From Macrostomum lignano (Eukaryota), in NCBI GenBank assembly GCA_002269645.1, contig NIVC01000758.1, positions 384,993 to 448,992 of the forward strand: a stretch of DNA of 64,000 nucleotides. Direction: 5' to 3'. Under the pieces are notes generated by a model that had not been told where the DNA came from, searched no databases, and saw only the letters and a program-made list of their open reading frames with translations. Numbering within the stretch: the first letter of the stretch is position 1; every line of letters starts with the position of its first letter. The translations under genes were made by a program, and so were the position numbers. Below, one piece after another: positions 1-64,000 of the stretch.

Positions 1-1413
1 TAGTGCCCACTCTTCTATGCTGGCGCCACGATCGTCTTCCAGTTGGTGGGTGTCCCACCCGCCGTGGCCGTTAAAGTCGCCGGCGATGACGGTGCTGCTA
101 AGAGTGGGGAGGCTGTACCAGTCGGGAAACCAAGCTTCATCGGGCCTCTGGCAGCTGTTTGGTGGCGCGTAGACGCTGATGAGGGTGACGGGTCTACGTC
201 CTGGCGGGCAGATGGTGATGGCGGCTGCATCGAGGGGCTCCGGGCAGTGGCAGGTGACTTGGTGAAACGGCAGGTCGTCGCGGACAAGGATCAAGCAGCC
301 GCCTCGGCCGGTAGGGCGGGGAATGTTCTTTTTTTGGTTTTTTTTGATAACGCCTTCGCGTCCGGTGGCTGTCTCCTGATCAGTGGTGGTGCTGGGGGCC
401 TGTTGTGTCGCGGGGCCCTGTTGTTGTGGTCTCTGGCAGCACGGGCCTCTGAAATTGGTTCTGTACTCCTTGGTGCTTTTAAGGGCAGCGCATTGAAGAT
501 AGAGCCATGCGTGACAGGCACTGCATTGGACACAGGCACGGCTTCTTGGGATATTCCGGTTGCAGATTGGGCAGATCCAGCGGCCGGTGGCTGTCGGAGC
601 GAGATGGTCTCTGGGCGGGGGATCGGCTCCGCCGGAGTTGTTGGACTCGGCCGGGCTGGTGTCCACCGATGCGGCGTGAGGGCGGGCGTCCAGGGGGGTG
701 TCGCGGTTGCTGCATGCTATGCGTCTGCTGCGGCAGCCTGGGCACCAGGATGCGCGTTCCAGTGGCCAGCGAAGGCGGCAGCGGGGCCGTTGGACGGTGC
801 GCGACGTTCCCCGCGCTTGGATGATTGGTGGGCGGGGCTGCGGGTCAGGGGCCGCGGTCAGCTCCGTGGTATCCGCGGCGATGTCCGTTTTGCAGACCCC
901 GTCTTTTCGTGCCGCGACGCAGTATCCAGGGGGTGGGATGAAGTTGGCCCCTGGGAGGAGCTTCGTCTCCTGGAGGAGGGCAGCGCAGGGGCGCAGGCGG
1001 TTAAGGCAGTTGGCCAGCTCCGTGCGGCGAGCCTGCAACCCATTGCAGTTGAGTTGCAGGACGTGGAGCTCTTGGCCTCGCTTAGCGCTGCGCGTGTGCT
1101 GCCTTCTGCTGCGATGGCCGGGGGCTGACGATCCGCCCCGGAGGCGGCGGATGGAAAAAATGTCCGGTTGATCGGCACTGGGTTTTTCGGCCTGGTGGTA
1201 ATCGGCGTAGCATCCCTGTTGGTTGCGACACTTCGTCGCCTCCGAGGGGTGGTGGTTGGAGGCGTTTGGGGGCCCCGCGTGAAGGGGGTCGCATGCCATG
1301 GGTTGGTGTTGGCCAACCCACTCCGCGCTGTCTGGCGACTCGTTCAGAGAGTAGCCGTTAGTGCGAACCCAAGGTGTCAGCTGCTGCGGCTCCTGCCATG
1401 GCTGCTGCCCTGA
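1..1413 (-). mobile_element. Non-LTR retrotransposon (LINE) 5' part: open ORF with APE/EEP endonuclease and internal PHD-like finger; runs off the window edge
   Basis: Manual translation: the minus frame is open from 1413 to 1, first ATG at 1299; absent from the ORF track because there is no stop in the window. Motifs LHVLQLNCNGL (~1068-1036), LLQETK (978-961), GY...RKD, GRGGCLILVR (309-280), VYAPP (174-160) and GDFNGH (81-64) are the canonical APE motifs of LINE ORF2. Confidence 0.9.
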
Positions 1414-4400
1414 TCATCCACAGACTAATCAGAGGGTCACAGCTTACTAACTGGGTATTCTGCCCTGAGGCAGGTTTCTCAGATTCTGAGTCTAGACTTC
1501 TCTACCCTGTGGTAGGATTTTTTTCTGCCTTCTAAAAGTGATCTCTTACATTCTAGATCTGGATATCTCATTCTTCTAAGAACAGTTTTAACTCTCCCAA
1601 TCTTGGGGTTTCTAGTGCTTCTAAATAATTAAGTCAGCAAGTATTTATCAAGCTTCAATTCAAAATACTAGAATAGATTGTAAGCCCAAAGCTAAGCAAA
1701 GCAAGTTGTTTCTTCTCCTGCTAACAGCTTGTGTATTTATACTCCTTTTTGGCAAGTTTTAAAACAAATAAAATTTCATAATTTTTTTAATTTCACAATA
1801 TTACTGATATTATACTTATTAAAACAAAATAGCCTAATTTCAAATGTGATAAATTCTAGGAAAGTGATGCTATTAGCATTGCTAAACAATAACTAGCCTA
1901 TTTCACAATTAAATTTATTTAATGTTGATTTTTGTCTTCCTATTTATCTTACTTGCCAAGCAAGCAACTTTACCTATATCATATTGGCTATGACTTCCTC
2001 TAGGAAGCCAGAAGAGGCTTGGCTTATATTGGCATGAAATTTTGAGCAGTTGTTTTTTATTCTACCATCCCTGATCCCTATTGGAATGCTTTTCAAAAAC
2101 TATAAAAAACATGCAAAAACTAAGAGCTTTTAGTCTTTCAGACAAGCACAGCAGAGCTAGGGACAAGGTGGGCCTAAGCCTAGGCCTACCCAATAATTTT
2201 GTTGGAGAGGCACTAGCTTCTTAGGCCTAATATTTCAAATTGAAATTCAATGGCATCAAATTTATCTAAAATTAAAATTAAACGAAATTTAAATGTAAAT
2301 GTCTTGGCCATAGCCTAGATTACATTGGTAGCTTTTCTAGCATCAGAATATTATAACACTTTAAGTTTAGAAATAAGTGCCATAAGCCCTTATGCTTACT
2401 TGGGCTAATATATTTCCTTTGAAAGTAAATTGTAATTTTTTAATCTTATTTAAAATAGTTTGTAGGCCTAGTTTAGGCTTAAGTTAGTTTTCTAAAATCA
2501 AAATAATTTAGTGAATAAAACTTGACTATTGCCTATTTATTATATTATAGTAATTGGTCTTGGTAGTTTTTATTGTTATAGTGATTATAAAAAGAGCAAA
2601 ATGGTTATTTTTATAGTCAGTATACAAAACAAATCTATAAAATAAGTAGGCCTAGGCCTAATTAACTTGCAGTGCAAATCATAAGAGGCTACTAAATTAA
2701 AATAAGGAGACATGCTAATTGCTATTAATATATTAATTAATATTATGGTAACTTCCAGTATGGTTTTTGTTATCAACCTTAGCTAAGGCTATGTGACCTA
2801 ATTGCTAATTATCAATATAAATGAAATTTCTTTCTAGGATCATAAAAATAACCATTTCACTATTTATATTATATGGTTATCTTAAATTCTTAAATCTGTT
2901 TCTTTGTTTTATGCATTGATTATAAGAATAATCTTGCTATATTTATAGTTACTATAATATAATATGGTTACTATATTAGACTTAATTCCTTTAGTTTAGG
3001 CCTAGCTTTATTCTCTATGTAGCCACACTCTTAAATCTGTTATAATATACCAGAAAAAATGACCCCCTATACCATAATGCATAAATTCAATTTACACTAA
3101 CAAAACAAATTTACTTGTGATCTATAGCTGGACATTATCAAAAAAGCATTTGCAACAATAAAGAATAAAGGACCTTGCATTGTGACAATATAGGACCCTT
3201 TCTTGCATTCTGACATTTTGGTCTTTTGTATGCCAATAGCTACGCCATAGGCTAGCTCTGCAGTGCATTTTTAGTAGATTATTCTGTATGCTAAATATTT
3301 AAGGCCAATTGTTTTTTAAGTCCATTGTATACTAGGATTTTTTGGCATATATATAAGATTTGGGATTGGGGCTATGCAGGCTTCTCTAAGCCTAAAATAT
3401 TATATCAATGTTCCTTTTGTGTTGTAGCCTCCCCTTAACCTCAATATTTTGCTTTTACTAGGGCCTGCTTTCTTTGAAAAAGCCCTTAGATGTATACTAG
3501 ATGCCTAGGCCTATAAATTTTAGGTAGGGCCTATATTATGATATATCAGTTTTTTATAGTGTTAGACAATAGACATATAGGCCTACAATGTTTAGGTATT
3601 CACTTTGCATTATTTTTAAATTTTAGTATTCTTATACTATGCCTATACTTAATTTTTTGTGTTAATTGCAATATTTAGATTTTTCATACTAGCATAACAT
3701 GCCTTATTTTCTATGCCATGCCAAAGCTAAAATTTAACAGAACTATGCCAAGCAGTTCTATAAAAAGGGCTACTTAATCCAATACAATATTTAATAGGAT
3801 TCTACCTTATGTTTTATACATTTTTTGCTAGTATTAAGATATGAAATTATATTTAAGGTCCAACTTCAAGATGCAATTTTGTAGTATCTTTATCACAAAA
3901 AACCTAAAAAAAACTTGGCCTTGCCCTAGGTTTTACTAAAATTAAGATATAAAATTTCATCTAAGACTTAAGGTCTAAATTCAGTTCTAGGATACAGTTT
4001 AGAAAATGCAATCTTTCTACTAGAATAGAATAGACTTTACTTTATTGAACCTAGCTATTTGTTTGTAAATATATTGTTTACATATACTCATTGTCTTGTC
4101 AGTCTTATAAAGCTCTTTGTTAGATTAAAAATGTCAGAGGTTTCATTGGCTACATCTGTTTGTTATATATGTATATGTGTATGTTGAAGCCACAGGAAAA
4201 TTTTATGCAAAAGCAAGAGAGTGAGAAACATTAAGTTGCGTGCAATATGCACCCAAAAACCAACAGGAATCCCTATAAAATAGGTAATGTGTGTGACTTA
4301 ATTTTGGCATCCTGAATGTAGAACCTGAATTCCACATTAATGCCCCCTCTATTTCAAACTTAGTGCCATTTAACTTAACTTCCACATGCTTGTAATTCAT

Positions 4401-4929
4401 ATTTCATTTCGGCAACCCAAAGCTGTTAACTCAAAAATATGAAATAAGAAAAAGTGGAAAAGAGTTGCCCTGTTAGCCCAAATATCAAATTTCGCAACAC
4501 AGAACTGCAACAAGAAACTTTCATCATTTAATTTGAATTAAATGCTGTGATGAAGAGAAATAGACAGTGAAAGCTACCAAGAGATGAGAATAAGAGAAGT
4601 TATTTAGGATGAGTCAGTTGAGAACTAGGTTAAACAGTTGCAAGTTCTCACTGAACGCTAATTGACTATTGTGCGCGCGCATGCACTGCTGCTATCAGCT
4701 GATAGAACAGAAACTTCACAAGAAGGTCACCGCCTGTCCGCCCCGAGCCGTGCGCTCACTATCAGTAGCTGGCGATAACGGGGGGGGGGTCGGTGAAACA
4801 ATATTCGAGCCCGTTAAAGAGCGCACTTTATTGATCTGAATTTTCCTGTCGCTGCAAACCAACTGGCGGTGTGAGAGACAGGCAGGGATAAGAAAAAACT
4901 TCTGTTGAAGACCCCCCCCCAGCTCGGCC

Positions 4930-7900
4930 ATGGCACCCAGCGCATCGAAGCTCGTTCTCAGCGGCGTCACTTTCGTTCGGGCGCATCAGCGCGGCGTTGC
5001 GGTGACCGCCGGGGCCTTGCTCATGTCGCTGCACCTGCGCAAGCTGCTCCGCATGCTGACTGGCAGGCGGCAGAAACGCGACAGAGGCGGCGGCGGCGGC
5101 GGCGGCAAAGACGGCGCAGACGGCAGTCAGGCTGACGAATCGTCGAAAGCCACAGTCGACTTGGCCTTCATTCGTTCCCTGATTCGCCTGGTGCGAATCT
5201 GCGTGCCCTCCCTGCTGAGCCGGGAGTTCGGCATCCTGCTGCTGCACACGACCTCCCTTGTCACCAGGACTTTCCTGTCTGTCTATGTGGCCAAGCTGGA
5301 CGGCCGGATTGTGAAAGCCATCGTGCAGCGGAATGTACTGCGGTTCGTGCTGCAGATCGCCAAGTGGCTGCTGCTGGCCCTGCCCGCCACCTTTGTCAAT
5401 TCTTTGATCCGCTTTCTGGAGAGCCAGCTGGCGTTGGCGCTCAGAACTCGGCTGGTGATGCACTGCTACCAGGAGTACTTCAAGGATCAGACCTACTATA
5501 AGGTGAGGCCGCGAGACTGCGAATTCAGCGGCTGCAAGCCGTCTTATGGGGGTTCAAGTACCCGTTAGATAGGGCCAGGCATTCCATTAGTCAGTGGGAG
5601 ACCTCATTAGACAGTTAGAGACACCCCATTAGACAGTTGGAGACACACCATTAGACAGTTGGAGACACCCCATTAGACAGTTGGAGACACACCATTAGAC
5701 AGTTGGAGACACACCATTAGACAGTTGGAGACACCCCATTAGACAGTTGGAGTCTGGAGACACTATTAGACAGTTGGAGACACACCATTAGACAGTTGGA
5801 GACACACCATTAGACAGTTGGAGACACACCATTAGACAGTTGGAGACACACCATTAGACAGTTGGAGACACACCATTAGACAGTTGGAGACACCCCATTA
5901 GACAGTTGGAGTCTGGAGACACTATTAGACAGTTGGAGACACACCATTAGACAGTTGGAGACACACCATTAGACAGTTGGAGACACCCCATTAGACAGTT
6001 TGAGACACCCCATTAGACAGTTGGAGACACACCATTAGACAGTTGGAGACACCCCATTAGACAGTTGGAGTCTGGAGACACTATTAGACAGTTGGAGACA
6101 CACCATTAGACAGTTGGAGACACACCATTAGACAGTTGGAGACACACCATTAGACAGTTGGAGACACCCCATTAGACAGTTGGAGACACCCCATTAGACA
6201 GTTGGAGACACCCCATTAGACAGTTGGAGACACCCCATTAGACAGTTGGAGACACACCATTAGACAGTTGGAGTCTGGAGACACTATTAGACAGTTGGAG
6301 ACACACCATTAGACAGTTGGAGACACACCATTAGACAGTTGGAGACACACCATTAGACAGTTGGAAACACACCATTAGACAGTTGGAGACACCCCATTAG
6401 ACAGTTGGAGACACACCATTAGACAGTTGGAATCTGGAGACACTATTAGACAGTTGGAGACACACCATTAGACAGTTGAAGACACACCATTAGACAGTTG
6501 GAGACACCCCATTAGACAGTTGGAGACACCCCATTAGACAGTTGGAGACACCCCATTAGACAGTTGGAGACACACCATTAGACAGTTGGAGACACCCCAT
6601 TAGACAGTTGAAGTCTGGAGACACTATTAGACAGTTGGAGACACACCATTAGACAGTTGGAGACACACCATTAGACAGTTGGAGACACACCATTAGACAG
6701 TTGGAGACACCCCATTAGACAGTTGGAGACACACCATTAGACAGTTGGAGACACCCCATTAGACAGTTGGAGTCTGGAGACACTATTAGACAGTTGGAGA
6801 CACACCATTAGACAGTTGGAGACACACCATTAGACAGTTGGAGACACACCATTAGACAGTTGGAGACACCCCATTAGACAGTTGGAGACACCCCATTAGA
6901 CAGTTGGAGACACCCCATTAGACAGTTGGAGACACCCCATTAGACAGTTGGAGACACACCATTAGACAGTTGGAGACACCCCATTAGACAGTTGGAGACA
7001 CACCATTAGACAGTTGGAGACACCCCATTAGACAGTTGAAGTCTGGAGACACTATTAGACAGTTGGAGACACCCCATTAGACAGTTGAAGTCTGGAGACA
7101 CTATTAGACAGTTGGAGACACCCCATTAGACAGTTGGAGACACACCATTAGACAGTTGGAGACACACCATTAGACAGTTGGAGACACCCCATTAGACAGT
7201 TGGAGACACACCATTAGACAGTTGGGAGACACCATTAGACAGTTTGAGACACTATTAGACAGTTGGAGACACCCTAATAGACAGTGGAAGACACCCATTA
7301 GAAAGTGGGGGACACTGCCATTAGACAGTGGGAGACACCCCTCTTAAACAGCCACGGGGCAGCCAAACCCCCATCAGTGAGGTGGCAGGGCCCCATGCCA
7401 GCCCCAAGTTCCCCAGTAAACTGAAAGCCAGCATCGCCAACCCCATCCCCGCACAGGTGGGCAACCTGGACAGCCGGCTGCAGAACGCTGACCAGTGCCT
7501 GACTGAGGACATCTCGCAGTTCACGGGCAGCCTGGCGCACCTGTACTCACACCTGACCAAGCCCATCCTGGACGTGGCCATCATGTCCTACACTCTGTAC
7601 AGCCTGGCCCGCAGCCGTGGCGCCTCCAGCAAGTTTCCCAGCGTGTTCGCCACGGCCGTCATTCTGTTCACTGGCGAGGTTCTGCGCACCGTGTCGCCCA
7701 AGTTCGGCCGTCTGGTTGCCGAGGAGGCCAGGCGGAAGGGCCGCCTCCGCTTCATTCACAGCCGGGTGATCGCCTGCGCAGAGGAGATCGCCTTCTACGG
7801 AGGCCACAAGCTGGAGCGTCGGGTGCTCGAGGACTCCTACGAGTCCTTGGCCCGACAGTCCAGTCGGATCTTCCGCCAGCGCCTCTGGTACGTCATGCTG

Positions 7901-10174
7901 GAGCAGTTCCTCATGAAGTACGTGTGGAGCGCAGCCGGCATGACCATGGTGGCCGTGCCCATCCTCACCGCCACGGGGCAGCGGCCCGATGGCAGCCTGG
8001 TGGATGAGGACCAGGACGGCGGAGTGTCCGAGCGGACTCAGGTGGGAATTGGGAATGAGCTTTAGACCGGTATACCGATTCATTACCCTCTGTTAACTCC
8101 GATAGGTCCATTCCCTTCACCTAATCTGATTTCCTGCATCTAATCTGATTCCCTGCATCTCTAATCTAATTCCCCGCATGTCTAATCTTATTCCCTGCAT
8201 CTCTAATCTAATTCCCTGCTTCTCTAACCTGAATCCCTGCATCTCTAACCTGAATCCCTGCATCTCTAACCTGAATCCCTGCATCTCTAATCTGAATCCC
8301 TGCATCTCTAACCTGAATCCCTTTATCTCTAATCTGAATCCCTGCATCTCTAATCTGAATCCCTGCATCTCTAATCTGAATCCCTGCATCTCTAACCTGA
8401 ATCTTTTTATCTCTAACCTGAATCCCTGCATCTCTAATCTGAATCCCTGCACCCTACGGTGCATTCAAATCCTCACTCTGGTCCCAATTCGATTCCCCGA
8501 ATCGCCGGCCCCACAGGCCTTCACCACGGCCCGCAATCTGCTTGTCAGCGCCGCCGACGCCATCGAGCGCATCATGACGTCATACAAGGAGATCACGGAG
8601 CTCTCGGGCTACACCAGCCGCGTCTCCTCAATGCTGAATGTGTTCAGCGATGTGCAGAACGGCAAGTTCGTCCGGCCCGGCATGCGGCACACCCGAGGCC
8701 AGGTCACCGAGAGCGCCGACTGCATCGAGCTGTGCGACGTGCCCATCGTTACGCCGAGCGGCGACGTTGTGGCGGAGTCGCTCAGCCTTCGGCTGGACCG
8801 GGGCACCCATCTGCTGATCACTGGTGAGCCAATCAGATCTGAGGAATGAGCAGTACGTTAGTTCAAGGAGCGGGTCAGTCCAGTGTAATTCAAAGTCAAT
8901 AATCATCATCATTCACTCCACCTCATCGCTTGCAAGCTGCACATTGAAGCTCTTCGTTTAAAATCGTTTTTTGTGCACCCATCGGAAACCTTCACCAACT
9001 GTATTGTGGTCTCGAATCGCAGAACTTTTTAGCCAATGCTCGCTTAGTTTTTCCTATGGAGGGAACACTGATCAACAGGGGAACGTAATTTTTAGACAAC
9101 ACCTGGCTTGAGAGAATCAATCTTAAGCTGTAAGCTTTGAGGTGTAGTGTAAGCTTTAGTTTTAACCTTAGCTTGAGGTTTGACTTAAGCTTTGGAATAT
9201 GTACTTTAAGCTTCGGGAAATGTACTTTAAGCTTCGGGAAATGTACTTTAAGCTTCGAGATATGTACTTTAAGCTTCGTGATGTGTACTTTATGCTTCTG
9301 GATTTTCTTTAAGCTTCGGGTATGAAGAAGGTTCTGGATGTACTGATGTGGACTTTAAGATTTGGTGTGGACTTTAAGCTTTGGACTGTATTTCGACTTG
9401 TTTTTTTATACTATTGATTTAAAGGTTTTTGGTACTCGTTAATGGTTTCTTTGCTTTATGTTAAAATGCATATTTTTGTTAATGTACTTTTTTATTGTGC
9501 TTTTATACTTTTTGTTTGTTTACTTCTATTTAATGTATAAGTACAATACTGTCGAACCCGCAGGCCCCAACGGCTGCGGCAAGTCCTCTCTCTTCCGCAT
9601 TCTGTCCGGCCTCTGGCCAGTCTACGGCGGGCGCCTGGTGAAGCCGCCGGTGCAAACTCTCTATTATATTCCGCAGCGGCCCTATCTCAGCATTGGCGAC
9701 CTGCGCGAACAGGTGACGTACCCGGACACAGCCGAGCAGCGCCGAGCCAAAGGCGTCACAGACGGCCAACTGCGCGCGGTGCTGGAGGCCGCGCACCTCG
9801 GCTACCTGCTCGAGCGGGAGGGCGGCTGGACGGCCGTGCGAGAGTGGGCCGACGTGCTCAGCGGCGGCGAGAAGCAGCGGCTCGGCATGGCGCGCCTGCT
9901 GTACCACCGGCCGCTCTTTGCCCTGCTGGACGAGTGCACCTCCGCCGTCAGCATCGACGTCGAGGCGAAGATCTACCAGGCCGCCAAGGACGCCGGCATC
10001 ACCCTGCTGACCATCACGCACCGGCCCTCTCTGTGGCCGTTTCACGACCGCGTGCTCAAGTTCGACGGAGCCGGCGCCTGGTCTCTGGAGGAGATGCCCG
10101 CCGCTGCTGCCACCGCCGCCGCCGCTGCCGCGTCCACCGCCTCGGCAGTTGAGGCGGCGACGAGCGAAGCATAA
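4930..10174 (+). CDS. ABCD1/ABCD2: Peroxisomal ABC half-transporter, ABCD1/ABCD2 (ALDP)-like, 4 exons, ~691 aa
   Basis: Exons 4930-5502, 7457-8041, 8517-8823, 9564-10174 with GT-AG and consistent phases 0,0,1. Motifs: EAA-like EEIAFYGG, Walker A GPNGCGKS split by intron 3, signature LSGGEKQR, Walker [11 protein letters not shown], and [18 protein letters not shown] typical of ABCD1/2. Confidence 0.95.
5586..7335 (+). repeat. 22-bp minisatellite (GAGACACACCATTAGACAGTTG) filling ABCD intron 1
   Basis: Direct inspection: ~75-80 units, with periodic longer variants containing GTCTGGAG. Confidence 0.97.
8120..8452 (+). repeat. 21-bp minisatellite (ATCTCTAACCTGAATCCCTGC) in ABCD intron 2
   Basis: Direct inspection; produces the CISNLNP repeat ORF. 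Confidence 0.95.
9190..9300 (+). repeat. Short 21-bp tandem repeat (GTACTTTAAGCTTCGGGAAAT) in ABCD intron 3
   Basis: About 4-5 degenerate units visible. Confidence 0.8.
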
Positions 10175-10202
10175 GGAACTGGGAGACTTGCGGATCGGAT
10201 CT

Positions 10203-10558
10203 TTGTGATGTGGGATTTCATGGATCTGAGGTCTTTGTGATGTGGGATTTCATGGATCTGAGGTCTTTGTGATGTGGGATTTCATGGATCTGAGGTCTTT
10301 GTGATGTGGAATTTCATGGATCTGAGGTCTTGAGATGTGAGATTTCACGGATCTGAGGTTTTGATATGTGGGATTTCATGGATCTGAGGTCTTGATATGT
10401 GGGATTTCATGGATCTGAGGTCTTGATATGTGGGATTTCATGGATCTGAGGTCTTGATATGTGGGATTTCATGGATCTGAGGTCTTGATATGTGGGATTT
10501 CATGGATCTGAGGTCTTGATATGTAGGATTTCATGGATCTGAGGTCTTGATATGTGGG
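10203..10558 (+). repeat. 31-32-bp tandem repeat downstream of the ABCD stop codon
   Basis: Unit GTGGGATTTCATGGATCTGAGGTCTT(T)G(TG)AT, about 11 copies. Confidence 0.93.
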
Positions 10559-11309
10559 AAGATTCGGATTTTCGGGTGCTGTATGTCTCATTTCCATATC
10601 TATTTTTATAGTTATGAGTAGCTCATGCAGTTAATATTGACTTTGGTTAGCCATTGGATGTCCTGCTTATTTCATACTCTGTTCGATTTACTTCATCTTC
10701 TCCACTTCAAAAAAATGCAAATTCTCTTTATTCAATTCCGCCTGTTGTGTTTTGGCATTGCGGCCCTGACTGACAGTTTGCTGTCCCTCTGCTGCCTACT
10801 CGTAGTAGTATTAGAAATCTGCAGTCCCAGTCTAAAGCCGAGCTTGCTTTCACAATCTGCTGTAAAGCAGAGAAGTGGTTTTCAAATTTAATTCGGTAGT
10901 TTTTGTGTTCTTTCTAGCCGTGCCGATGAAATCAATCGGTTTATTAATTATCAAGTATTTTCCCTGGGCGTCCTTTGCTACTCAATATCTTAACAGAAGC
11001 AAGTAGTGCGAATTAGCGAATCAATTTTTCTGAAACTTTCCGTTCTCTCTTTGAAATATGTGCATGTATACAATAAGCTACGCAAAATGATGTGCAATGC
11101 GTATTGTGTTGTGTGCGGATTTTATTTGAGTAAAAATATTTCAGCTATGGTATTAGATTTCCTATTAGCATTCTTATTTGCGATCGTTGCTTTAAAATAA
11201 AAGCTATCAAGCTTTACTTACTGTAATGAGAGTCATTTATTAAACACAATGTTTAAAGTACAGGCTTGGATTTATTTCTGCTCTGGGCTTTGTGAGTCTT
11301 ATCAATCAG

Positions 11310-11668
11310 GATTCTATTTTTAGCCCAGCGTACATCATCTAGACAGCCTTATCGGGTTTCTATTTTTAGCCCAGCGTACATTAACTAGACAGTCTTATCG
11401 GGTTTCTATTTTTAGCCAAGCGTACATCAACTAGACAGCCTTATCGGGTTTCTATTTTTAGCCAAGCGTACATCAACTAGACAGCCTTATCGGGTTTCTA
11501 TTTTTAGCCAAGCGTACATCAACTAGACAGCCTTATCGGGTTTCTATTTTTAGCCCAGCGTACATTAACTAGACAGTCTTATCGGGTTTCTATTTTTAGC
11601 CAAGCGTACATTAACTAGACAGCCTTATCGGGTTTCTATTTTTAGCCAAGCGTACATTAACTAGACAA
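11310..11668 (+). repeat. 46-bp tandem repeat
   Basis: Unit TTCTATTTTTAGCCAAGCGTACATCAACTAGACAGCCTTATCGGGT, about 8 copies. Confidence 0.93.
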
Positions 11669-12087
11669 CTGTCTTATGATTTCTATTTTTATCTCAACGC
11701 CTTGAAGTGTGTTCAATAGAGGATGCCAGAATTTTTAGTATATAGGAGGGTCTTACCGGATCAGATTTTTCGCTTGGCGTCTTCGCTCGCTTGTATATAT
11801 CAGTTATAGATGTTGATAGTTTGATTTTTAGTATATTTTATTACATTGAAATGAGAACAGCAAATACAGTTAGGTTTTATTTGGCAAAGGACGATCAGGA
11901 TAAGAGAATTAAAACTAAGCTGTTTACTAAGGCAAAAGAGTTTCTAACAGCATGCTGTTATTGCATCCGGCATATTTAGCTTGGATTGATTCTTAACTAA
12001 ACGAGGTGCAATCTGTTGTATAAATTGAACTGCAAAAGGTAACTTGAGTATTGTGCTCGTTTTGTTCGTCTGCTCGGACACTCCATA

Positions 12088-13884
12088 CTAAATAGACCTG
12101 GCCAGCTGCAGCAGCAGCAGCACTGCAGGCAGCAGCAGAGTTGCCCGAGTTCGCCCAGCAGGGTTGCACAGGTCGCCGCTGGAGCAGCACAGCTGCATTG
12201 AGTCGGTGCTCCTGGAGGCCTCGCACTGGGAATTGCTGCTGTCCTCCCGGCGGTAGCACTGCCTGCTGATGCGGGTCACCGTGCCCAGGTAGCCGACCAT
12301 CGACTTGCTGCGGGCAGTTTTGCGTAATTTGCCGATTTTTACATTGGTCTGACCAATCTGAACGAATGTACATGTAGTTTGAATATAATTGGTTTCACGC
12401 AGTGGTGTAAATAGGGGGGATACGGGGATATATCCCCCCATTTTGATGATTTATAGGAAACGAGCATCAGGTTTTTTTTAAAAATGCAAAATATAGCGGC
12501 TTAGACTTAGCAAAATTGCCAAAAATTGGCCTATTTAACCCGTAAATTAATATTAAAATGTTTTAAACGATATTTCCGTGAATAGTTTGTTCCTAAAATG
12601 CCGCAGACAGGACAGACGTCTGCCGGCTTTTTTTATTTTAACAAAGTAAAGTTTTTTAGACAAATAAACATGGTTTTGGTACTTTCCAAATGCATACATT
12701 AAGCAAAAAATTGCAAAAAAAACTATTTTATTTGTCTACCATTTTGTCCCTACAAGTTATCCCCCCTTTTCAAAATCCTATGTACACCACTGGTTTTACG
12801 CTAATTACAGATTTGGTCTGACCAATCTGAATGAATGTAGTTTAAATAATATTGGTTTTACGTTAATTACAGATTTGATCTGACCAATCTGAACGAATGT
12901 AGTTTGAATAAAATTGGTTTTACGTTAATTACAGATTTGGTCTGACAAATCTGGTACATTTTAGTTAGACTGATGCCACTCGCACTATAATTGCTGGCGC
13001 ACACGGTGTTTTATGGATGCAATAAAATAACAGCATGAGCATCAGCTATAATTAAACTGAACCCTCCCCCATCAGCCAGCCAGCCGGCAAGTCCACGTGA
13101 CCAAGCTGAATTCGCAGTGCTCCTGATTTCAGCACTGGCTCACTGTAGAGCGTGGCGTGGCGCACAGACGAGGGTTGAGAAGCAAAGCTGCCTAGCAACA
13201 AAAATGCTTTGCCCCCTGCTCTCTCTGTCTTTTGTTTTCGAACTGGTTGCCATGCAATATCCGGCAGAGATTCCAGCCTCCCAGTAACTCCCAGCTCTCT
13301 TTTACTCGGCTGGCATAGCATGCCCTGTTTGCACTCTGCTCCCCATCTGAGCACTGCTAATCCTCATGCAGATTCGCCTCTCTGCTCAGTCTCTTTGAAT
13401 TGCTGCTTTTGCTCTTTTCCTGTTTCCCTCTGCAATTCTCTTCTGTCTATTATATCTGCCTGCTGCTCTTCATATTGCAACTTCTGCAGCCAAGCCTCCT
13501 TGCCGCCCAGCCTCCGCTGTCCCAACAAGCAGCCACTTCCCCGCTTTCCCTGCCATTTCCACTTTAAACCAGAATTCTTACAGGCCGACTCGCCCACTAC
13601 AGATGTAGCTCGCTTTCTCTGCCTGTCTTTTCCATCTTGCTCTCCCGTCAGTACTCTGGGCTTGCACGGCAACAGTGATGGCTGCAACAGAACCCCTCTG
13701 CGCCCCCCCCCCCTGGAAACCCGCACCGCTGGCCCCGCCGCCCCAGACTTCTTCTCTAAGCAGAACAGCAAATAGCCGAGCCAGAACATTTCTGGCCGCT
13801 GGACAAACAAAAATGGCTTTGGTATGGCAGCGGCTCTGCTGACAGGGTCTGCATGCATAGGGCTGCAGACTTTCTGTGTCTGCC

Positions 13885-13929
<45 letters not shown>

Positions 13930-13962
13930 TAGTGTCTGTCTGTCTGTGTGTCTGTCTGTCTG

Positions 13963-13997
<35 letters not shown>

Positions 13998-14124
13998 GTC
14001 TGTCCGTGTGTCTGTCTGTCTGTCTGTGTCTTAGTGTCTGTCTGTGTGTCTGTCTGTCTGTCTGTCTTAGTGTCTGTCTGTCTGTGTGTCTGTCTGTCTG
14101 TGTCTGTCCGTCTGTCTGTCTGTC

Positions 14125-14187
<63 letters not shown>

Positions 14188-14194
14188 GTCTTAG

Positions 14195-14255
<61 letters not shown>

Positions 14256-14308
14256 TAGTGTCTGTCTGTCTGTCTTTCTGTCTGTCTGTCTGTCTTTCTG
14301 TCTGTCTT

Positions 14309-14396
<88 letters not shown>

Positions 14397-14704
14397 TATC
14401 TCTCTGTCTGTGTGTCTGTCTATCTATCTATCTAATCTATCTATAATCTATCTATCTACATATCCGCTCACCCGCACTGCTCGCAGACGGTGTCATTCAT
14501 GGCGTTGGCCGCGGTGACGCTGCCGCTCAGGTCGCAGGGGTCGCAGACGTAGCAGCGAATGCGAGTTCCGGGCAGCGAGGTGGTCGTCGGCGAAGCGGTG
14601 GCCGTCACCCCCGGTGTCGTCGTGGTGGCGGCGTCCATCACGGCTGGCCGGGAAGCCAGCGCCGCGATGGCGAAGAGTATCGCGGCAGGCAGCAGCTGGG
14701 ACAT
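12088..14704 (-). CDS. Ly6/uPAR (three-finger) domain protein with signal peptide and GPI-anchor signal, 2 exons, ~150 aa
   Basis: Exons 14704-14472 and 12307-12088 (phase 2, GTGAGC donor, CCCGCAG acceptor). Hydrophobic N-terminus, Thr-rich stalk, 10 Cys in LU spacing (CYVCDPC...CEQC...C...C...CCSSGDLCN), then a hydrophobic C-tail [12 protein letters not shown]. Confidence 0.85.
12340..12955 (+). repeat. 62-bp tandem repeat interrupted by a MITE
   Basis: Unit start ATTTGGTCTGACCAATCTG recurs at 12811, 12873 and 12935; a partial copy lies at ~12345-12399. Confidence 0.8.
12400..12792. mobile_element. hAT-type MITE, 393 bp
   Basis: TIR CAGTGGTGTA(A/C)ATAGG at both ends; 8-bp TSD GTTTCACG / GTTTTACG (7/8 match). 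Confidence 0.85.
13870..14460 (+). repeat. (TCTG)n microsatellite grading into (TCTA)n
   Basis: Direct inspection; ends ~10 bp from the Ly6 exon 1 donor. Confidence 0.97.
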
Positions 14705-15321
14705 GTTTCAAGACTCAAGACTGAAGCTCTTGGCTGCTCCGCCGCTCCTAGGGGCAGATGTTGAGTTTTTGGGCGGGAAGAAAAGCGAAGCCTCTTCAGG
14801 GCCGGGCTGAGTTGCTAGGGGGGGGGGGGCTGTCGGCTATTGGAGGCTGGGGTGCAGAAGAGACAGTTGTCAGGCGCGGTGAGCCAGGACAATAGCATGG
14901 CGGAAGTCAGTTCCAGACCTTTGTTTCGCCTCGGCTGCTGCGCTCCGGCCTCCTCCTCTGCTCTCCTCCTTTCTGCAGGCGCAGACGCAACAGAGAGAAA
15001 ACAGGATGAGGCACATGCGGCTGGGGGATGCTGGCTGCGTGGGGAACACTGGGAGGGATGCAGCAATGCCGGGTGGAGATGGAGCCCCCCTCACTGCAGC
15101 CGCCTGTTATTTGTCGAATCGATCGCTGCGGAGGCGGGGGCTGCTGGGGAGGCGAGTCCGCAGGCGGAGCACAATGGCGTGGCCTGTCCCTGCATTCACT
15201 GACGCAGACCTCCCCGAGCCAGGCCGCTTCCTGACATGACAGCCTGGTAGAAAACGGAAAATATGCGGTTTTTACAGCTCGCTGGCTAAAGTAGTTTCTC
15301 GTGTCTTGAGGTTTCTAGCTT

Positions 15322-15980
15322 TTGAAGTGTCCAGTTTGTGAACTCTCCAGTTTGTGAACTCTCCAGTTTGTGAGCTCTCCAGTTTGTGAACTCTCCAGTT
15401 TGTGAACTCTCCTGTTTGTGAACTCTCCTGTTTGTGAACTCTCCAGTTTGTGAACTCTCCAGATTGTGAACTCTCCAGTTTGTGAACTCTCCAGTTTGTG
15501 AACTCTCCAGATTGTGAACTCCCCAGTTTGTGAACTCTCCAGTTTGTGAACTCTCCAGATTGTGAACTCTCCAGTTTGTGAACTCTCCAGATTGTGAACT
15601 CTCCAGTTTGTGAACTCTCCAGATTGTGAACTCTCCTGTTTGTGAACTCTCCAGTTTGTGAACTCTCCAGATTGTGAACTCTCCAGATTGTGAACTCTCC
15701 TGTTTGTGAACTCTCCAGTTTGTGAACTCTCCAGATTGTGAACTCTCCAGTTTGTGAACTCTCCAGATTGTGAACTCTCCAGTTTGTGAACTCTCCTGTT
15801 TGTGAACTCTCCAGTTTGTGAGCTCTCCAGTTTGTGAACTCTCCTGTTTGTGAACTCTCCTGTTTGTGAACTCTCCAGTTTGTGAACTCTCCAGTTTGTG
15901 AACTCTCCAGATTGTGAACTCTCCTGTTTGTGAACTCTCCTGTTTGTGAACTCTCCTGTTTGTGAACTCTCCTGTTTGTG
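15322..15980 (+). repeat. 16-bp minisatellite (TTTGTGAACTCTCCAG)
   Basis: About 41 units. Confidence 0.96.
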
Positions 15981-16289
15981 AAGCGACCCCGCCTGACAGA
16001 CCCCAGTTGTGCGGCCATCAGAGGCAGAGAGAGCGGCGAGAAAGCTGCAGCGTTGAAGGGGGGTAGAAAAAAGAGAAAGAAGGAAAAGATGAGAGCTGCA
16101 GGGGCACAATTATGCACGCAGAAGAATTTCATAACTCTGCCGCCCGCCCCGCCTCTCCGCTCCCTCCACTCGCCTTCGCACAGACCTGCGACTAAATAAG
16201 CCTCAGGTTGTCCATGGTGACCATCTGCCCCCCGGCTCTCTCTTTCGGACAGTAAGCTAGACTCAGAGAAAGTGAAGGCTGTAGGCGAA

Positions 16290-16660
16290 GTAGAAGCAGA
16301 ACGAGCAGTAGAAGAGGCAACAGAAGCAGAAGAAGCAACAGAAGCAGAAGAAGCAACAGAAGCAGAAGAAGCGACAGAAGCAGACGAAGCAACAGAAGCA
16401 GAAGAAACAACAGAAGCAGAAGAAGCAACAGAATCAGAAGAAACAGCAGAAGCAGCAGAAGCAGAAGCAACAGAAGCACAAGAAACAACAGAAGCAGAAG
16501 AAACAACAGAAGCAGAAGAAACAACAGAATCACAAGAAACAGCAGAAGCAGAAGAAACAGCAGAAGCAGAAGAAGCAGCAGAAGCAGAAGAAACAACAAG
16601 CAGAAGAAACAACAGAAGCAGAAGAAACAACAGAAGCAGAAAAAACAGCAGAAGCAGCAT
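16290..16660 (+). repeat. Cryptic trinucleotide repeat (GAA/GCA/ACA)
   Basis: Reads as TEAEEA repeats, in frame with the downstream ORF. Confidence 0.9.
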
Positions 16661-16667
16661 AAAAAAC

Positions 16668-16800
16668 ATGACCTATTCTCAGCGAGGCGGCGGCGCGGAC
16701 GTCCTGACGCTGCCGCGGCTGATGCGCAGCCTGCATGACCGAGCGGAGACGCCGAACGCGGACAAGGACCCGATCCGCTATCAGTGGCACACCCGCCCGT

Positions 16801-16833
<33 letters not shown>

Positions 16834-17629
16834 CGGCCGATGCGACAGGCGACAGGCCAGCCAGCTTTGGCCGCTTCGACTCGGATGACATTCTGGCCGC
16901 GGTGCGCCGTCGGATCCGCAGCCCGCCGGACCACCGCATCCGGGACGCCATGCACCGCCGGGCCGTGGCCGAAGCCAACCCGGGCGGCGGCAGAGGCGGC
17001 CAGCTGAACTCGGTGATGGCGCACTACCTGACGGCCAGCAGCCTGGCTGATTCGGTGCTCAACCGCCGCCTGATGCAGCCGGCCCAGCAGCCTGGCTGCA
17101 GCTGCTGCGCTGGGGTGAACTTCGCCAACAAGCTACGGCGCCACCGGGCCGCCAGGGGCGTCGTGCCGCTGCCCGAGCAGGACCGGCTGGCCGGGCCGCC
17201 CTCCAGCTTCCACTACGATGCTTCGCCGGACGAGCTGGCCGAGCTGGCCGACCACCGCCGCCTTCGCCACCGCCCAACCACCCCGCCGGAGCTGCGGCGG
17301 AGCGAAGCGGAGCACCAGCTGGACGCCAACTTGCGGAGGCTGGAGAGCTCCATCCTAGCGCTGGGGAGCCGCCGGAGCGGCCGAGCCTGCCGCCCGACTG
17401 CTCGGTGAGCTCGGAGCTCGAGCCGCAGGCGGACGAGTACTTCCGGCCGGGCGTGGTGCCCACCAAGTATCTGCCGTTCGCGCCCAGGAATCCGCTGAGG
17501 CGCCCGCCGCCCCGGCTCAGCGGCGGTGACCTCAAGGAGAGGCGGGGCCGGGCGGCCGCCAAGTACGTGAGCTTCAGCCCGAGGAACCCGGAGCTCGTGC
17601 TGTACTCACCGGAGGCCAGCGTGCTCTGA
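16668..17629 (+). CDS. Uncharacterised intronless protein, ~320 aa after correcting a 1-bp frameshift at 17363-17366
   Basis: GC-rich coding-like codon usage from ATG 16668. Adding one G to the G4 run joins ORF 16272-17408 to the frame of 17405-17629 (…ILALG-EPPERPSLPP…). No family recognised. Confidence 0.6.
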
Positions 17630-17699
17630 TTGGCTGGGAGGCCGTTTTACTGAATTCAGAGTTTGGAGTTTTGCTGGATCATTTTTCAGCCTTGGCACT

Positions 17700-18270
17700 C
17701 CGATCCAATCCACTCCAATCCACCCCAATCCACTCCAATCCACCCCAATCCACTCCAATCCACCCCAATCCACTCCAATCCACCCCAATCCACCCAATCC
17801 ACCTAACTCCACCCCAATCCACCCAACTCCACCCCAATCCACTCCAATCCACCCCAATCCACCCAACTCCACCCCAATCCACCCAACTCCACCCCAATCC
17901 ACCCAAATCCACCCAATCCACCTAACTCCACCCAATCCACCCAGTCCACCCAATCCACCAAATTCACCAAATTCACCAAATTCACTATATCTACCCGATC
18001 CAGCCAATCCACCAAATCTACCCAATCCACCAACTCCACCCAATCCACCAGTCCACCCCAAATCCACCCCAATCCAACAAATCCACCCTATTGCACCAAA
18101 TCCAACCCATTTCCACCCCAAATCCACCTTAATCCACCAATCCATCCCAAATCCACCCCAATCCATCCAATCCAATCCACCCCAATCCACCCCAAATCCA
18201 CCCTATCCACCCCAAAGCCCAAATCCACCAGTCCACTGCAAACCCACACTAATTCACTCCAATGATCCAA
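17700..18270 (+). repeat. CCAATCCAC-based degenerate 9-20-bp repeat
   Basis: Direct inspection. Confidence 0.92.
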
Positions 18271-18961
18271 TCCACACCCAATGCTTAACGCCAATTCTAG
18301 AATGGAATGTTTAATATATTTCAGTATTATATTTTCAATCCAAACTTGTACCGCAGAGTACATCCCTGCCCTTTACAAAATAAGTACTACATGTACCTTT
18401 CTGCGCAGTAAATGTAATTCTAATAAAGCAACTACATGTAATTCGCTGTTTTTACTTTAGGAGAATTCACTTCATCTCTACTGCTAGTAGAGAGTTTGAA
18501 ATATTTTCCATTTCACCATATTCGTAATGCGCCCGACGCACACAAGCACGCGTTTTTCAGAGATAACCTGTAACAAATATATTATAGTAAATAAACAAAG
18601 CAAAATGTCTGATGAAGACAACTGTCCATGCTTGATTTTTTCTCTTAAAACCAGCAGAAAATACACATTGGCACCTCTTTCTGCTTGAAGTCGTGGGAAG
18701 ACAGAATTTTTATTGTTGAGCAGCTGTAAGCTTCTATATAGAATATTAAGTCTACAGGGATTCAGCTTAATCCACGGTGCACTGGTTAAAGCTTTGCGCA
18801 GTAAAACAAAATAGTAAATAAAAAGCTGCAAGTTGGATACACAAGCAGGAGTCAAGGTTGAATGCAAATTATTGGCACCAGCAGCTGTGGACAGAAGTGC
18901 AGCTCAGTTTGCAAATCCATTTGCAGTGTCACCTCTCCCTATTGCTCAGCTTAGTCTATCG

Positions 18962-19290
18962 GGATCCACACCAGTCCACACGAATCTACACCAGTCCACA
19001 CCAATCCACACCAATCCACAGCAGTGCACACAAATCCACATCAACCCACATCAGCACACACCAATCCACATCAGCACACACCAATCCACATCAACACACA
19101 CCAATCCACATCAACCCACACCAATCCACATCAGCATACACCAATCCACATCAGCACACACCAATCCACATCAACACACACCAATCCACATCAGCACACA
19201 CCAATCCACACCAGCACACACCAATCCACACCAATCCTAAACCAACCCACAATAACCCACATCAACCAAACCAATCCACGTCAATCCACT
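18962..19290 (+). repeat. 20-bp repeat (CACACCAATCCACATCAGCA)
   Basis: Direct inspection; lies just 3' of the PTPDC1 stop. Confidence 0.92.
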
Positions 19291-19322
19291 CAAGTTCATG
19301 CCAAACACACCAATCGAAGGCT

Positions 19323-22300
19323 CTACTCCTCAGCTCCCAGCCTCTCTTCCGCATCCCCGTCCAGCGCCATCGCCTCCCCATAGGGCAGCTCCTTCTCGGC
19401 GATCTCGCGCGCCTCCTCAGCCCGCAGCTCCTCCTCCTCGGCCTCGCGCGGCTCGCCGCACAGCCGCCCGAGCGGCGCCGCCCAGGCCCGGAACGGCCCG
19501 ACGCCCGGCCGCTCCACCAGGCACTCGGTGAAGTCCAAGAAGCTGGCGAAGTACTTGGCGAATGCCGGGTAGCCGCGGCCATTCGCGGTGTCCCAGGCGG
19601 CCAGACCGGTCTGCGTGAGGCCGGACAACAGGCGCAGCATGACGGCCTCCTCCAGGTCGTCCATGGCGTGCTGGCCGCCAGCGCCGAAGCGCAGAAGGAA
19701 AACCGCGCAGTAGCGGAGCAGCGTGGCAGTGAGGCTGCTCAGGCCGCCAGGCCGGCCGTGATGGTCGGGGAGGCCAGCAGGATCGAGATGTGCTGCGGGT
19801 GGCCACCGGGGAGTCAGTGGGGCAGTGGGTCATTGGGGCAGTGGGTCAGTGGGTCATTGGGGCAGTGGGTCAGTGGGTCATTGGGGCAGTGGGTCATTGG
19901 GGCAGTGGGTCAGTGGGTCATTGGGCAGTGGGTCAGTGGGTCATTGGGGCAGTGGGTCAGTGGGTCATTGGGGCAGTGGGTCAGTGGGTCATTGGGGCAG
20001 TGGGTCAGTGGGTCATTGGGGCAGTGGGTCATTGGGGCAGTGGGTCAGTGGGTCATTGGGGCAGTGGGTCAGTGGGTCATTGGGGCAGTGGGTCAGTGGG
20101 TCATTGGGGCAGTGGGTCAGTGGGTCATTGGGGCAGTGGGTCATTGGGGCAGTGAGTCAGTGGGTCATTGGGGCAGTGGGTCAGTGGATCACTGGGTCAA
20201 TGTATCAGTACGTCAGTAGGTCAGTTGATCAGTGAGTCAGTGGGTCAGTGGGGCAGTCGGTCAGTGTGTCAGTGGGTCAGTGTGGCAGTGTTTCAGAGGT
20301 TTAATGGGTCAGTGTGTCAGAGGGTCATTATGGGTCAATGGGTCAATTAGTCACAGTGTGCTAGTGAGTCAGAGGGTCAATGGGTTAGAAGGTTAATGGG
20401 TCAATGGGTCAGTTTGGACAAAGGATCAATATGGGTCAATGGTCAATGGGTCAGTGGGTCAGTTTTGTCAGAGGATCAATATGGGTCAATGGTCAATGGG
20501 TCAGTGGGTCAGTTTGGTCAGAGGATCAATATGGGTCAATGGGTCAGTGGGTCAGTTTGGTCAGAGGATCAATATGGGTCAATGGGTCAATGGGTCAGTT
20601 GGTCAGAGCAATGGTGGGTCAGAGCAGTGGTGGGCCATAGCAGTGGTGGGTCAGTGGGTCAGTGCTCACCTGCCTGGTGACGGCAGCGGCCTTGAGTTCC
20701 CACAGCCAGCAGAGCAGGAAGCGGAACAGCCTGCCGGGGTCCTGGCAGTGCAGCACAGGCCGGTAGCTGCCCTCCGAGTTCAGGCGGTCCCGCCAGACTT
20801 TCAGCTCGTCATCAAGCCGTGGCGGAGCAGCGGCAGCCGCCAGCTCCGAGGTTGCGGCGAGGACGGCCTCGAGGGTGAGCCGCCTGGCAACAGGAAGGGC
20901 GGTCAAGCTGTACTTATCCTGGTAATTTGCGGAAAATTCTGTGCAGATGCCAGAGCATCCAAATGCAAAATCTGTTATAGGCATTGTGAAACCGCCTCGG
21001 ACCAAGCTTCAAATGACCTTCAAAAGTCCACCAGCTGTTGATAAATATCAGTTAAGCCAATGAATTTTTAGGCCTTCAAATTTTTTCCACAACACTGAAG
21101 TGTTGCATGGGGAGGAGACGGCCGCATTCATTTGAGGCTTGTGCGCACGGAAGCTGGCCTGCGGGTTGTCCTGAGATTCACACCTCGTGAGGGCCGATTC
21201 CCAAGGCACAGAGGGTGCACATGTCTGACGCAAGGGCTACTCAAGTAGGACGAGAAACCTCGTTTCTTGGAATATGTTTATGAGGCTGGTTTCTGCCTGA
21301 AAAATACACTGCGGAGATAGGAAGTTTTCAGTTTTTCAGAACAAAAATTGTTATTGATTCTTTAACCAAAGCGAACCTGTCCGCGCCCCGCAGCCCGATT
21401 CTTTAACCAAAGCGAACCTGCCCGCGCCCCGCAGCCCGATTCTTTAACCAAAGCGAACCTGCCCGCGCCCCGCAGCCCGATTCTTTAACCAAAGCGAACC
21501 TGCCGCGCCCCGCAGCCCGATTCTTTAACCAAAGCGAACCTGCCCGCGCCCCGCAGCCCGATTCTTTAACCAAAGCGAACCTGCCCGCGCCCCGCAGCCC
21601 GATTCTTTAACCAAAGCGAACCTGCCCGCGCCCCGCAGCCCGATTCTTTAACCAAAGCGAACCTGCCCGCGCCCCGCAGCCCGATTCTTTAACCAAAGCG
21701 AACCTGCCCGCGCCCCGCAGCCCGATTCTTTAACCAAAGCGAACCTGCCCGCGCCCCGCAGCCCGTTTCTTTAACCAAAGCGAACCTGCCCGCGCCCCGC
21801 AGCCCGATTCTTTAACCAAAGCGAACCTGCCCGCGCCCCGCAGCCCGATTCTTTAACCAAAGCGAACCTGCCCGCGCCCCGCAGCCCGTTTCTTTAACCA
21901 AAGCGAACCTGTCCGCGCCCCGCAGCCCGATTCTTTAACCAAAGCGAACCTGCCCGCGCCCCGCAGCCCGTTTCTTTAACCAAAGCGATCCTGTCCGCGC
22001 CCCGCAGCCCGATTCTTTAACCAAAGCGAACCTGTCCGCGCCCCGCAGCCCGATTCTTTAACCAAAGCGAACCTGCCCGCGCCCCGCAGCCCGATTCTTT
22101 AACCAAGGCGAACCTGTCCGCGCCCCGCAGCCCGATTCTTTAACCAAGGCGAACCTGTCCGCGCCCCGCAGCCCGTTTCTTTAACCAAAGCGAACCTGTC
22201 CGCGCCCCGCAGCCTGATTCTTTAACCAAAGCGAACCTGTCCGCGCCCCGCAGCCCGATTCTTTAACCAAAGCGAACCTGCCCGCGCCCCGCAGCCCGAT

Positions 22301-25300
22301 TCTTTAACCAAGGCGAACCTGCCCGCGCCCCGCAGCCCGATTCTTTAACCAAGGCGAACCTGCCCGCGCCCCGCAGCCCGATTCTTTAACCAAAGCGATC
22401 CTGTCCGCGCCCCGCAGCCCGTTTCTTTAACCAAAGCGATCCTGTCCGCGCCCCGCAGCCCGATTCTTTAACCAAAGCGATCCTGTCCGCGCCCCGCAGC
22501 CCGATTCTTTAACCAAGGCGAACCTGTCCGCGCCCAGCGACAGCTGCAGCAGCCGGGTGCAGACTGTGTGCACAAGCAGCGACAGCCGGCGCAGCTTCCT
22601 GGCCGCGACGCCGTGCAGTAGCGCCCGCTGCCTGTGGAGATGCTCCTCGTAGGAGAACCGGTGCCCGCAGGCCGCCAGGCCTCGGTCCGGCCACTGCACC
22701 AGCAGGATGCGAATGCGCTTGGAGAATTCCCGGACACCGGCCACCTGGGGTTGCCGACGAGTGGCGGGGCGGGCATTCAATGGCTGCCGGATTTTATGCT
22801 CAGTTGTCACTCGGGTGTCACACAGTTGTCACTCGGATGTCACACAGTTGTCACTCGGGTGTCACACAGTTGTCACTCGGATGTCACACAGTTGTCACTC
22901 GGGTGTCACACAGTTGTCACTCGGGTGTCACACAGTTGTCACTCGGGTGTCACACAGTTGTCACTCGGGTGTCACACAGTTGTCACTCGGGTGTCACACA
23001 GTTGTCACTCGGGTGTCACACAGTTGTCACTCGGGTGTCACACAGTTGTCACTCGGGTGTCACACAGTTGTCACTCGGGTGTCACACAGTTGTCACTCGG
23101 GTGTCACACAGTTGTCACTCGGGTGTCACACAGTTGTCAAACAGGTGTCACTCTGCTGTCATTCGAATGTTATTTAGATGCGATTATATTTGGGGGCTTT
23201 AGATTTTACTCTGATATCACTCAGATGTCACTCATTTGTTACTCCAAAATCACTCTCTTGTTACTCAGCCGTCACTTAGTTGTCATCGAAGTGTTGTCAC
23301 TTTGCCACCACTTTGGTGTCATGCAGATGTTATTTAGAAGTCACCCAGTTGTCTTCAGCACTCTGGCCAACACAGTTGCCCCCCCCACGTCCCACCAGCT
23401 GCTCACCTGAGCATGCGACTGCACCGAGCCGGGCCGCTTCAGCCGCAGGTAGGCGATGGCCAGGGCGGGGCTGAGCCGGCGGCTGAACACCAGCAGGCAG
23501 GCGATGGCGAGGCCGGTGCGGCCCAGCCCGGCGTGGCAGTGCACGGCGATGCGGCCCTCGGTTAGGGCGAACTGCATCACCCGGACAAGATCCAGCATCC
23601 GGTAGAAGCTCGGGCAGGTGTAATCGGCCCAGTACAGGTTGTACACGCTGATGCCGTGGCGCATCAGCTCGGTCTGGTCGTAGGAATAGGGGCCCAGCAG
23701 GCCGCGGCCGCAGTGCGCGTGCTCGTGCGGCTCCTGCACACAGAACACCGACTTGACGCTGTGCCTGGGAGCGGTGTGGCGATGGCCTTCCGGTTGCTAT
23801 GAATCTACTGCTGCTTCCAGTTGCTATGAATCTACTGCTGCTTCCGGTTGCTATGAATCTACTGCTGCTTCCGGTTGCTATGAATCTACTGCTGCTTCCG
23901 GTTGCTATGAGTCTACTGCTGCTTCCAGTTGCTATGAATCTACTGCTGCTTCCGGTTGCTATGAATCTACTGCTGCTTCCGGTTGCTATGAATCTACTGC
24001 TGCTTCCAGTTGCTATGAATCTACTGCTGCTTCCGGTTGCTATGAATCTACTGCTGCTTCCGGTTGCTATGAATCTACTGCTGCTTCCGGTTGCTATGAG
24101 TCTACTGCTGCTTCCAGTTGCTATGAATCTACTGCTGCTTCCGGTTGCTATGAATCTACTGCTGCTTCCGGTTGCTATGAATCTACTGCTGCTTCCAGTT
24201 GCTATGAATCTACTGCTGCTTCCGGTTGCTATGAATCTACTGCTGCTTCCGGTTGCTATGAATCTACTGCTGCTTCCGGTTGCTATGAGTCTACTGCTGC
24301 TTCCAGTTGCTATGAATCTACTGCTGCTTCCGGTTGCTATGAATCTACTGCTGCTTCCGGTTGCTATGAATCTACTGCTGCTTCCGGTTGCTATGAATCT
24401 ACTGCTGCTTCCGGTTGCTATGAATCTACTGCTGCTTCCGGTTGCTATGAATCTACTGCTGCTTCCGGTTGCTATGAGTCTAGCTTCCGGTTGCTATGAA
24501 TCTACTGCTGCTTCCGGTTGCTATGAGTCTAGCTTCCGGTTGCTATGAATCTACTGCTGCTTCCGGTTGCTATGAGTCTAGCTTCCGGTTGCCATGAATC
24601 TACTGCTGCTTCCAGTTGCTATGAATCTAGCTTCCGGTTGCTATGAATCTAGCTTCCGGTTCCTATATCTAGCTTTCGGTTGCTATGAATCTAGCTTCCT
24701 GTTGCTATGAATCTAGCTTCCGGTTCCTATATCTAGCTTCCGGTTGCTATGAATCTAGCTTCCGGTTCCTATATCTAGCTTTCGGTTGCTATGAATATAG
24801 CTTCCTGTTGCTATGAATCTAGCTTCCTGTTGCTATGAATCTAGCTTCCGGTTGCTATGAATCTAGCTTCCGGTTCCTATATCTAGCTTTCGGTTGCTAT
24901 GAATCTAGCTTCCTGTTGCTATGAATCTAGCTTCCGGTTCCTATATCTAGCTTCCGGTTGCTATGAATCTAGCTTCCGGTTCCTATATCTAGCTTTCGGT
25001 TGCTATGAATATAGCTTCCTGTTGCTATGAATCTAGCTTCCTGTTGCTATGAATCTAGCTTTCGGTTGCTATGAATCTACTGCTGCTTCCGTTTGCTATG
25101 AATCTACTGTTGCTTCCGGTTGCTATGAATCTAGCTTCCGGTTGTTATGAATCTAGCTTCCGGTTGTTTTGAATCTAGCTTCCTGTTGCTATGAATCTAG
25201 CTTCCGGTTGCTATGAATCTACTGTTGCTTCCGGTTGCTATGAATCTAGCTTGCGGTTGTTATGAATCTAGCTTGCGGTTGTTATGAATCTAGCTTCCGG

Positions 25301-26200
25301 TTTCTATGTATCTACTGTTGCTTCCGGTTGTTATGAATCTAGCTTCCGGTTGCTATGAATCTAGCTTGCGGTTGTTATGAATCTAGCTTGCGGTTGCTAT
25401 GAATCTAGCTTTCGGTTGCTATGAATCTACTGCTGCTTCCGTTTGCTATGAATCTACTGTTGCTTCCGGTTGCTATGAATCTAGCTTCCGGTTGTTATGA
25501 ATCTAGCTTCCGGTTGTTTTGAATCTAGCCTCCGGTTGTTTTGAATCTAGCTTCCGGTTGCTATGAATTTAGCCACCTGTTGCTCAAAAAGTCTTACTCA
25601 GTGAGTTGTTTAATGATGTCAAACTGTTTTATTGCTTCATCGCTTGGCCGGCTCATAGCCAGAATTTCTGGGGTAACCCTGTCAATAAGAGTAAGAGGGG
25701 CGGCAATTGCTGCTGTGTTATTTTCATCATAGGAAATTTAAATCAATACATGGCGAAGGCATCTAGGAACCGCCTTCTGCTTAGCTGCCTGCTGCTCACC
25801 AGTGCGAGTACAGGCCCTGTATGGCAAAGCAGTCCCTGTGGAAGCGCCCCTCCGGGCAGCAGTATTTGCAGTTCCTCCCGCCGCAGAAACTGCGACACAA
25901 TGACTCGCCAGACAGGCCGGACCGAAGGGCGTCCCCAATGGCCGGGTAGAGCGCCTCCGGTGGGTTTTCTATAGCATTTTTAAAACCAAATCATATTTGC
26001 GATGTTTGCAAACCGTATGCAACAGTATTGAACAATGCTGAATTACCTTCGATTTTCTCAACATCCGCGTCGCCCCACTCGACGCTGACCGCAGGATATT
26101 CCTCGACTAGCGGCGACAGGTCCGAATCCTCGGTTTCAATTGAGGACTCCTTTTCTTGTTTATAGCTTTTCTGGCCATTGCTAGCGATTTTCGTATCCAT
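19323..26200 (-). CDS. PTPDC1: Protein tyrosine phosphatase domain-containing protein 1 (PTPDC1)-like, at least 7 exons; frameshift in last exon
   Basis: Exons 26200-26047, 25968-25800, 25678-25598, 23764-23407, 22744-~22520 (end uncertain), 20918-20670, 19792-19323. CGGRNCKY, YSHWVTPEILAMSRP, catalytic HCHAGLGRTG, RQRALLHG and VWRDRLNS…DP…WLWELK match PTPDC1 as recalled. The last exon needs +1 nt within 19741-19792. Confidence 0.9.
19812..20665 (+). repeat. CAGTGGGT(CATTGGGG) 8/16/24-bp repeat filling PTPDC1 intron 6
   Basis: Direct inspection; begins immediately after the donor at 20669. Confidence 0.93.
21355..22530 (+). repeat. 41-bp minisatellite overlapping the 3' end of PTPDC1 exon 5
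   Basis: Unit CTTTAACCAAAGCGAACCTGCCCGCGCCCCGCAGCCCGATT, about 28 copies. Confidence 0.96.
22800..23140 (+). repeat. 22-bp minisatellite (TGTCACTCGGGTGTCACACAGT) in PTPDC1 intron 4
   Basis: About 15 near-perfect units, then degenerate copies to ~23340. Confidence 0.95.
23786..25565 (+). repeat. 27-bp then 22-bp related minisatellite in PTPDC1 intron 3
   Basis: TTGCTATGAATCTACTGCTGCTTCCGG (27) to ~24600, then mainly TTGCTATGAATCTAGCTTCCGG (22). Confidence 0.96.
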
Positions 26201-29200
26201 ATAGCACATGCAATAGAATAAAGATTTAGCAGCGCAAAGCAAAAAATATTGTGTATTTGTGCAAGCACAAGTACCGTAGTTCAGAGAATTTTTGTCTGAA
26301 TTACAAGGAGAAATAATAGAAATATTCGTCTAAATATACTACTGAGTTATAAAAGCATTTAAATGTTTTTTTTACTCACAAGAATACTGATACTTTTAAT
26401 TTGTAATGATAAAATCTCCTATATACGTACTAAATAAGAGACAAAATATGAAGTTCAATCTTGAAATATTGTTTCATATTTTTTATTTGGAATTAAGTAC
26501 TGAATCAGACTAGATTTACGTTAGAAAGGTTAAAAAATACGAAGTAATAAGAAACATATGTGCAGCTTATTGAGCTTTTTCATTAAAGAATGACAGCAAT
26601 AAAAATAAATGTTATTTTTGCTATTTTGCAAATTGATGTTTTAAAAAATAATTTCGAACTACAGCAGTAAAAAGCACAATAAGAATGACTTTGGACTAAA
26701 TTTATTTGATTGTAATAGGGAACGTTTCATAAGTTATCAGTTCTCATGCATCTTGCTCGTCCAATATCTAATAACCGCGACGCACTAGGAAATTAAAAAT
26801 TACAATAGCTGTACCCAGTTAGAAGCTTCAGATTCTTAAAAACCTATTAACTAGGCCTATTTGTCTCTACTAAGTTCCTATAGGGAACACTTTATCGGAT
26901 AGCTTAGGTTCTAGAAACAAAAGCGATAATGTAAAGCCAAATCGCTTTTTAAACAGAAATTTTTATTCGTTCTTGGGAGCAGTAGTTGAATATTTCAGTG
27001 TCAATAGCAATAAAAGAACAATTGTTCGCATATAAAAATAAAAATTTTTTTTAAATAGTTTCTATCTTTGACTGTATCAACTCTATGTTTAAAAATAGGT
27101 AATTAAAATTATTTCGTTTTTTGTTTGTTTTAAATGGCTGCGTTTCAAAACCGTGCTCGATTTAAATCTACAAGTTAGCGAGGCAAGCCGCGTAGACATT
27201 TAGAGCGGAGAAGCTAAAATCAATTAGCTCGAACATTCTTCGTTCTACCTGGTTGCAAAAAAACAAATTTCGTGATTTTAAGCCATGCAATTCCTTTTTA
27301 CACGAGCATGAAATTATGATTTGTTGAACATGAGCTTATTTAAAAAAGTTCAATCGTTTCTATGCCAAAGGTCATAAACTCATTTAGGAGAATAATGCAC
27401 CAAAAAGGATTACAGCACTGTAACGCACGCTTCGTTTGTCCCTGAAGCTAAACTAGCTGAAGACCACACTCAATCGAAACTTTGACAGTGGAGGTCTACA
27501 TGTAAATTTACATTTGAAACTTGATCCAATTTCCTCATTTATTGAAGGATCAAGAGTCAGGACGAAAACAAAGTCCAGAAAAAATTGATCTGAAAGTCAC
27601 ATATTTTTCACTGCATTTATTTTAAGTGGATCGACAATACAGAATGTCAAAGCAAATAAATTAATCATCGCCACCTTCTAGGCAAAATAACGACAGCAGT
27701 TGCTATAAAACATTAATATATAATCGTTTTTACTGGCACGGCATAAAATTATTCGTGTTTAATCGTACATGCAAAGTCATTCATTCGATGCGTGTAAACA
27801 AAAAACCAGCTGATTTGGTTTAAACGACTAAAATTGAATAGCAGCGTCAGCTGTGCAAAAACAAGAAAACCATGCGGGGGGTCGACTCTGGTTCAAAGCA
27901 ACATAACCTCCAGCACAACTTAGGAACAAGCTGGACCTGCTTACAGGGATAAGAGAGAACAGAGAGGAGGGCATGCACTGCATAGAATCACGCTAAGATG
28001 TTCGCCGCAGCCAATACTGGACCCCGCCATGCCCGCATGTAAGTGTGGTGGAAAAGTAAAAAAGGCTGGGCAGAAAGTAAGAAAACAGACATGATGGAGC
28101 GGATGGAGATGCGAGACCAAGTGGCGAGCGGTAGCCTGGGGAGCGGGAGCACCATATGGGGGATCCGCATTTGCCGCTTCAGGGGATGGGGAAGCGGGTT
28201 CAACTGGGCGGATCGCTCGACTGCATCAATGTAGCAATGCAGGCTTCGTTCGGTCCTGCACGCACCAGGCCTAGCAAAGTTGACGGCGCCCCAGAAAGCG
28301 AGAGGGGAGAAGCAGATGGGGGAAGAGAACTCTGGCGCGGGCTGATTGCTTTTAGTAGGAAAAATGAAGAAACCGGGGGCCAGCAATGCTGGGATCTGTG
28401 TTTCCCACATGGGGGGTCGCGGACTTTCCGGCTGTGTCTTCCTGTCTACACAAATTCTGGATTTGCTTCCCGCATCCGCGCGCCGCCCCGGGGCTGAGCG
28501 CTCCAATATGGAGTCGCTGCTGGTTGCCAGCCGAAGCAGCGGAGGGCGCGACAGGGGCGCGGGCAGGAAGGCCGAGAATGGGAAGACGGGACTTGGGAAG
28601 GCAGGCCTTCGGGTGCAGCTCTGGGCGGGCTGATGGCAGCGGCGGGATGCGCCTCAATCCGCAGGCGCAACACGCGCCGGGAGCCCGTGAGTCAAAGCCC
28701 GGGGGAAACAGGGCGGGGACGGACTGACGGGGAGCCGGGGCAAAACAGGCGATGGCGAGGAGGCTGTGGCGAAAAAAAAGTTCGGATTTCTGGGAGTGGG
28801 CGGATGCGCAAGAAAGGAAGAAGATGAAGCAGGCTGAAGAAGATTATGTATGCGCCCTGACGGCCCGCGGGGGCTGCCGATCGCTGCGAGTTAAGGGAGG
28901 AGGCGCCAGCGCTGCCTCTGCTTTCCCTCCTCTGTTTGCCCCCACCCGCCCCTGCCGGCGAGCGACGATTGCACCTTCCAGCCTCTCTGCCCCATCAAAG
29001 TAGGCGCCATCCCCAACTCCAACCCTTCAGAGAAGCGAAGAGGCTGAGGATTGAACGAAGCCAATCCCCCTGCGCCTCCTTTCGCCTTTTTAAATAAGCG
29101 CCGCCTCCGCCCCCGCTCCCGGCCGGAACCCCTCCTGCGCGCACCGGCCCGGCCAAGCGGACGAACGCGACACTCCAGTCAAGCAGGAGGCCAGTCAGCC

Positions 29201-29781
29201 ATGGACGCGCCGGGGCAGCGGGCGGCTGCGACGACATTTTCCCGCCGCGAGTGCCGCCGCCCGTCTTCCGCAGCCCGAATCCGGTTCGCCGACGCCATCA
29301 ACTTGACGCCGCTTCGGAGGCAACGTCGGCTGCGGTTGCTGCAGCCGTCGCCGCCGCCGCGGCTTCGAAGCGGTCGGTGGTGGCGGACCCGCTCTACTTC
29401 AATCCGAGACCGGCCGCCCCTGGCGCTGCGGCAGCGGTGGCGGCCGCCGCGGCTGCCGGCGTCAACGAGGTGGCGGTGCCGCTGCAGCGGCCACAGCGCG
29501 GCAAGGCGGCCCGGCGGGCGCGGCAGGAGCGCTACAAGACCCAGCCGGTCACCTTCCAGGAAATCCAAGAGGTGGACGAGGAGTTGTCACCCCGCTGTCC
29601 GGGAGCTTCCTTCGGGCAGACGCAGCAGCCGCCGGAGCCGCCGCAGCTGGAGGCTGCTGACGAGGATTCAGCAACGTTTGTGGCCGGCGGAGGTCAGAAG
29701 TTCGATTTCCAGAACCCGCCAGCGACCGCAGCCTCAACCGGAGGTCAGTCGCAGTCGATGAAGACTCTGGACAGCAGCTGA
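29201..29781 (+). CDS. C11orf96: C11orf96 (DUF4695)-like small protein; needs +1 G at 29212-29215
   Basis: RRARQERYKTQPVTFQEIQEVDEE matches human C11orf96 [24 protein letters not shown] (recalled, not searched). Upstream CDDIFPPRVPP resembles CLADEFPQPV, and the C-terminus has LDSS. ATG 29201 is one base out of frame at a G4 run. Confidence 0.75.
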
Positions 29782-30711
29782 CTCGACCCCCCCCCACCCG
29801 GGAACCCCGAGATTCTCTGTACATACTGGCAAACTGCACCGTGATGGAGCTGCTGCTGCAGTCAGCTTGCCTTGCACAAAATAGCAACCGCACTCCTACA
29901 GTCACCGCGATTTCAACAGCTAGAAATCGGGCTCTGCCTGCCCGTGTCTCTCTGGTCTTTGTTTTGTTTTGCTGAGAAACTGAAGATGAGGATCTGAGAG
30001 TTGCGGCAGCCAGGCCAAGAAACAGACGGGAAAGAATGAAGAGGGCGGGTGAGGCGGGCAACGGGGGGGGGGTCAGGAAGACTTTGCTAGCAAAGAGTGA
30101 AGCTCAGAAACTGCGCTATCACGAACGATTTTTGAAGAAAGTGCCAATTGCACAAGAAAATCTTCTGAAAGAGAAAGTCACGGAAATCAATGAGCGATGG
30201 GTTTCACTCTGCCGCGCCGAGAGCCGACTGATTTTGGAGTTCGCCGCTCGACTGACAAAAAGTTAAAGTCTCACGAAGCCGCTGAGGTTCGGGCCGCGAG
30301 CCGCCCGAGGTCCTGCGGGGCCAGAGATGGGGATGAGAAAAATTGCAAAACTTTGGCTGGCCGCATTATCGCAGTGCACTACTGTCCAAATTCGTGTCAG
30401 TAGTCTGTAGAGAAAATAAAGGGATAAAAATCTGTAAATTTTCATAGATATCGTCGTGCATCAAAACAGACTGCGCTAACTATAAAACTGCCATTTCTCG
30501 GGATTTTCGAGGTGCTCAGATAGATCACTGACAGGTGCCGCTGCATCAGTTTGGTACCTGCGATGGTCTGACTGCAGCGACACACCGTGGGATCTAGAAA
30601 CCGGACACAGAGACTGGCATGTCGGACACCTGTGATCCAGAATCTGGACTTCAGGTCGGACACTCTAGAATTTGGACACAACTTTTTTACCAGTCCGGAA
30701 ATTCTTGTGCA

Positions 30712-31590
30712 GGTTCGACCCTGAGGTTCACAAGTTCAACCCTGAGGTTCACAAGTTCAACCCTGAGATTCACAAGTTCGACCCTGAGGCTCACAAATTC
30801 GACTCTGAGATTCACAAGTTCGACCCTGAAATCCACAATTTCGACCCTGTGATTCACAAGTTCGACCCTGAGATTCACAAGTTCGACCCTGAGGTTCACA
30901 AGTTCGACCCTGAGGTTCACAAGTTCGACCCTGAGATTCACAAGTTCGACCCTGAGGTTCACAAGTTCGACCCTGAGGTTCACAAGTTCGACCCTGAGAT
31001 TCACAAGTTCGACCCTGAGGCTCACAAATTCGACCCTGAGGTTCACAAGTTCGACCCTGAGGTTCACAAGTCCGACCCTGAGATTCACAAGTTCGACCCT
31101 GAGATCCACAATTTCGACCCTGAGGTTCACAAGTTCGACCCTGAGGTTCACAAATTCGATCACAAGTTCAACCCTGGGGTTCACAAGTTCGACCCTGAGA
31201 TCCACAAGTTTGACCCTGGGGTTCACAAGTTCGATCACAAGTTCGACTATGGGGTTCACAAGTTCGACCCTGAGGTTCACATGTTCAACCCTGGGGTTCA
31301 CAAGTTCAACCCTGGGGTTCACAAGTTCAACCCTGGGGTTCACAAGTTCAACCCTGGGGTTCACAAGTTCAACCCTGGGGTTCACAAGTTCGATCACAAG
31401 TTCGACCCTGGAGTTCACAAGTTCGACTCTGAGATTCACAAGTTTGACCCTGAGGTTCACAAGTTCGACCCTGGAGTTCACAAGTTCGACTCTGAGATTC
31501 ACAAGTTTGACCCTGAGGTTCACAAGTTCGACCCTGGGGTTCACAAGTTCGACACTGAGGTTCAAAGTTCAACACGGAGGTTCACAAGCT
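30712..31590 (+). repeat. 21-bp minisatellite (CACAAGTTCGACCCTGAGGTT)
   Basis: About 40 units; produces HKFDPEV repeat ORFs. Confidence 0.96.
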
Positions 31591-31910
31591 CGATTCTGTT
31601 TACTTCCGCATTCATTTGGGGAAGATTCACAACTCATGAGGACCGCCAACCCCCAAGGCACAGAGTGCACATACTTGACGATTATGTACAGAGGCGCTGT
31701 ACACCCTGTGAGCGTGTGTATGAGTGCGTGCCTGCGTACACTATTAGCGCAGAAGTCCGTGGAATGGGCAGAATTGCCTCAGCGCAGGCTGTGTGCCGAT
31801 GTCGCCGATAGCGTTAAGCCAGGGCCATACAAAAGCTCTACAAGTCGGACACTCCACTCTGCTCACCTGGGATCCCGGGCTGCGAGTTGAGCAATCAGAG
31901 GCCTCGCCGA

Positions 31911-32712
31911 TCACAAGTTGCCGGTGAAGCGGCCGGTGCCCCGGCCGAAGAGGATGTGGCCCCTCCTGGCGGGGTGGCAGCGGGCCTGCACGCCTTCGTG
32001 GAAGCCGGCGGCTGCGCCAGGTCGCACGTAGCTGTTCAGCGGCCACTCGGTGTCGTACGTGTCGTAGTTGAAGGCGACGGCGACTGATGTGGCCGGTTTC
32101 GCTGCCTTCTCGACGGCGCTCCCGACACCGTCCAGGTGGTTGCCGCCGCCGGAGCCGCCACCGCCCAGACTGAGGTCGCTGTACCGGTCGCAGTCGCTCT
32201 CGCAGATCTCGAAGGCCATGGGCCGGTGGTGCCGCTGCAGCAGGTGCTGGTGCTGCTCGTAGGCCGACGGCGGCATCGACTGCAGGTCGACGCTGACTGC
32301 GGCGGCGGCCGCTGCGGCCTCCCGCACCGCGTAGGCGTAGGCAGCCACGGCGGCGTCCGACTGGTGCCTCGCCAGGCCGACTGGCATGCGGCCGCGCAGT
32401 GGTGACATCGAAGTCGGGGGCTGCGGCTGCTGCTGCGGAGGCTGCGATGGTCCGTGCAGCATCGCCATGGAGCGGTGATGGCCGAGCAGCTGCTGCTGCT
32501 GCTGCTGCTGCTGCGGTGACTGAGTCGGCTGTCGAGAAATGCGGTTGGGCACCAGGCCGGGGTGCGTCAGCTGTGGCTGCTGGGCGCCGACAATCTGGTT
32601 GAGGAGCGCCTGAGAATCCTTTGACGGGTACTGCTGCAGGTATTGCTGCTGCTGCTGCTGCTGCTGCTGTTGTTGTTGTTGAAGGTACTGCTGTTGCTGT
32701 TGATACTGCTGC

Positions 32713-32774
<62 letters not shown>

Positions 32775-33458
32775 ATGCAGACTCTGCGATTGCAGCTGCA
32801 GCTGCGGCGGGGTCTGACGCGGCGAGCCAATCATTGGCGAAGTCCGCTGCTGGTATTGCGGCTGCTGATGCGGCATGGAGCCCGCACCAACGAGGGGCGG
32901 TTTTGGCGCTGTCGGGGTTCCTGACTGCCGATTTGCTGAGGCCGCTGCCGCCGCCGCCGCCGCCGCCGCTGCCGCAGCGGCCGCATTGGAGGACGCGCCT
33001 GCCGCAATCTGCGGCTGCGGCAGCGGCTGTGGCTGCGGCGGCGGCGGCGGTCTCGGCTGCGCTTGCGGCTGCTGCGGCGGCGGCAATGGCTGCTGCTGTT
33101 GACTGGACTGGGCCAGGGCCTCCGCGTGGCCGCCAGGGCTGAAGGACCGCTGCAGAAAGTCGTCGAAGGTGTCCATCGCCGGCTTATTGCCAGTCCGGGC
33201 GGCGTCGTAGACAGCGGTGGACGATCGGCCGAAGCCGTCAGCTCCGCCGCCGCTGCCGCAGCAGCAGCAGCAACAGGCTGTGTCTGCATCGTCTGGGAGG
33301 CCGCGACCGCCGCTGCCTTTAATTTTTCGACGACGGCAGCGTAGCCGGCAGCGCTGAGTGACCTTGCAGATGAGCACCAGGGCGATCAGGGTGGTGCCCG
33401 TGCCCGCCACCACAGAGGCCGTCACCCACACAACGTTTAGCAGCTCGCGGTCCACCAT
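31911..33458 (-). CDS. Uncharacterised single-pass membrane protein with long polyQ/polyA cytoplasmic region, ~515 aa
   Basis: ATG 33458, 12 nt after an acceptor at 33471. TM segment VVWVTASVVAGTGTTLIALVLIC is followed by a Cys/Arg-rich stop-transfer, CCCCC, and CAG/CAA polyQ tracts. The upstream part of ORF 33821 is repeat-derived. Confidence 0.7.
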
Positions 33459-33547
33459 GTCGCGAGTGCGCTGCAATTCCGAGACGGTTGGAGGCGAAGG
33501 CTGAGCAGCTGACCTTCCGTTCACCCCCACCACCGACTGATTACCTT

Positions 33548-33820
33548 TAGGAAATACTCCTAAGGAAATAACCCTTAGGATATACCCCTGACGAAATACC
33601 CCTGAAGAAATACCTCTGAGGAAATACTCAAGAGGAAATACCCCTGAGGAAATACCACCGAAGAAATACTCCCGAGGAAATGCCCCTGAAGAAATACCCC
33701 GAGGAAATACCCCTGAGGAAATACCCACATAAATGTCCATCTCAGGATAAAGTCTCATAAAATGCCTCCTGAGAAATATTGTAGAACACCCGTGATAAAC
33801 CCTGACGAAAATACCCTCCA
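33548..33820 (+). repeat. ~14-bp degenerate repeat (GAAATACCCCTGAG)
   Basis: Direct inspection. Confidence 0.85.
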
Positions 33821-36800
33821 ATCGGTACCCCCGAAAAGTTACGGTATGATAAACGAGTCCCGACTACAAACCCCAATGAAAGCCTGCCAATAAAATTCCC
33901 TTAATGATAACTCCCTTAGGATAATTTCCTCTCTACTTGACCCACTCCCTGTCTTCAGCTCCCCGCCCCCCCCCCCGCGGCCACTTCCTGCCGTGCCGCA
34001 GCTCAGGAAGGCGACATGCCGGTTTAAAGATGCACTTTTCTCTGCGCAAACCGGCTCACCCACGGACTTCTGGGTCCGGAGAATGCCATGGGCTCTCTTA
34101 GGAAGTCTTTGCTCCCCTAGAAGAAGCTCTCTCTCTCTCCCCATGTCTCGTAGGGGCTGCGTGTTAGTGCCTACGATTATTTTTGCGCATTGGCAACGGC
34201 TGCTTCAAGTTTCTGGCGAACCAGCCTCAGAGCCTTCGCTTGAATGAACTTTGAACAAAGTCTTTGTAAACAGTTGCAAGCAGACTCACTCAGCTTCTAA
34301 AATGCCAAGTGGACTCAACTCGGCCTCCACTTGCCACCTCGCCGGCTGGCTGGACTCCAGAAGTTGCGAGAGTTTGCAGGCCGTCCTGATCGCAGAGTCT
34401 GCTGGAAGAAGCCTCTCGCTCGCTCTCAGCCGAGTTGCCCCTCGGCCAGCGCTGCAGTGCTGAACAAGTTTCCCGACCGGCCGCGAGTCGGCGAGGGGAG
34501 ACTTAAGAAACGGGTCGAAGCTGGGGTTGCTGGTGGGTCGCCGCGGCCTGCGGGCGGGGAGGGCGGAGCGGACAGAGCGGGGGAGCTGAGGATCTGCCCC
34601 TCCTCCCCAATCCCCTGCGCCGGTTCTGACCGGGCCGGTGGAGGGAGGCAGCAAATGGCGAGTCTGCAGCGCCTACGACAGAGGGGCGCTCAGGCGGAGG
34701 GTGGGGGCGAGAGAGGGAGAGAGATGCGAAAGCAGACTGGTCTCAGCTTGTTGCGGGGCGGGGGGGCCCGGGCAAGCGGCTGGATACGGGCTCGAGGCGA
34801 AGAAGAGGATGCTGGGCGATGACACCCGGCAGCGGGCGAGGCGGGGTGTCGGGCCGCTGTCAAGTACTGTGAGAAGCTGATTCAGCTCGAGTCTCGACTG
34901 TTGGCTGCGGATAGCCCTGGGGTATGGAGGGGAGAGAAATAGGCGGATAGGGGTGGAGAGATGAGGCGCAGATGCTGGGACATGTTCCCGCAGAAAGAGT
35001 GGCTGGGGCTTCGAGTTGCGTTCCCCAACCCATCCTGATTGCAGCCGCACAGAGCCGGCCGCCTCATCTTCGCTCTCATTTTTAGCTCATTTTCCGGGCG
35101 GCGGAGACACGCGGGCGGGGGGTGCGGACTCTCCCCGCTCTCCATCAGCTCGGGCCAGGCTGCGCAGCATCCGAGGCTGTCGGTGGAAGGGCAGAGGCGG
35201 CTCTGCGTGGGACGGCCGCGGACACGCGGGATGGAAGGGGACACACACAAAGGTGCTGGGAATTCGGAATGCAGAGGGGGAAGTGCGGGAGGGAACAGCC
35301 GAGAGGTTGACCCCCGATGCAGCTGGGTAGGTGAGGAGTGACTGCGAGCTGGGCCGCAGGTTTGCACGTGCCTCATGCGAGTCTCGAGACTCGTGCTCGG
35401 AGCCTCTCACAGCTCGGTCCAGACCCCCCTCCCCAACACAAACCAGCCCATCTCTCTCGAGTTTCACAGCAGACCCCAGCACAACTCCAATACCCAGCGC
35501 TGGCGCTCCTCTGCAAACAGCGGCACGCACTGCTAATTTTCAAGCGTTCTCCGTTCCCCCTCTCTCTCTCAGGGTGCGAAGCAATGCGGAAGCCGCCGCC
35601 GCTGTATCAATTTCTACAGCAGAGCCGAAGACATCGCAGATTGGAATATGCAAAGCAATCGCCGCCACGGCTGCTGCAGAGCTTCATCCCAATTTTTTTG
35701 CCCCGGCGTTCTCGCCCCCCCCCTCTCGTGGTTTTCCGCGCCGCTCGCAATCCCCGCGTGGCTCTCGCGTCCCCGACGGGATTTCGCGGCGGCAGCGGCG
35801 CTAATCCGCGGGATGACGGCGTGGACAATGGGAGAAGAGACCGGCCAGCTGAGCATTCCAGCTGCCGGGTTCCGCCTGGGAGCAGATTCTATCTGCATGG
35901 GCCGGGGGCCCCAGTACACCCGCCGGCTCTGGAATCCCAATTCCCCATGCTCCCCGATATCCCGCTCTCGCTTGTCCCGTTCCCAAGCCCGCTTGCCTCC
36001 CCCCGATCTCGACCTCTCCTCCCTTTCACTTCCCAAATCCGGATTGCACTTTTGCTGCTCAAGCGCGATCCGCCGCTTCCCCCAGCAGCAACAGCCAGCA
36101 GTCTCTCGACCCCCGGGCCAGCTCGTGAGAAATAGCCAACTCCCTGATCCCCCAGAACCGGAAGTTAAGCGAGGCTCGGCAACAGGGGCCAATATCCTGT
36201 GCCGCTGCAAAGCAGAAGCAGAAAAATTCCAGCTCCGGGAGCAGCAGCAGAGATGCAGCGCCGGATCCCGGCCTGCTATCCAGAGGCCTGTGGGCGATTC
36301 GGATGGAGATTAGACCGTCCCCCAGTGTGCAGAGCTGCGGCTGTGCGGAGATAGCCGATGCACAGATATTCATATTCATGGCATTCTGCGGCAGTGGTGC
36401 ATTCCATCGCACTGTACCTGTAGCAGCCGCCTTCTCACACATTCAGCTGCAGGGCCGCCCCCCCAGTGTGAGGCGCAGCGAGTCGGGCGGACGGGCAGCT
36501 GCGGGACAGCAGCGATCGATCACTCTCATGCGGCCCGGAAACACTGGGCCGAGTGCACTGAGGGTAGGCGGAGGTCGACAGCAGTCTCGGCCCCCCCCCC
36601 CACTTGGCAACCGCTTTTCCCAGCCTCTTCGCCCCCAGGGGGCAACGGCTAACGATCCGAGTGGACTCAAGATGGTCAGCGATTTTTGAGCTGGGATCAA
36701 TCAGAGGCCGGGGCGGGGTCGGCACACTTGAGCAGACTGACAGAGGTGCGAGGCAGCGCAGTGGAGACGGCCACTCACAGTTGAGGCTAAAGAGGTCGCC

Positions 36801-37099
36801 GACTGGCGGTTTAAACGAAATTGCGACAGTCCACTGCGCGCAGCGTTTTGATAATTAAGCAAATATGCTGCTGGCCCGCCTGCATGGCAACTGGTGAGGA
36901 CCTCCGCCTCTCAAGAGGACTCTAGAAGATTGGAGGGCTCAGCAAACACGGCGACTGCAGCGCGGCAGTCCGGAGCCAGAGTTATCTGGAGGGGCGGGGC
37001 GCAGTCTGAACTTATCGCAATTAGCGACCGGAAAAATGGAATGAGACAGTTTTATCTGTAGCTTTCTGAACCGCCTACGCTAACATGTGCTCACGATTT

Positions 37100-38060
37100 A
37101 TTAGTGAACTGCTCACATTATCAGTGAACTGCTCACACATCACAGTGAACTTCTTACATATGATCACACAGTGAACTGCTCACGCATGATCACAGCGAAC
37201 TGCTCACACATGATCACAGCAAACTGCTCACACATGATCACAGCGAACTGCTCACACATGATCACAGCGAACTGCTCACACATGATCACAGTGAACTGCT
37301 TACACATGATCACAGTGAACTGCTTACACATGATCACAGTGAACTGCTCACACATGATCACAGTGAACTTCTTACACATGATCACAGTGAACTGCTTACA
37401 CATGATCACAGTGAACTTCTTACATATGATCACAGTGAACTGCTCACACATGATCAGTGAACTGCTCACACATGATCACAGTGAACTGCTCACACATGAT
37501 CACAGTGAACTGCTTACACATGATCAGTGAACTGCTCACACATGATCAGTGAACTGCTCACACATGATCAGTGAACTGCTCACACATGATCACAGTGAAC
37601 TGCTTACACATGATCACAGTGAACTGCTCACACATGATCACAGTGAACTGCTCACACATGATCACAGTGAACTTCTTACATATGATCACAGTGAACTGCT
37701 CACACATGATCAGTGAACTGCTCACACATGATCACAGTGAACTGCTCACACATGATCACAGTGAACTGCTTACACATGATCAGTGAACTGCTCACACATG
37801 ATCAGTGAACTGCTCACACATGATCAGTGAACTGCTCACACATGATCACAGTGAACTGCTCACACATGATCACAGTGAACTGCTTACACATGATCAGTGA
37901 ACTGCTCACACATGATCAGTGAACTGCTCACACATGATCAGTGAACTGCTCACACATGATCAGTGAACTGCTCACACTTGATCACAGTGAACTACTCACA
38001 CACGATCACAGTAACTTCTTACATATGATCACAGTGAACTTCATACATATGATCACGGTG
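37100..38060 (+). repeat. 24/22-bp minisatellite (GTGAACTGCTCACACATGATCA(CA))
   Basis: About 40 units. Confidence 0.95.
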
Positions 38061-38884
38061 AAGTGCTCAAACCTTAAAGGTGAGTTATCATTTCAGAGGC
38101 CTAGAAGACGCTTTCACATTAATTTGGCGACACAAATTTCGGCAATTGGTCACACGACCGAGTCAAAAGAAACTGACAGCAGAAGAAACATGCAATTGCA
38201 AGCAGACATAATGGGATGCAATGGCAGATTAGGTTAGTTTTTTATTTGTTGATAAACATCAGAACAAACATACTAGTAATAGTAGTGGAAACACGGCAGA
38301 GCCAAGCAGCTTAAGTGATGCCAATAAGAGTCACACCAAGGACAGACAATCTGTCAATCAAATTTACTATCAGATAAGACAACTGTAGGAATCAACTTGT
38401 CTCCGGGGTTCGATAAATCACTGCAAATCAGCCGAATATTGACGAGCACAAATCGGACTGGGTAGGGGGAGGGGGGCAAAAGCAGACTTGAGTAAAGAAA
38501 CGCGGCACACGAGAGCACGGATGAGGGACAGTTGAGCAGCAAAGGGGGGCGTCGGCAACACAAGAGAGGGAAAAACTCCGAGCTGACCGCCTCTCAGCTC
38601 CTGCCTCAGTTCGCAGATTACAGAGAGGAGTCGGCGCGGCCCCGCGGCATTAATTAGCAGCCGTCTTTCGCCCAACACCGTCCCGTGAAAAGGGGGCGGT
38701 CAGTTAGATAATGGGCTGTTGCCAGGGCCGGGGCAGCTGCCGCTCCTGCCGGGCTCGCGGACACGCGCGCGGAGGCCGCCCGCCAGATTATGGCGATGCG
38801 AAGGACGCGGCAGGCAGCGGCTGCTTCGCCAGAACAAAGACGGCAGCTTTTGCCGGTTTCTCATCTCTGGCAAATCTCCCAGCC

Positions 38885-41800
38885 TCACCCGATCAGCCTG
38901 TGGTACTCGGCTAGCATGACGGACTTCTCAATGTTCTCCCACACTTCGGCGGCAAAGTCCAGCCTGCAGAGAAGGGGAAGGCAAGATAAGAAAGCAAATC
39001 AAAGCCCTGCTGACTCTACTAACAGTAAAGGGATTGCATAAAACGCGATATTAAATAAATATTTGAATATCGATCAGCCAACTCCTACCAGACTTTCTCG
39101 TTGAACAGGTCCTGGCGCAGCATGTGGTGCCTGGGAGACGTGAGAATCAGCTTGCGCAGCCGCTCCAGCTCCTCGGTGTACTCGATGGCCGCCGCCGAGT
39201 CTGGCAGAATGAGTCATGAGATCGGCGAGCATGTTGAGAAAGAAAATTTATCTTCACTGTGCTGCAACAAACCGGCCCAACCGGAAAATCACAGCCCTCA
39301 CCCGGACAGTCACAGCCCTCATCTGGACAGTCACAGCCCTCACCCGGACAGTCACAGCCCTCACCAGTCAGTCAGTCATCACCCGGACAGTCACAGCCCT
39401 CACCCGGACAGTCTTCGTCCAGCAGCGGCAGGCAGAAGACGCTGCCGGCATCGAGCCGGAAGGCGGCCCCCTCAAACAGGCCGGCCAGCAGTTCGCGCAG
39501 GCGGGCGGGCGCGGGCCCGGCGTCGGCCGGTGTCCGGTTCAGCACAAAGATCACACGGGGCTGAAAGCCGGTGTCGTCCAGCACGGCAGGCCGCAGCATG
39601 TCGGCGGCGAGCAGCAGGCGGAGCAGGTCCGGGTCCGGCCAGCCGTCAGCCACCACCAGCAGGAGGTGGCAGGCGGACATGAGGAAGGCGCTGAGTTGGA
39701 TGCCGTGCATTGTGGCGCCGGTCTCAACTGTGATGAAGTCGGATTGGCCGGCGTTGGCGCCGGTGGAGCCGGCACCGCTGTTGCCGCCGCCACGCCGTTC
39801 GCTAGCGGCGGCCTGGATGAGCGCCTCGGCGCTGGACAGAGCCAGCAGGGCCTCGCAGTCGAGCAGGAAGGCCCGCTCAGGCGTTGTCTGCAGCTGCACG
39901 CCCCTGGTGCGGTGCGCGTTGCCCAGCAGGTTGTCTAGGCTTTCAACGGCGAAGGCCCGGCCGGCCGGTGGCTCCTCCTGGCCTGGCAGGCGGCCGAGCA
40001 GCAGCGAGTTGAGCAGGCTGGACTTGCCCGAGGACTGTCAGGGGAAGGGGTTGAGGGACATGCAATTTGCAGATGTCTATAAGCAACACGCGGTCATGAT
40101 TACGGTGAGCCTGGCGGACTTTTGGGACCTTCAACACTTGCATAGCAACAGAAGTGCCATTGTTCAATAAAGCTGAGCTCAAGGAGTCCAGTTCTCCCCG
40201 TTGCAGCTCGGCAGCTCTAAGAGGCGGTAAGATACAAACAAGGGAGCGACTCCCCACAGTACTAACACTAGAGAAAGACGGGATCCCATTCCATCCCAAT
40301 CCCAGGATCCCATTCCATCCCGATCCCAGGATCCCATTCCATCCCGATCCCAGGATCCCATTCCATCCCGATCCCAGGATCCCATTCCATCCCGATCCCG
40401 GGATCCCGATCACATCCCCATCCCGGGATCCCAATTCCATCCTGATCCCGAGATCCCATTCCATCCCGATCCCAGGATCCCATTCCATCCCGATCCCAGG
40501 ATACCATTCCATCCCGATCCCGGGATCCCGATCACATCCCCATCCCGGGATCCCAATTCCATCCTGATCCCGAGATCCCATTCCATCCCGATCCCATCCC
40601 CATCCCAGGATCCCATCCCAATCCCGGGATCCCATCCCAATCCCGGGATCCCATCCCAATCCCGGGATCCCATCCCAATCCCTTGATTCGGATTACATTC
40701 CCGATCTCGTGATCGCTAAAATCCATTGATCCCATTGATCAAAAACAATTGATCCTATTCTTACCTGACCTCTAGCCTGCAAGTACTGTACAAGTATAAG
40801 CTGTACACTTTACAGCAGATCAGGAGTATCAGTGCTTCTATTTCTATGCTAGATATAAATTTCGAAAATATTCTAAATTAGCTACCTGCAGCCCCAGCAC
40901 GCCAACAACACTGAAGTTGGTGTTTGTCGGGTCCAGGTATTCCTGGAACTCCTGGCGCTGGGCCTCATCAACAAATTTGCCACTTGGTGTCACCAGCGTC
41001 AGTGGAGCCGGCGGCAGTGGTAGCTCTTGCAGGTGGGCGAGGCGAGTTGGTGATGCAGTGGAGACTGGTGCTGAGGCGGTGGCGACACTGCAAGCTGGGC
41101 GGGACAGCCGCTGTGGTTGCTGCAGGCTGGGCCACTCTGCCTCTCCACCAGCAGTGGCAGCAGGTTCAGGACCTGGTGATTCGTCCTTGTATTGCTGAGC
41201 TAGCTGGCCACTGGGACTGGCTTCTTTATGCTGGTCTCGCTGTTGAAGACATTGTTATTATAAATTCAGTTAACTAAAGATATTTGATGCTAAAATGCCT
41301 ATATATTTCTGCTAATTAAAACAATTCTCACCTTTTTAACTATATATTTGGCCACAGACTGCATCTCCTTGCTGCTGCTGCTAGGCTAAAATTGAAAAGG
41401 TATAGTCAATTTATTATTTAAAAAGCAAAGGCTTTATACAAGGGTCATATATGCAAAACACTTGGCTGAACAATTGAGATTATCTAAGCCTAGTTGAAAG
41501 GGCTATTAGCCAAAATTAGGTTATAATATTGCCTCTTCCCTTAATCAGAAACAATAAACAATAAAGAAATGAGTCAAGGGAAAATGAAGGAAAGAAAAAT
41601 AAAATAAACAGAAAAGGCAATAGAAAAGGAAGAAGCAAAACAAAAGGAGAATTCCAATAGAGCCAACTATGTTCTATTTTTGTTGAAACTAATTGGTATA
41701 CCCAAATTATTGTATATAATATGATAAAAAATGTATAATAAAGAGCCACTTAAAGAGCTTATATCAATAAGCCAAGAAAAGGCAATTACAAAATATATAT

Positions 41801-42444
41801 TATGCTATTAGAATATAATTTGGTATAGGTTATAGTCCTTCTTATGTGATAATTAGATAATACTACAAGCATACAAACCTTAGAGATTTAGTATATTTAT
41901 AGATTGTATAATGTATTTATAAAAAAGATAGATATATATTTTAATATAATTAACTAAAAAAACTATTGATTAAAACAAATATTTATAACCAAGGCCAAAA
42001 GGGAGACAAAACAGAATTGTGCTTTGCTTAAACTTTAAAGAAAACATAAAACAAAAATTTTAAAGAAATAAAAAGAAAGTTTCACTTTAATTTTTATAAG
42101 ATTACCTTTTCTTTCTTTGTATCCATTGTAGGCTTAAAGCCAATTGTATCAATATTTGGTGAATATTGCTTATTCCATGGTCCTTTTTTTGAAGAGTTTG
42201 ACCAATCTTGGCCTTGACCAGATGCCATACCAGTCACAGATTCATCTGAGCCTTGGATTGTTCTGTTTCCAGCATTATATATGCGTGTGTTTTGGCAGTG
42301 AATTTGCCCAGAAGCTCTATTAAAAGATTCTGTTGATTTTGTCAGAGAAGCGTTCTGCTCTTTTCGAAAATTCGTTCTACTACTTGTTGGAGCATGGTAA
42401 TGGTAACCATATTCTCCGTTTGGCCTATGCTTGCTCTCATTCAT
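38885..42444 (-). CDS. SMG9: Nonsense-mediated decay factor SMG9-like, 5 exons, ~504 aa
   Basis: Exons 42444-42106 (less certain), 41239-40886, 40034-39404, 39200-39089, 38963-38885; phases consistent. Motifs VVGVLGLQ|SSGKSS (P-loop), QLSAFLMSACHLLLVVADG, NEKVWLDFAAEVWENIEKSVMLAEYHRLI. N-terminus MNESKHRPNGEYG resembles human MSESGHSQPGLYG. Confidence 0.9.
39290..39412 (-). repeat. 21-bp repeat copying the SMG9 exon 3 donor junction
   Basis: Unit GACTGTCCGG|GTGAGGGCTGT, about 5 copies. Confidence 0.85.
40280..40735 (+). repeat. 24-bp GATCCC-rich minisatellite in SMG9 intron 2
   Basis: Unit GATCCCATTCCATCCCGATCCCAG. Confidence 0.93.
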
Positions 42445-44617
42445 CCTTTTTGGCTGATGCTAGTTGACTGTCATAAGGGCGAAGGCAATGAGAAAGCTGA
42501 ACGTAATTTCAATATACAGTTAGCTTCAAGCCCAAGGAAGGCTAGCCAACAAAAAAAGTTCTTGCTATCTTAATGATTGATCGAACCTTTAAATTTAAGT
42601 AGCCCAACAACAAGAGGGAATGAGAAAAGAAAGCGACTTTTTATCATTGGTAATCTTTTTCGACCTGTTGTATGAATGTAAATGAAATCACTGCAATTCC
42701 AGCTTTGAACACAAAGTAGCATGGATATGGATAGGAGCTACAATCATCAGTAAGGTTAGGATATAATGAATAGGACGGGATTGACGGCACACACTAACTA
42801 TATACGTGAGATTTTTAATCATGAGGTACTAAATTATATTTAAAATACACACTCTTTACACGAAAAATAAACCAAATATTCATATTTTTACAATAAAGTT
42901 AGTTTTTTTAACCAGTTCAAATTTGACTTATTTGTTTTCTTGACATGTGTACAAACAAGTAGTTTAACTTTGTTTTATTATGCTACTATAATGCATAGAT
43001 ACAATTGAAACACGCATTTCTAAACTCGTCGCGAATTATCGGGGTCGTACTATAAAGCTGTCGTAGCGTAAGTTCGTCGGAACTTTTACACTACGGAGAT
43101 GGGAGCTAAGAATGATCTTTCTTACGATGGCTTTATAGAACGGGCCCTATATCCTAATCCAAGGAGAGGACCACTAGATCAGCCTTTAATAAATTTTCCA
43201 AGAAACGAAGTGTCCCGTCCTTCCTCTAGTGGTCCTTGATTATCATTCACTCGCATACACACCCCATCAAACAAGCCACCAACTAACTCACACGACCAAT
43301 GCACAAAGGAATCAAAATTTATTTACAAATTGTGTGATCATACGAAATTTCGTCTTATTTGATGGCAGTGTGAAACAGCCTTAAGCTAAGCTTGCAAGTG
43401 TCTCAAAGAGCCCAATTCAAGACAATCAAGTGACAGAAGACAATCCGGCAACAGATTTTTTTATTGTAGATTTTATAAAGATTTTAGTCTTAGATGCAAA
43501 CAAAACTTTACACATGTACTTTTTAATTTTATATATGGGGAATTTATTTTAGGATGGTATCTTTTCTAATAAAAAATGAAAATTTATGGCTGTATTTCTG
43601 ATATAATTTAGGGTGTCATGTCAATGTTTTAATGTAAGTGTTATTAATTTTTTACATATGCGATGGTTGTTGGACCTTTCCAGTTGAATCTGAATTGATA
43701 TTTCCCTTAAGCTATAAAGTAGAAAATAATTACTGGGTTGTTTGAGATTTGATTATAAAACTAGTATTGACTATTGTGCTTTCATTACTAAAAATAAAGA
43801 AAATATTAAATTTAATGCAGTTTCCCATTTTTTCAAAGCAATATTGTCATTAGGTCTATAAGAAAACAAGCTGTAAAGGTCATTCTATGAAAAGGTCCCA
43901 TCATGGTTTTAAACTTTAAATACTTATAACTTTTGAACTGTAATACTAGTTTAAATAAAACAAAGCTGCAAAAAGCAAATTATGTCAAACTTCTAATTCT
44001 ATATTTTTTATATAGCTACTTATGAATTCTAAATCAACTGAACATAGCAGATTATAAATTATGCTGACAGTCATTTGGTAATAAAAAATGACCATCTGCA
44101 TAGTTTATGCTTAGAGATAGAACAACTTTTTGATATTTTTATTTGGTATTTGGAAAAAAGGTTTTTGCTATTTGTTTAGTTCCTAGATTTGTTTCATATT
44201 TTTTAATGAATATAAGAATAAAATAAGAGCAAGTCCAATATTTTATAAGAAAAATCAGGAAGTTTGTATAGGAAACAATATTTCTAGCATAGTTCAAAGC
44301 TTAGATATAACACTTGATTAGCTCTATCTATATGCAATATTATATATTTGCTTTCATGCCTGCTTGTTCCCTAACCCTAACTCTAAACACTACTGTTTGG
44401 TTAGCAAGATTTGATAGCTTTTGCTATTATATCATTATATTAAGGTTATAGCCCAAAATAAAAAGACTATTAGTACAATACTATTTTTTGCTAATGCACA
44501 TTGGTGCTAGAAGACTGTAGTTCTTAAAATTTAGCTAAAGCTAAAAATAGGCTAAAAATAAAATGTTGCTGTCTGTGGGGTGCATTCAAATAAAAAACAT
44601 ACATGTATAAGTATACA

Positions 44618-44736
44618 TACATGTGCAACAGTTGGCTGATCTGGCCGACTGATTTGGTAGCCAACCAAGGAAGTCGCAAAAATGCCTACCTGAAAAAACA
44701 CCCAAGTAGTAGTACTAAGTAGCTGATGAGGCATTT
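44618..44736. mobile_element. Truncated, CpG-decayed copy of the CATGCGCAAC MITE
   Basis: Aligns by eye to the 5' ends of the copies at 45052 and 47788, with CG to TG/TA changes. Confidence 0.8.
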
Positions 44737-45051
44737 AAAACTGGTGGTTTAAAACTTAAACTTTATTTTTGGGACCAAATATCAATTGGATATAGGTTTT
44801 TTTAGTGACAAGTCATTCTATTATAGACATTTTGTTGTCAGATAGTCATTTTCATAATAAGCCTAAACAATAGATATTTTTATAAGATTTAAAGTGTATT
44901 TTAGTAATAGTGATAAGATGAATTTCATGGCATAGGCTAAATATTTTCTTGACTTGACTTAGCTGCATGGGGTGTCCAGTGGATATAGAAAGGAGATAAA
45001 AGAGACTGCCCATTCTGCTAGTACCTGGCAACCAATGACTTCCATTGAAGC

Positions 45052-45350
45052 CATACATGCGCAACAGTCGGCCGAGTCGGCCAATCCGGCCGACTGATTT
45101 GGCGGCCAACCAAGGAAGTCGCAAAAATGCCCACCCAAAAAAATACTAAAGTAGTAGTACTAAGTAGCTGACGAGGCATTTTGCCTTAATAAAACAGTCA
45201 TAGTTACTCCTGCCGTTTACCCAAAGTTGCGTTAATTTTCCGTTTGGGTTTTTTTTACATGTAAGTCGCATTTTTGGCCAAAAACTACGTCGCATTTTTG
45301 TTAAAACTAAGTCGCATGGCCGACCGAATTTTGAAGGTTGCGCATGTATG
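45052..45350. mobile_element. MITE (~300 bp), TIR (CATA)CATGCGCAAC, probably Tc1/mariner-type with TA target
   Basis: CATACATGCGCAAC at 45052 and its inverse GTTGCGCATGTATG ending at 45350; second full copy at 47788-48074. Confidence 0.85.
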
Positions 45351-47787
45351 ATTGAAGCAATGTTGCTTAGGGAGACCCATTGGTCTTGCCTGCAGGGCAG
45401 TCTTTCTCACTAGCAGTAAGGAAGAAATCAGCTCATCCTATGTCCCTAAGGTACTAGGCAAGCAGTGGGATGCTCTCAGGCTTGCAAATTTTGGGGAAAA
45501 CTAAGTTTGGCCCAGGTAAACAAGCCTGGCCCAGGTGAAAACCAGGCTGTGGTAGCGTGGGTCTGCTCAGTTGCTCCACTCAGTGTAATGTACAGTGCAG
45601 GTGTACACCTGCACGCGCACGTGTGATTGGCTTACGCTTTGTCAGACAACCTTTATTGTTGGCCAGCTATATTAAATACAAGCTCTCTGCCTTTGGGGGG
45701 GTCTTTCCCCCGAAGTGGAGTTTTCACAGTGGCGACGAGACTGAAACGACCCTGCGCAAATGAGTAGTGCAAGTTCACTAGGGCTTGTCGGCCCATACGA
45801 AGAAGGCTCTGAGCCGTGGCATATGTACCAAGCAAGGTTAGAGCAATATTTTGTTGCCAATGACGTCACTGAGGAAGCGAAAAAGCGAGCGATTCTGCTG
45901 AGTTCATGCGGCAAGAAAGTCTTCCATCTGGCCTTCAGTCTTCTGTCTCCTGCACAGCCATCAGCCAAGAGCTACACCGAAATTTGTGAAGCACTTAAGA
46001 GCCATTTCGAGCCTGAGGAGTCCGAGATCGTCCATCGTTACCGATTCTACACTAGAAATCGCAGGGAAGGTGAGGGCGTCGCGGACTTCGTCGCAGACCT
46101 CCGAGACCTGGCTCGCGACTGCAAGTTCGGCGACAGCCTGACTTCGATGCTTCGCGACAGGCTGGTGCTGGGAATCAACAACGACAGCGCTCAGCGGCGG
46201 CTGCTGGCGGAGCCCGTTCTCACTCTAGCGAAGGCACTGCTGAATGTGCATGTGGTGACGTCAGCGACCTCAGCTGTCACCATCCAAAAACTCCGCTCCA
46301 GCTTCGCGACGCACGGGTTGCCAGATGTGCTGGTGTCGGACAATGGGCCCAACTTGGTCAGCGAGGAGATGTCCGACTTTCTGCGGAAGAACGGCATTCA
46401 GCACGTGCGCGTTGCTCCCTATCATCCGGCGTCCAACGGCCTGGCGGAACGAGCTGTCCAGACGCTGAAGCGGTCCCTTGAGAAGCAGCGCGACGGCTAC
46501 TTGGAGGATAAGGTCGCCCGGTTCCTGCTGAGCTACCGGGTCACTCCGCATGCGACAACTGGTGTGGCTCCCTGCGAACTCCTGATGGGACGGCGCCTGT
46601 GCACGTTGCTAGATCGAGCTCGGCCAGACCTGGGAGCAAGAGTACAGCGTAAGCAAAGTCAGCAAAAAGAGCACCACGACTGCAAAGCTCGGTTCCGGAC
46701 CTTCGAGACTGGAGACGCTGTACTGGCCAGAGACTTTGGAGCCACCGTTAAGTCGGTGGAAGCCGGCGCGAGTTTTCGGTGCCGCCGGTCCGGCCTCCTA
46801 CCTGTGTGGCTTCGATGGCGACGACTGAGTGGTGCGGCGGCACGTTGACCATGTCCGCGGTGGTCCTGAGCAGCCGCGGCCTACAGGAGCTGGCGTGACA
46901 GACGGTGCCACCGACGCCAAGGCCGCACCTGAGCCGGAAGCTGCGATGCCGGCCGTGGACGAGCCGCCAAACCTGGCTGCTCCTGGAGACCCTGAGATCG
47001 ACGGGTCTCTGCGCCGATCGTCGCGAGTTCGACGTCCCCCGGAGCGCCTGAGCTACGGGTGACGTCATCTGTGAAAGAGACTGTTTTGATTGACTGTAGT
47101 GTTCGGACGTTTAAATTTGGATTTTGAACTTTGTTATGGTTATGATTTATTTTCCTTATTCTGTTGTGTTGTTTGTGTCGTCTTGCGATCCCTGATCCCC
47201 ATGTAGATGGGGAGGGATGTGGTAGCGTGGGTCTGCTCAGTTGCTCCGCTCAGTGTAATGTACAGTGCAGGTGTACACCTGCACGCGCACGTGTGATTGG
47301 CTTACGCTTTGTCAGACAACCTTTATTGTTGGCCAGCTATATTAAATACAAGCTCTCTGCCTTTGGGGGGGGGTCTTTCCCCCGAAGTGGAGTTTTCACA
47401 CAGACAGTAGCAGATAAAGTGGTCAGTGTTTTCACTGCCTGAGGGGCAGAAGGCACCACTCTGGGTACCTGGCCCTGAAAGAAGCAGTGGCAAGAGAAGC
47501 ATCTATGCCCAGAGAAGGTCATGCTAACTGCTCTGAAGTCTCTGCAGTTAAGCCTGAGGAAGGCTCTATGCAGGAAGGAAGAGTGACAGGGGATTGTCTG
47601 CGATTCCAGGTGTTGTGCTATCCACAGAGATGCTTAAAATCAGCCCAGCACTTAACATGGGAATTATCACCAATGTGGAACTGGGGCCGCTGTGCCTGGC
47701 CCCAGTAATGTGCCAGCAAAGCCAGCCTTGGCCAGCTGGTCAGCATGCTCATTGCCAAGGAAACCAGTGTGGCCTGGGAAAGGAAAA
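45351..47787 (-). mobile_element. Decayed 3' fragment of an RNase H-containing LINE, split by the LTR element
   Basis: PGHTGFLGNEHADQLAKAG (~47770-47715) is the RNase H WxPGHxGxxGNExAD motif. SGHRCFSCH follows, then a CCHC-type tail FCPSGSENTDHFICYC|LVFTWARLVYLG that reads through once the LTR element and one TSD are removed. Confidence 0.65.
45548..47400 (+). mobile_element. Internally deleted Ty3/Gypsy LTR retrotransposon (1853 bp) with in-frame Gag-integrase fusion ORF
   Basis: LTRs 45548-45728 and 47218-47400 (TG…CA; one substitution plus G7 vs G9). PBS-like TGGCGACGAG, polypurine tract before the 3' LTR, 5-bp TSD CAGGC/CAGAC. ORF 45760-46848 joins Gag N-domain to the integrase core (SDNGP…HPASNGLAER). 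Confidence 0.93.
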
Positions 47788-48074
47788 CATACATGCGCAA
47801 CAGTCGGCCGATCTGGCCGACCGATTTGGCGGCCAACCAAGGAAGTGGCAAAATTGCCCACCCAAAAAATACCTAAGTAGTAGTACTAAGTAGCTGACGA
47901 GACATTTTGGGTTAATAAGACAGTCATATTTACGCCTGCCGTTTACCCAAAGTTGCGTTAAATTTGCTTTATGGTTTTTTTACATGTAAGTCGCATTTTT
48001 GGCCATAAACTACGTCGCATTTTGTTAAAACTAAGTCGCACGGCCGACCAAATTTTGGAGGTTGCGCATGTATG
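47788..48074. mobile_element. MITE, second full copy of the CATGCGCAAC family
   Basis: Same TIRs and internal sequence as 45052-45350. Confidence 0.85.
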
Positions 48075-48549
48075 TAGGAAAATATCAGTTTGTATAGTTA
48101 TTTTAACAATAAATGACATATTCTAGAGTTTAGACTATAAAGGTGATACTATTATCATCGCATCATATTACTATCTATTTTTTGTTTTGCACTTTATACA
48201 TATATGCTTTATGCTCTTCCTCATTGAGCAATTGCCTATAAGTTGTTGCATTTCCACAAAAGGCTCAAAAACTAATGCACTCTTCTTTAGCAAAGGTCAT
48301 CACTATTAAAATGTGGGCCCTAATTGCCATTGCCATGAAGTATTTCTAATATTTTTCTAGTAAGGCATTAGCTAGATATGGTAGATGTTTATAAAAAGTG
48401 TCATTTGTCAGTTTATGTTAGCAGAATGTTTTATATCTTTTAAAAGTTCGGCTTTTCTTAGTATTGGCATGCTTTTTTGTTTCAACTAATTTTGCAAGGC
48501 TATGTTTTTCCATAATTTCAGCAGAGGTATGAGTTTCATTTAATGCAAG

Positions 48550-51500
48550 ATGCTTACACAATCATATCTGCTTCAAGAAACATATGTTGGCTCCAATGAA
48601 CCAACAGAATATGTTCTTACCAATCAGAAGCTGGTCACCAAAAGCAAAAAATTAAAGCTTGATAGCTTAGTTAGCACTGCTAAGGTAAGCTGTTAAACAA
48701 CTCAATCAATAATTCTCTGTTGTTTCAAATCCATTTGACTTCCTTGATTTCTGCAAAATTTAAGCAAATCCTACTTTAATTCTCCCTAATTCAGTAACCC
48801 AAGTCTAAGCCGATCCTTTTCTTATGCACCAAATCTCAGCAGCGTTCCACAACAAGCTCAAGCCAATTCCCGTAACCCGCCGCAGGACGTCTTCCTGCCG
48901 CAGGGCTACCCGGACTCGGTGTCCGCTGACTACCTGACCTACCAGATTTGGGACACCGCCCAGGCCTTCTGCAGCTCCCTTACCAGCGCCCTGGCCAGCC
49001 GGGCCGTCCTGACCGGCTACGGTGTCGGCGACCAGGGCGCATCGGTGGCGGCCGCCACCCTCGCCTGGCTGCTGCGCGACGGCTGCGGCATGGTGGGCCG
49101 CATCCTGTTCGCCTGGCTGTATGGCACCGCTCTGGACTGGGACTGCAAGCGCTACCGGCTGCTGGCGGATGTGCTGAACGACTTGGCCATCCTGATACAG
49201 CTGCTCTGCCCGCTGGCCGGGCCGCCCGGCTCGCCCGCTGTAGTCGCCGTCCTGTGCATCGCCTCCGTGACGCTAGCGCTGGTCACCGTCTGCGGCGGCG
49301 CCACCAGAGCCGCGTTTACTATGCACCAGGTGTGTTTACTATGCACCAGGTGTGTTTACTATGCACCAGGTGTGTTTACTATGCATCAGGTGTGTTTACT
49401 ATGCACCAGGTGTGTTTACTATGCATCAGGTGTGTTTACTATGCATCAGGTGTGTTTACTATGCACCAGGTGTGTTTACTGTGCACCAGGTGTGTTTACT
49501 ATGCACCAGGTGTGTTTACTATACATCAAGTGTGTTTACTATGCACCAGGTGTGTTTACTATGCACCAGGTGTGTTTACTATGCACCAGGTGTGTTTACT
49601 ATGCATCAGGTGTGTTTACTATGCACCAGGTGTGTTTACTATGCATCAGATGTGTTTACTATGCATCAGGTGTGTTTACTATGCACCAGGTGTGTTTACT
49701 ATGCATCAGGTGTGTTTACTATGCACCAGGTGTGTTTACTATGCACCAGGTGTGTTTACTATACATCAGGTGTGTTTACTATGCACCAGGTGTGTTTACT
49801 ATGCATCAGGTGTGTTTACTATGCACCAGGTGTGTTTACTATGCACCAGGTGTGTTTACTATGCACCAGGTGTGTTTACTATGCACCAGGTGTGTTTACC
49901 ATGCACCAGGTGTGTTTACTATGCACCAGGTGTGTTTACTATGCACCAGGTGTGTTTACTATACATCAAGTGTGTTTACTATGCACCAGGTGTGTTTACT
50001 ATGCACCAGGTGTGTTTACTATGCACCAGGTGTGTTTACTATGCACCAGGTGTGTTTACTATGCACCAGGTGTGTTTACTATGCACCAGGTGTGTTTACT
50101 ATGCACCAGGTGTGTTTACTATGCACCAGGTGTGTTTACTATGCAACAGGTGTGTTTACTATGCACCAGGTGTGTTTACTATACATCAGGTGTGTTTACT
50201 ATGCACCAGGTGTGTTTACTATGCACCAGGTGTGTTTACTATGCATCAGGTGTGTTTACTATGCACCAGGTGTGTTTACTATGCACCAGGTGTGTTTACT
50301 ATGCACCAGGTGTGTTTACTATGCACCAGGTGTGTTTACCATGCACCAGGTGTGTTTACTATGCACCAGGTGTGTTTACTATGCACCAGGTGTGTTTACT
50401 ATACATCAAGTGTGTTTACTATGCACCAGGTGTGTTTACTATGCACCAGGTGTGTTTACTATGCACCAGGTGTGTTTACTATGCACCAGGTGTGTTTACT
50501 ATGCACCAGGTGTGTTTACTATGCACCAGGTGTGTTTACTATGCACCAGGTGTGTTTACTATGCACCAGGTGTGTTTACTATGCAACAGGTGTGTTTACT
50601 ATGCACCAGGTGTGTTTACTATACATCAGGTGTGTTTACTATGCACCAGGTGTGTTTACTATGCACCAGGTGTGTTTACTATGCACCAGGTGTGTTTACT
50701 ATGCACCAGGTGTGTTTACTATACATCAGGTGTGTTTACTATGCATCAGGTGTGTTTACTATGCACCAGGTGTGTTTACTATGCATCAGGTGTGTTTACT
50801 ATGGGTGTGTCCGTAGCCAATGGGTTTCACAGGGACATTCACGAGATGTCGCGTCGAGGTGTCGTGGCGGTTTCGTGTCCCATGGTCGATAACTGGGTGG
50901 GGAATTAGAGTTAGCAGCCTAAGGCCAAGGAAGGAACTCAAGCCTCCCGGGGTGTCGGCCAGTCTGTTAAATACGCTGTCAGTTAGATACAATTATTGTA
51001 AAACAGGAGCCGGTAGGGTGCCTGCGATGTCAGCGAATGGTGGGAGGCATCGGCTTGAGAATTCTTCAACACGATTTAACATCTTAAGCCTGGTTCACAT
51101 TTCCGCAAATAGCTCCGTGCTTCAAACTAATAGCTGTTCGCCGCCGCTACCAGCTGATTGCGAACGCTACTATCCGTGCGCAGCTCTACTATCCGAAAGT
51201 CCGCCGCTCCTGGCGGACTCTAATAGTGATTTTATTTGGTTCTATTCATTAGAACTAGAAAGGAGAATATAACTTTCAATTTTATGCATGGCAAACGAAA
51301 CCGAAATGCACCCCATTCACATAAACACTCACAACTCCTTGCTTTGAGTTGTCCGCTTCTGCAGCATGGATGGCAGGGGTAGGCGTACAGTAAATTTAAA
51401 CGATTGTGTCATTGCTCACTGCTCACTGTACAATGAGTACAGACAATTTCTTGCGCAACCAGACAGGAGCACAGCTGGAGGCTATATGAAACGAATAGAA

Positions 51501-54500
51501 CCATGCTCTATTCTTCACCCCAAACTCCACACAACTTGATACCTGGAAATGTCCGACTTGTCACACGAGACTCCGGAGTTGGATCCAACTCTGATAGATG
51601 AAGTTGCCAAACATGAAGTTGTCTACAACATCTCAAGCCGAAAATTCAAGGATCAGCAGGCGAAAACCAGCGCATGGAATCAGATCGCTGAGACTTTGGG
51701 CAAGGATTCAACTTGGTGCCTCAAGCGGTTTCAAGGTCTCAAGCGTAACTAGTTTGTTTTCCGGCGTGGAAGCAAGCTTCCGAGTGGGAGTGCGGTCAAG
51801 CCTACTCCCAGGCGGTTGGGAATATACAGTCGCATGAACTTCCTGGACAAGTGTGACTACATTGGCGATACTACCTCAAATGTGCCTCCGCCCACACCAG
51901 AACTTGTAGCTGTGGGATCTGCTGGACCCTCTCAGCAGGCAACCTCGGTCAATGATGAGGCGCAACAGTCCAGTCGAGCAGAGGCACAGGCTGCAACAAC
52001 TGACCCCAGTGAGGCGTCAATGCGAGAGTTTGCGGAAAGTGCGCCAAAGAAGGCCAGAAAGGCAACTGCAACAGAAGCATCAAAGCTGGATACTGCCCTC
52101 AGCCAGTTGACTCAGCAACTGACAAAAGATGAGGACGAATATGCCTCCTTTGGCCAAGCAATTGGACAGGCCATCCGTCGGCTTCCAACGCAAATTGAGC
52201 GCGACTATGCCATGGCGCACCTGCGGAGCGAGTTGTTCACAATCCAACTCCACGGCCTGCCCCGAAGCGTTGCCATCCGAACTGAGCCTGCCGCTGATGC
52301 CGCTGCTGGATCAGCTTCCTTCGACGACATGCTCGCTCCATCATATCCACGGTCACACCTCCCAATGACTCCTAGAAGTGCGTGAGATAAAAGCGATAGA
52401 GTGCAATATTTTGCAAACTAGAAGCAAATCTTTTTTCCTTTTTCATGACCAGATTGCATTGTGCGTGTCAGAGAGCAAGTGCAGAGATCGAGAGAGACAG
52501 AAAATATAATGAAATCATAAATGAATATGTTGAAAATATTGTCTCCACAGTCTTGTCAATTTATTTACGAGTTTGGATTACTTTCTGTTGTAGCATTGTA
52601 CTTTCTCGCCGCCTTGTTTGAAATTTCCACAAAATTAGCTCATAAATTCACGTTCTGTATGCGAAATAAACATGCGGAATAAATTAATGATTCATCAACA
52701 GTATTATCGATTATCATCAGTAGGTACATGTATCATTGCGCTCTGCATGGAATGGCACCATTGGGGCTGACGAAGAAGTCCCTCAGCAGCATCTGTTGCT
52801 CCCGAGCGGAGGCGCTGCTTCGATTTCCACCCAGATTCCGGGCTGGCATTACCCCGACGCTGCCTGTCACGGTGGATCTCCATGAACCCTCCTGTACCTG
52901 GCCGGTGGGCAGTTCCTGGTCAACACTTCCAGGTGGCATGTAGGACCGAGCTGCTGTAATGTTGGCCTCGTCCTCTATTCGCATGAAGTTATGCAGTACG
53001 AATGCGCACCGAATAAAGGCCTCAACGTGATCGATTCTCGCTATGACAGGCCGCAGGAAGAGTCGCTAGCGAGTCACCAGGATTCCAAACGCATTCTCAA
53101 TTGTGCGTCTTGCTCGAGACAGCCGGTAGTTGAACACTTGCGTCTTGTAGTCCAATGGTACCATTCCGCCGCGCCCAGGGAATGGGCGCATGAGATAATT
53201 CTTCAGCGGGAAAGCCTCATCACCGACAATTGCAAATGGCATGACGAGGCTGCTGCCAGAAATGCAGGAAGGCTCCGGGACTTTCACCGATCCAGACTCC
53301 AATCCAGCGTACAAGGCTGAACGTGAGAAGACTCCAGCGTCTCCTCTCCCTGCGCTGCCACTCTCTATGTACGTGAAGATGTAGTTACTGTCGCACATGG
53401 CGAGTACCAGTGAGCTGAACTGTTGCTTGTAATTGAAGTACTGGGAGCCGGTGTTTCTTGGACAATGAACCTTGAAATGCTTGCCGTCAATTGCACCGAG
53501 GCAGTTCGGAAAATGCCACTTTTCCCAGAATCCACCAGCGATTGCTTTCCATTCTTCTGCAGATGCAGGAAACTTTAGATATGTTGACGCCAGCTTGTCG
53601 TAGATGGCAATCGCAGTCTCGAACGACCCCTGACACAGTAGAGCGTCCTCGGCCAAATCGAAACGACAAGTCGGCTTGGCTGCAACCCGAAGCCAGGTAG
53701 CAAAGCGTCATCATTAGCTTCTCCTCTGCCGGAACGGCCTCTCTTCTTGCACATGGCCTGGAGAGTTTGGTTGCAACCAGTGAAAGCAGATGCTCAAACC
53801 GAGCCGGGCGCATGCGCATATACTTGAAGTACATCTCCGAGTCTCTATCTCGCAGATGTGGGATCAATCCGGCAAACTCGCCAAGCTCTTCTCTTCGTTG
53901 ATGACTCGGTCTCCGCCACCATCGCCTAGGGCGGCGGCCTTGCCTGATCAGCCTACGATGTTGCAGTATCGTTACGATTGCCAGTAGCAGTAGCTTCTTG
54001 GCTCGTGAAAGCATGTTTGAAATCTGAAAGCTGGTCACGGCTTTCTGGTCAAGATTTCTTAGATTGAAAACGCCCTGTCCGAAGCACAGATAGGGCTAGC
54101 ACTAGACTGAATTACTTTATATACTCGTAACAGTGGCCAAGGGTCAAATATTGCCTATTATCTTCGCGGGTTAAATTGAACTGCATGGCGATGCATCTAT
54201 TTGAGGGCGATAGTAGCACCCGCTAGTAGTGGTCGCGCTGAGCTAGTAGATTTCTGAAAATCAGCTATTAGCTGTGAGCGTCAGCTATTTGCGGAAATGT
54301 GAACCAGGCTTTAGAGGTTATTGTCAAAAATTGCATTGTTCAAGCCTGCTACAATTACAATCTTAATCTTCAATTTTAATCTCCGGATTCGTCTCCTCAA
54401 TTCCCCAGGCCCGCCAGCACAACATGGCGGACGTGTCGGCGAAGGACGCATCCCAGGAGACGCTGGTGAACCTGGTGGGGCTGGTAGTCAACCTGACCTT

Positions 54501-55116
54501 CGTGCCGCTCATCACTGGCCCGGTGGCCGTCCCAGTCTTCATCATTTTCACCTCCGGTCATATATTTGGCAATTGGTGCGCTGTCCGCTCCGTTGCCATG
54601 GAAACGCTGAACCCCAGCCGGCTTCACCTGGTGGTTGTCAGCTTTGTGGCCAGTGGCGGCCGCGCCTGCTCCGGGGTCGCCGAGGTGAACCAGTCCGAGC
54701 CGCTGCTCCGCTCCTGCGCCGCGCCGCTCCGCCTCGGCTGCCCACTGAGCGCCCCTGCCGCCGCGCTGCCTGCCGACCGCCTCGTCGACGGCCTTCGCCA
54801 GCAGCGGCACCGGCGGCTCGCCGTCTTCACCGGAGCGTCGAGCTACTATGCGGTTCTGGCCGAGGACGCGACCTCCGCTGATCAGCTGCTGGCCGTCTTC
54901 CAGTGCGAGCTGATCCACCTGGCCAGGACCCGGCCGAAACTGTTTGACGCCGTCGGCGGCTGCTCCGAGCTTCGGGCTGGCGATGCGGCCGCTGCCGCCA
55001 CGGCCGAGCGGCTGATGCCGGACTTTCTGGGCGCGCTGTCAAAGGCAGGCTGGAGCACCGAGCCGCTGCTACTGGGCGCCGGGCAGCACCGCCTGACCTG
55101 GTCCAAGTCCTTCTAA
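48550..55116 (+). CDS. RUSF1: RUS family member 1 (DUF647/C16orf58)-like, copy 1, 3 exons, ~428 aa
   Basis: Exons 48550-48684, 48886-49329, 54409-55116, all phase 0. Motifs VFLPQGYPDSVSADYLTYQIWD, LRDGCGMVGRILFA, GGATRAA, MADVSAKDASQETLVNL, HIFGNWCAVRSVAMETLN. Confidence 0.9.
49315..50802 (+). repeat. 20-bp minisatellite made of the RUSF1 exon 2 / intron 2 junction (TTTACTATGCACCAG|GTGTG)
   Basis: About 74 units; the first unit is the true exon end and donor at 49329/49330. Confidence 0.97.
51549..52385 (+). pseudogene. Harbinger MADF/Myb-SANT DNA-binding protein with premature stop
   Basis: LIDEV…VVYN…KDQQAKTSAWNQIAETLG…WCLKRF (MADF-like). ORFs 51549-51752 and 51816-52385 share one frame, separated by TAG at 51750-51752. 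Confidence 0.8.
52733..54015 (-). pseudogene. Harbinger (HARBI1-like) DDE transposase with a frameshift and a nonsense codon
   Basis: LCYLASG…, FPNCLGAIDGKH, YFNYK, GDEAFPL, FNYRLSRARRTIENAFGIL. Frameshift near 53620 (probable GA dinucleotide loss); TAG at 53066-53068 where W is expected. Confidence 0.92.
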
Positions 55117-55224
55117 ACTGGCACAGCCCCACTGGCTCCCTATTTTGATTTACCACTGTATTGATGCGATGTTATTTGAGATCCCTTTTACATGCATCAC
55201 GATTTTCTGTCCAATGTGTAAGTC

Positions 55225-55480
55225 AGAAGATTTGGATTCCCCTGTCTTAGGATTGGAATTCCCTTATCGCAAGATTGGGATTCCCTATCGCAGGATTAGG
55301 ATTCCCTATCGCAGGATTGGGATTCCTCTATCGCAGGATTGGGATTCCCCTATCGCAGGATTGGGATTCCCCTATCGCAGGATTGTGATTCCCCTATGTC
55401 TTAGGATTGGAATTCCCTTATCGCAGGATTGGGATTCCCCTATCGCAGGATTAGGATTCCCGTCATGGGATTCCCAGTCT
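55225..55480 (+). repeat. 22-bp GGGATTCCCC-containing repeat 3' of RUSF1 copy 1
   Basis: Unit CGCAGGATTGGGATTCCCCTAT, about 10 copies. Confidence 0.88.
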
Positions 55481-55894
55481 CAAGCTTCCTACTCTAACTG
55501 TTAAATTCATACTCGTATCGCTTTTGATTTCGCACACAAGTGCGCATGGGATTCAAAAAATTACTACAAGGACTGTTAGAAAATTTATTGTTACTGTTAT
55601 TGCTGTTATTCACTATTATCGTTTTCGAGTTTCATTAATTATCAGAAAATTTTGTGCTGAATATTCTTATCGTTTTTACCATTTTTGCGTGAATATTACT
55701 TGAGCAGATTAGGAAATTTTTTAGTCCTAAATTTTGATTGTACAGCCACGCGCCTTACCATTTTACTGTTGGCTTTTGGATTTCCACCTTTTCTGACTGC
55801 CGCAACACAACAGCATTTGCTGCCTGCATGCTTTCTCTGCTGCAGATCTTTATTAAGTTCAGGAAGCTTTTCGTCTTGCTTTGTCGTGCTTAGA

Positions 55895-56562
55895 TAGACC
55901 TACAGGTAAATTAGGTAGAGCTGTAGGCAATCTAGGTAGAGCTGTAGGCAGTTTAGGTAGAGCTGTAGGCAGTTTAGGTAGAGCTGTAGGCAGTTTAGGT
56001 AGAACTGTAGGCAGTTTAGGTAGAGCTGTAGGCAGTTTAGATAGAGCTGTAGGCAGTTTAGGTAGAGCTGTAGGCAGTTTAGGTAGAGCTGTAGGCAGTT
56101 TAGGTAGAGCTGTAGGCAGTTTAGGTAGAACTGTAGTTACTTTAGGTAGAGCTGTAGGCAGTTTAGGTAGAGCTGTAGGCAGTTTAGATAGAGCTGTAGG
56201 CAGTTTAGGTAGAGCTGTAGGCAGTTTAGATAGAGCTGTAGGCAGTTTAGGTAGAGCTGTAGGCAGTTTAGGTAGAGCTGTAGGCAGTTTAGGTAGAGCT
56301 GTAGGCAGTTTAGGTAGAGCTGTAGGCAGTTTAGGTAGAGCTGTAGGCAGTTTAGGTAGAGCTGTAGGCAGTTTAGGTAGAGCTGTAGTTAGTTTAGGTA
56401 GAGCTGTAGTTAGTTTAGGTAGAGCTGTAGTTAGTTTAGGTAGAGCTGTAGTTAGTTTAGGTAGAGCTGTAGTTAGTTTAGGTAGAGCTGTAGTTAGTTT
56501 AGGTAGAGCTGTAGGCAGTTTAGGTAGAGCTGTAGGCAGTTTAGATAGAGTTGTAGGTAGTT
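55895..56562 (+). repeat. 21-bp minisatellite (GTAGAGCTGTAGGCAGTTTAG)
   Basis: About 31 units, ending ~165 bp upstream of the RUSF1 copy 2 ATG. Confidence 0.96.
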
Positions 56563-56727
56563 AATGATGTACAAATCATACTTGTAAATTTAAATTATAC
56601 TTGCTACCTGTGTTAGTATAAGTAGTATGCATTATAGCATATCAAAAAGTGGCTACAATTTTCAGCAAGCAATACTTGCATTCGAAGCTGATTCCCAGTG
56701 GCCTGGTAGATCCCTGCTGCAACTGCG

Positions 56728-59332
56728 ATGACTGCGGAGCCGCTGTTACTAAAGGAAGTTACTGACAGCTCCAGTGAAGCAACAGAATATGTTCTCACGC
56801 AGCAGAATTTGCTCATCAAAGGCAAAAAACGAAAGTTTGACGGCTTTGTTAGCACCGCCAAGGTACGAGATTAAGATTGCTGTTTGTAGTAGGCTGCTCT
56901 TCCCCCGAATCCCCTGATTCCAGTTTCTACCTGAGTTAATACCCTGTTCGCTGTTCTTAATATATTTCTGAGCTAATCCTCTGATCCCAATTTCCGCCTG
57001 AGCTAATCCTCTGATCCCAATTTCCACCTAAACTAATCCTCTGATCCCAGTTTCCACCTGAACAAATCCTCTGATCCCAGTTTCCACCTGAACAAATCCT
57101 CTGATCCCAGTTTCCACCTGAACAAATCCTCTGATCCCAGTTTCCACCTGAACAAATCCTCTGATCCCAGTTTCCACCTGAACAAATCCTCTGATCCCAG
57201 TTTCCACCTGAACAAATCCTCTGATCCCAGTTTCCACCTGAACAAATCTCTGATCCCAGTTTCCACCTGAACTAATCCTCTGATCCCAATTTCCACCTGA
57301 ACAAATCCTCTGATCCCAGTTTCCACCTGAACAAATCCTCTGATCCCAATTTCCACCTGAACAAATCCTCTGATCCCAATTTCCACCTGAACAAATCCTC
57401 TGATCCCAGTTTCCACCTGAACAAATCCTCTGATCCCAATTTCCACCTGAACATCCTCTGATCCCAATCTCCACCTGAGCTAATCCTCTGATCCCAATCT
57501 CCACCTGAGCTAATCCTCTGATCCCAACTTCCACGAGCTAATCCCTGATCCCTATTCCCAACTGAGCTAATTCTGGCCTTAATTCCAATCCACCTGATCA
57601 AGCCATCCTTGCCATCCACCAGGTCATCAGAGCGCAACCTCGTCTCTCCCTCATCCCGATCTTCAGGACGTCTTCCTGCCGCAGGGCTACCCGGACTCGG
57701 TGTCTGCGGACTACCTGACCTACCAGATGTGGGACACCGCCCAGGCCTTCTGCTCCTCTGTCACAGGCGCCCTGGCCGGCCGGGCCGTCCTGACCGGCTA
57801 CGGTGTCGGCGACCAGGGCGCCTCGGTGGCGGCCGCCACCCTCGCCTGGCTGCTGCGCGACGGCTGCGGCATGGTGGGCCGCATCCTGTTCGCCTGGCTG
57901 TACGGCACCGCTCTGGACTGGGACTGCAAGCGCTACCGGCTGCTGGCGGATGTGCTGAACGACTTGGCCATCCTGATGCAGCTGCTCTGCCCGCTGGCCG
58001 GGCCGCCCGGCTCGCCTACCGTGGCTGCCGTCCTGTGCGTCGCCTCCGTGCTGCTGTCGCTGGTTGGAGTTTGCGGCGGCGCCACCAGGGCGGCGCTCAC
58101 GATGCACCAGGTGTGCGCCCAGGGTGCTGGCTCTGATGACTGAAGATCTCAGATGGAGAAATTGACACATTTTCCTCGATTCCCGATAATCACCTGATCC
58201 CCTGATAAGAATCACCTGATCCCCTGATGAGAATCACCTGATCCCCTGATGAGAATCACATATCCCCTGATGAAAATCACCTGATCCCCTGATGAGAATC
58301 ACCTGATCCCCTGATGAGAATCATCTGATCCCCTGATGAGAATCACCTGATCCCCTGATGAGAATCGCCTGATCCCCTGATGAGAATCGCCTGATCCCCT
58401 GATGAGAATCACCTGATCCCCTGATGAGAATCGCCTGATCCCCTGATGAGAATCACCTGATCCCCTGATGAGAATCGCCTGATCCCCTGATGAGAATAGC
58501 CTGATCCCTTGATGAGAATCGCCTCATCCTATGATGAGAATCGCGAATAAATCTGTAAATTAATGTAGCGTAAAAATCGACCAGGTAAACTGCGGGCTCA
58601 CCCAAGTCCCCTCCCGCTCCCCAGGCGCGCAGGCACAACATGGCGGACGTGTCGGCTAAGGACTCATCCCAGGAGACGCTGGTGAACCTGTTCGCCCTGC
58701 TGTTCAATTTGGCCTTCGTGCCGCTCATCACTGGCGGAGCAGCCGTGCTCGCCTACCTGCTGTTCACCTTTGGCCACCTGTACTTTAATTGGCGCGCCGT
58801 CCGCTCCGTTGCCATGGAAACGCTGAACCCCAGCCGGCTTCACCTGGTGGTTGTCAGCTTCGTGGCCAGTGGCGGCCGCGCCTGCTCCGGGGTCGCCGAG
58901 GTGAACCAGTCCGAGCCGCTGCTCCGCTCCTGCGCCGCGCCGCTCCGCCTCGGCTGCCCACTGAGCGCCCCTGCCGCCGCGCTGCCTGCCGACCGCCTCG
59001 TCGACGGCCTTCGCCAGCAGCGGCACCGGCGGCTCGCCGTCTTCACCGGAGCGTCGAGCTACTATGTGGTTCTGGCCGAGGACGCGACCTCCGCTGATCA
59101 GCTGCTGGCCGTCTTCCAGTGCGAGCTGATCCACCTGGCCAGGACCCGGCCGAAACTGTTTGACGCCGTCGGCGGCTGCTCCGAGCTTCGGGCTGGCGAT
59201 GCGGCCGCTGCCGCCACGGCCGAGCGGCTGATGCCGGACTTTCTGGGCGCGCTGTCAAAGGCAGGCTGGAGCACCGAGCCGCTGCTACTGGGCGCCGGGC
59301 AGCACCGCCTTGTCTGGTCCAAGTCCGCTTGA
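56728..59332 (+). CDS. RUSF1: RUS family member 1 (DUF647)-like, copy 2, 3 exons, ~428 aa
   Basis: Exons 56728-56862, 57667-58110, 58625-59332; exon lengths (135, 444, 708) and phases identical to copy 1. Confidence 0.92.
56965..57560 (+). repeat. 30-bp minisatellite in RUSF1 copy 2 intron 1
   Basis: Unit CTGATCCCAGTTTCCACCTGAACAAATCCT, about 19 copies. Confidence 0.95.
58185..58545 (+). repeat. 22-bp minisatellite in RUSF1 copy 2 intron 2
   Basis: Unit ATCACCTGATCCCCTGATGAGA, about 15 copies. Confidence 0.94.
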
Positions 59333-59349
59333 GAGAGCGTGATTATGAT

Positions 59350-59600
59350 TCCTTGGGATTCATTGGGATTTCCCACTTCTGATTGGATTCCCCAACTCAG
59401 ATTGGGATTCCCCAACTCTGATTTCCTCAATTAGATTGGGATTTCCCAACTCAGATTGGATTCGCCAACTCAGATTTCCCCAACTCAGATTGGATTCCCC
59501 CGCTTCGATTGGGATTCCCTAACTTCGATAGGGATTCCCCAGCTTTGATTGGGATTCTTCAAATCAGATTAGGATTCCCCAACTTAAACTGGATTCTCGT
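59350..59600 (+). repeat. Degenerate GATTGGGATTCCCC repeat 3' of RUSF1 copy 2
   Basis: Direct inspection. Confidence 0.75.
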
Positions 59601-59924
59601 ATTTATTTATTAAATAGAAAAGCTGGGAATTCTGGGGTTTCGTCTAGTCATTTGTCTTTTTATGGGATTCGAATACTTTAGCTGTATAGCTTTGTTATTT
59701 GCTTTTACCGGCTTTGTGATCGCCTGAACTCATTGACTGAGAGCGTCACTGCTTACTGTTTTGCTGGCTCACACCGCTGCCAAAGTACATAGTAAACCTT
59801 GGGTGCAGCTCAATTTTCTGATTCGTTCATCGCATGTTTTTTATTCACTGTTTATTTGCTAGAAAGCCCTGCTAGAATTGCCCTCATTCCCCAATGAAAT
59901 CCTCCCAGTCCCCAGGAAAATCAC

Positions 59925-60290
59925 TTCTTGTACCCAGGAAAATCGCCCCCCCAGTTTTCAGGAAAATCGCCCCTGTCTTCAGGAAAATCGCCCCTGTCTT
60001 CAGGAAAATCGCCCCCTGTCTTCAGGAAAATCGTCCCCTGTCTTCAGGAAAATCGTCCCCTGTCTTCAGGAAAATCGTCCCCTGTCTTCAGGAAAATCGC
60101 CCCAGTCTTCAGGAAAAGCGCCCCCAGTCTTCAGGAAAAGCGCCCCCAGTCTTCAGGAAAAGCGCCCCCAGTCTTCAGGAAAAGCGCCCCCTGTCTTCAG
60201 GAAAAGCGCCCCCTGTCTTCAGGAAAATCGCCCCCAGTCCTCAAGAAAATCAGGAAAATCGCCTCCAGTCCTCAAGAAAATCGCCTCCAA
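59925..60290 (+). repeat. 21-22-bp minisatellite (CTTCAGGAAAATCGCCCCTGT)
   Basis: About 15 units. Confidence 0.92.
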
Positions 60291-60345
60291 TCCCCAGACT
60301 CCGGCCGCCCTCCAGTTCCAGCCGAGAGCCGCTGTCCAGCTCAGC

Positions 60346-60830
60346 ATGCAGCACCTGTCGCCGCCCCTGCCTTCGTCGCCCAGCGGCCCCTCCAACCCCG
60401 CCGCCGGATCGTGTTCGACAGCCGCCGCTCCGACCGCGCCGCGACGTCAGCCGGCATCGCCGAGCAGTTCAAAGCGGACTTGACGGCGATGGAGGCCGCG
60501 GATTCCGCTGCGATCGCCGCCGCCTACGGGCCGCTGCAGCCGGCCGCCGTCGAGCTGCCGACTTTCTACAGCAGCAGCGGCTGCGCCGGCGCAGTCAAGG
60601 TGCACCAAAACCCACCAGAGGCGCAGCAGGCGCTCGTTCGGCAGCCGATGTTGCAGCTGAGCATCACGGAGACATTCCGGCTTCTCCGCAGGAAGCGACC
60701 CGTCGGCGCGGCCGCGGAGCAATGCGAGAAACGCCGCCGGCAGCCGTTGCCGTCGTCGATGCCGCCAACGAAAAAATTGCCGTCGCTGCGGAAGTCCAAG
60801 ACCTCTGGAGCGAAGGCGGCGGGCGTTTGA
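60346..60830 (+). CDS. Candidate CIP/KIP-type CDK inhibitor, ~161 aa; needs +1 C at 60396-60399 or an upstream exon
   Basis: Motifs in order: RRRIVFD (cyclin-binding-like), helical FKADLTAMEAAD, LPTFY (cf. p27 LPEFY), QLSITETFRLLRRKR (PIP-degron-like), basic NLS-like tail. The KWNFDF motif is not conserved. Confidence 0.5.
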
Positions 60831-60939
60831 AGGCTTTTGGTAGTTGCGGATTCCCTGGCCTTTGGCGCCGCCGTCCTGCTGTCGCTTGTTGGATCTGCGG
60901 TCACGACTTGCTTGGGCCATTCTAAACACTCTAGCTCAT

Positions 60940-61915
60940 CCCGCCTCTCACTCCCGCCTCTCACTCCCGCCTCTCACTCCCGCCTCACTCCCGCCTCTCA
61001 CTCCCGCCTCTCACTCCCGCCTCACTCCCGCCTCTCACTCCCGCCTCTCACTCCCGCCTCTCACTCCCGCCTCTCACTCCCGCCTGTCACTCCGGCCTCT
61101 CACTCCCGCCTCTCACTCCGCCTGTCACTCCCGCCTCTCACTCCCGCCTGTCACTCCCGCCTCTCACTCCCGCCTGTCACTCCGGCCTCACTCCCGCCTC
61201 TCACTCCCGCCTGTCACTCCGGCCTCACTCCCGCCTCTCACTCACGCCTCACTCCCGCCTCTCACTCCCGCCTCTCACTCCCGCCTCTCACTCCCGCCTC
61301 ACTCCCGCCTCTCACTCCCGCCTCTCAATCCCGCCTCTCATCCCGCCTCTCACTCCCGCCTCTCACTCCCGCCTCACTCCCGCCTCTCAATCCCGCCTCT
61401 CAATCCCGCCTCTCACTCCCGCCTCTCACTCCCGCCTCTCACTCCCGCCTCGCTCCCGCCTCTCACTCCCGCCTCTCACTCCCGCCTCTCACTCCCGCCT
61501 GTCACTCCGGCCTCTCACTCCCGCCTGTCACTCCGGCCTCTCACTCCCGCCTCTCACTCCCGCCTCTCACTCCCGCCTCTCACTCACGCCTCACTCCCGC
61601 CTCTCACTCCCGCCTCTCACTCACGCCTCTCACTCCCGCCTCACTCCCGCCTCTCACTCACGCCTCACTCCCGCCTCTCACTCCCGCCTCTCACTCCCGC
61701 CTGTCACTCCGGCCTCTCACTCCCGCCTGTCACTCCGGCCTCTCACTCCCGCCTCTCACTCCCGCCTGTCACTCCCGCCTCTCACTCCCGCCTGTCACTC
61801 CCGCCTCTCACTCCCGCCTGTCACTCCGGCCTCACTCCCGCCTCTCACTCCCGCCTGTCACTCCGGCCTCACTCCCGCCTGTCACTCCGGCTCTCACTCC
61901 CGCCTGTCACCCCTG
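60940..61915 (+). repeat. 13/15-bp C-rich minisatellite (CTCACTCCCGCCT[CT])
   Basis: Direct inspection. Confidence 0.96.
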
Positions 61916-62599
61916 CCCCTGAAAGCTTAGCTGTAGCTGTGCAGCAGTCCAGAGGCTCAGCAGACACAGGGAGTCCCATCTGCGGCCGCTTCTTCAATTT
62001 TACTGTCCCGTTTGTTTCTGTAGTTTTCTCGCTGCCTGGGCGGTGATGGCTGCTTCAAATTAAAGCTGTTAAGAGGGCGAGAGCAAGTGCTGCTTTTTTC
62101 CTATTTATTTATTTATTTATTTATTCAAGTTTACTTCAGTTCGCCATGTTTTTGCCAAGTTTTTTAAGGCTCTGTTTATATTCTATGCTTGTTTTTCATA
62201 CGTTAGCCTTTTTCTATCAGCATTGCCTAGTATTAATATCTATAGTTTATATTTTGCCTCAGGCGGGCACTCCTAGCGGCCTACAAGTTTATGGCACATT
62301 TTTTCTACATCTCGTTGCATTTGCACAGTTTTTCTGCCCCAATTTTTCCCCATTTTTTATTATGTGAAATTGAAAACAAAAACTGCCTATCCCGCCTCAG
62401 TTTTCTCCAGCGGAAGCCTGGCTTCGGCCATCTCTGTCACTTTTCTGCAGTTTATTGGCGCCCTGCTGTCAGCAAAAATTAAACACTTTATTCTGTTTCT
62501 CACCTGCTCTGCTCTTCAGTGCGTCTTTTCGACTTTAAACCTTCAGCCTCGCAGTGTCTACAGCCCCCCAGCCCGGCCATATAGCCTAGATCAATTTTA

Positions 62600-64000
62600 T
62601 TCCTGCCATGATAGGCTAGATTAGCAATCCATTCTATTCCTGCACCCATGATAGGCTAGATTAGCAATCCATTCTATTCCTGCACCCATGATAGGCTAGA
62701 TTAGCAATCCATTCTATTCCTGCATCCATGATAGGCTAGATTAGCAATCCATTCTATTCCTGCACCATGATAGGCTAGATTAGCAATCCATTCTATTCCT
62801 GCATCCATGATAGGCTAGATTAGCAATCCATTCTATTCCTGCACCATGATAGGCTAGATTAGCAATCCATTCTATTCCTGCACCCATGATAGGCTAGATT
62901 AGCAATCCATTCTATTCCTGCACCATGATAGGCTAGATTAGCAATCCATTCTATTCCTGCACCCATGATAGGCTAGATTAGCAATCCATTCTATTCCTGC
63001 ATCCATGATAGGCTAGATTAGCAATCCATTCTATTCCTGCACCATGATAGGCTAGATTAGCAATCCATTCTATTCCTGCACCCATGATAGGCTAGATTAG
63101 CAATCCATTCTATTCCTGCATCCATGATAGGCTAGATTAGCAATCCATTCTATTCCTGCACCCATGATAGGCTAGATTAGCAATCCATTCTATTCCTGCA
63201 CCATGATAGGCTAGATTAGCAATCCATTCTATTCCTGCACCATGATAGGCTAGATTAGCAATCCATTCTATTCCTGCACCCATGATAGGCTAGATTAGCA
63301 ATCCATTCTATTCCTGCATCCATGATAGGCTAGATTAGCAATCCATTCTATTCCTGCACCATGATAGGCTAGATTAGCAATCCATTCTATTCCTGCACCA
63401 TGATAGGCTAGATTAGCAATCCATTCTATTCCTGCACCCATGATAGGCTAGATTAGCAATCCATTCTATTCCTGCCCATGATAGGCTAGATTAGCAATCC
63501 ATTCTATTCCTGCACCATGATAGGCTAGATTAGCAATCCATTCTATTCCTGCACCATGATAGGCTAGATTAGCAATCCATTCTATTCCTGCATCCATGAT
63601 AGGCTAGATTAGCAATCCATTCTATTCCTGCACCATGATAGGCTAGATTAGCAATCCATTCTATTCCTGCATCCATGATAGGCTAGATTAGCAATCCTTT
63701 CTATTCCTGCACCCATGATAGGCTAGATTAGCAATCCATTCTATTCCTGCATCCATGATAGGCTAGATTAGCAATCCTTTCTATTCCTGCACCCATGATA
63801 GGCTAGATTAGCAATCCATTCTATTCCTGCATCCATGATAGGCTAGATTAGCAATCCATTCTATTCCTGCACCCATGATAGGCTAGATTAGCAATCCATT
63901 CTATTCCTGCACCCATGATAGGCTAGATTAGCAATCCATTCTATTCCTGCATCCATGATAGGCTAGATTAGCAATCCATTCTATTCTGCATCCATGATAG
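62600..64000 (+). repeat. 40-bp minisatellite running to the window end
   Basis: Unit TGCACCCATGATAGGCTAGATTAGCAATCCATTCTATTCC, about 35 copies; 39-bp variants lack one C. Confidence 0.97.

What the first reader, a model, noticed from the sequence alone, without database searches (positions are those of the whole stretch)
310..900. LINE AP endonuclease split by an in-frame ~197-aa insertion carrying a PHD-like finger
Seen: in the open minus-strand ORF, the APE motifs GY..RKD (ends 901) and GRGGCLILVR (starts 309), normally a few residues apart, are separated by ~197 codons. The insert contains a Cys cluster (CRLRWPLERASWCPGC…C) and a PHD-like finger WICPICNRNIPRSRACVQCSACHAWLYLQC…FRGPCC (579-436; the ligand His is replaced by Tyr). 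Established: PHD fingers occur in some LINEs, typically in ORF1 or N-terminal to the endonuclease. Inference: a putative chromatin-reader module is grafted into a surface loop of the nuclease and could couple nicking to histone state. The frame is intact and CpG-rich, so the copy looks young.
Basis: partly seen in the sequence, partly recalled or inferred. Interest (0 to 1): 0.72.

Follow-up and report, generated by a model that had tools for sequence, protein, structure and literature searches.

The report
LINE nuclease with zinc-finger loop insert
A flatworm jumping gene (LINE) carries a conserved ~200-residue insert holding two zinc-finger-like modules, one of them a PHD finger, in the DNA-contacting loop of its cutting enzyme. 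This layout was not found in the searchable literature and may help the enzyme choose where to cut.

Summary
On the minus strand, the endonuclease motifs GYCVAARKD (ends at 901) and GRGGCLILVR (starts at 309) are separated by 197 in-frame codons. In 71 related endonucleases the same loop has 11-26 residues.

The window comes from Macrostomum lignano or a very close relative. The feature is the 5' end of a LINE: the element starts at 1372, its ATG is at 1299, and it runs off the window at base 1.

The insert is not private to this copy. A second M. lignano LINE family, 51% identical, has the same order in one open frame: nuclease N-part, Cys cluster, PHD, nuclease C-part. The two modules are conserved (68% and 43% identity, no gaps). 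The linkers are not (23-37%, with indels).

- **Cys cluster:** a basic four-Cys motif with no Pfam or PDB match. It is shared by a wider group of split-nuclease LINEs.
- **PHD finger:** a true PHD homologue. In relatives it sits in front of an unsplit nuclease, which is a published layout.

The loop corresponds to DNA-contacting residues of human L1-EN (Lys70) and APE1 (Gly127/Tyr128).

Histone reading is unproven. The finger family is strongly basic, and this copy alone has Tyr in place of the zinc-binding His.

I rate it a new variant of a known kind.

The parts
1300..1372 (-). 5' UTR of the LINE. The element's 5' end is at 1372.
   Evidence: Homology to the insert-free paralogous locus L006 stops exactly at window 1373. 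The sister family's copy in L004 starts at the homologous TGGG, next to its own empty-site paralogue L005.
1132..1299 (-). Start codon (1297-1299) and a 56-residue leader peptide that ends in the ubiquitin-tail-like RLRGG (1132-1146).
   Evidence: RLRGG lies at the same aligned place in the L004 family (LHRVLRLRGG) and in P0273.
901..1071 (-). N-terminal part of the AP-type endonuclease (strands 1-3), with the catalytic Asn (LNCNG) and Glu (QETK) and ending in GYCVAARKD.
   Evidence: AlphaFold2 pLDDT is 89-98.
310..900 (-). In-frame 197-codon insert in the beta3-beta4 loop: linker, Cys cluster, linker, PHD finger, linker. Net charge +15.
   Evidence: The same order occurs in the L004 and L002 M. 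lignano copies.
712..780 (-). Basic four-Cys motif C-x11-WC-x2-C-x6-C (CRLRWPLERASWCPGCRSRRIAC), here called the Cys cluster.
   Evidence: 68% identical to the sister family. Shared with P0002 (two copies), P0008, P0027, P0079, P0073, P0106, P0273 and L003. No Pfam or PDB match. pLDDT 81-88 in the window model.
436..579 (-). PHD finger of C4HC3 type. The His ligand is replaced by Tyr (codon TAT at 499-501).
1..309 (-). Central part of the endonuclease, from GRGGCLILVR on, with catalytic Tyr (VYAPP) and Asp/Asn (GDFN). It is cut by the window edge about 95 residues before the end of the domain.
   Evidence: (Pfam Exo_endo_phos on residues 364-458). pLDDT 88-98.

Best explanation
This is the 5' third of a single-ORF LINE (non-LTR retrotransposon) in Macrostomum lignano or a very close relative. 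Its AP-type endonuclease is intact in fold, but its beta3-beta4 loop has been expanded by about 200 residues.

The insert holds two basic, Cys-rich modules joined by disordered linkers:
1. A four-Cys motif that matches no described family. It marks a wider group of split-endonuclease LINEs.
2. A PHD finger of the kind that related LINEs carry in front of the endonuclease.

The layout is a lineage feature kept under selection. It is not an accident of this copy.

Inferred mechanism: the loop lies on the DNA-binding face of the enzyme. The insert would therefore act as an extra nucleic-acid or chromatin-binding arm held beside the target DNA a few base pairs upstream of the nick. It would raise affinity or bias the choice of site for target-primed reverse transcription.

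In this particular copy the PHD has probably lost one zinc site (His to Tyr).
For: Shown by tools:
- Position and size of the split.
- The window's first ABCD exon is 98% identical to an M. lignano protein.
- A paralogous locus with 95.7% identical flanks lacks the element, which sets the 5' end at 1372.
- A second M. lignano family (L004, protein PAA91395.1) has leader-RLRGG, nuclease N-part, Cys cluster, PHD and nuclease C-part in one open frame of more than 700 codons.
- Identity between the two families by segment: nuclease N-part 72%, Cys cluster 68%, PHD 43% with no gap and all Cys kept, nuclease C-part 58%, linkers 23-37% with indels.
- The catalytic Asn, Glu, Tyr, Asp and Asn are present in the window.
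- AlphaFold2 folds the nuclease around the insert in both families, and the nearest structures are LINE endonucleases.
- PHD homology.
- The Cys cluster recurs in the same loop in at least eight other elements from compositionally different genomes.
- The family profile aligns the insertion point to L1-EN residues N66-A72.

From the literature:
- L1-EN Lys70 contacts phosphates -4 to -6 of the non-nicked strand (PMC8565326).
- I place APE1 Gly127/Tyr128, which span the minor groove (PMC7504742), in the same loop. That placement rests on my own recall of the APE1 sequence and was not tested here.

Inferred: that the insert binds DNA or chromatin. This rests on its position and its net charge of +15.
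Against: - No binding or nicking data exist.
- The linkers are predicted disordered, so the modules could reach elsewhere.
- The PHD of this copy lacks its His ligand.
- The rest of the element (end of the nuclease, reverse transcriptase) lies outside the window, so its integrity is unknown.
- No other copy of the window's own family could be retrieved.
- The nuclease tree does not resolve whether the loop insert arose once.
Confidence: 0.6

Rival explanations
1. The inserted PHD finger reads a histone mark such as H3K4me3 and couples nicking to chromatin state.
For: - The family profile's best solved matches include methyl-lysine readers (TAF3, PHF13, BPTF, Pygopus, PHF2).
- The two Trp that form the TAF3 cage (W868, W891; PMC12238850) align with W279 and W303 of the window protein. 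They are W or Y in 29 of 40 and W in 33 of 40 family members.
- The window copy sits about 3.5 kb upstream of, and divergent from, a gene start. That is a single case.
Against: - TAF3 cage and Arg2-binding residues D877 and D889 are replaced by neutral or basic residues.
- The finger family is basic (median +5.5, window +8) whereas TAF3 PHD is -7. The H3 tail is itself basic.
- This copy has Tyr at the His ligand position.
- The other known insertion of this architecture lies inside a coding exon, not at a promoter.
Confidence: 0.2
2. The insert is a tolerated, functionless loop expansion, and the window copy is simply decaying.
For: - Most of the insert has low predicted order (pLDDT 28-60).
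- His to Tyr in this copy.
- The sister family's duplicate copy L002 carries three frameshifts.
Against: - The two modules are conserved well above the linkers between families whose synonymous sites are saturated.
- Both families keep long open frames.
- The Cys cluster is kept in the same loop in elements from AT-rich and GC-rich genomes.
- Both families have insert-free paralogous sites, so elements with this layout did transpose.
Confidence: 0.12
3. Assembly error, nested insertion or chimeric copy that places a PHD-coding fragment inside the nuclease gene by accident.
For: Related elements normally carry the PHD in front of the nuclease.
Against: - The same order is found in an independent, 51%-identical family at two other loci of a different assembly.
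- There is no second nuclease N-part between the PHD and the C-part.
- The frame is continuous.
Confidence: 0.02

Closest known systems
Single-ORF AP-endonuclease LINEs with 2A peptide, PHD, endonuclease and reverse transcriptase (e.g. Crack-17_BF, CR1-1/17/26_BF, STR-24/25/34/35_SP; Odon et al. 2013, PMC3708506)
   Same: - One long ORF, a short N-terminal leader, a PHD finger of the same sequence family and an AP-type endonuclease.
- 46 of about 152 retrieved relatives have exactly 2A then PHD then unsplit nuclease.
- The window's finger is 42% identical to that of P0007, including the string CNRNIPRS.
   Different: - The PHD lies inside the nuclease (beta3-beta4 loop), not in front of it.
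- An extra four-Cys module precedes it.
- The 2A motif is replaced by RLRGG.
Split-endonuclease relatives found here (P0002/L001, L003, P0008, P0027, P0079, P0073, P0106, P0273)
   Same: - Insert of 96-302 residues at the same loop, with the same basic C..WC.GC..C motif.
- P0273 also has RLRGG.
- P0027, L001 and P0273 carry RNase H after the reverse transcriptase.
   Different: - None has a PHD in the loop.
- P0008 has its PHD in front, after a 2A peptide.
- P0002 and L003 have two Cys clusters instead.
Human L1 endonuclease and APE1 (solved with DNA)
   Same: - Same fold and catalytic residues.
- The loop that carries the insert contains L1-EN Lys70. By my recalled APE1 sequence it also contains APE1 Gly127/Tyr128. 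Both touch DNA.
   Different: In those enzymes the loop has about 7 residues. Target preference in L1-EN has been ascribed to another hairpin (betaB6-betaB5), which I state from my own knowledge.
Histone-reading PHD fingers (TAF3, BPTF, PHF13, Pygopus)
   Same: C4HC3 spacing and both cage Trp positions.
   Different: - Opposite net charge.
- The acidic contact residues are absent.
- The last ligand pair is often an adjacent CC.
- In the window, His is replaced by Tyr.

Membership tests
AP-type (exo-endo-phosphatase fold) LINE endonuclease | Catalytic residues Asn, Glu, Tyr, Asp/Asn, Asp and His in conserved motifs | tested here: inconclusive
   The first five are present in the window. The last Asp and His lie beyond the window edge. 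They are present in the sister family (PDITW, SDHLPI).
AP-type (exo-endo-phosphatase fold) LINE endonuclease | Sequence-profile membership | tested here: met
   The window alone scores 22.4 bits on Pfam Exo_endo_phos, against a cut-off of 24.5, because it is split and truncated. The family profile hits L1-EN at E 1e-26 and TRAS1 EN at 1e-18.
AP-type (exo-endo-phosphatase fold) LINE endonuclease | Four-layer alpha/beta sandwich fold | tested here: met
   AlphaFold2 gives pLDDT 80-98 on both halves. Foldseek top hits are 1WDU, 1VYB, 7N8S and 2EI9.
LINE / non-LTR retrotransposon | Reverse transcriptase downstream of the endonuclease in the same element | not testable with these tools
   That part lies outside the window. 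It is present downstream in the sister family (L002, L004) and in L001, P0027 and P0273.
LINE / non-LTR retrotransposon | Insertion polymorphism (filled versus empty site) | tested here: met
   L006 lacks the window's element. L005 lacks the L004 element. Target-site duplications could not be seen.
PHD finger (Pfam PF00628) | Eight zinc ligands C4-H-C3 with canonical spacing | tested here: not met
   Seven of eight are present. The His position is Tyr in the window, against His in 39 of 40 family members. The sister family has all eight.
PHD finger (Pfam PF00628) | Profile score above threshold | tested here: inconclusive
   The window finger scores 16.5 bits, E 0.009, against a cut-off of 24. 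36 of 40 homologues hit PHD, and the family profile hits solved PHDs at E 3e-8.
H3K4me3-reading PHD subclass | Aromatic cage plus acidic contacts for the H3 N-terminus and Arg2 | tested here: inconclusive
   The equivalents of W868 and W891 are kept. D877, M882 and D889 are not. The charge is reversed.
2A-PHD-endonuclease LINEs (Odon et al. 2013) | 2A motif D(V/I)ExNPGP near the N-terminus, then PHD, then the nuclease | tested here: not met
   The window has no NPGP. RLRGG occupies that place, and the PHD is internal to the nuclease.
Ingi / Vingi / I clades | Placement by reverse-transcriptase phylogeny against Repbase reference sequences | not testable with these tools
   There is no RT in the window and no reference set at hand. 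Split-nuclease relatives carry RNase H and a C-terminal CCHC motif. By my recollection of Kojima et al. 2011, that argues against Vingi and fits the RNase H-bearing I/Ingi/Nimb group.

The most novel reading that the evidence does not exclude
The loop insert is a natural 'binding module inside a nuclease'. The basic four-Cys knuckle and the PHD, tethered at the DNA-contact loop, would steer first-strand nicking to particular DNA or nucleosome contexts. In the same lineage, the 2A ribosome-skipping leader has been replaced by a ubiquitin-tail RLRGG site that host deubiquitinases would cut. Together these would be two new solutions to LINE targeting and protein processing.
Probability: 0.2. Interest if true: 0.8.

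Novelty: new variant of a known kind. Interest (0 to 1): 0.55.

Why it matters
LINE endonucleases are usually treated as compact domains whose target choice comes from small loop differences or from separate flanking domains. Here a loop on the DNA-binding face has accepted 100-300 residues carrying zinc modules, and kept them through long evolution in several lineages.

If the insert affects site choice, it shows how retrotransposons evolve new targeting. It would also offer a natural, tolerated insertion point for engineering AP-type endonucleases in retrotransposon-based gene-insertion tools. The uncharacterised four-Cys motif and the RLRGG leader are both directly testable.

Tried and rejected
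- **Other copies in the window:** none (tblastn and blastn).
- **Word-indexed protein searches with the window protein:** only P0001, P0002 and P0273. No second copy of the window's own family was found, so I cannot say whether the Tyr is copy-specific within its family.
- **Two scans of JGI metagenome contigs** (nuclease alignment, then Cys-cluster alignment): no relative found.
- **Cys-cluster profile against PDB and Pfam:** nothing.
- **P0006, whose model starts inside the insert:** contig not on record.
- **3' junction of the L004 element:** not found within the 10 kb fetched, so no target-site duplication or target motif.
- **P0108, with repeated RLRGG:** an unrelated repeat protein.
- **dN/dS between the two families:** synonymous sites are saturated (dS from 0.75 to undefined), so the ratios of 0.25-0.38 for the modules are only rough.
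- **Nuclease tree:** six of seven split sequences fall in one 15-member clade, but the tree needs up to five changes and has no strong support either way.
- **Literature searches** for a split or zinc-finger-bearing LINE endonuclease: nothing found. Repbase could not be consulted.
- **CpG content as an age marker:** rejected.
- **Bacterial promoter and terminator scan at the 5' end:** irrelevant to a eukaryotic element.

Full report
**1. What is in the sequence**

The minus strand of window 1-1413 is one open frame. It holds the motifs of an AP-type LINE endonuclease:
- LHVLQLNCNG, and LLQETKL (958-978)
- GYCVAARKD (901-927)
- then, after 197 codons (900-310), GRGGCLILVR (280-309), VYAPP (160-174) and GDFNGH (64-81)

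The frame then runs off the window at base 1. The insert contains CRLRWPLERASWCPGCRSRRIAC (712-780) and WICPIC...CSACHAWLYLQC...GPCC (436-579).

**2. Whether the split is unusual**

A HMMER search of 1.84 billion representative proteins gave 273 relatives. In an alignment of 77 of them, the distance from the Tyr of GY to the invariant GG is 11-26 residues (median 14) in 71. It is 108-302 in six: window 206, L004 215, P0002 302, P0079 146, P0073 117 and P0008 108. The catalytic Asn, Glu, Tyr, Asp and Asn are in place in the window.

**3. Host and boundaries**

The exon at about 4930-5500 (+) is 98% identical to an M. lignano ABCD transporter. The window is therefore M. lignano or a very close relative.

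The matching locus in assembly GCA_002269645.1 (L006) is 95.7% identical in its flanks but has no LINE. Homology begins exactly at window 1373. This gives:
- the element's 5' end at 1372
- a 5' UTR at 1372-1300
- a start codon at 1299-1297 (MACDPLH)

The codons upstream of 1372 are host minisatellite DNA that happens to be open. The empty site is better evidence of a fairly recent insertion than CpG content, which equals that of the GC-rich host exon.

**4. The insert is shared**

The closest protein, P0001 (M. lignano), and its cluster mate P0153 (PAA91395.1) led to loci L002 and L004. In L004 a single open frame (7941-10961) runs from a host C2H2 zinc-finger exon into a LINE. That LINE has the same parts in the same order: leader ending in RLRGG, nuclease N-part, Cys cluster, PHD (with His intact: CSGWLHLKC), nuclease C-part and the rest of the domain. 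L002 is a duplicate of that insertion with three frameshifts. L005 is the uninterrupted paralogue.

The two families are 51% identical overall. Identity by segment:

| Segment | Identity |
|---|---|
| Nuclease N-part | 72% |
| Cys cluster | 68% |
| PHD | 43%, no gap, all Cys kept |
| Nuclease C-part | 58% |
| Linkers | 23-37%, with indels |

Synonymous sites are saturated, so dN/dS is only indicative. Two long-diverged lineages that each keep the modules and a long open frame, and that each have an empty site, argue for selection on the layout.

**5. The PHD finger**

Forty homologous fingers were aligned. The profile hits solved PHD fingers (KMT2C/D, Pygopus, TAF3, PHF13, BPTF) at E down to 3e-8, and 36 of 40 members hit Pfam PHD. 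The window's own finger is sub-threshold (16.5 bits).

In 46 of the top 150 relatives the finger, sometimes in two or three copies, lies in front of an unsplit nuclease. It usually follows a 2A-like G(D/I)xExNPGP motif. That layout is published (PMC3708506). None of the 150 has the finger inside the nuclease. So far only the two M. lignano families do.

The His ligand is His in 39 of 40. The window is the exception.

**6. The Cys cluster**

The motif C-(R/K)-x-(R/K)-x6-8-W-C-x-G-C-(R/K)-x3-4-C has a net charge of +5 to +9 over about 35 residues. It sits in the same loop in P0002 and L003 (two copies each), and in P0008, P0027, P0079, P0073, P0106 and P0273. It matches nothing in Pfam or the PDB.

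In the model of the window fragment it is predicted as a compact unit (pLDDT 81-88). In the L004 model, built with a thinner alignment for that part, it is not (42-53).

**7. Structure**

- **Complete L004 domain (436 residues, 78-sequence alignment):** pLDDT 91-98 for the N-part, 80-98 for the C-part and 28-60 for most of the insert. The PHD peaks at 75. Foldseek places it next to TRAS1, L1 and R1 endonucleases at E down to 3e-10.
- **Window's own truncated fragment:** it behaves the same way, with 89-98 and 88-98 for the two nuclease parts. Its Foldseek hits are weaker but of the same kind.

**8. Where the loop sits**

The family profile aligns the insertion point with L1-EN N66-A72, NGKQKKA.
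- In the L1-EN-DNA crystal structure, Lys70, together with Asn16, Asn19, Lys23 and His45, binds phosphates -4 to -6 of the non-nicked strand (PMC8565326).
- In APE1, Gly127 and Tyr128 span the minor groove (PMC7504742). By my recalled APE1 sequence they lie just before the equivalent strand. That placement was not tested with a tool here.

The insert therefore leaves the nuclease at its DNA-binding face.

**9. Function**

What is shown is the anatomy, its conservation and the position of the loop. What is inferred is that two basic zinc modules (whole insert +15) tethered at that point bind the target DNA or nearby chromatin and affect affinity or site choice.

The histone-reader idea has mixed evidence.
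- **For:** the TAF3 cage residues W868 and W891 (PMC12238850; my recalled TAF3 sequence was verified as identical to PDB 2K16) align with conserved Trp in the LINE fingers.
- **Against:** D877 and D889 are not conserved, and the fingers are basic where TAF3 is acidic.

A nucleic-acid-binding role is at least as likely.

**10. Relationships**

In a nuclease tree with the insert removed:
- The window and L004 are sisters (SH-aLRT 86).
- Next come P0273 and P0030. P0273 has RLRGG and a Cys cluster but no PHD. P0030's locus L003 carries two Cys clusters.
- Then come the unsplit P0003 and P0004, which have the PHD in front.

The PHD therefore moved, or was re-acquired, into a loop that already held the Cys cluster. 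Support is modest, and a single origin of the loop insert is neither shown nor excluded.

Relatives P0027, L001 and P0273 carry RNase H and a CCHC motif after the reverse transcriptase. This points to the RNase H-bearing I/Ingi/Nimb group, but the clade could not be tested.

**11. Verdict**

The finding is real and conserved. It is a new variant of a known kind (a PHD-bearing AP-endonuclease LINE). The chromatin-reader mechanism is unproven, and this copy's finger is probably damaged.

Noticed in passing
window 1132-1146 (-); L004 about 9090-9120; P0273 residues 601-605: The leader peptide ends in RLRGG, like the C-terminal tail of ubiquitin. The sister family has LHRVLRLRGG, which I recall as 9 of 10 identical to ubiquitin's LHLVLRLRGG. 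It sits where 46 relatives carry a 2A ribosome-skipping motif. It may be a deubiquitinase-type cleavage site that replaces 2A.
   Followed up: partly
window 1373-1408; L006 6907-7155: The LINE's 5' end abuts a roughly 36-bp minisatellite unit (GGTGTCAGCTGCTGCGGCTCCTGCCATGGCTGCTGC), which is present in three units at the empty site. The sister family's insertion also lies just after a CAG-rich stretch. With only two sites, no conclusion is possible.
   Followed up: partly
window 5584-64000: The window is packed with minisatellite arrays of 13-46-bp units, often 0.3-1.8 kb long. Examples are 5584-7341, 21356-22535, 23787-25568, 49314-50803 and 62606-64000.
   Followed up: no
window 1501-4500 versus 1-1413 and 4801-5500: The CpG observed/expected ratio is 0.07 in the AT-rich spacer (30% GC). 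It is 0.89-0.93 in the GC-rich LINE and host exon. The genome shows sharp compositional mosaicism.
   Followed up: no
window 4930-5500 (+): This is the first coding exon of an ABCD1/2-type peroxisomal ABC transporter. It is 98% identical to M. lignano BOX15_Mlig027819g1. The paralogous locus L006 is 95.7% identical at the DNA level.
   Followed up: yes
L004 7941-10961; L002 1068-2645; L005 8001-8972: NCBI gene models PAA91395.1 and PAA56246.1 fuse a C2H2 zinc-finger gene exon in frame with a LINE insertion. PAA93933.1 is the uninterrupted paralogue. The fused models are probably annotation chimeras, or the gene was truncated by the insertion.
   Followed up: partly
window 43-1128 (+): There is a 361-codon open frame antisense to the LINE ORF. 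It has no homologue and is most likely a by-product of GC-rich codon usage on the sense strand.
   Followed up: no
L001 1933-4143; L003 300-1450: Two relatives carry two tandem copies of the four-Cys motif in the nuclease loop. P0002 has a 302-residue loop. The loop therefore seems to be a hot spot for gaining zinc modules.
   Followed up: partly

What the first reader, a model, noticed from the sequence alone, without database searches (positions are those of the whole stretch)
49315..50802. About 74 tandem copies of a splice donor: the exon/intron junction itself amplified, stop-free in all three frames
Seen: the 20-bp unit is the last 15 nt of RUSF1 exon 2 plus GTGTG of the intron. The paralog has the same junction (ATGCACCAG|GTGTG) once and no array, so the array arose in place. 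Most units retain CAG|GTGTGT, and all three plus-strand frames are open through the array. Inference: every third donor is in frame and would add a Cys-rich 20-aa unit (VCLLCTRCVYYAPGVFTMHQ), giving a ladder of isoforms, while other donors would shift the frame and trigger NMD. The array could be a tunable splice rheostat, a U1 snRNP sponge, or a substrate for recursive splicing. If only the first donor is used, it is a striking natural test of donor choice.
Basis: partly seen in the sequence, partly recalled or inferred. Interest (0 to 1): 0.8.

Follow-up and report, generated by a model that had tools for sequence, protein, structure and literature searches.

The report
Intron minisatellite that repeats a splice donor
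In the flatworm Macrostomum lignano, a 20-base repeat that began on the exon 2/intron 2 boundary of a duplicated RUSF1 gene has copied its splice donor about 73 times; this is a large new example of a kind known from human genes such as F7, IFI6 and CBS, and the annotated transcripts use only the first donor.

Summary
A 20-bp x 74.5 tandem array (49314-50803; 95% matches, no indels) starts on the exon 2/intron 2 junction of a RUSF1 (PF04884) gene. It repeats CAG|GTGTGT 70 times, plus 3 CAA|GT. The tandem paralog 8 kb downstream has the junction once.

The window is the end of Macrostomum lignano contig NIVC01000758.1. Two other contigs of the same assembly carry the array at the same site with 56 and 89 copies. 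Their ends match and they differ by internal block duplications, so this is a real, length-variable minisatellite that arose in place.

It is ordinary for its setting. Tandem repeats cover 30% of the window, and neighbouring introns are 69-90% minisatellite. Being open in all three frames is shared by 5 of 22 large arrays.

All four database gene models join the first donor to exon 3. The join falls inside the most conserved motif of the family, so in-frame 20-aa inserts would probably be harmful.

Minisatellites whose first unit spans an exon-intron boundary are already described (F7, IFI6, CBS, LMNB2, PDGF). In those genes the most upstream donor dominates. The isoform ladder, rheostat and U1 sponge ideas have no support here, but no reads were examined. 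Verdict: new member of a known kind, of modest interest.

The parts
49314..50803 (+). 20-bp minisatellite, 74 full units plus a terminal partial unit. Its first unit is the 3' end of exon 2 plus the first intron bases.
   Evidence: TRF, unit table, variant-repeat map.
49327..49335 (+). Authentic, most upstream 5' splice site CAG|GTGTGT. The intron starts at 49330. This is the donor used in all gene models.
   Evidence: Pfam continuity 156/157; models cross as FTMHQ|ARQHN.
49350..50790 (+). In-register reiterated pseudo-donors every 20 nt: 69 CAG|GTGTGT, 3 CAA|GTGTGT and 1 dead CAG|ATGTGT. 24 are in frame; 24 give a stop 58 nt into exon 3 and 24 give a stop 470 nt into exon 3.
50794..50808 (+). 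Terminal 15-nt unit with CACCA deleted, giving TGG|GTGTGT. Specific to this contig; the other two contigs end with a full unit followed by GTCCGTAGCC.
48550..48684 (+). RUSF1 copy 1, exon 1 (ATG at 48550).
   Evidence: P0123 sequence and gene range; sequence.
48886..49329 (+). RUSF1 copy 1, exon 2 (148 codons, PF04884 positions 13-156).
49330..54408 (+). Copy 1 intron 2 (5079 nt): the array, then unique sequence, then a transposon remnant.
53066..54038 (-). PIF/Harbinger-type transposase remnant (DDE_Tnp_4 and HTH_Tnp_4, in two frames) inside intron 2. Shared by all three contigs.
54409..55116 (+). RUSF1 copy 1, exon 3, including the stop codon (PF04884 positions 157-240 plus PF24160).
56728..59332 (+). 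RUSF1 copy 2 (exons 56728-56862, 57667-58110, 58625-59332). It has a single CAG|GTGTGC junction at 58108-58116. Its introns hold their own 30-bp and 22-bp minisatellites, which stay 77-105 nt away from the splice sites.

Best explanation
This is a neutral or slightly harmful intronic minisatellite (VNTR) in copy 1 of a tandemly duplicated RUSF1 gene of Macrostomum lignano.

Origin. After the gene duplication, a 20-bp stretch spanning the exon 2 donor was duplicated. It has only 2 nt (GT) of flanking microhomology. The copies then expanded by slippage or unequal exchange to 56-89 units. Because the first unit still carries the intact exon end and donor, the normal mRNA can still be made, so the array is tolerated.

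Splicing. The splicing machinery uses the most upstream donor, the one next to the real exon. The roughly 73 downstream copies are silent pseudo-sites inside a 5-kb intron. At most the next one or two are used at a low level, as in the human precedents.

Shown: the anatomy, the in-place origin, the length variation, the abundance of similar arrays in this genome, and first-donor joins in all models. Inferred: that the pseudo-sites are silent, and the reason why (5'-to-3', first-come selection or exon definition).
For: Array and junction.

In-place origin:
- Homology to copy 2 covers the exons only and stops 5 nt into the intron.
- Copy 2 has a single junction.
- In L001 and L003 the array ends as (unit)n|GTCCGTAGCC.

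Real and variable:
- The same array sits at the same site in three contigs of GCA_002269645.1, with 74.5, 89.1 and 56.1 copies.
- The window and L003 share their first 47 units; the window has an extra 22-unit block.
- L001 shares its first 6 and last ~15 units with L003.
- Two neighbouring arrays vary in the same way: 31/43/38 copies and 20.1/23.7/21.1 copies.

Ordinary setting:
- Tandem repeats cover 29.9% of the window in 37 arrays, and simple plus tandem repeats make up 15% of the genome (PMC5730564).
- The ABCD-gene intron 5503-7457 is 90% array.
- The two copy 2 introns are 74% and 69% array.

First donor:
- All four protein models cross as FTMHQ|ARQHN.
- The GenBank annotation was built from RNA-seq and a de novo transcriptome.
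- Pfam positions 156/157 abut with no gap.

Tolerance: copy 1 is the derived copy. It carries the odd residue at three sites that are invariant in 12 orthologs and copy 2 (G79S, G179T, L189F).

Precedent: F7, LMNB2 and PDGF use only the authentic donor; IFI6 and CBS also use the next two (PMC1557585).
Against: - I saw no RNA reads. First-donor use rests on database gene models.
- The GenBank 'coregenes' set removed transcripts that overlap repeat annotations and alternative transcripts with an identical CDS. Minor isoforms that use array donors would probably have been filtered out, so their absence proves little.
- In vitro work with two strong identical 5' splice sites finds splicing almost wholly at the intron-proximal site (PMC3413131). 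That predicts the opposite choice.
- The precedents are all mammalian; the rules of donor choice in flatworms are untested.
- 70 of 74 units keep an intact donor. This fits a young, homogenised array but would also fit selection on the motif.
Confidence: 0.8

Rival explanations
1. Isoform ladder or splice rheostat. Many array donors are used. In-frame ones add 20-aa Cys-rich units, out-of-frame ones yield truncated or unstable mRNAs, and array length tunes the output of functional copy 1.
For: - 73 in-register GT sites; 70 identical donors counting the authentic one.
- 25 are in frame, and the array has no stops.
- IFI6 and CBS do use the first two pseudo-sites.
- Array length differs among the three contigs.
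- The annotation filter could hide such isoforms.
Against: - No model contains repeat-derived residues.
- Inserts would split the invariant GGATRAA.T.HQ|A..NMADVSAKD block, which has no indel in 14 orthologs.
- Even in the human precedents only sites 1-3 are used.
- Stop-free frames are common among arrays here, 5 of 22.
- The premature stops lie in the exon that carries the normal stop codon.
Confidence: 0.1
2. U1 snRNP recruitment platform or sponge. The reiterated donors bind U1 without splicing. This could suppress premature cleavage and polyadenylation in the 5-kb transposon-bearing intron, retain the pre-mRNA, or titrate U1.
For: - There is a dense run of sites that match 7 of 9 positions of the consensus CAG|GTAAGT (the U1 pairing rule is textbook knowledge).
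- The intron is long and holds a transposon remnant.
Against: - There is no evidence of binding.
- Sites only 20 nt apart cannot all be occupied at once.
- One ordinary gene cannot titrate an abundant snRNP (general knowledge).
- Neighbouring introns carry equally large arrays with no donor motif, so the array needs no such purpose.
- The units can pair with each other across the donor.
Confidence: 0.04
3. Recursive (ratchet) splicing. Each unit's AG|GT acts as both acceptor and donor, so the array is removed stepwise and a donor is regenerated each time.
For: Each unit has TTTAC (a yUnAy-like branch motif), a pyrimidine-leaning TTTACTATGCACC, and then CAG|GTGTGT (read directly from the sequence).
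Against: - The pyrimidine tract is weak.
- Known recursive sites serve very long introns, whereas this array is 1.5 kb at the 5' end of a 5-kb intron.
- The mechanism would leave no trace in mRNA and offers no evident benefit.
- There are no data for it.
Confidence: 0.03
4. Copy 1 is a decaying duplicate. The array, the transposon insertion and the unusual substitutions are symptoms of lost constraint, and splicing at this junction may already be impaired.
For: - Copy 1 carries the deviant residue at three sites that are invariant in 12 orthologs and copy 2, and at R196Q.
- 34 non-synonymous against 25 synonymous codon differences between the copies.
- The intron has grown from 514 nt to 5079 nt and holds a transposon remnant.
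Against: - The reading frame is intact in all three contigs.
- Pfam scores are almost equal to those of copy 2: 197.7 vs 198.2 bits for exon 2 and 72.8 vs 75.2 for exon 3.
- Transcript-based models exist for copy 1.
- This reading is compatible with the main explanation rather than exclusive of it.
Confidence: 0.12
5. Assembly artefact: the array, or its length, was produced by long-read assembly.
For: - The assembly is repeat-rich and redundant.
- The 15-nt terminal unit is unique to this contig and could be a consensus error.
Against: Three separate contigs carry the array at the same site. Their variant-unit orders are related but distinct, and their flanks differ by 1-3%.
Confidence: 0.02

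Closest known systems
Human F7 intron 7 VNTR (37 bp x 5-9), whose first monomer spans the exon 7/IVS7 boundary (Borensztajn et al. 2006, PMC1557585)
   Same: - The first unit of the minisatellite contains the exon end and the donor.
- The authentic donor is followed by identical pseudo-donors.
- Length is polymorphic.
- Only the most upstream site appears in the mature mRNA (here, at the level of annotation).
   Different: - The unit is 20 bp, not 37 bp.
- There are about 73 pseudo-sites, not 4-8.
- The unit takes 15 nt of exon rather than 4.
- The donor is stronger (CAG|GTGTGT vs TGG|GTGGGT).
- The host is a flatworm.
- No experimental splicing data exist.
Human IFI6 (6-16) intron 2 minisatellite: authentic donor plus 25 pseudo-sites (as summarised in PMC1557585)
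   Same: - A short unit that starts at the exon 2 donor.
- Many reiterated donors.
- In-frame use of downstream units is possible.
   Different: - In IFI6 the first two pseudo-sites are used constitutively.
- Here no such isoform is annotated, and only every third site is in frame.
Human CBS intron 13 VNTR (15-20 repeats), LMNB2 (100 bp x 10-15) and PDGF intron 4 (81 bp x 16-18) (as summarised in PMC1557585)
   Same: They are boundary-spanning minisatellites. Either only the authentic donor is used (LMNB2, PDGF) or it plus two pseudo-sites (CBS).
   Different: They have longer units and fewer copies, and they are vertebrate genes.
Ordinary intronic minisatellites of M. lignano (for example 5584-7341, 56968-57565 and 58188-58542 in this window)
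   Same: - Similar unit sizes (20-30 bp) and copy numbers.
- The same purity, 94-97% matches.
- The same between-contig length variation.
- The same intronic location.
   Different: Those arrays begin 77-105 nt downstream of the donor and carry no splice site. This one starts on the junction itself.

Membership tests
Boundary-spanning minisatellite (F7 / IFI6 / CBS type) | Head-to-tail array with a unit of about 10-100 bp | tested here: met
   Period 20, 74.5 copies, 95% matches, no indels.
Boundary-spanning minisatellite (F7 / IFI6 / CBS type) | The first monomer contains the exon-intron boundary, so the authentic donor is reiterated in the intron | tested here: met
   Exon 2 ends at 49329 (Pfam position 156, with 157 in exon 3). 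Paralog homology reaches 49334. There are 70 CAG|GTGTGT sites in register.
Boundary-spanning minisatellite (F7 / IFI6 / CBS type) | Copy number varies between alleles (VNTR) | tested here: met
   56.1, 74.5 and 89.1 copies in three contigs of one assembly, with related variant maps. These are haplotype or homeolog copies from one laboratory line, not a population sample.
Boundary-spanning minisatellite (F7 / IFI6 / CBS type) | The authentic (most upstream) donor is used in mature mRNA | tested here: met
   All four database models cross as FTMHQ|ARQHN, and the GenBank annotation is transcript-derived. No reads were inspected.
Boundary-spanning minisatellite (F7 / IFI6 / CBS type) | Downstream pseudo-sites are silent or used only at the first one or two | not testable with these tools
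   This needs RNA reads or RT-PCR. The annotation filter removed transcripts that overlap repeats. A junction-specific protein search found nothing and failed its positive control.
RUSF1 / RUS (DUF647, PF04884) protein family | UVB_sens_prot domain plus UVB_sens_C domain | tested here: met
   Exon 2 scores 197.7 bits on PF04884. Exon 3 scores 72.8 bits on PF04884 and 34.6 bits on PF24160. Identity to animal RUSF1 proteins is 40-46% over 98-100% of the query for nearly all listed hits.
Recursive splice site (ratchet point) | A strong polypyrimidine tract and AG placed directly against a consensus donor, inside a very long intron, with lariat or saw-tooth RNA evidence | tested here: inconclusive
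   AG|GT is juxtaposed in every unit, but the tract is weak and the intron is only 5 kb. RNA evidence is not available.
U1 decoy or sponge RNA | An abundant transcript with many U1-bound, unspliced 5' splice-site motifs | not testable with these tools
   Only the motif count is known. There are no expression or binding data.

The most novel reading that the evidence does not exclude
A measurable share of copy 1 pre-mRNAs splice from downstream array donors, two thirds of them out of frame. The polymorphic array length (56, 74 or 89 units) would then set how much functional copy 1 mRNA each allele yields: a length-coded expression dial on a redundant paralog, with far more sites than any described case.
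Probability: 0.1. Interest if true: 0.5.

Novelty: new member of a known kind. Interest (0 to 1): 0.25.

Why it matters
With about 73 identical pseudo-donors spaced 20 nt apart, this has about three times as many reiterated donors as IFI6 (25 pseudo-sites), the largest of the cases I found described. It lies in a flatworm for which transgenesis is established (PMC5730564; RNAi by soaking also works, from my own knowledge). It could serve as a non-mammalian test of two opposing rules: the most upstream donor wins (F7, in vivo) or the intron-proximal donor wins (in vitro competition). Since 15% of this genome is simple or tandem repeat and its introns are packed with minisatellites, many more boundary-spanning arrays probably exist. 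A genome-wide count would show how strongly selection keeps arrays away from splice sites. As a single locus it does not change current understanding.

Tried and rejected
1. A junction-specific protein search (exon 2 tail + one 20-aa unit + exon 3 head), meant to find transcript-derived fragments in Logan RNA-seq assemblies. It gave 19 candidates and 3 distant hits and did not recover P0002, which shares two long exact stretches. It is uninformative.
2. The full-length search found no Logan-derived M. lignano product. The only close hits were the NCBI and UniProt models.
3. RNA structure as a reason for donor choice. Adjacent units form 7-bp hairpins (GGUGUGU / AUGCACC) that cover every donor, the first included. 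The z-score is only -2.07, so this does not single out the first site.
4. 'Open in all three frames' as a sign of coding or selection. Rejected: it is one condition, not three, and 5 of 22 arrays here meet it.
5. Position-specific conservation of the donor within units. Not pursued, because variants spread by block duplication and so are not independent events.
6. A literature search for Macrostomum plus minisatellite gave one paper holding both words, on G-quadruplex motifs, which I did not open.
7. Searches failed on frame or syntax errors and were repeated. One search failed on a missing file and was redone.
8. The phage, plasmid, E. coli, bacterial-genome and metagenome collections were not searched, because the sequence is from an animal.
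Full report
**What is there.** TRF reports one array at 49314-50803: period 20, 74.5 copies, 95% matches, no indels, consensus GTTTACTATGCACCAGGTGT. The 14-mer ATGCACCAGGTGTG, allowing one mismatch, occurs 67 times against 0.02 expected. Sixty-six of these are in the array and one is at 58102. Of the 74 full units, 51 are the consensus and the rest differ at one to three positions. In register there are 70 CAG|GTGTGT sites, 3 CAA|GTGTGT sites and 1 destroyed site (CAG|ATGTGT). A terminal 15-nt unit gives TGG|GTGTGT.

**The host gene.**
- The window is the last 64 kb of Macrostomum lignano contig NIVC01000758.1 (assembly GCA_002269645.1, Mlig_3_7). Locus L002 is 100% identical to it over 16.5 kb.
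- Two RUSF1 (PF04884/PF24160) genes of three exons each lie in tandem on the + strand.
  - Copy 1: exons 48550-48684, 48886-49329 and 54409-55116.
  - Copy 2: exons 56728-56862, 57667-58110 and 58625-59332.
- Exon 2 covers Pfam profile positions 13-156 and exon 3 starts at 157. The canonical join is therefore the first donor (intron from 49330) to 54409.
- The array begins 16 nt before the end of exon 2.

**Origin.**
- The two copies are alignable only over their exons, at 92-93% identity. The alignment stops 5 nt into intron 2, at 49334/58115.
- Copy 2 has the junction once (CAG|GTGTGC), followed by unrelated intron sequence.
- In the two other contigs the array ends as full units followed directly by GTCCGTAGCC. 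That is the pattern expected from a simple in-place duplication of 20 bp.
- So the array postdates the gene duplication and arose where it sits.

**Reality and dynamics.**
- Contigs NIVC01000108.1 (L001) and NIVC01000625.1 (L003) carry the same locus at 97-99% flank identity. The array is at the same site with 89.1 and 56.1 copies.
- Variant-unit maps show that the window and L003 are identical over the first 47 units. The window then has an extra block of 22 units, which appears as a 440-bp higher-order period.
- L001 shares the first 6 and last ~15 units with L003, and has its own internal duplication.
- This is standard minisatellite behaviour and argues against an assembly artefact.
- The DV1 line has extra large chromosomes and a redundant assembly, which explains the three copies (PMC5730564).
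- Two neighbouring arrays vary among the contigs in the same way: 31/43/38 copies and 20.1/23.7/21.1 copies.

**How special is it?**
- Tandem repeats cover 29.9% of the window in 37 arrays. Simple and tandem repeats make up 15% of the genome.
- Introns here are typically filled with minisatellites.
  - The ABCD-transporter intron 5503-7457 is 90% a 22-bp x 78 array. That array starts 81 nt after the donor and ends 116 nt before the acceptor.
  - Copy 2 intron 1 is 74% array and intron 2 is 69% array, the latter starting 77 nt after the donor.
- The copy 1 array differs only in touching the donor.
- 'Open in all three frames' is not three independent facts. With a period of 20, all frames read the same 60-nt cycle. 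Five of 22 large arrays in the window are stop-free in all three frames of one strand.

**Which donor is used?**
- Four independent database models cross the junction as ...GGATRAAFTMHQ|ARQHNMADVSAKD..., with no repeat-derived residues. They are PAA79613.1, PAA90546.1, PAA77222.1 (the window's own model) and UniProt A0A1I8G1J0.
- The GenBank annotation was built from RNA-seq (StringTie/TACO) and a BLAT-mapped de novo transcriptome. This gives indirect RNA support for transcription of copy 1 and for first-donor splicing.
- The caveat is that the submitted set excluded transcripts that overlap repeat annotations and alternative transcripts with an identical CDS. Minor array-donor isoforms could have been filtered out.
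- I could not obtain read-level or transcript-contig evidence.

**What other donors would give.**
- Using donor k inserts 20k nt. Twenty-five of the 73 GT sites (k = 0, 3, ... 72) are in frame and add VCLLCTRCVYYAPGVFTMHQ for every three units.
- Of the rest, 24 give a stop 58 nt into exon 3 and 24 give a stop 470 nt into exon 3.
- All these stops lie in the exon that carries the normal stop codon, so exon-junction-dependent NMD is not the obvious fate. This is an inference, and no UTR structure is known.
- The junction sits in the most conserved block of the family. G182-A188, T190, H192 and Q193 on one side, and A194, N198-D201 and S203-D206 on the other, are invariant in 14 animal RUSF1 proteins, with no indel. 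In-frame inserts there would most likely be damaging rather than a graded isoform series.

**State of copy 1.**
- Copy 1 is intact in all three contigs, and its Pfam scores match those of copy 2.
- It is nonetheless the derived copy. At sites where the copies differ in exons 2-3, copy 2 agrees with 12 orthologs at 17 sites and copy 1 at 8.
- Copy 1 alone departs from residues invariant in all 12 orthologs: G79S, G179T and L189F. It also carries R196Q. L189F (TTT) lies inside the repeat unit.
- Its intron 2 is 5079 nt against 514 nt in copy 2, and it holds a PIF/Harbinger remnant.
- A redundant, somewhat relaxed duplicate is a plausible place for such an array to be tolerated.

**Comparison with what is known.** Borensztajn et al. 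2006 (PMC1557585) describe this class: minisatellites whose first monomer spans an exon-intron boundary, so that the donor sequence is reiterated in the intron.
- In F7 (37 bp x 5-9), LMNB2 and PDGF, only the authentic donor is used.
- In IFI6 (25 pseudo-sites) and CBS, the first two pseudo-sites are also used.
- The F7 mutational work supports a 5'-to-3' rule in which the most upstream site wins and the downstream sites, though functional, do not compete.
- In contrast, in vitro substrates with two strong identical sites splice almost wholly at the intron-proximal site (PMC3413131).
- The M. lignano models agree with the upstream rule.
- The present case meets the structural criteria of the class. 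It differs mainly in scale (about 73 pseudo-sites) and host phylum.
- One paper holds both the words Macrostomum and minisatellite, a G-quadruplex survey that I did not open.

**Verdict.** The in-place origin is supported. The isoform ladder, rheostat, U1 sponge and recursive splicing readings are unsupported, though not excluded at low level. This is a new and unusually large member of a known kind, in a genome where such arrays are probably common. Interest is modest.

Noticed in passing
window 54409-55116 vs 58625-59332: Exon 3 of the two RUSF1 copies is a mosaic. Codons 149-206 differ at many sites, mostly non-synonymous. Codons 207-376 differ at only 2 of 170 codons. This suggests recent gene conversion of the 3' part between the tandem copies.
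   Followed up: partly
window 48550-59332; L001 10001-21435: The GenBank models PAA77222.1 (window) and PAA90546.1 (L001) span both paralogs and switch to copy 2 sequence near the C-terminus (ending ...WSKSA). UniProt A0A1I8G1J0 fuses copy 1 and copy 2 into 838 aa. These are probably mapping or prediction artefacts in the near-identical exon 3 tract, though read-through or polycistronic transcription is not excluded.
   Followed up: partly
window 4930-10171 (+): An ABCD-type (peroxisomal-like) ABC transporter gene (PF06472 and PF00005). At least one of its introns is almost entirely minisatellite: intron 5503-7457 is 90% a 22-bp x 78 array. More arrays lie between its later exons (8121-8451, 9131-9384, 10208-10559).
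   Followed up: partly
window 45760-46848 (+): A retrotransposon fragment with gag-like and integrase (rve) matches in one ORF, about 1.7 kb upstream of RUSF1 copy 1.
   Followed up: no
window 51816-52385 (+) and 53066-54038 (-): Inside copy 1 intron 2 there is a PIF/Harbinger transposase remnant, split between two frames. There is also a 189-aa ORF with no Pfam hit, which may be the element's second (DNA-binding) protein. The insertion is shared by all three contigs.
   Followed up: partly
window 49314-50803: The repeat unit is quasi-palindromic across the donor (AUGCACC-A-GGUGUGU). As RNA, adjacent units can form 7-bp hairpins with a 5-nt loop, or a long imperfect duplex. The z-score for 181 nt is only -2.07.
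   Followed up: partly
window 50794-50808: Only this contig has a final 15-nt unit lacking CACCA. It is either a haplotype-specific deletion or a consensus error of the long-read assembly.
   Followed up: no
window 5503-7457, 56863-57666, 58111-58624: In the three other introns examined, the arrays stop 77-116 nt short of both splice sites. This may reflect selection keeping the splice-site flanks free of repeats.
   Followed up: no
window 48550-48684 and 56728-56862 vs the downstream exons: Exon 1 of both RUSF1 copies looks AT-rich and diverges by about 20% between the copies, whereas exons 2-3 look GC-rich and diverge by 7-8%. Composition varies sharply across the window, from 28% to 68% GC per kb.
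   Followed up: no
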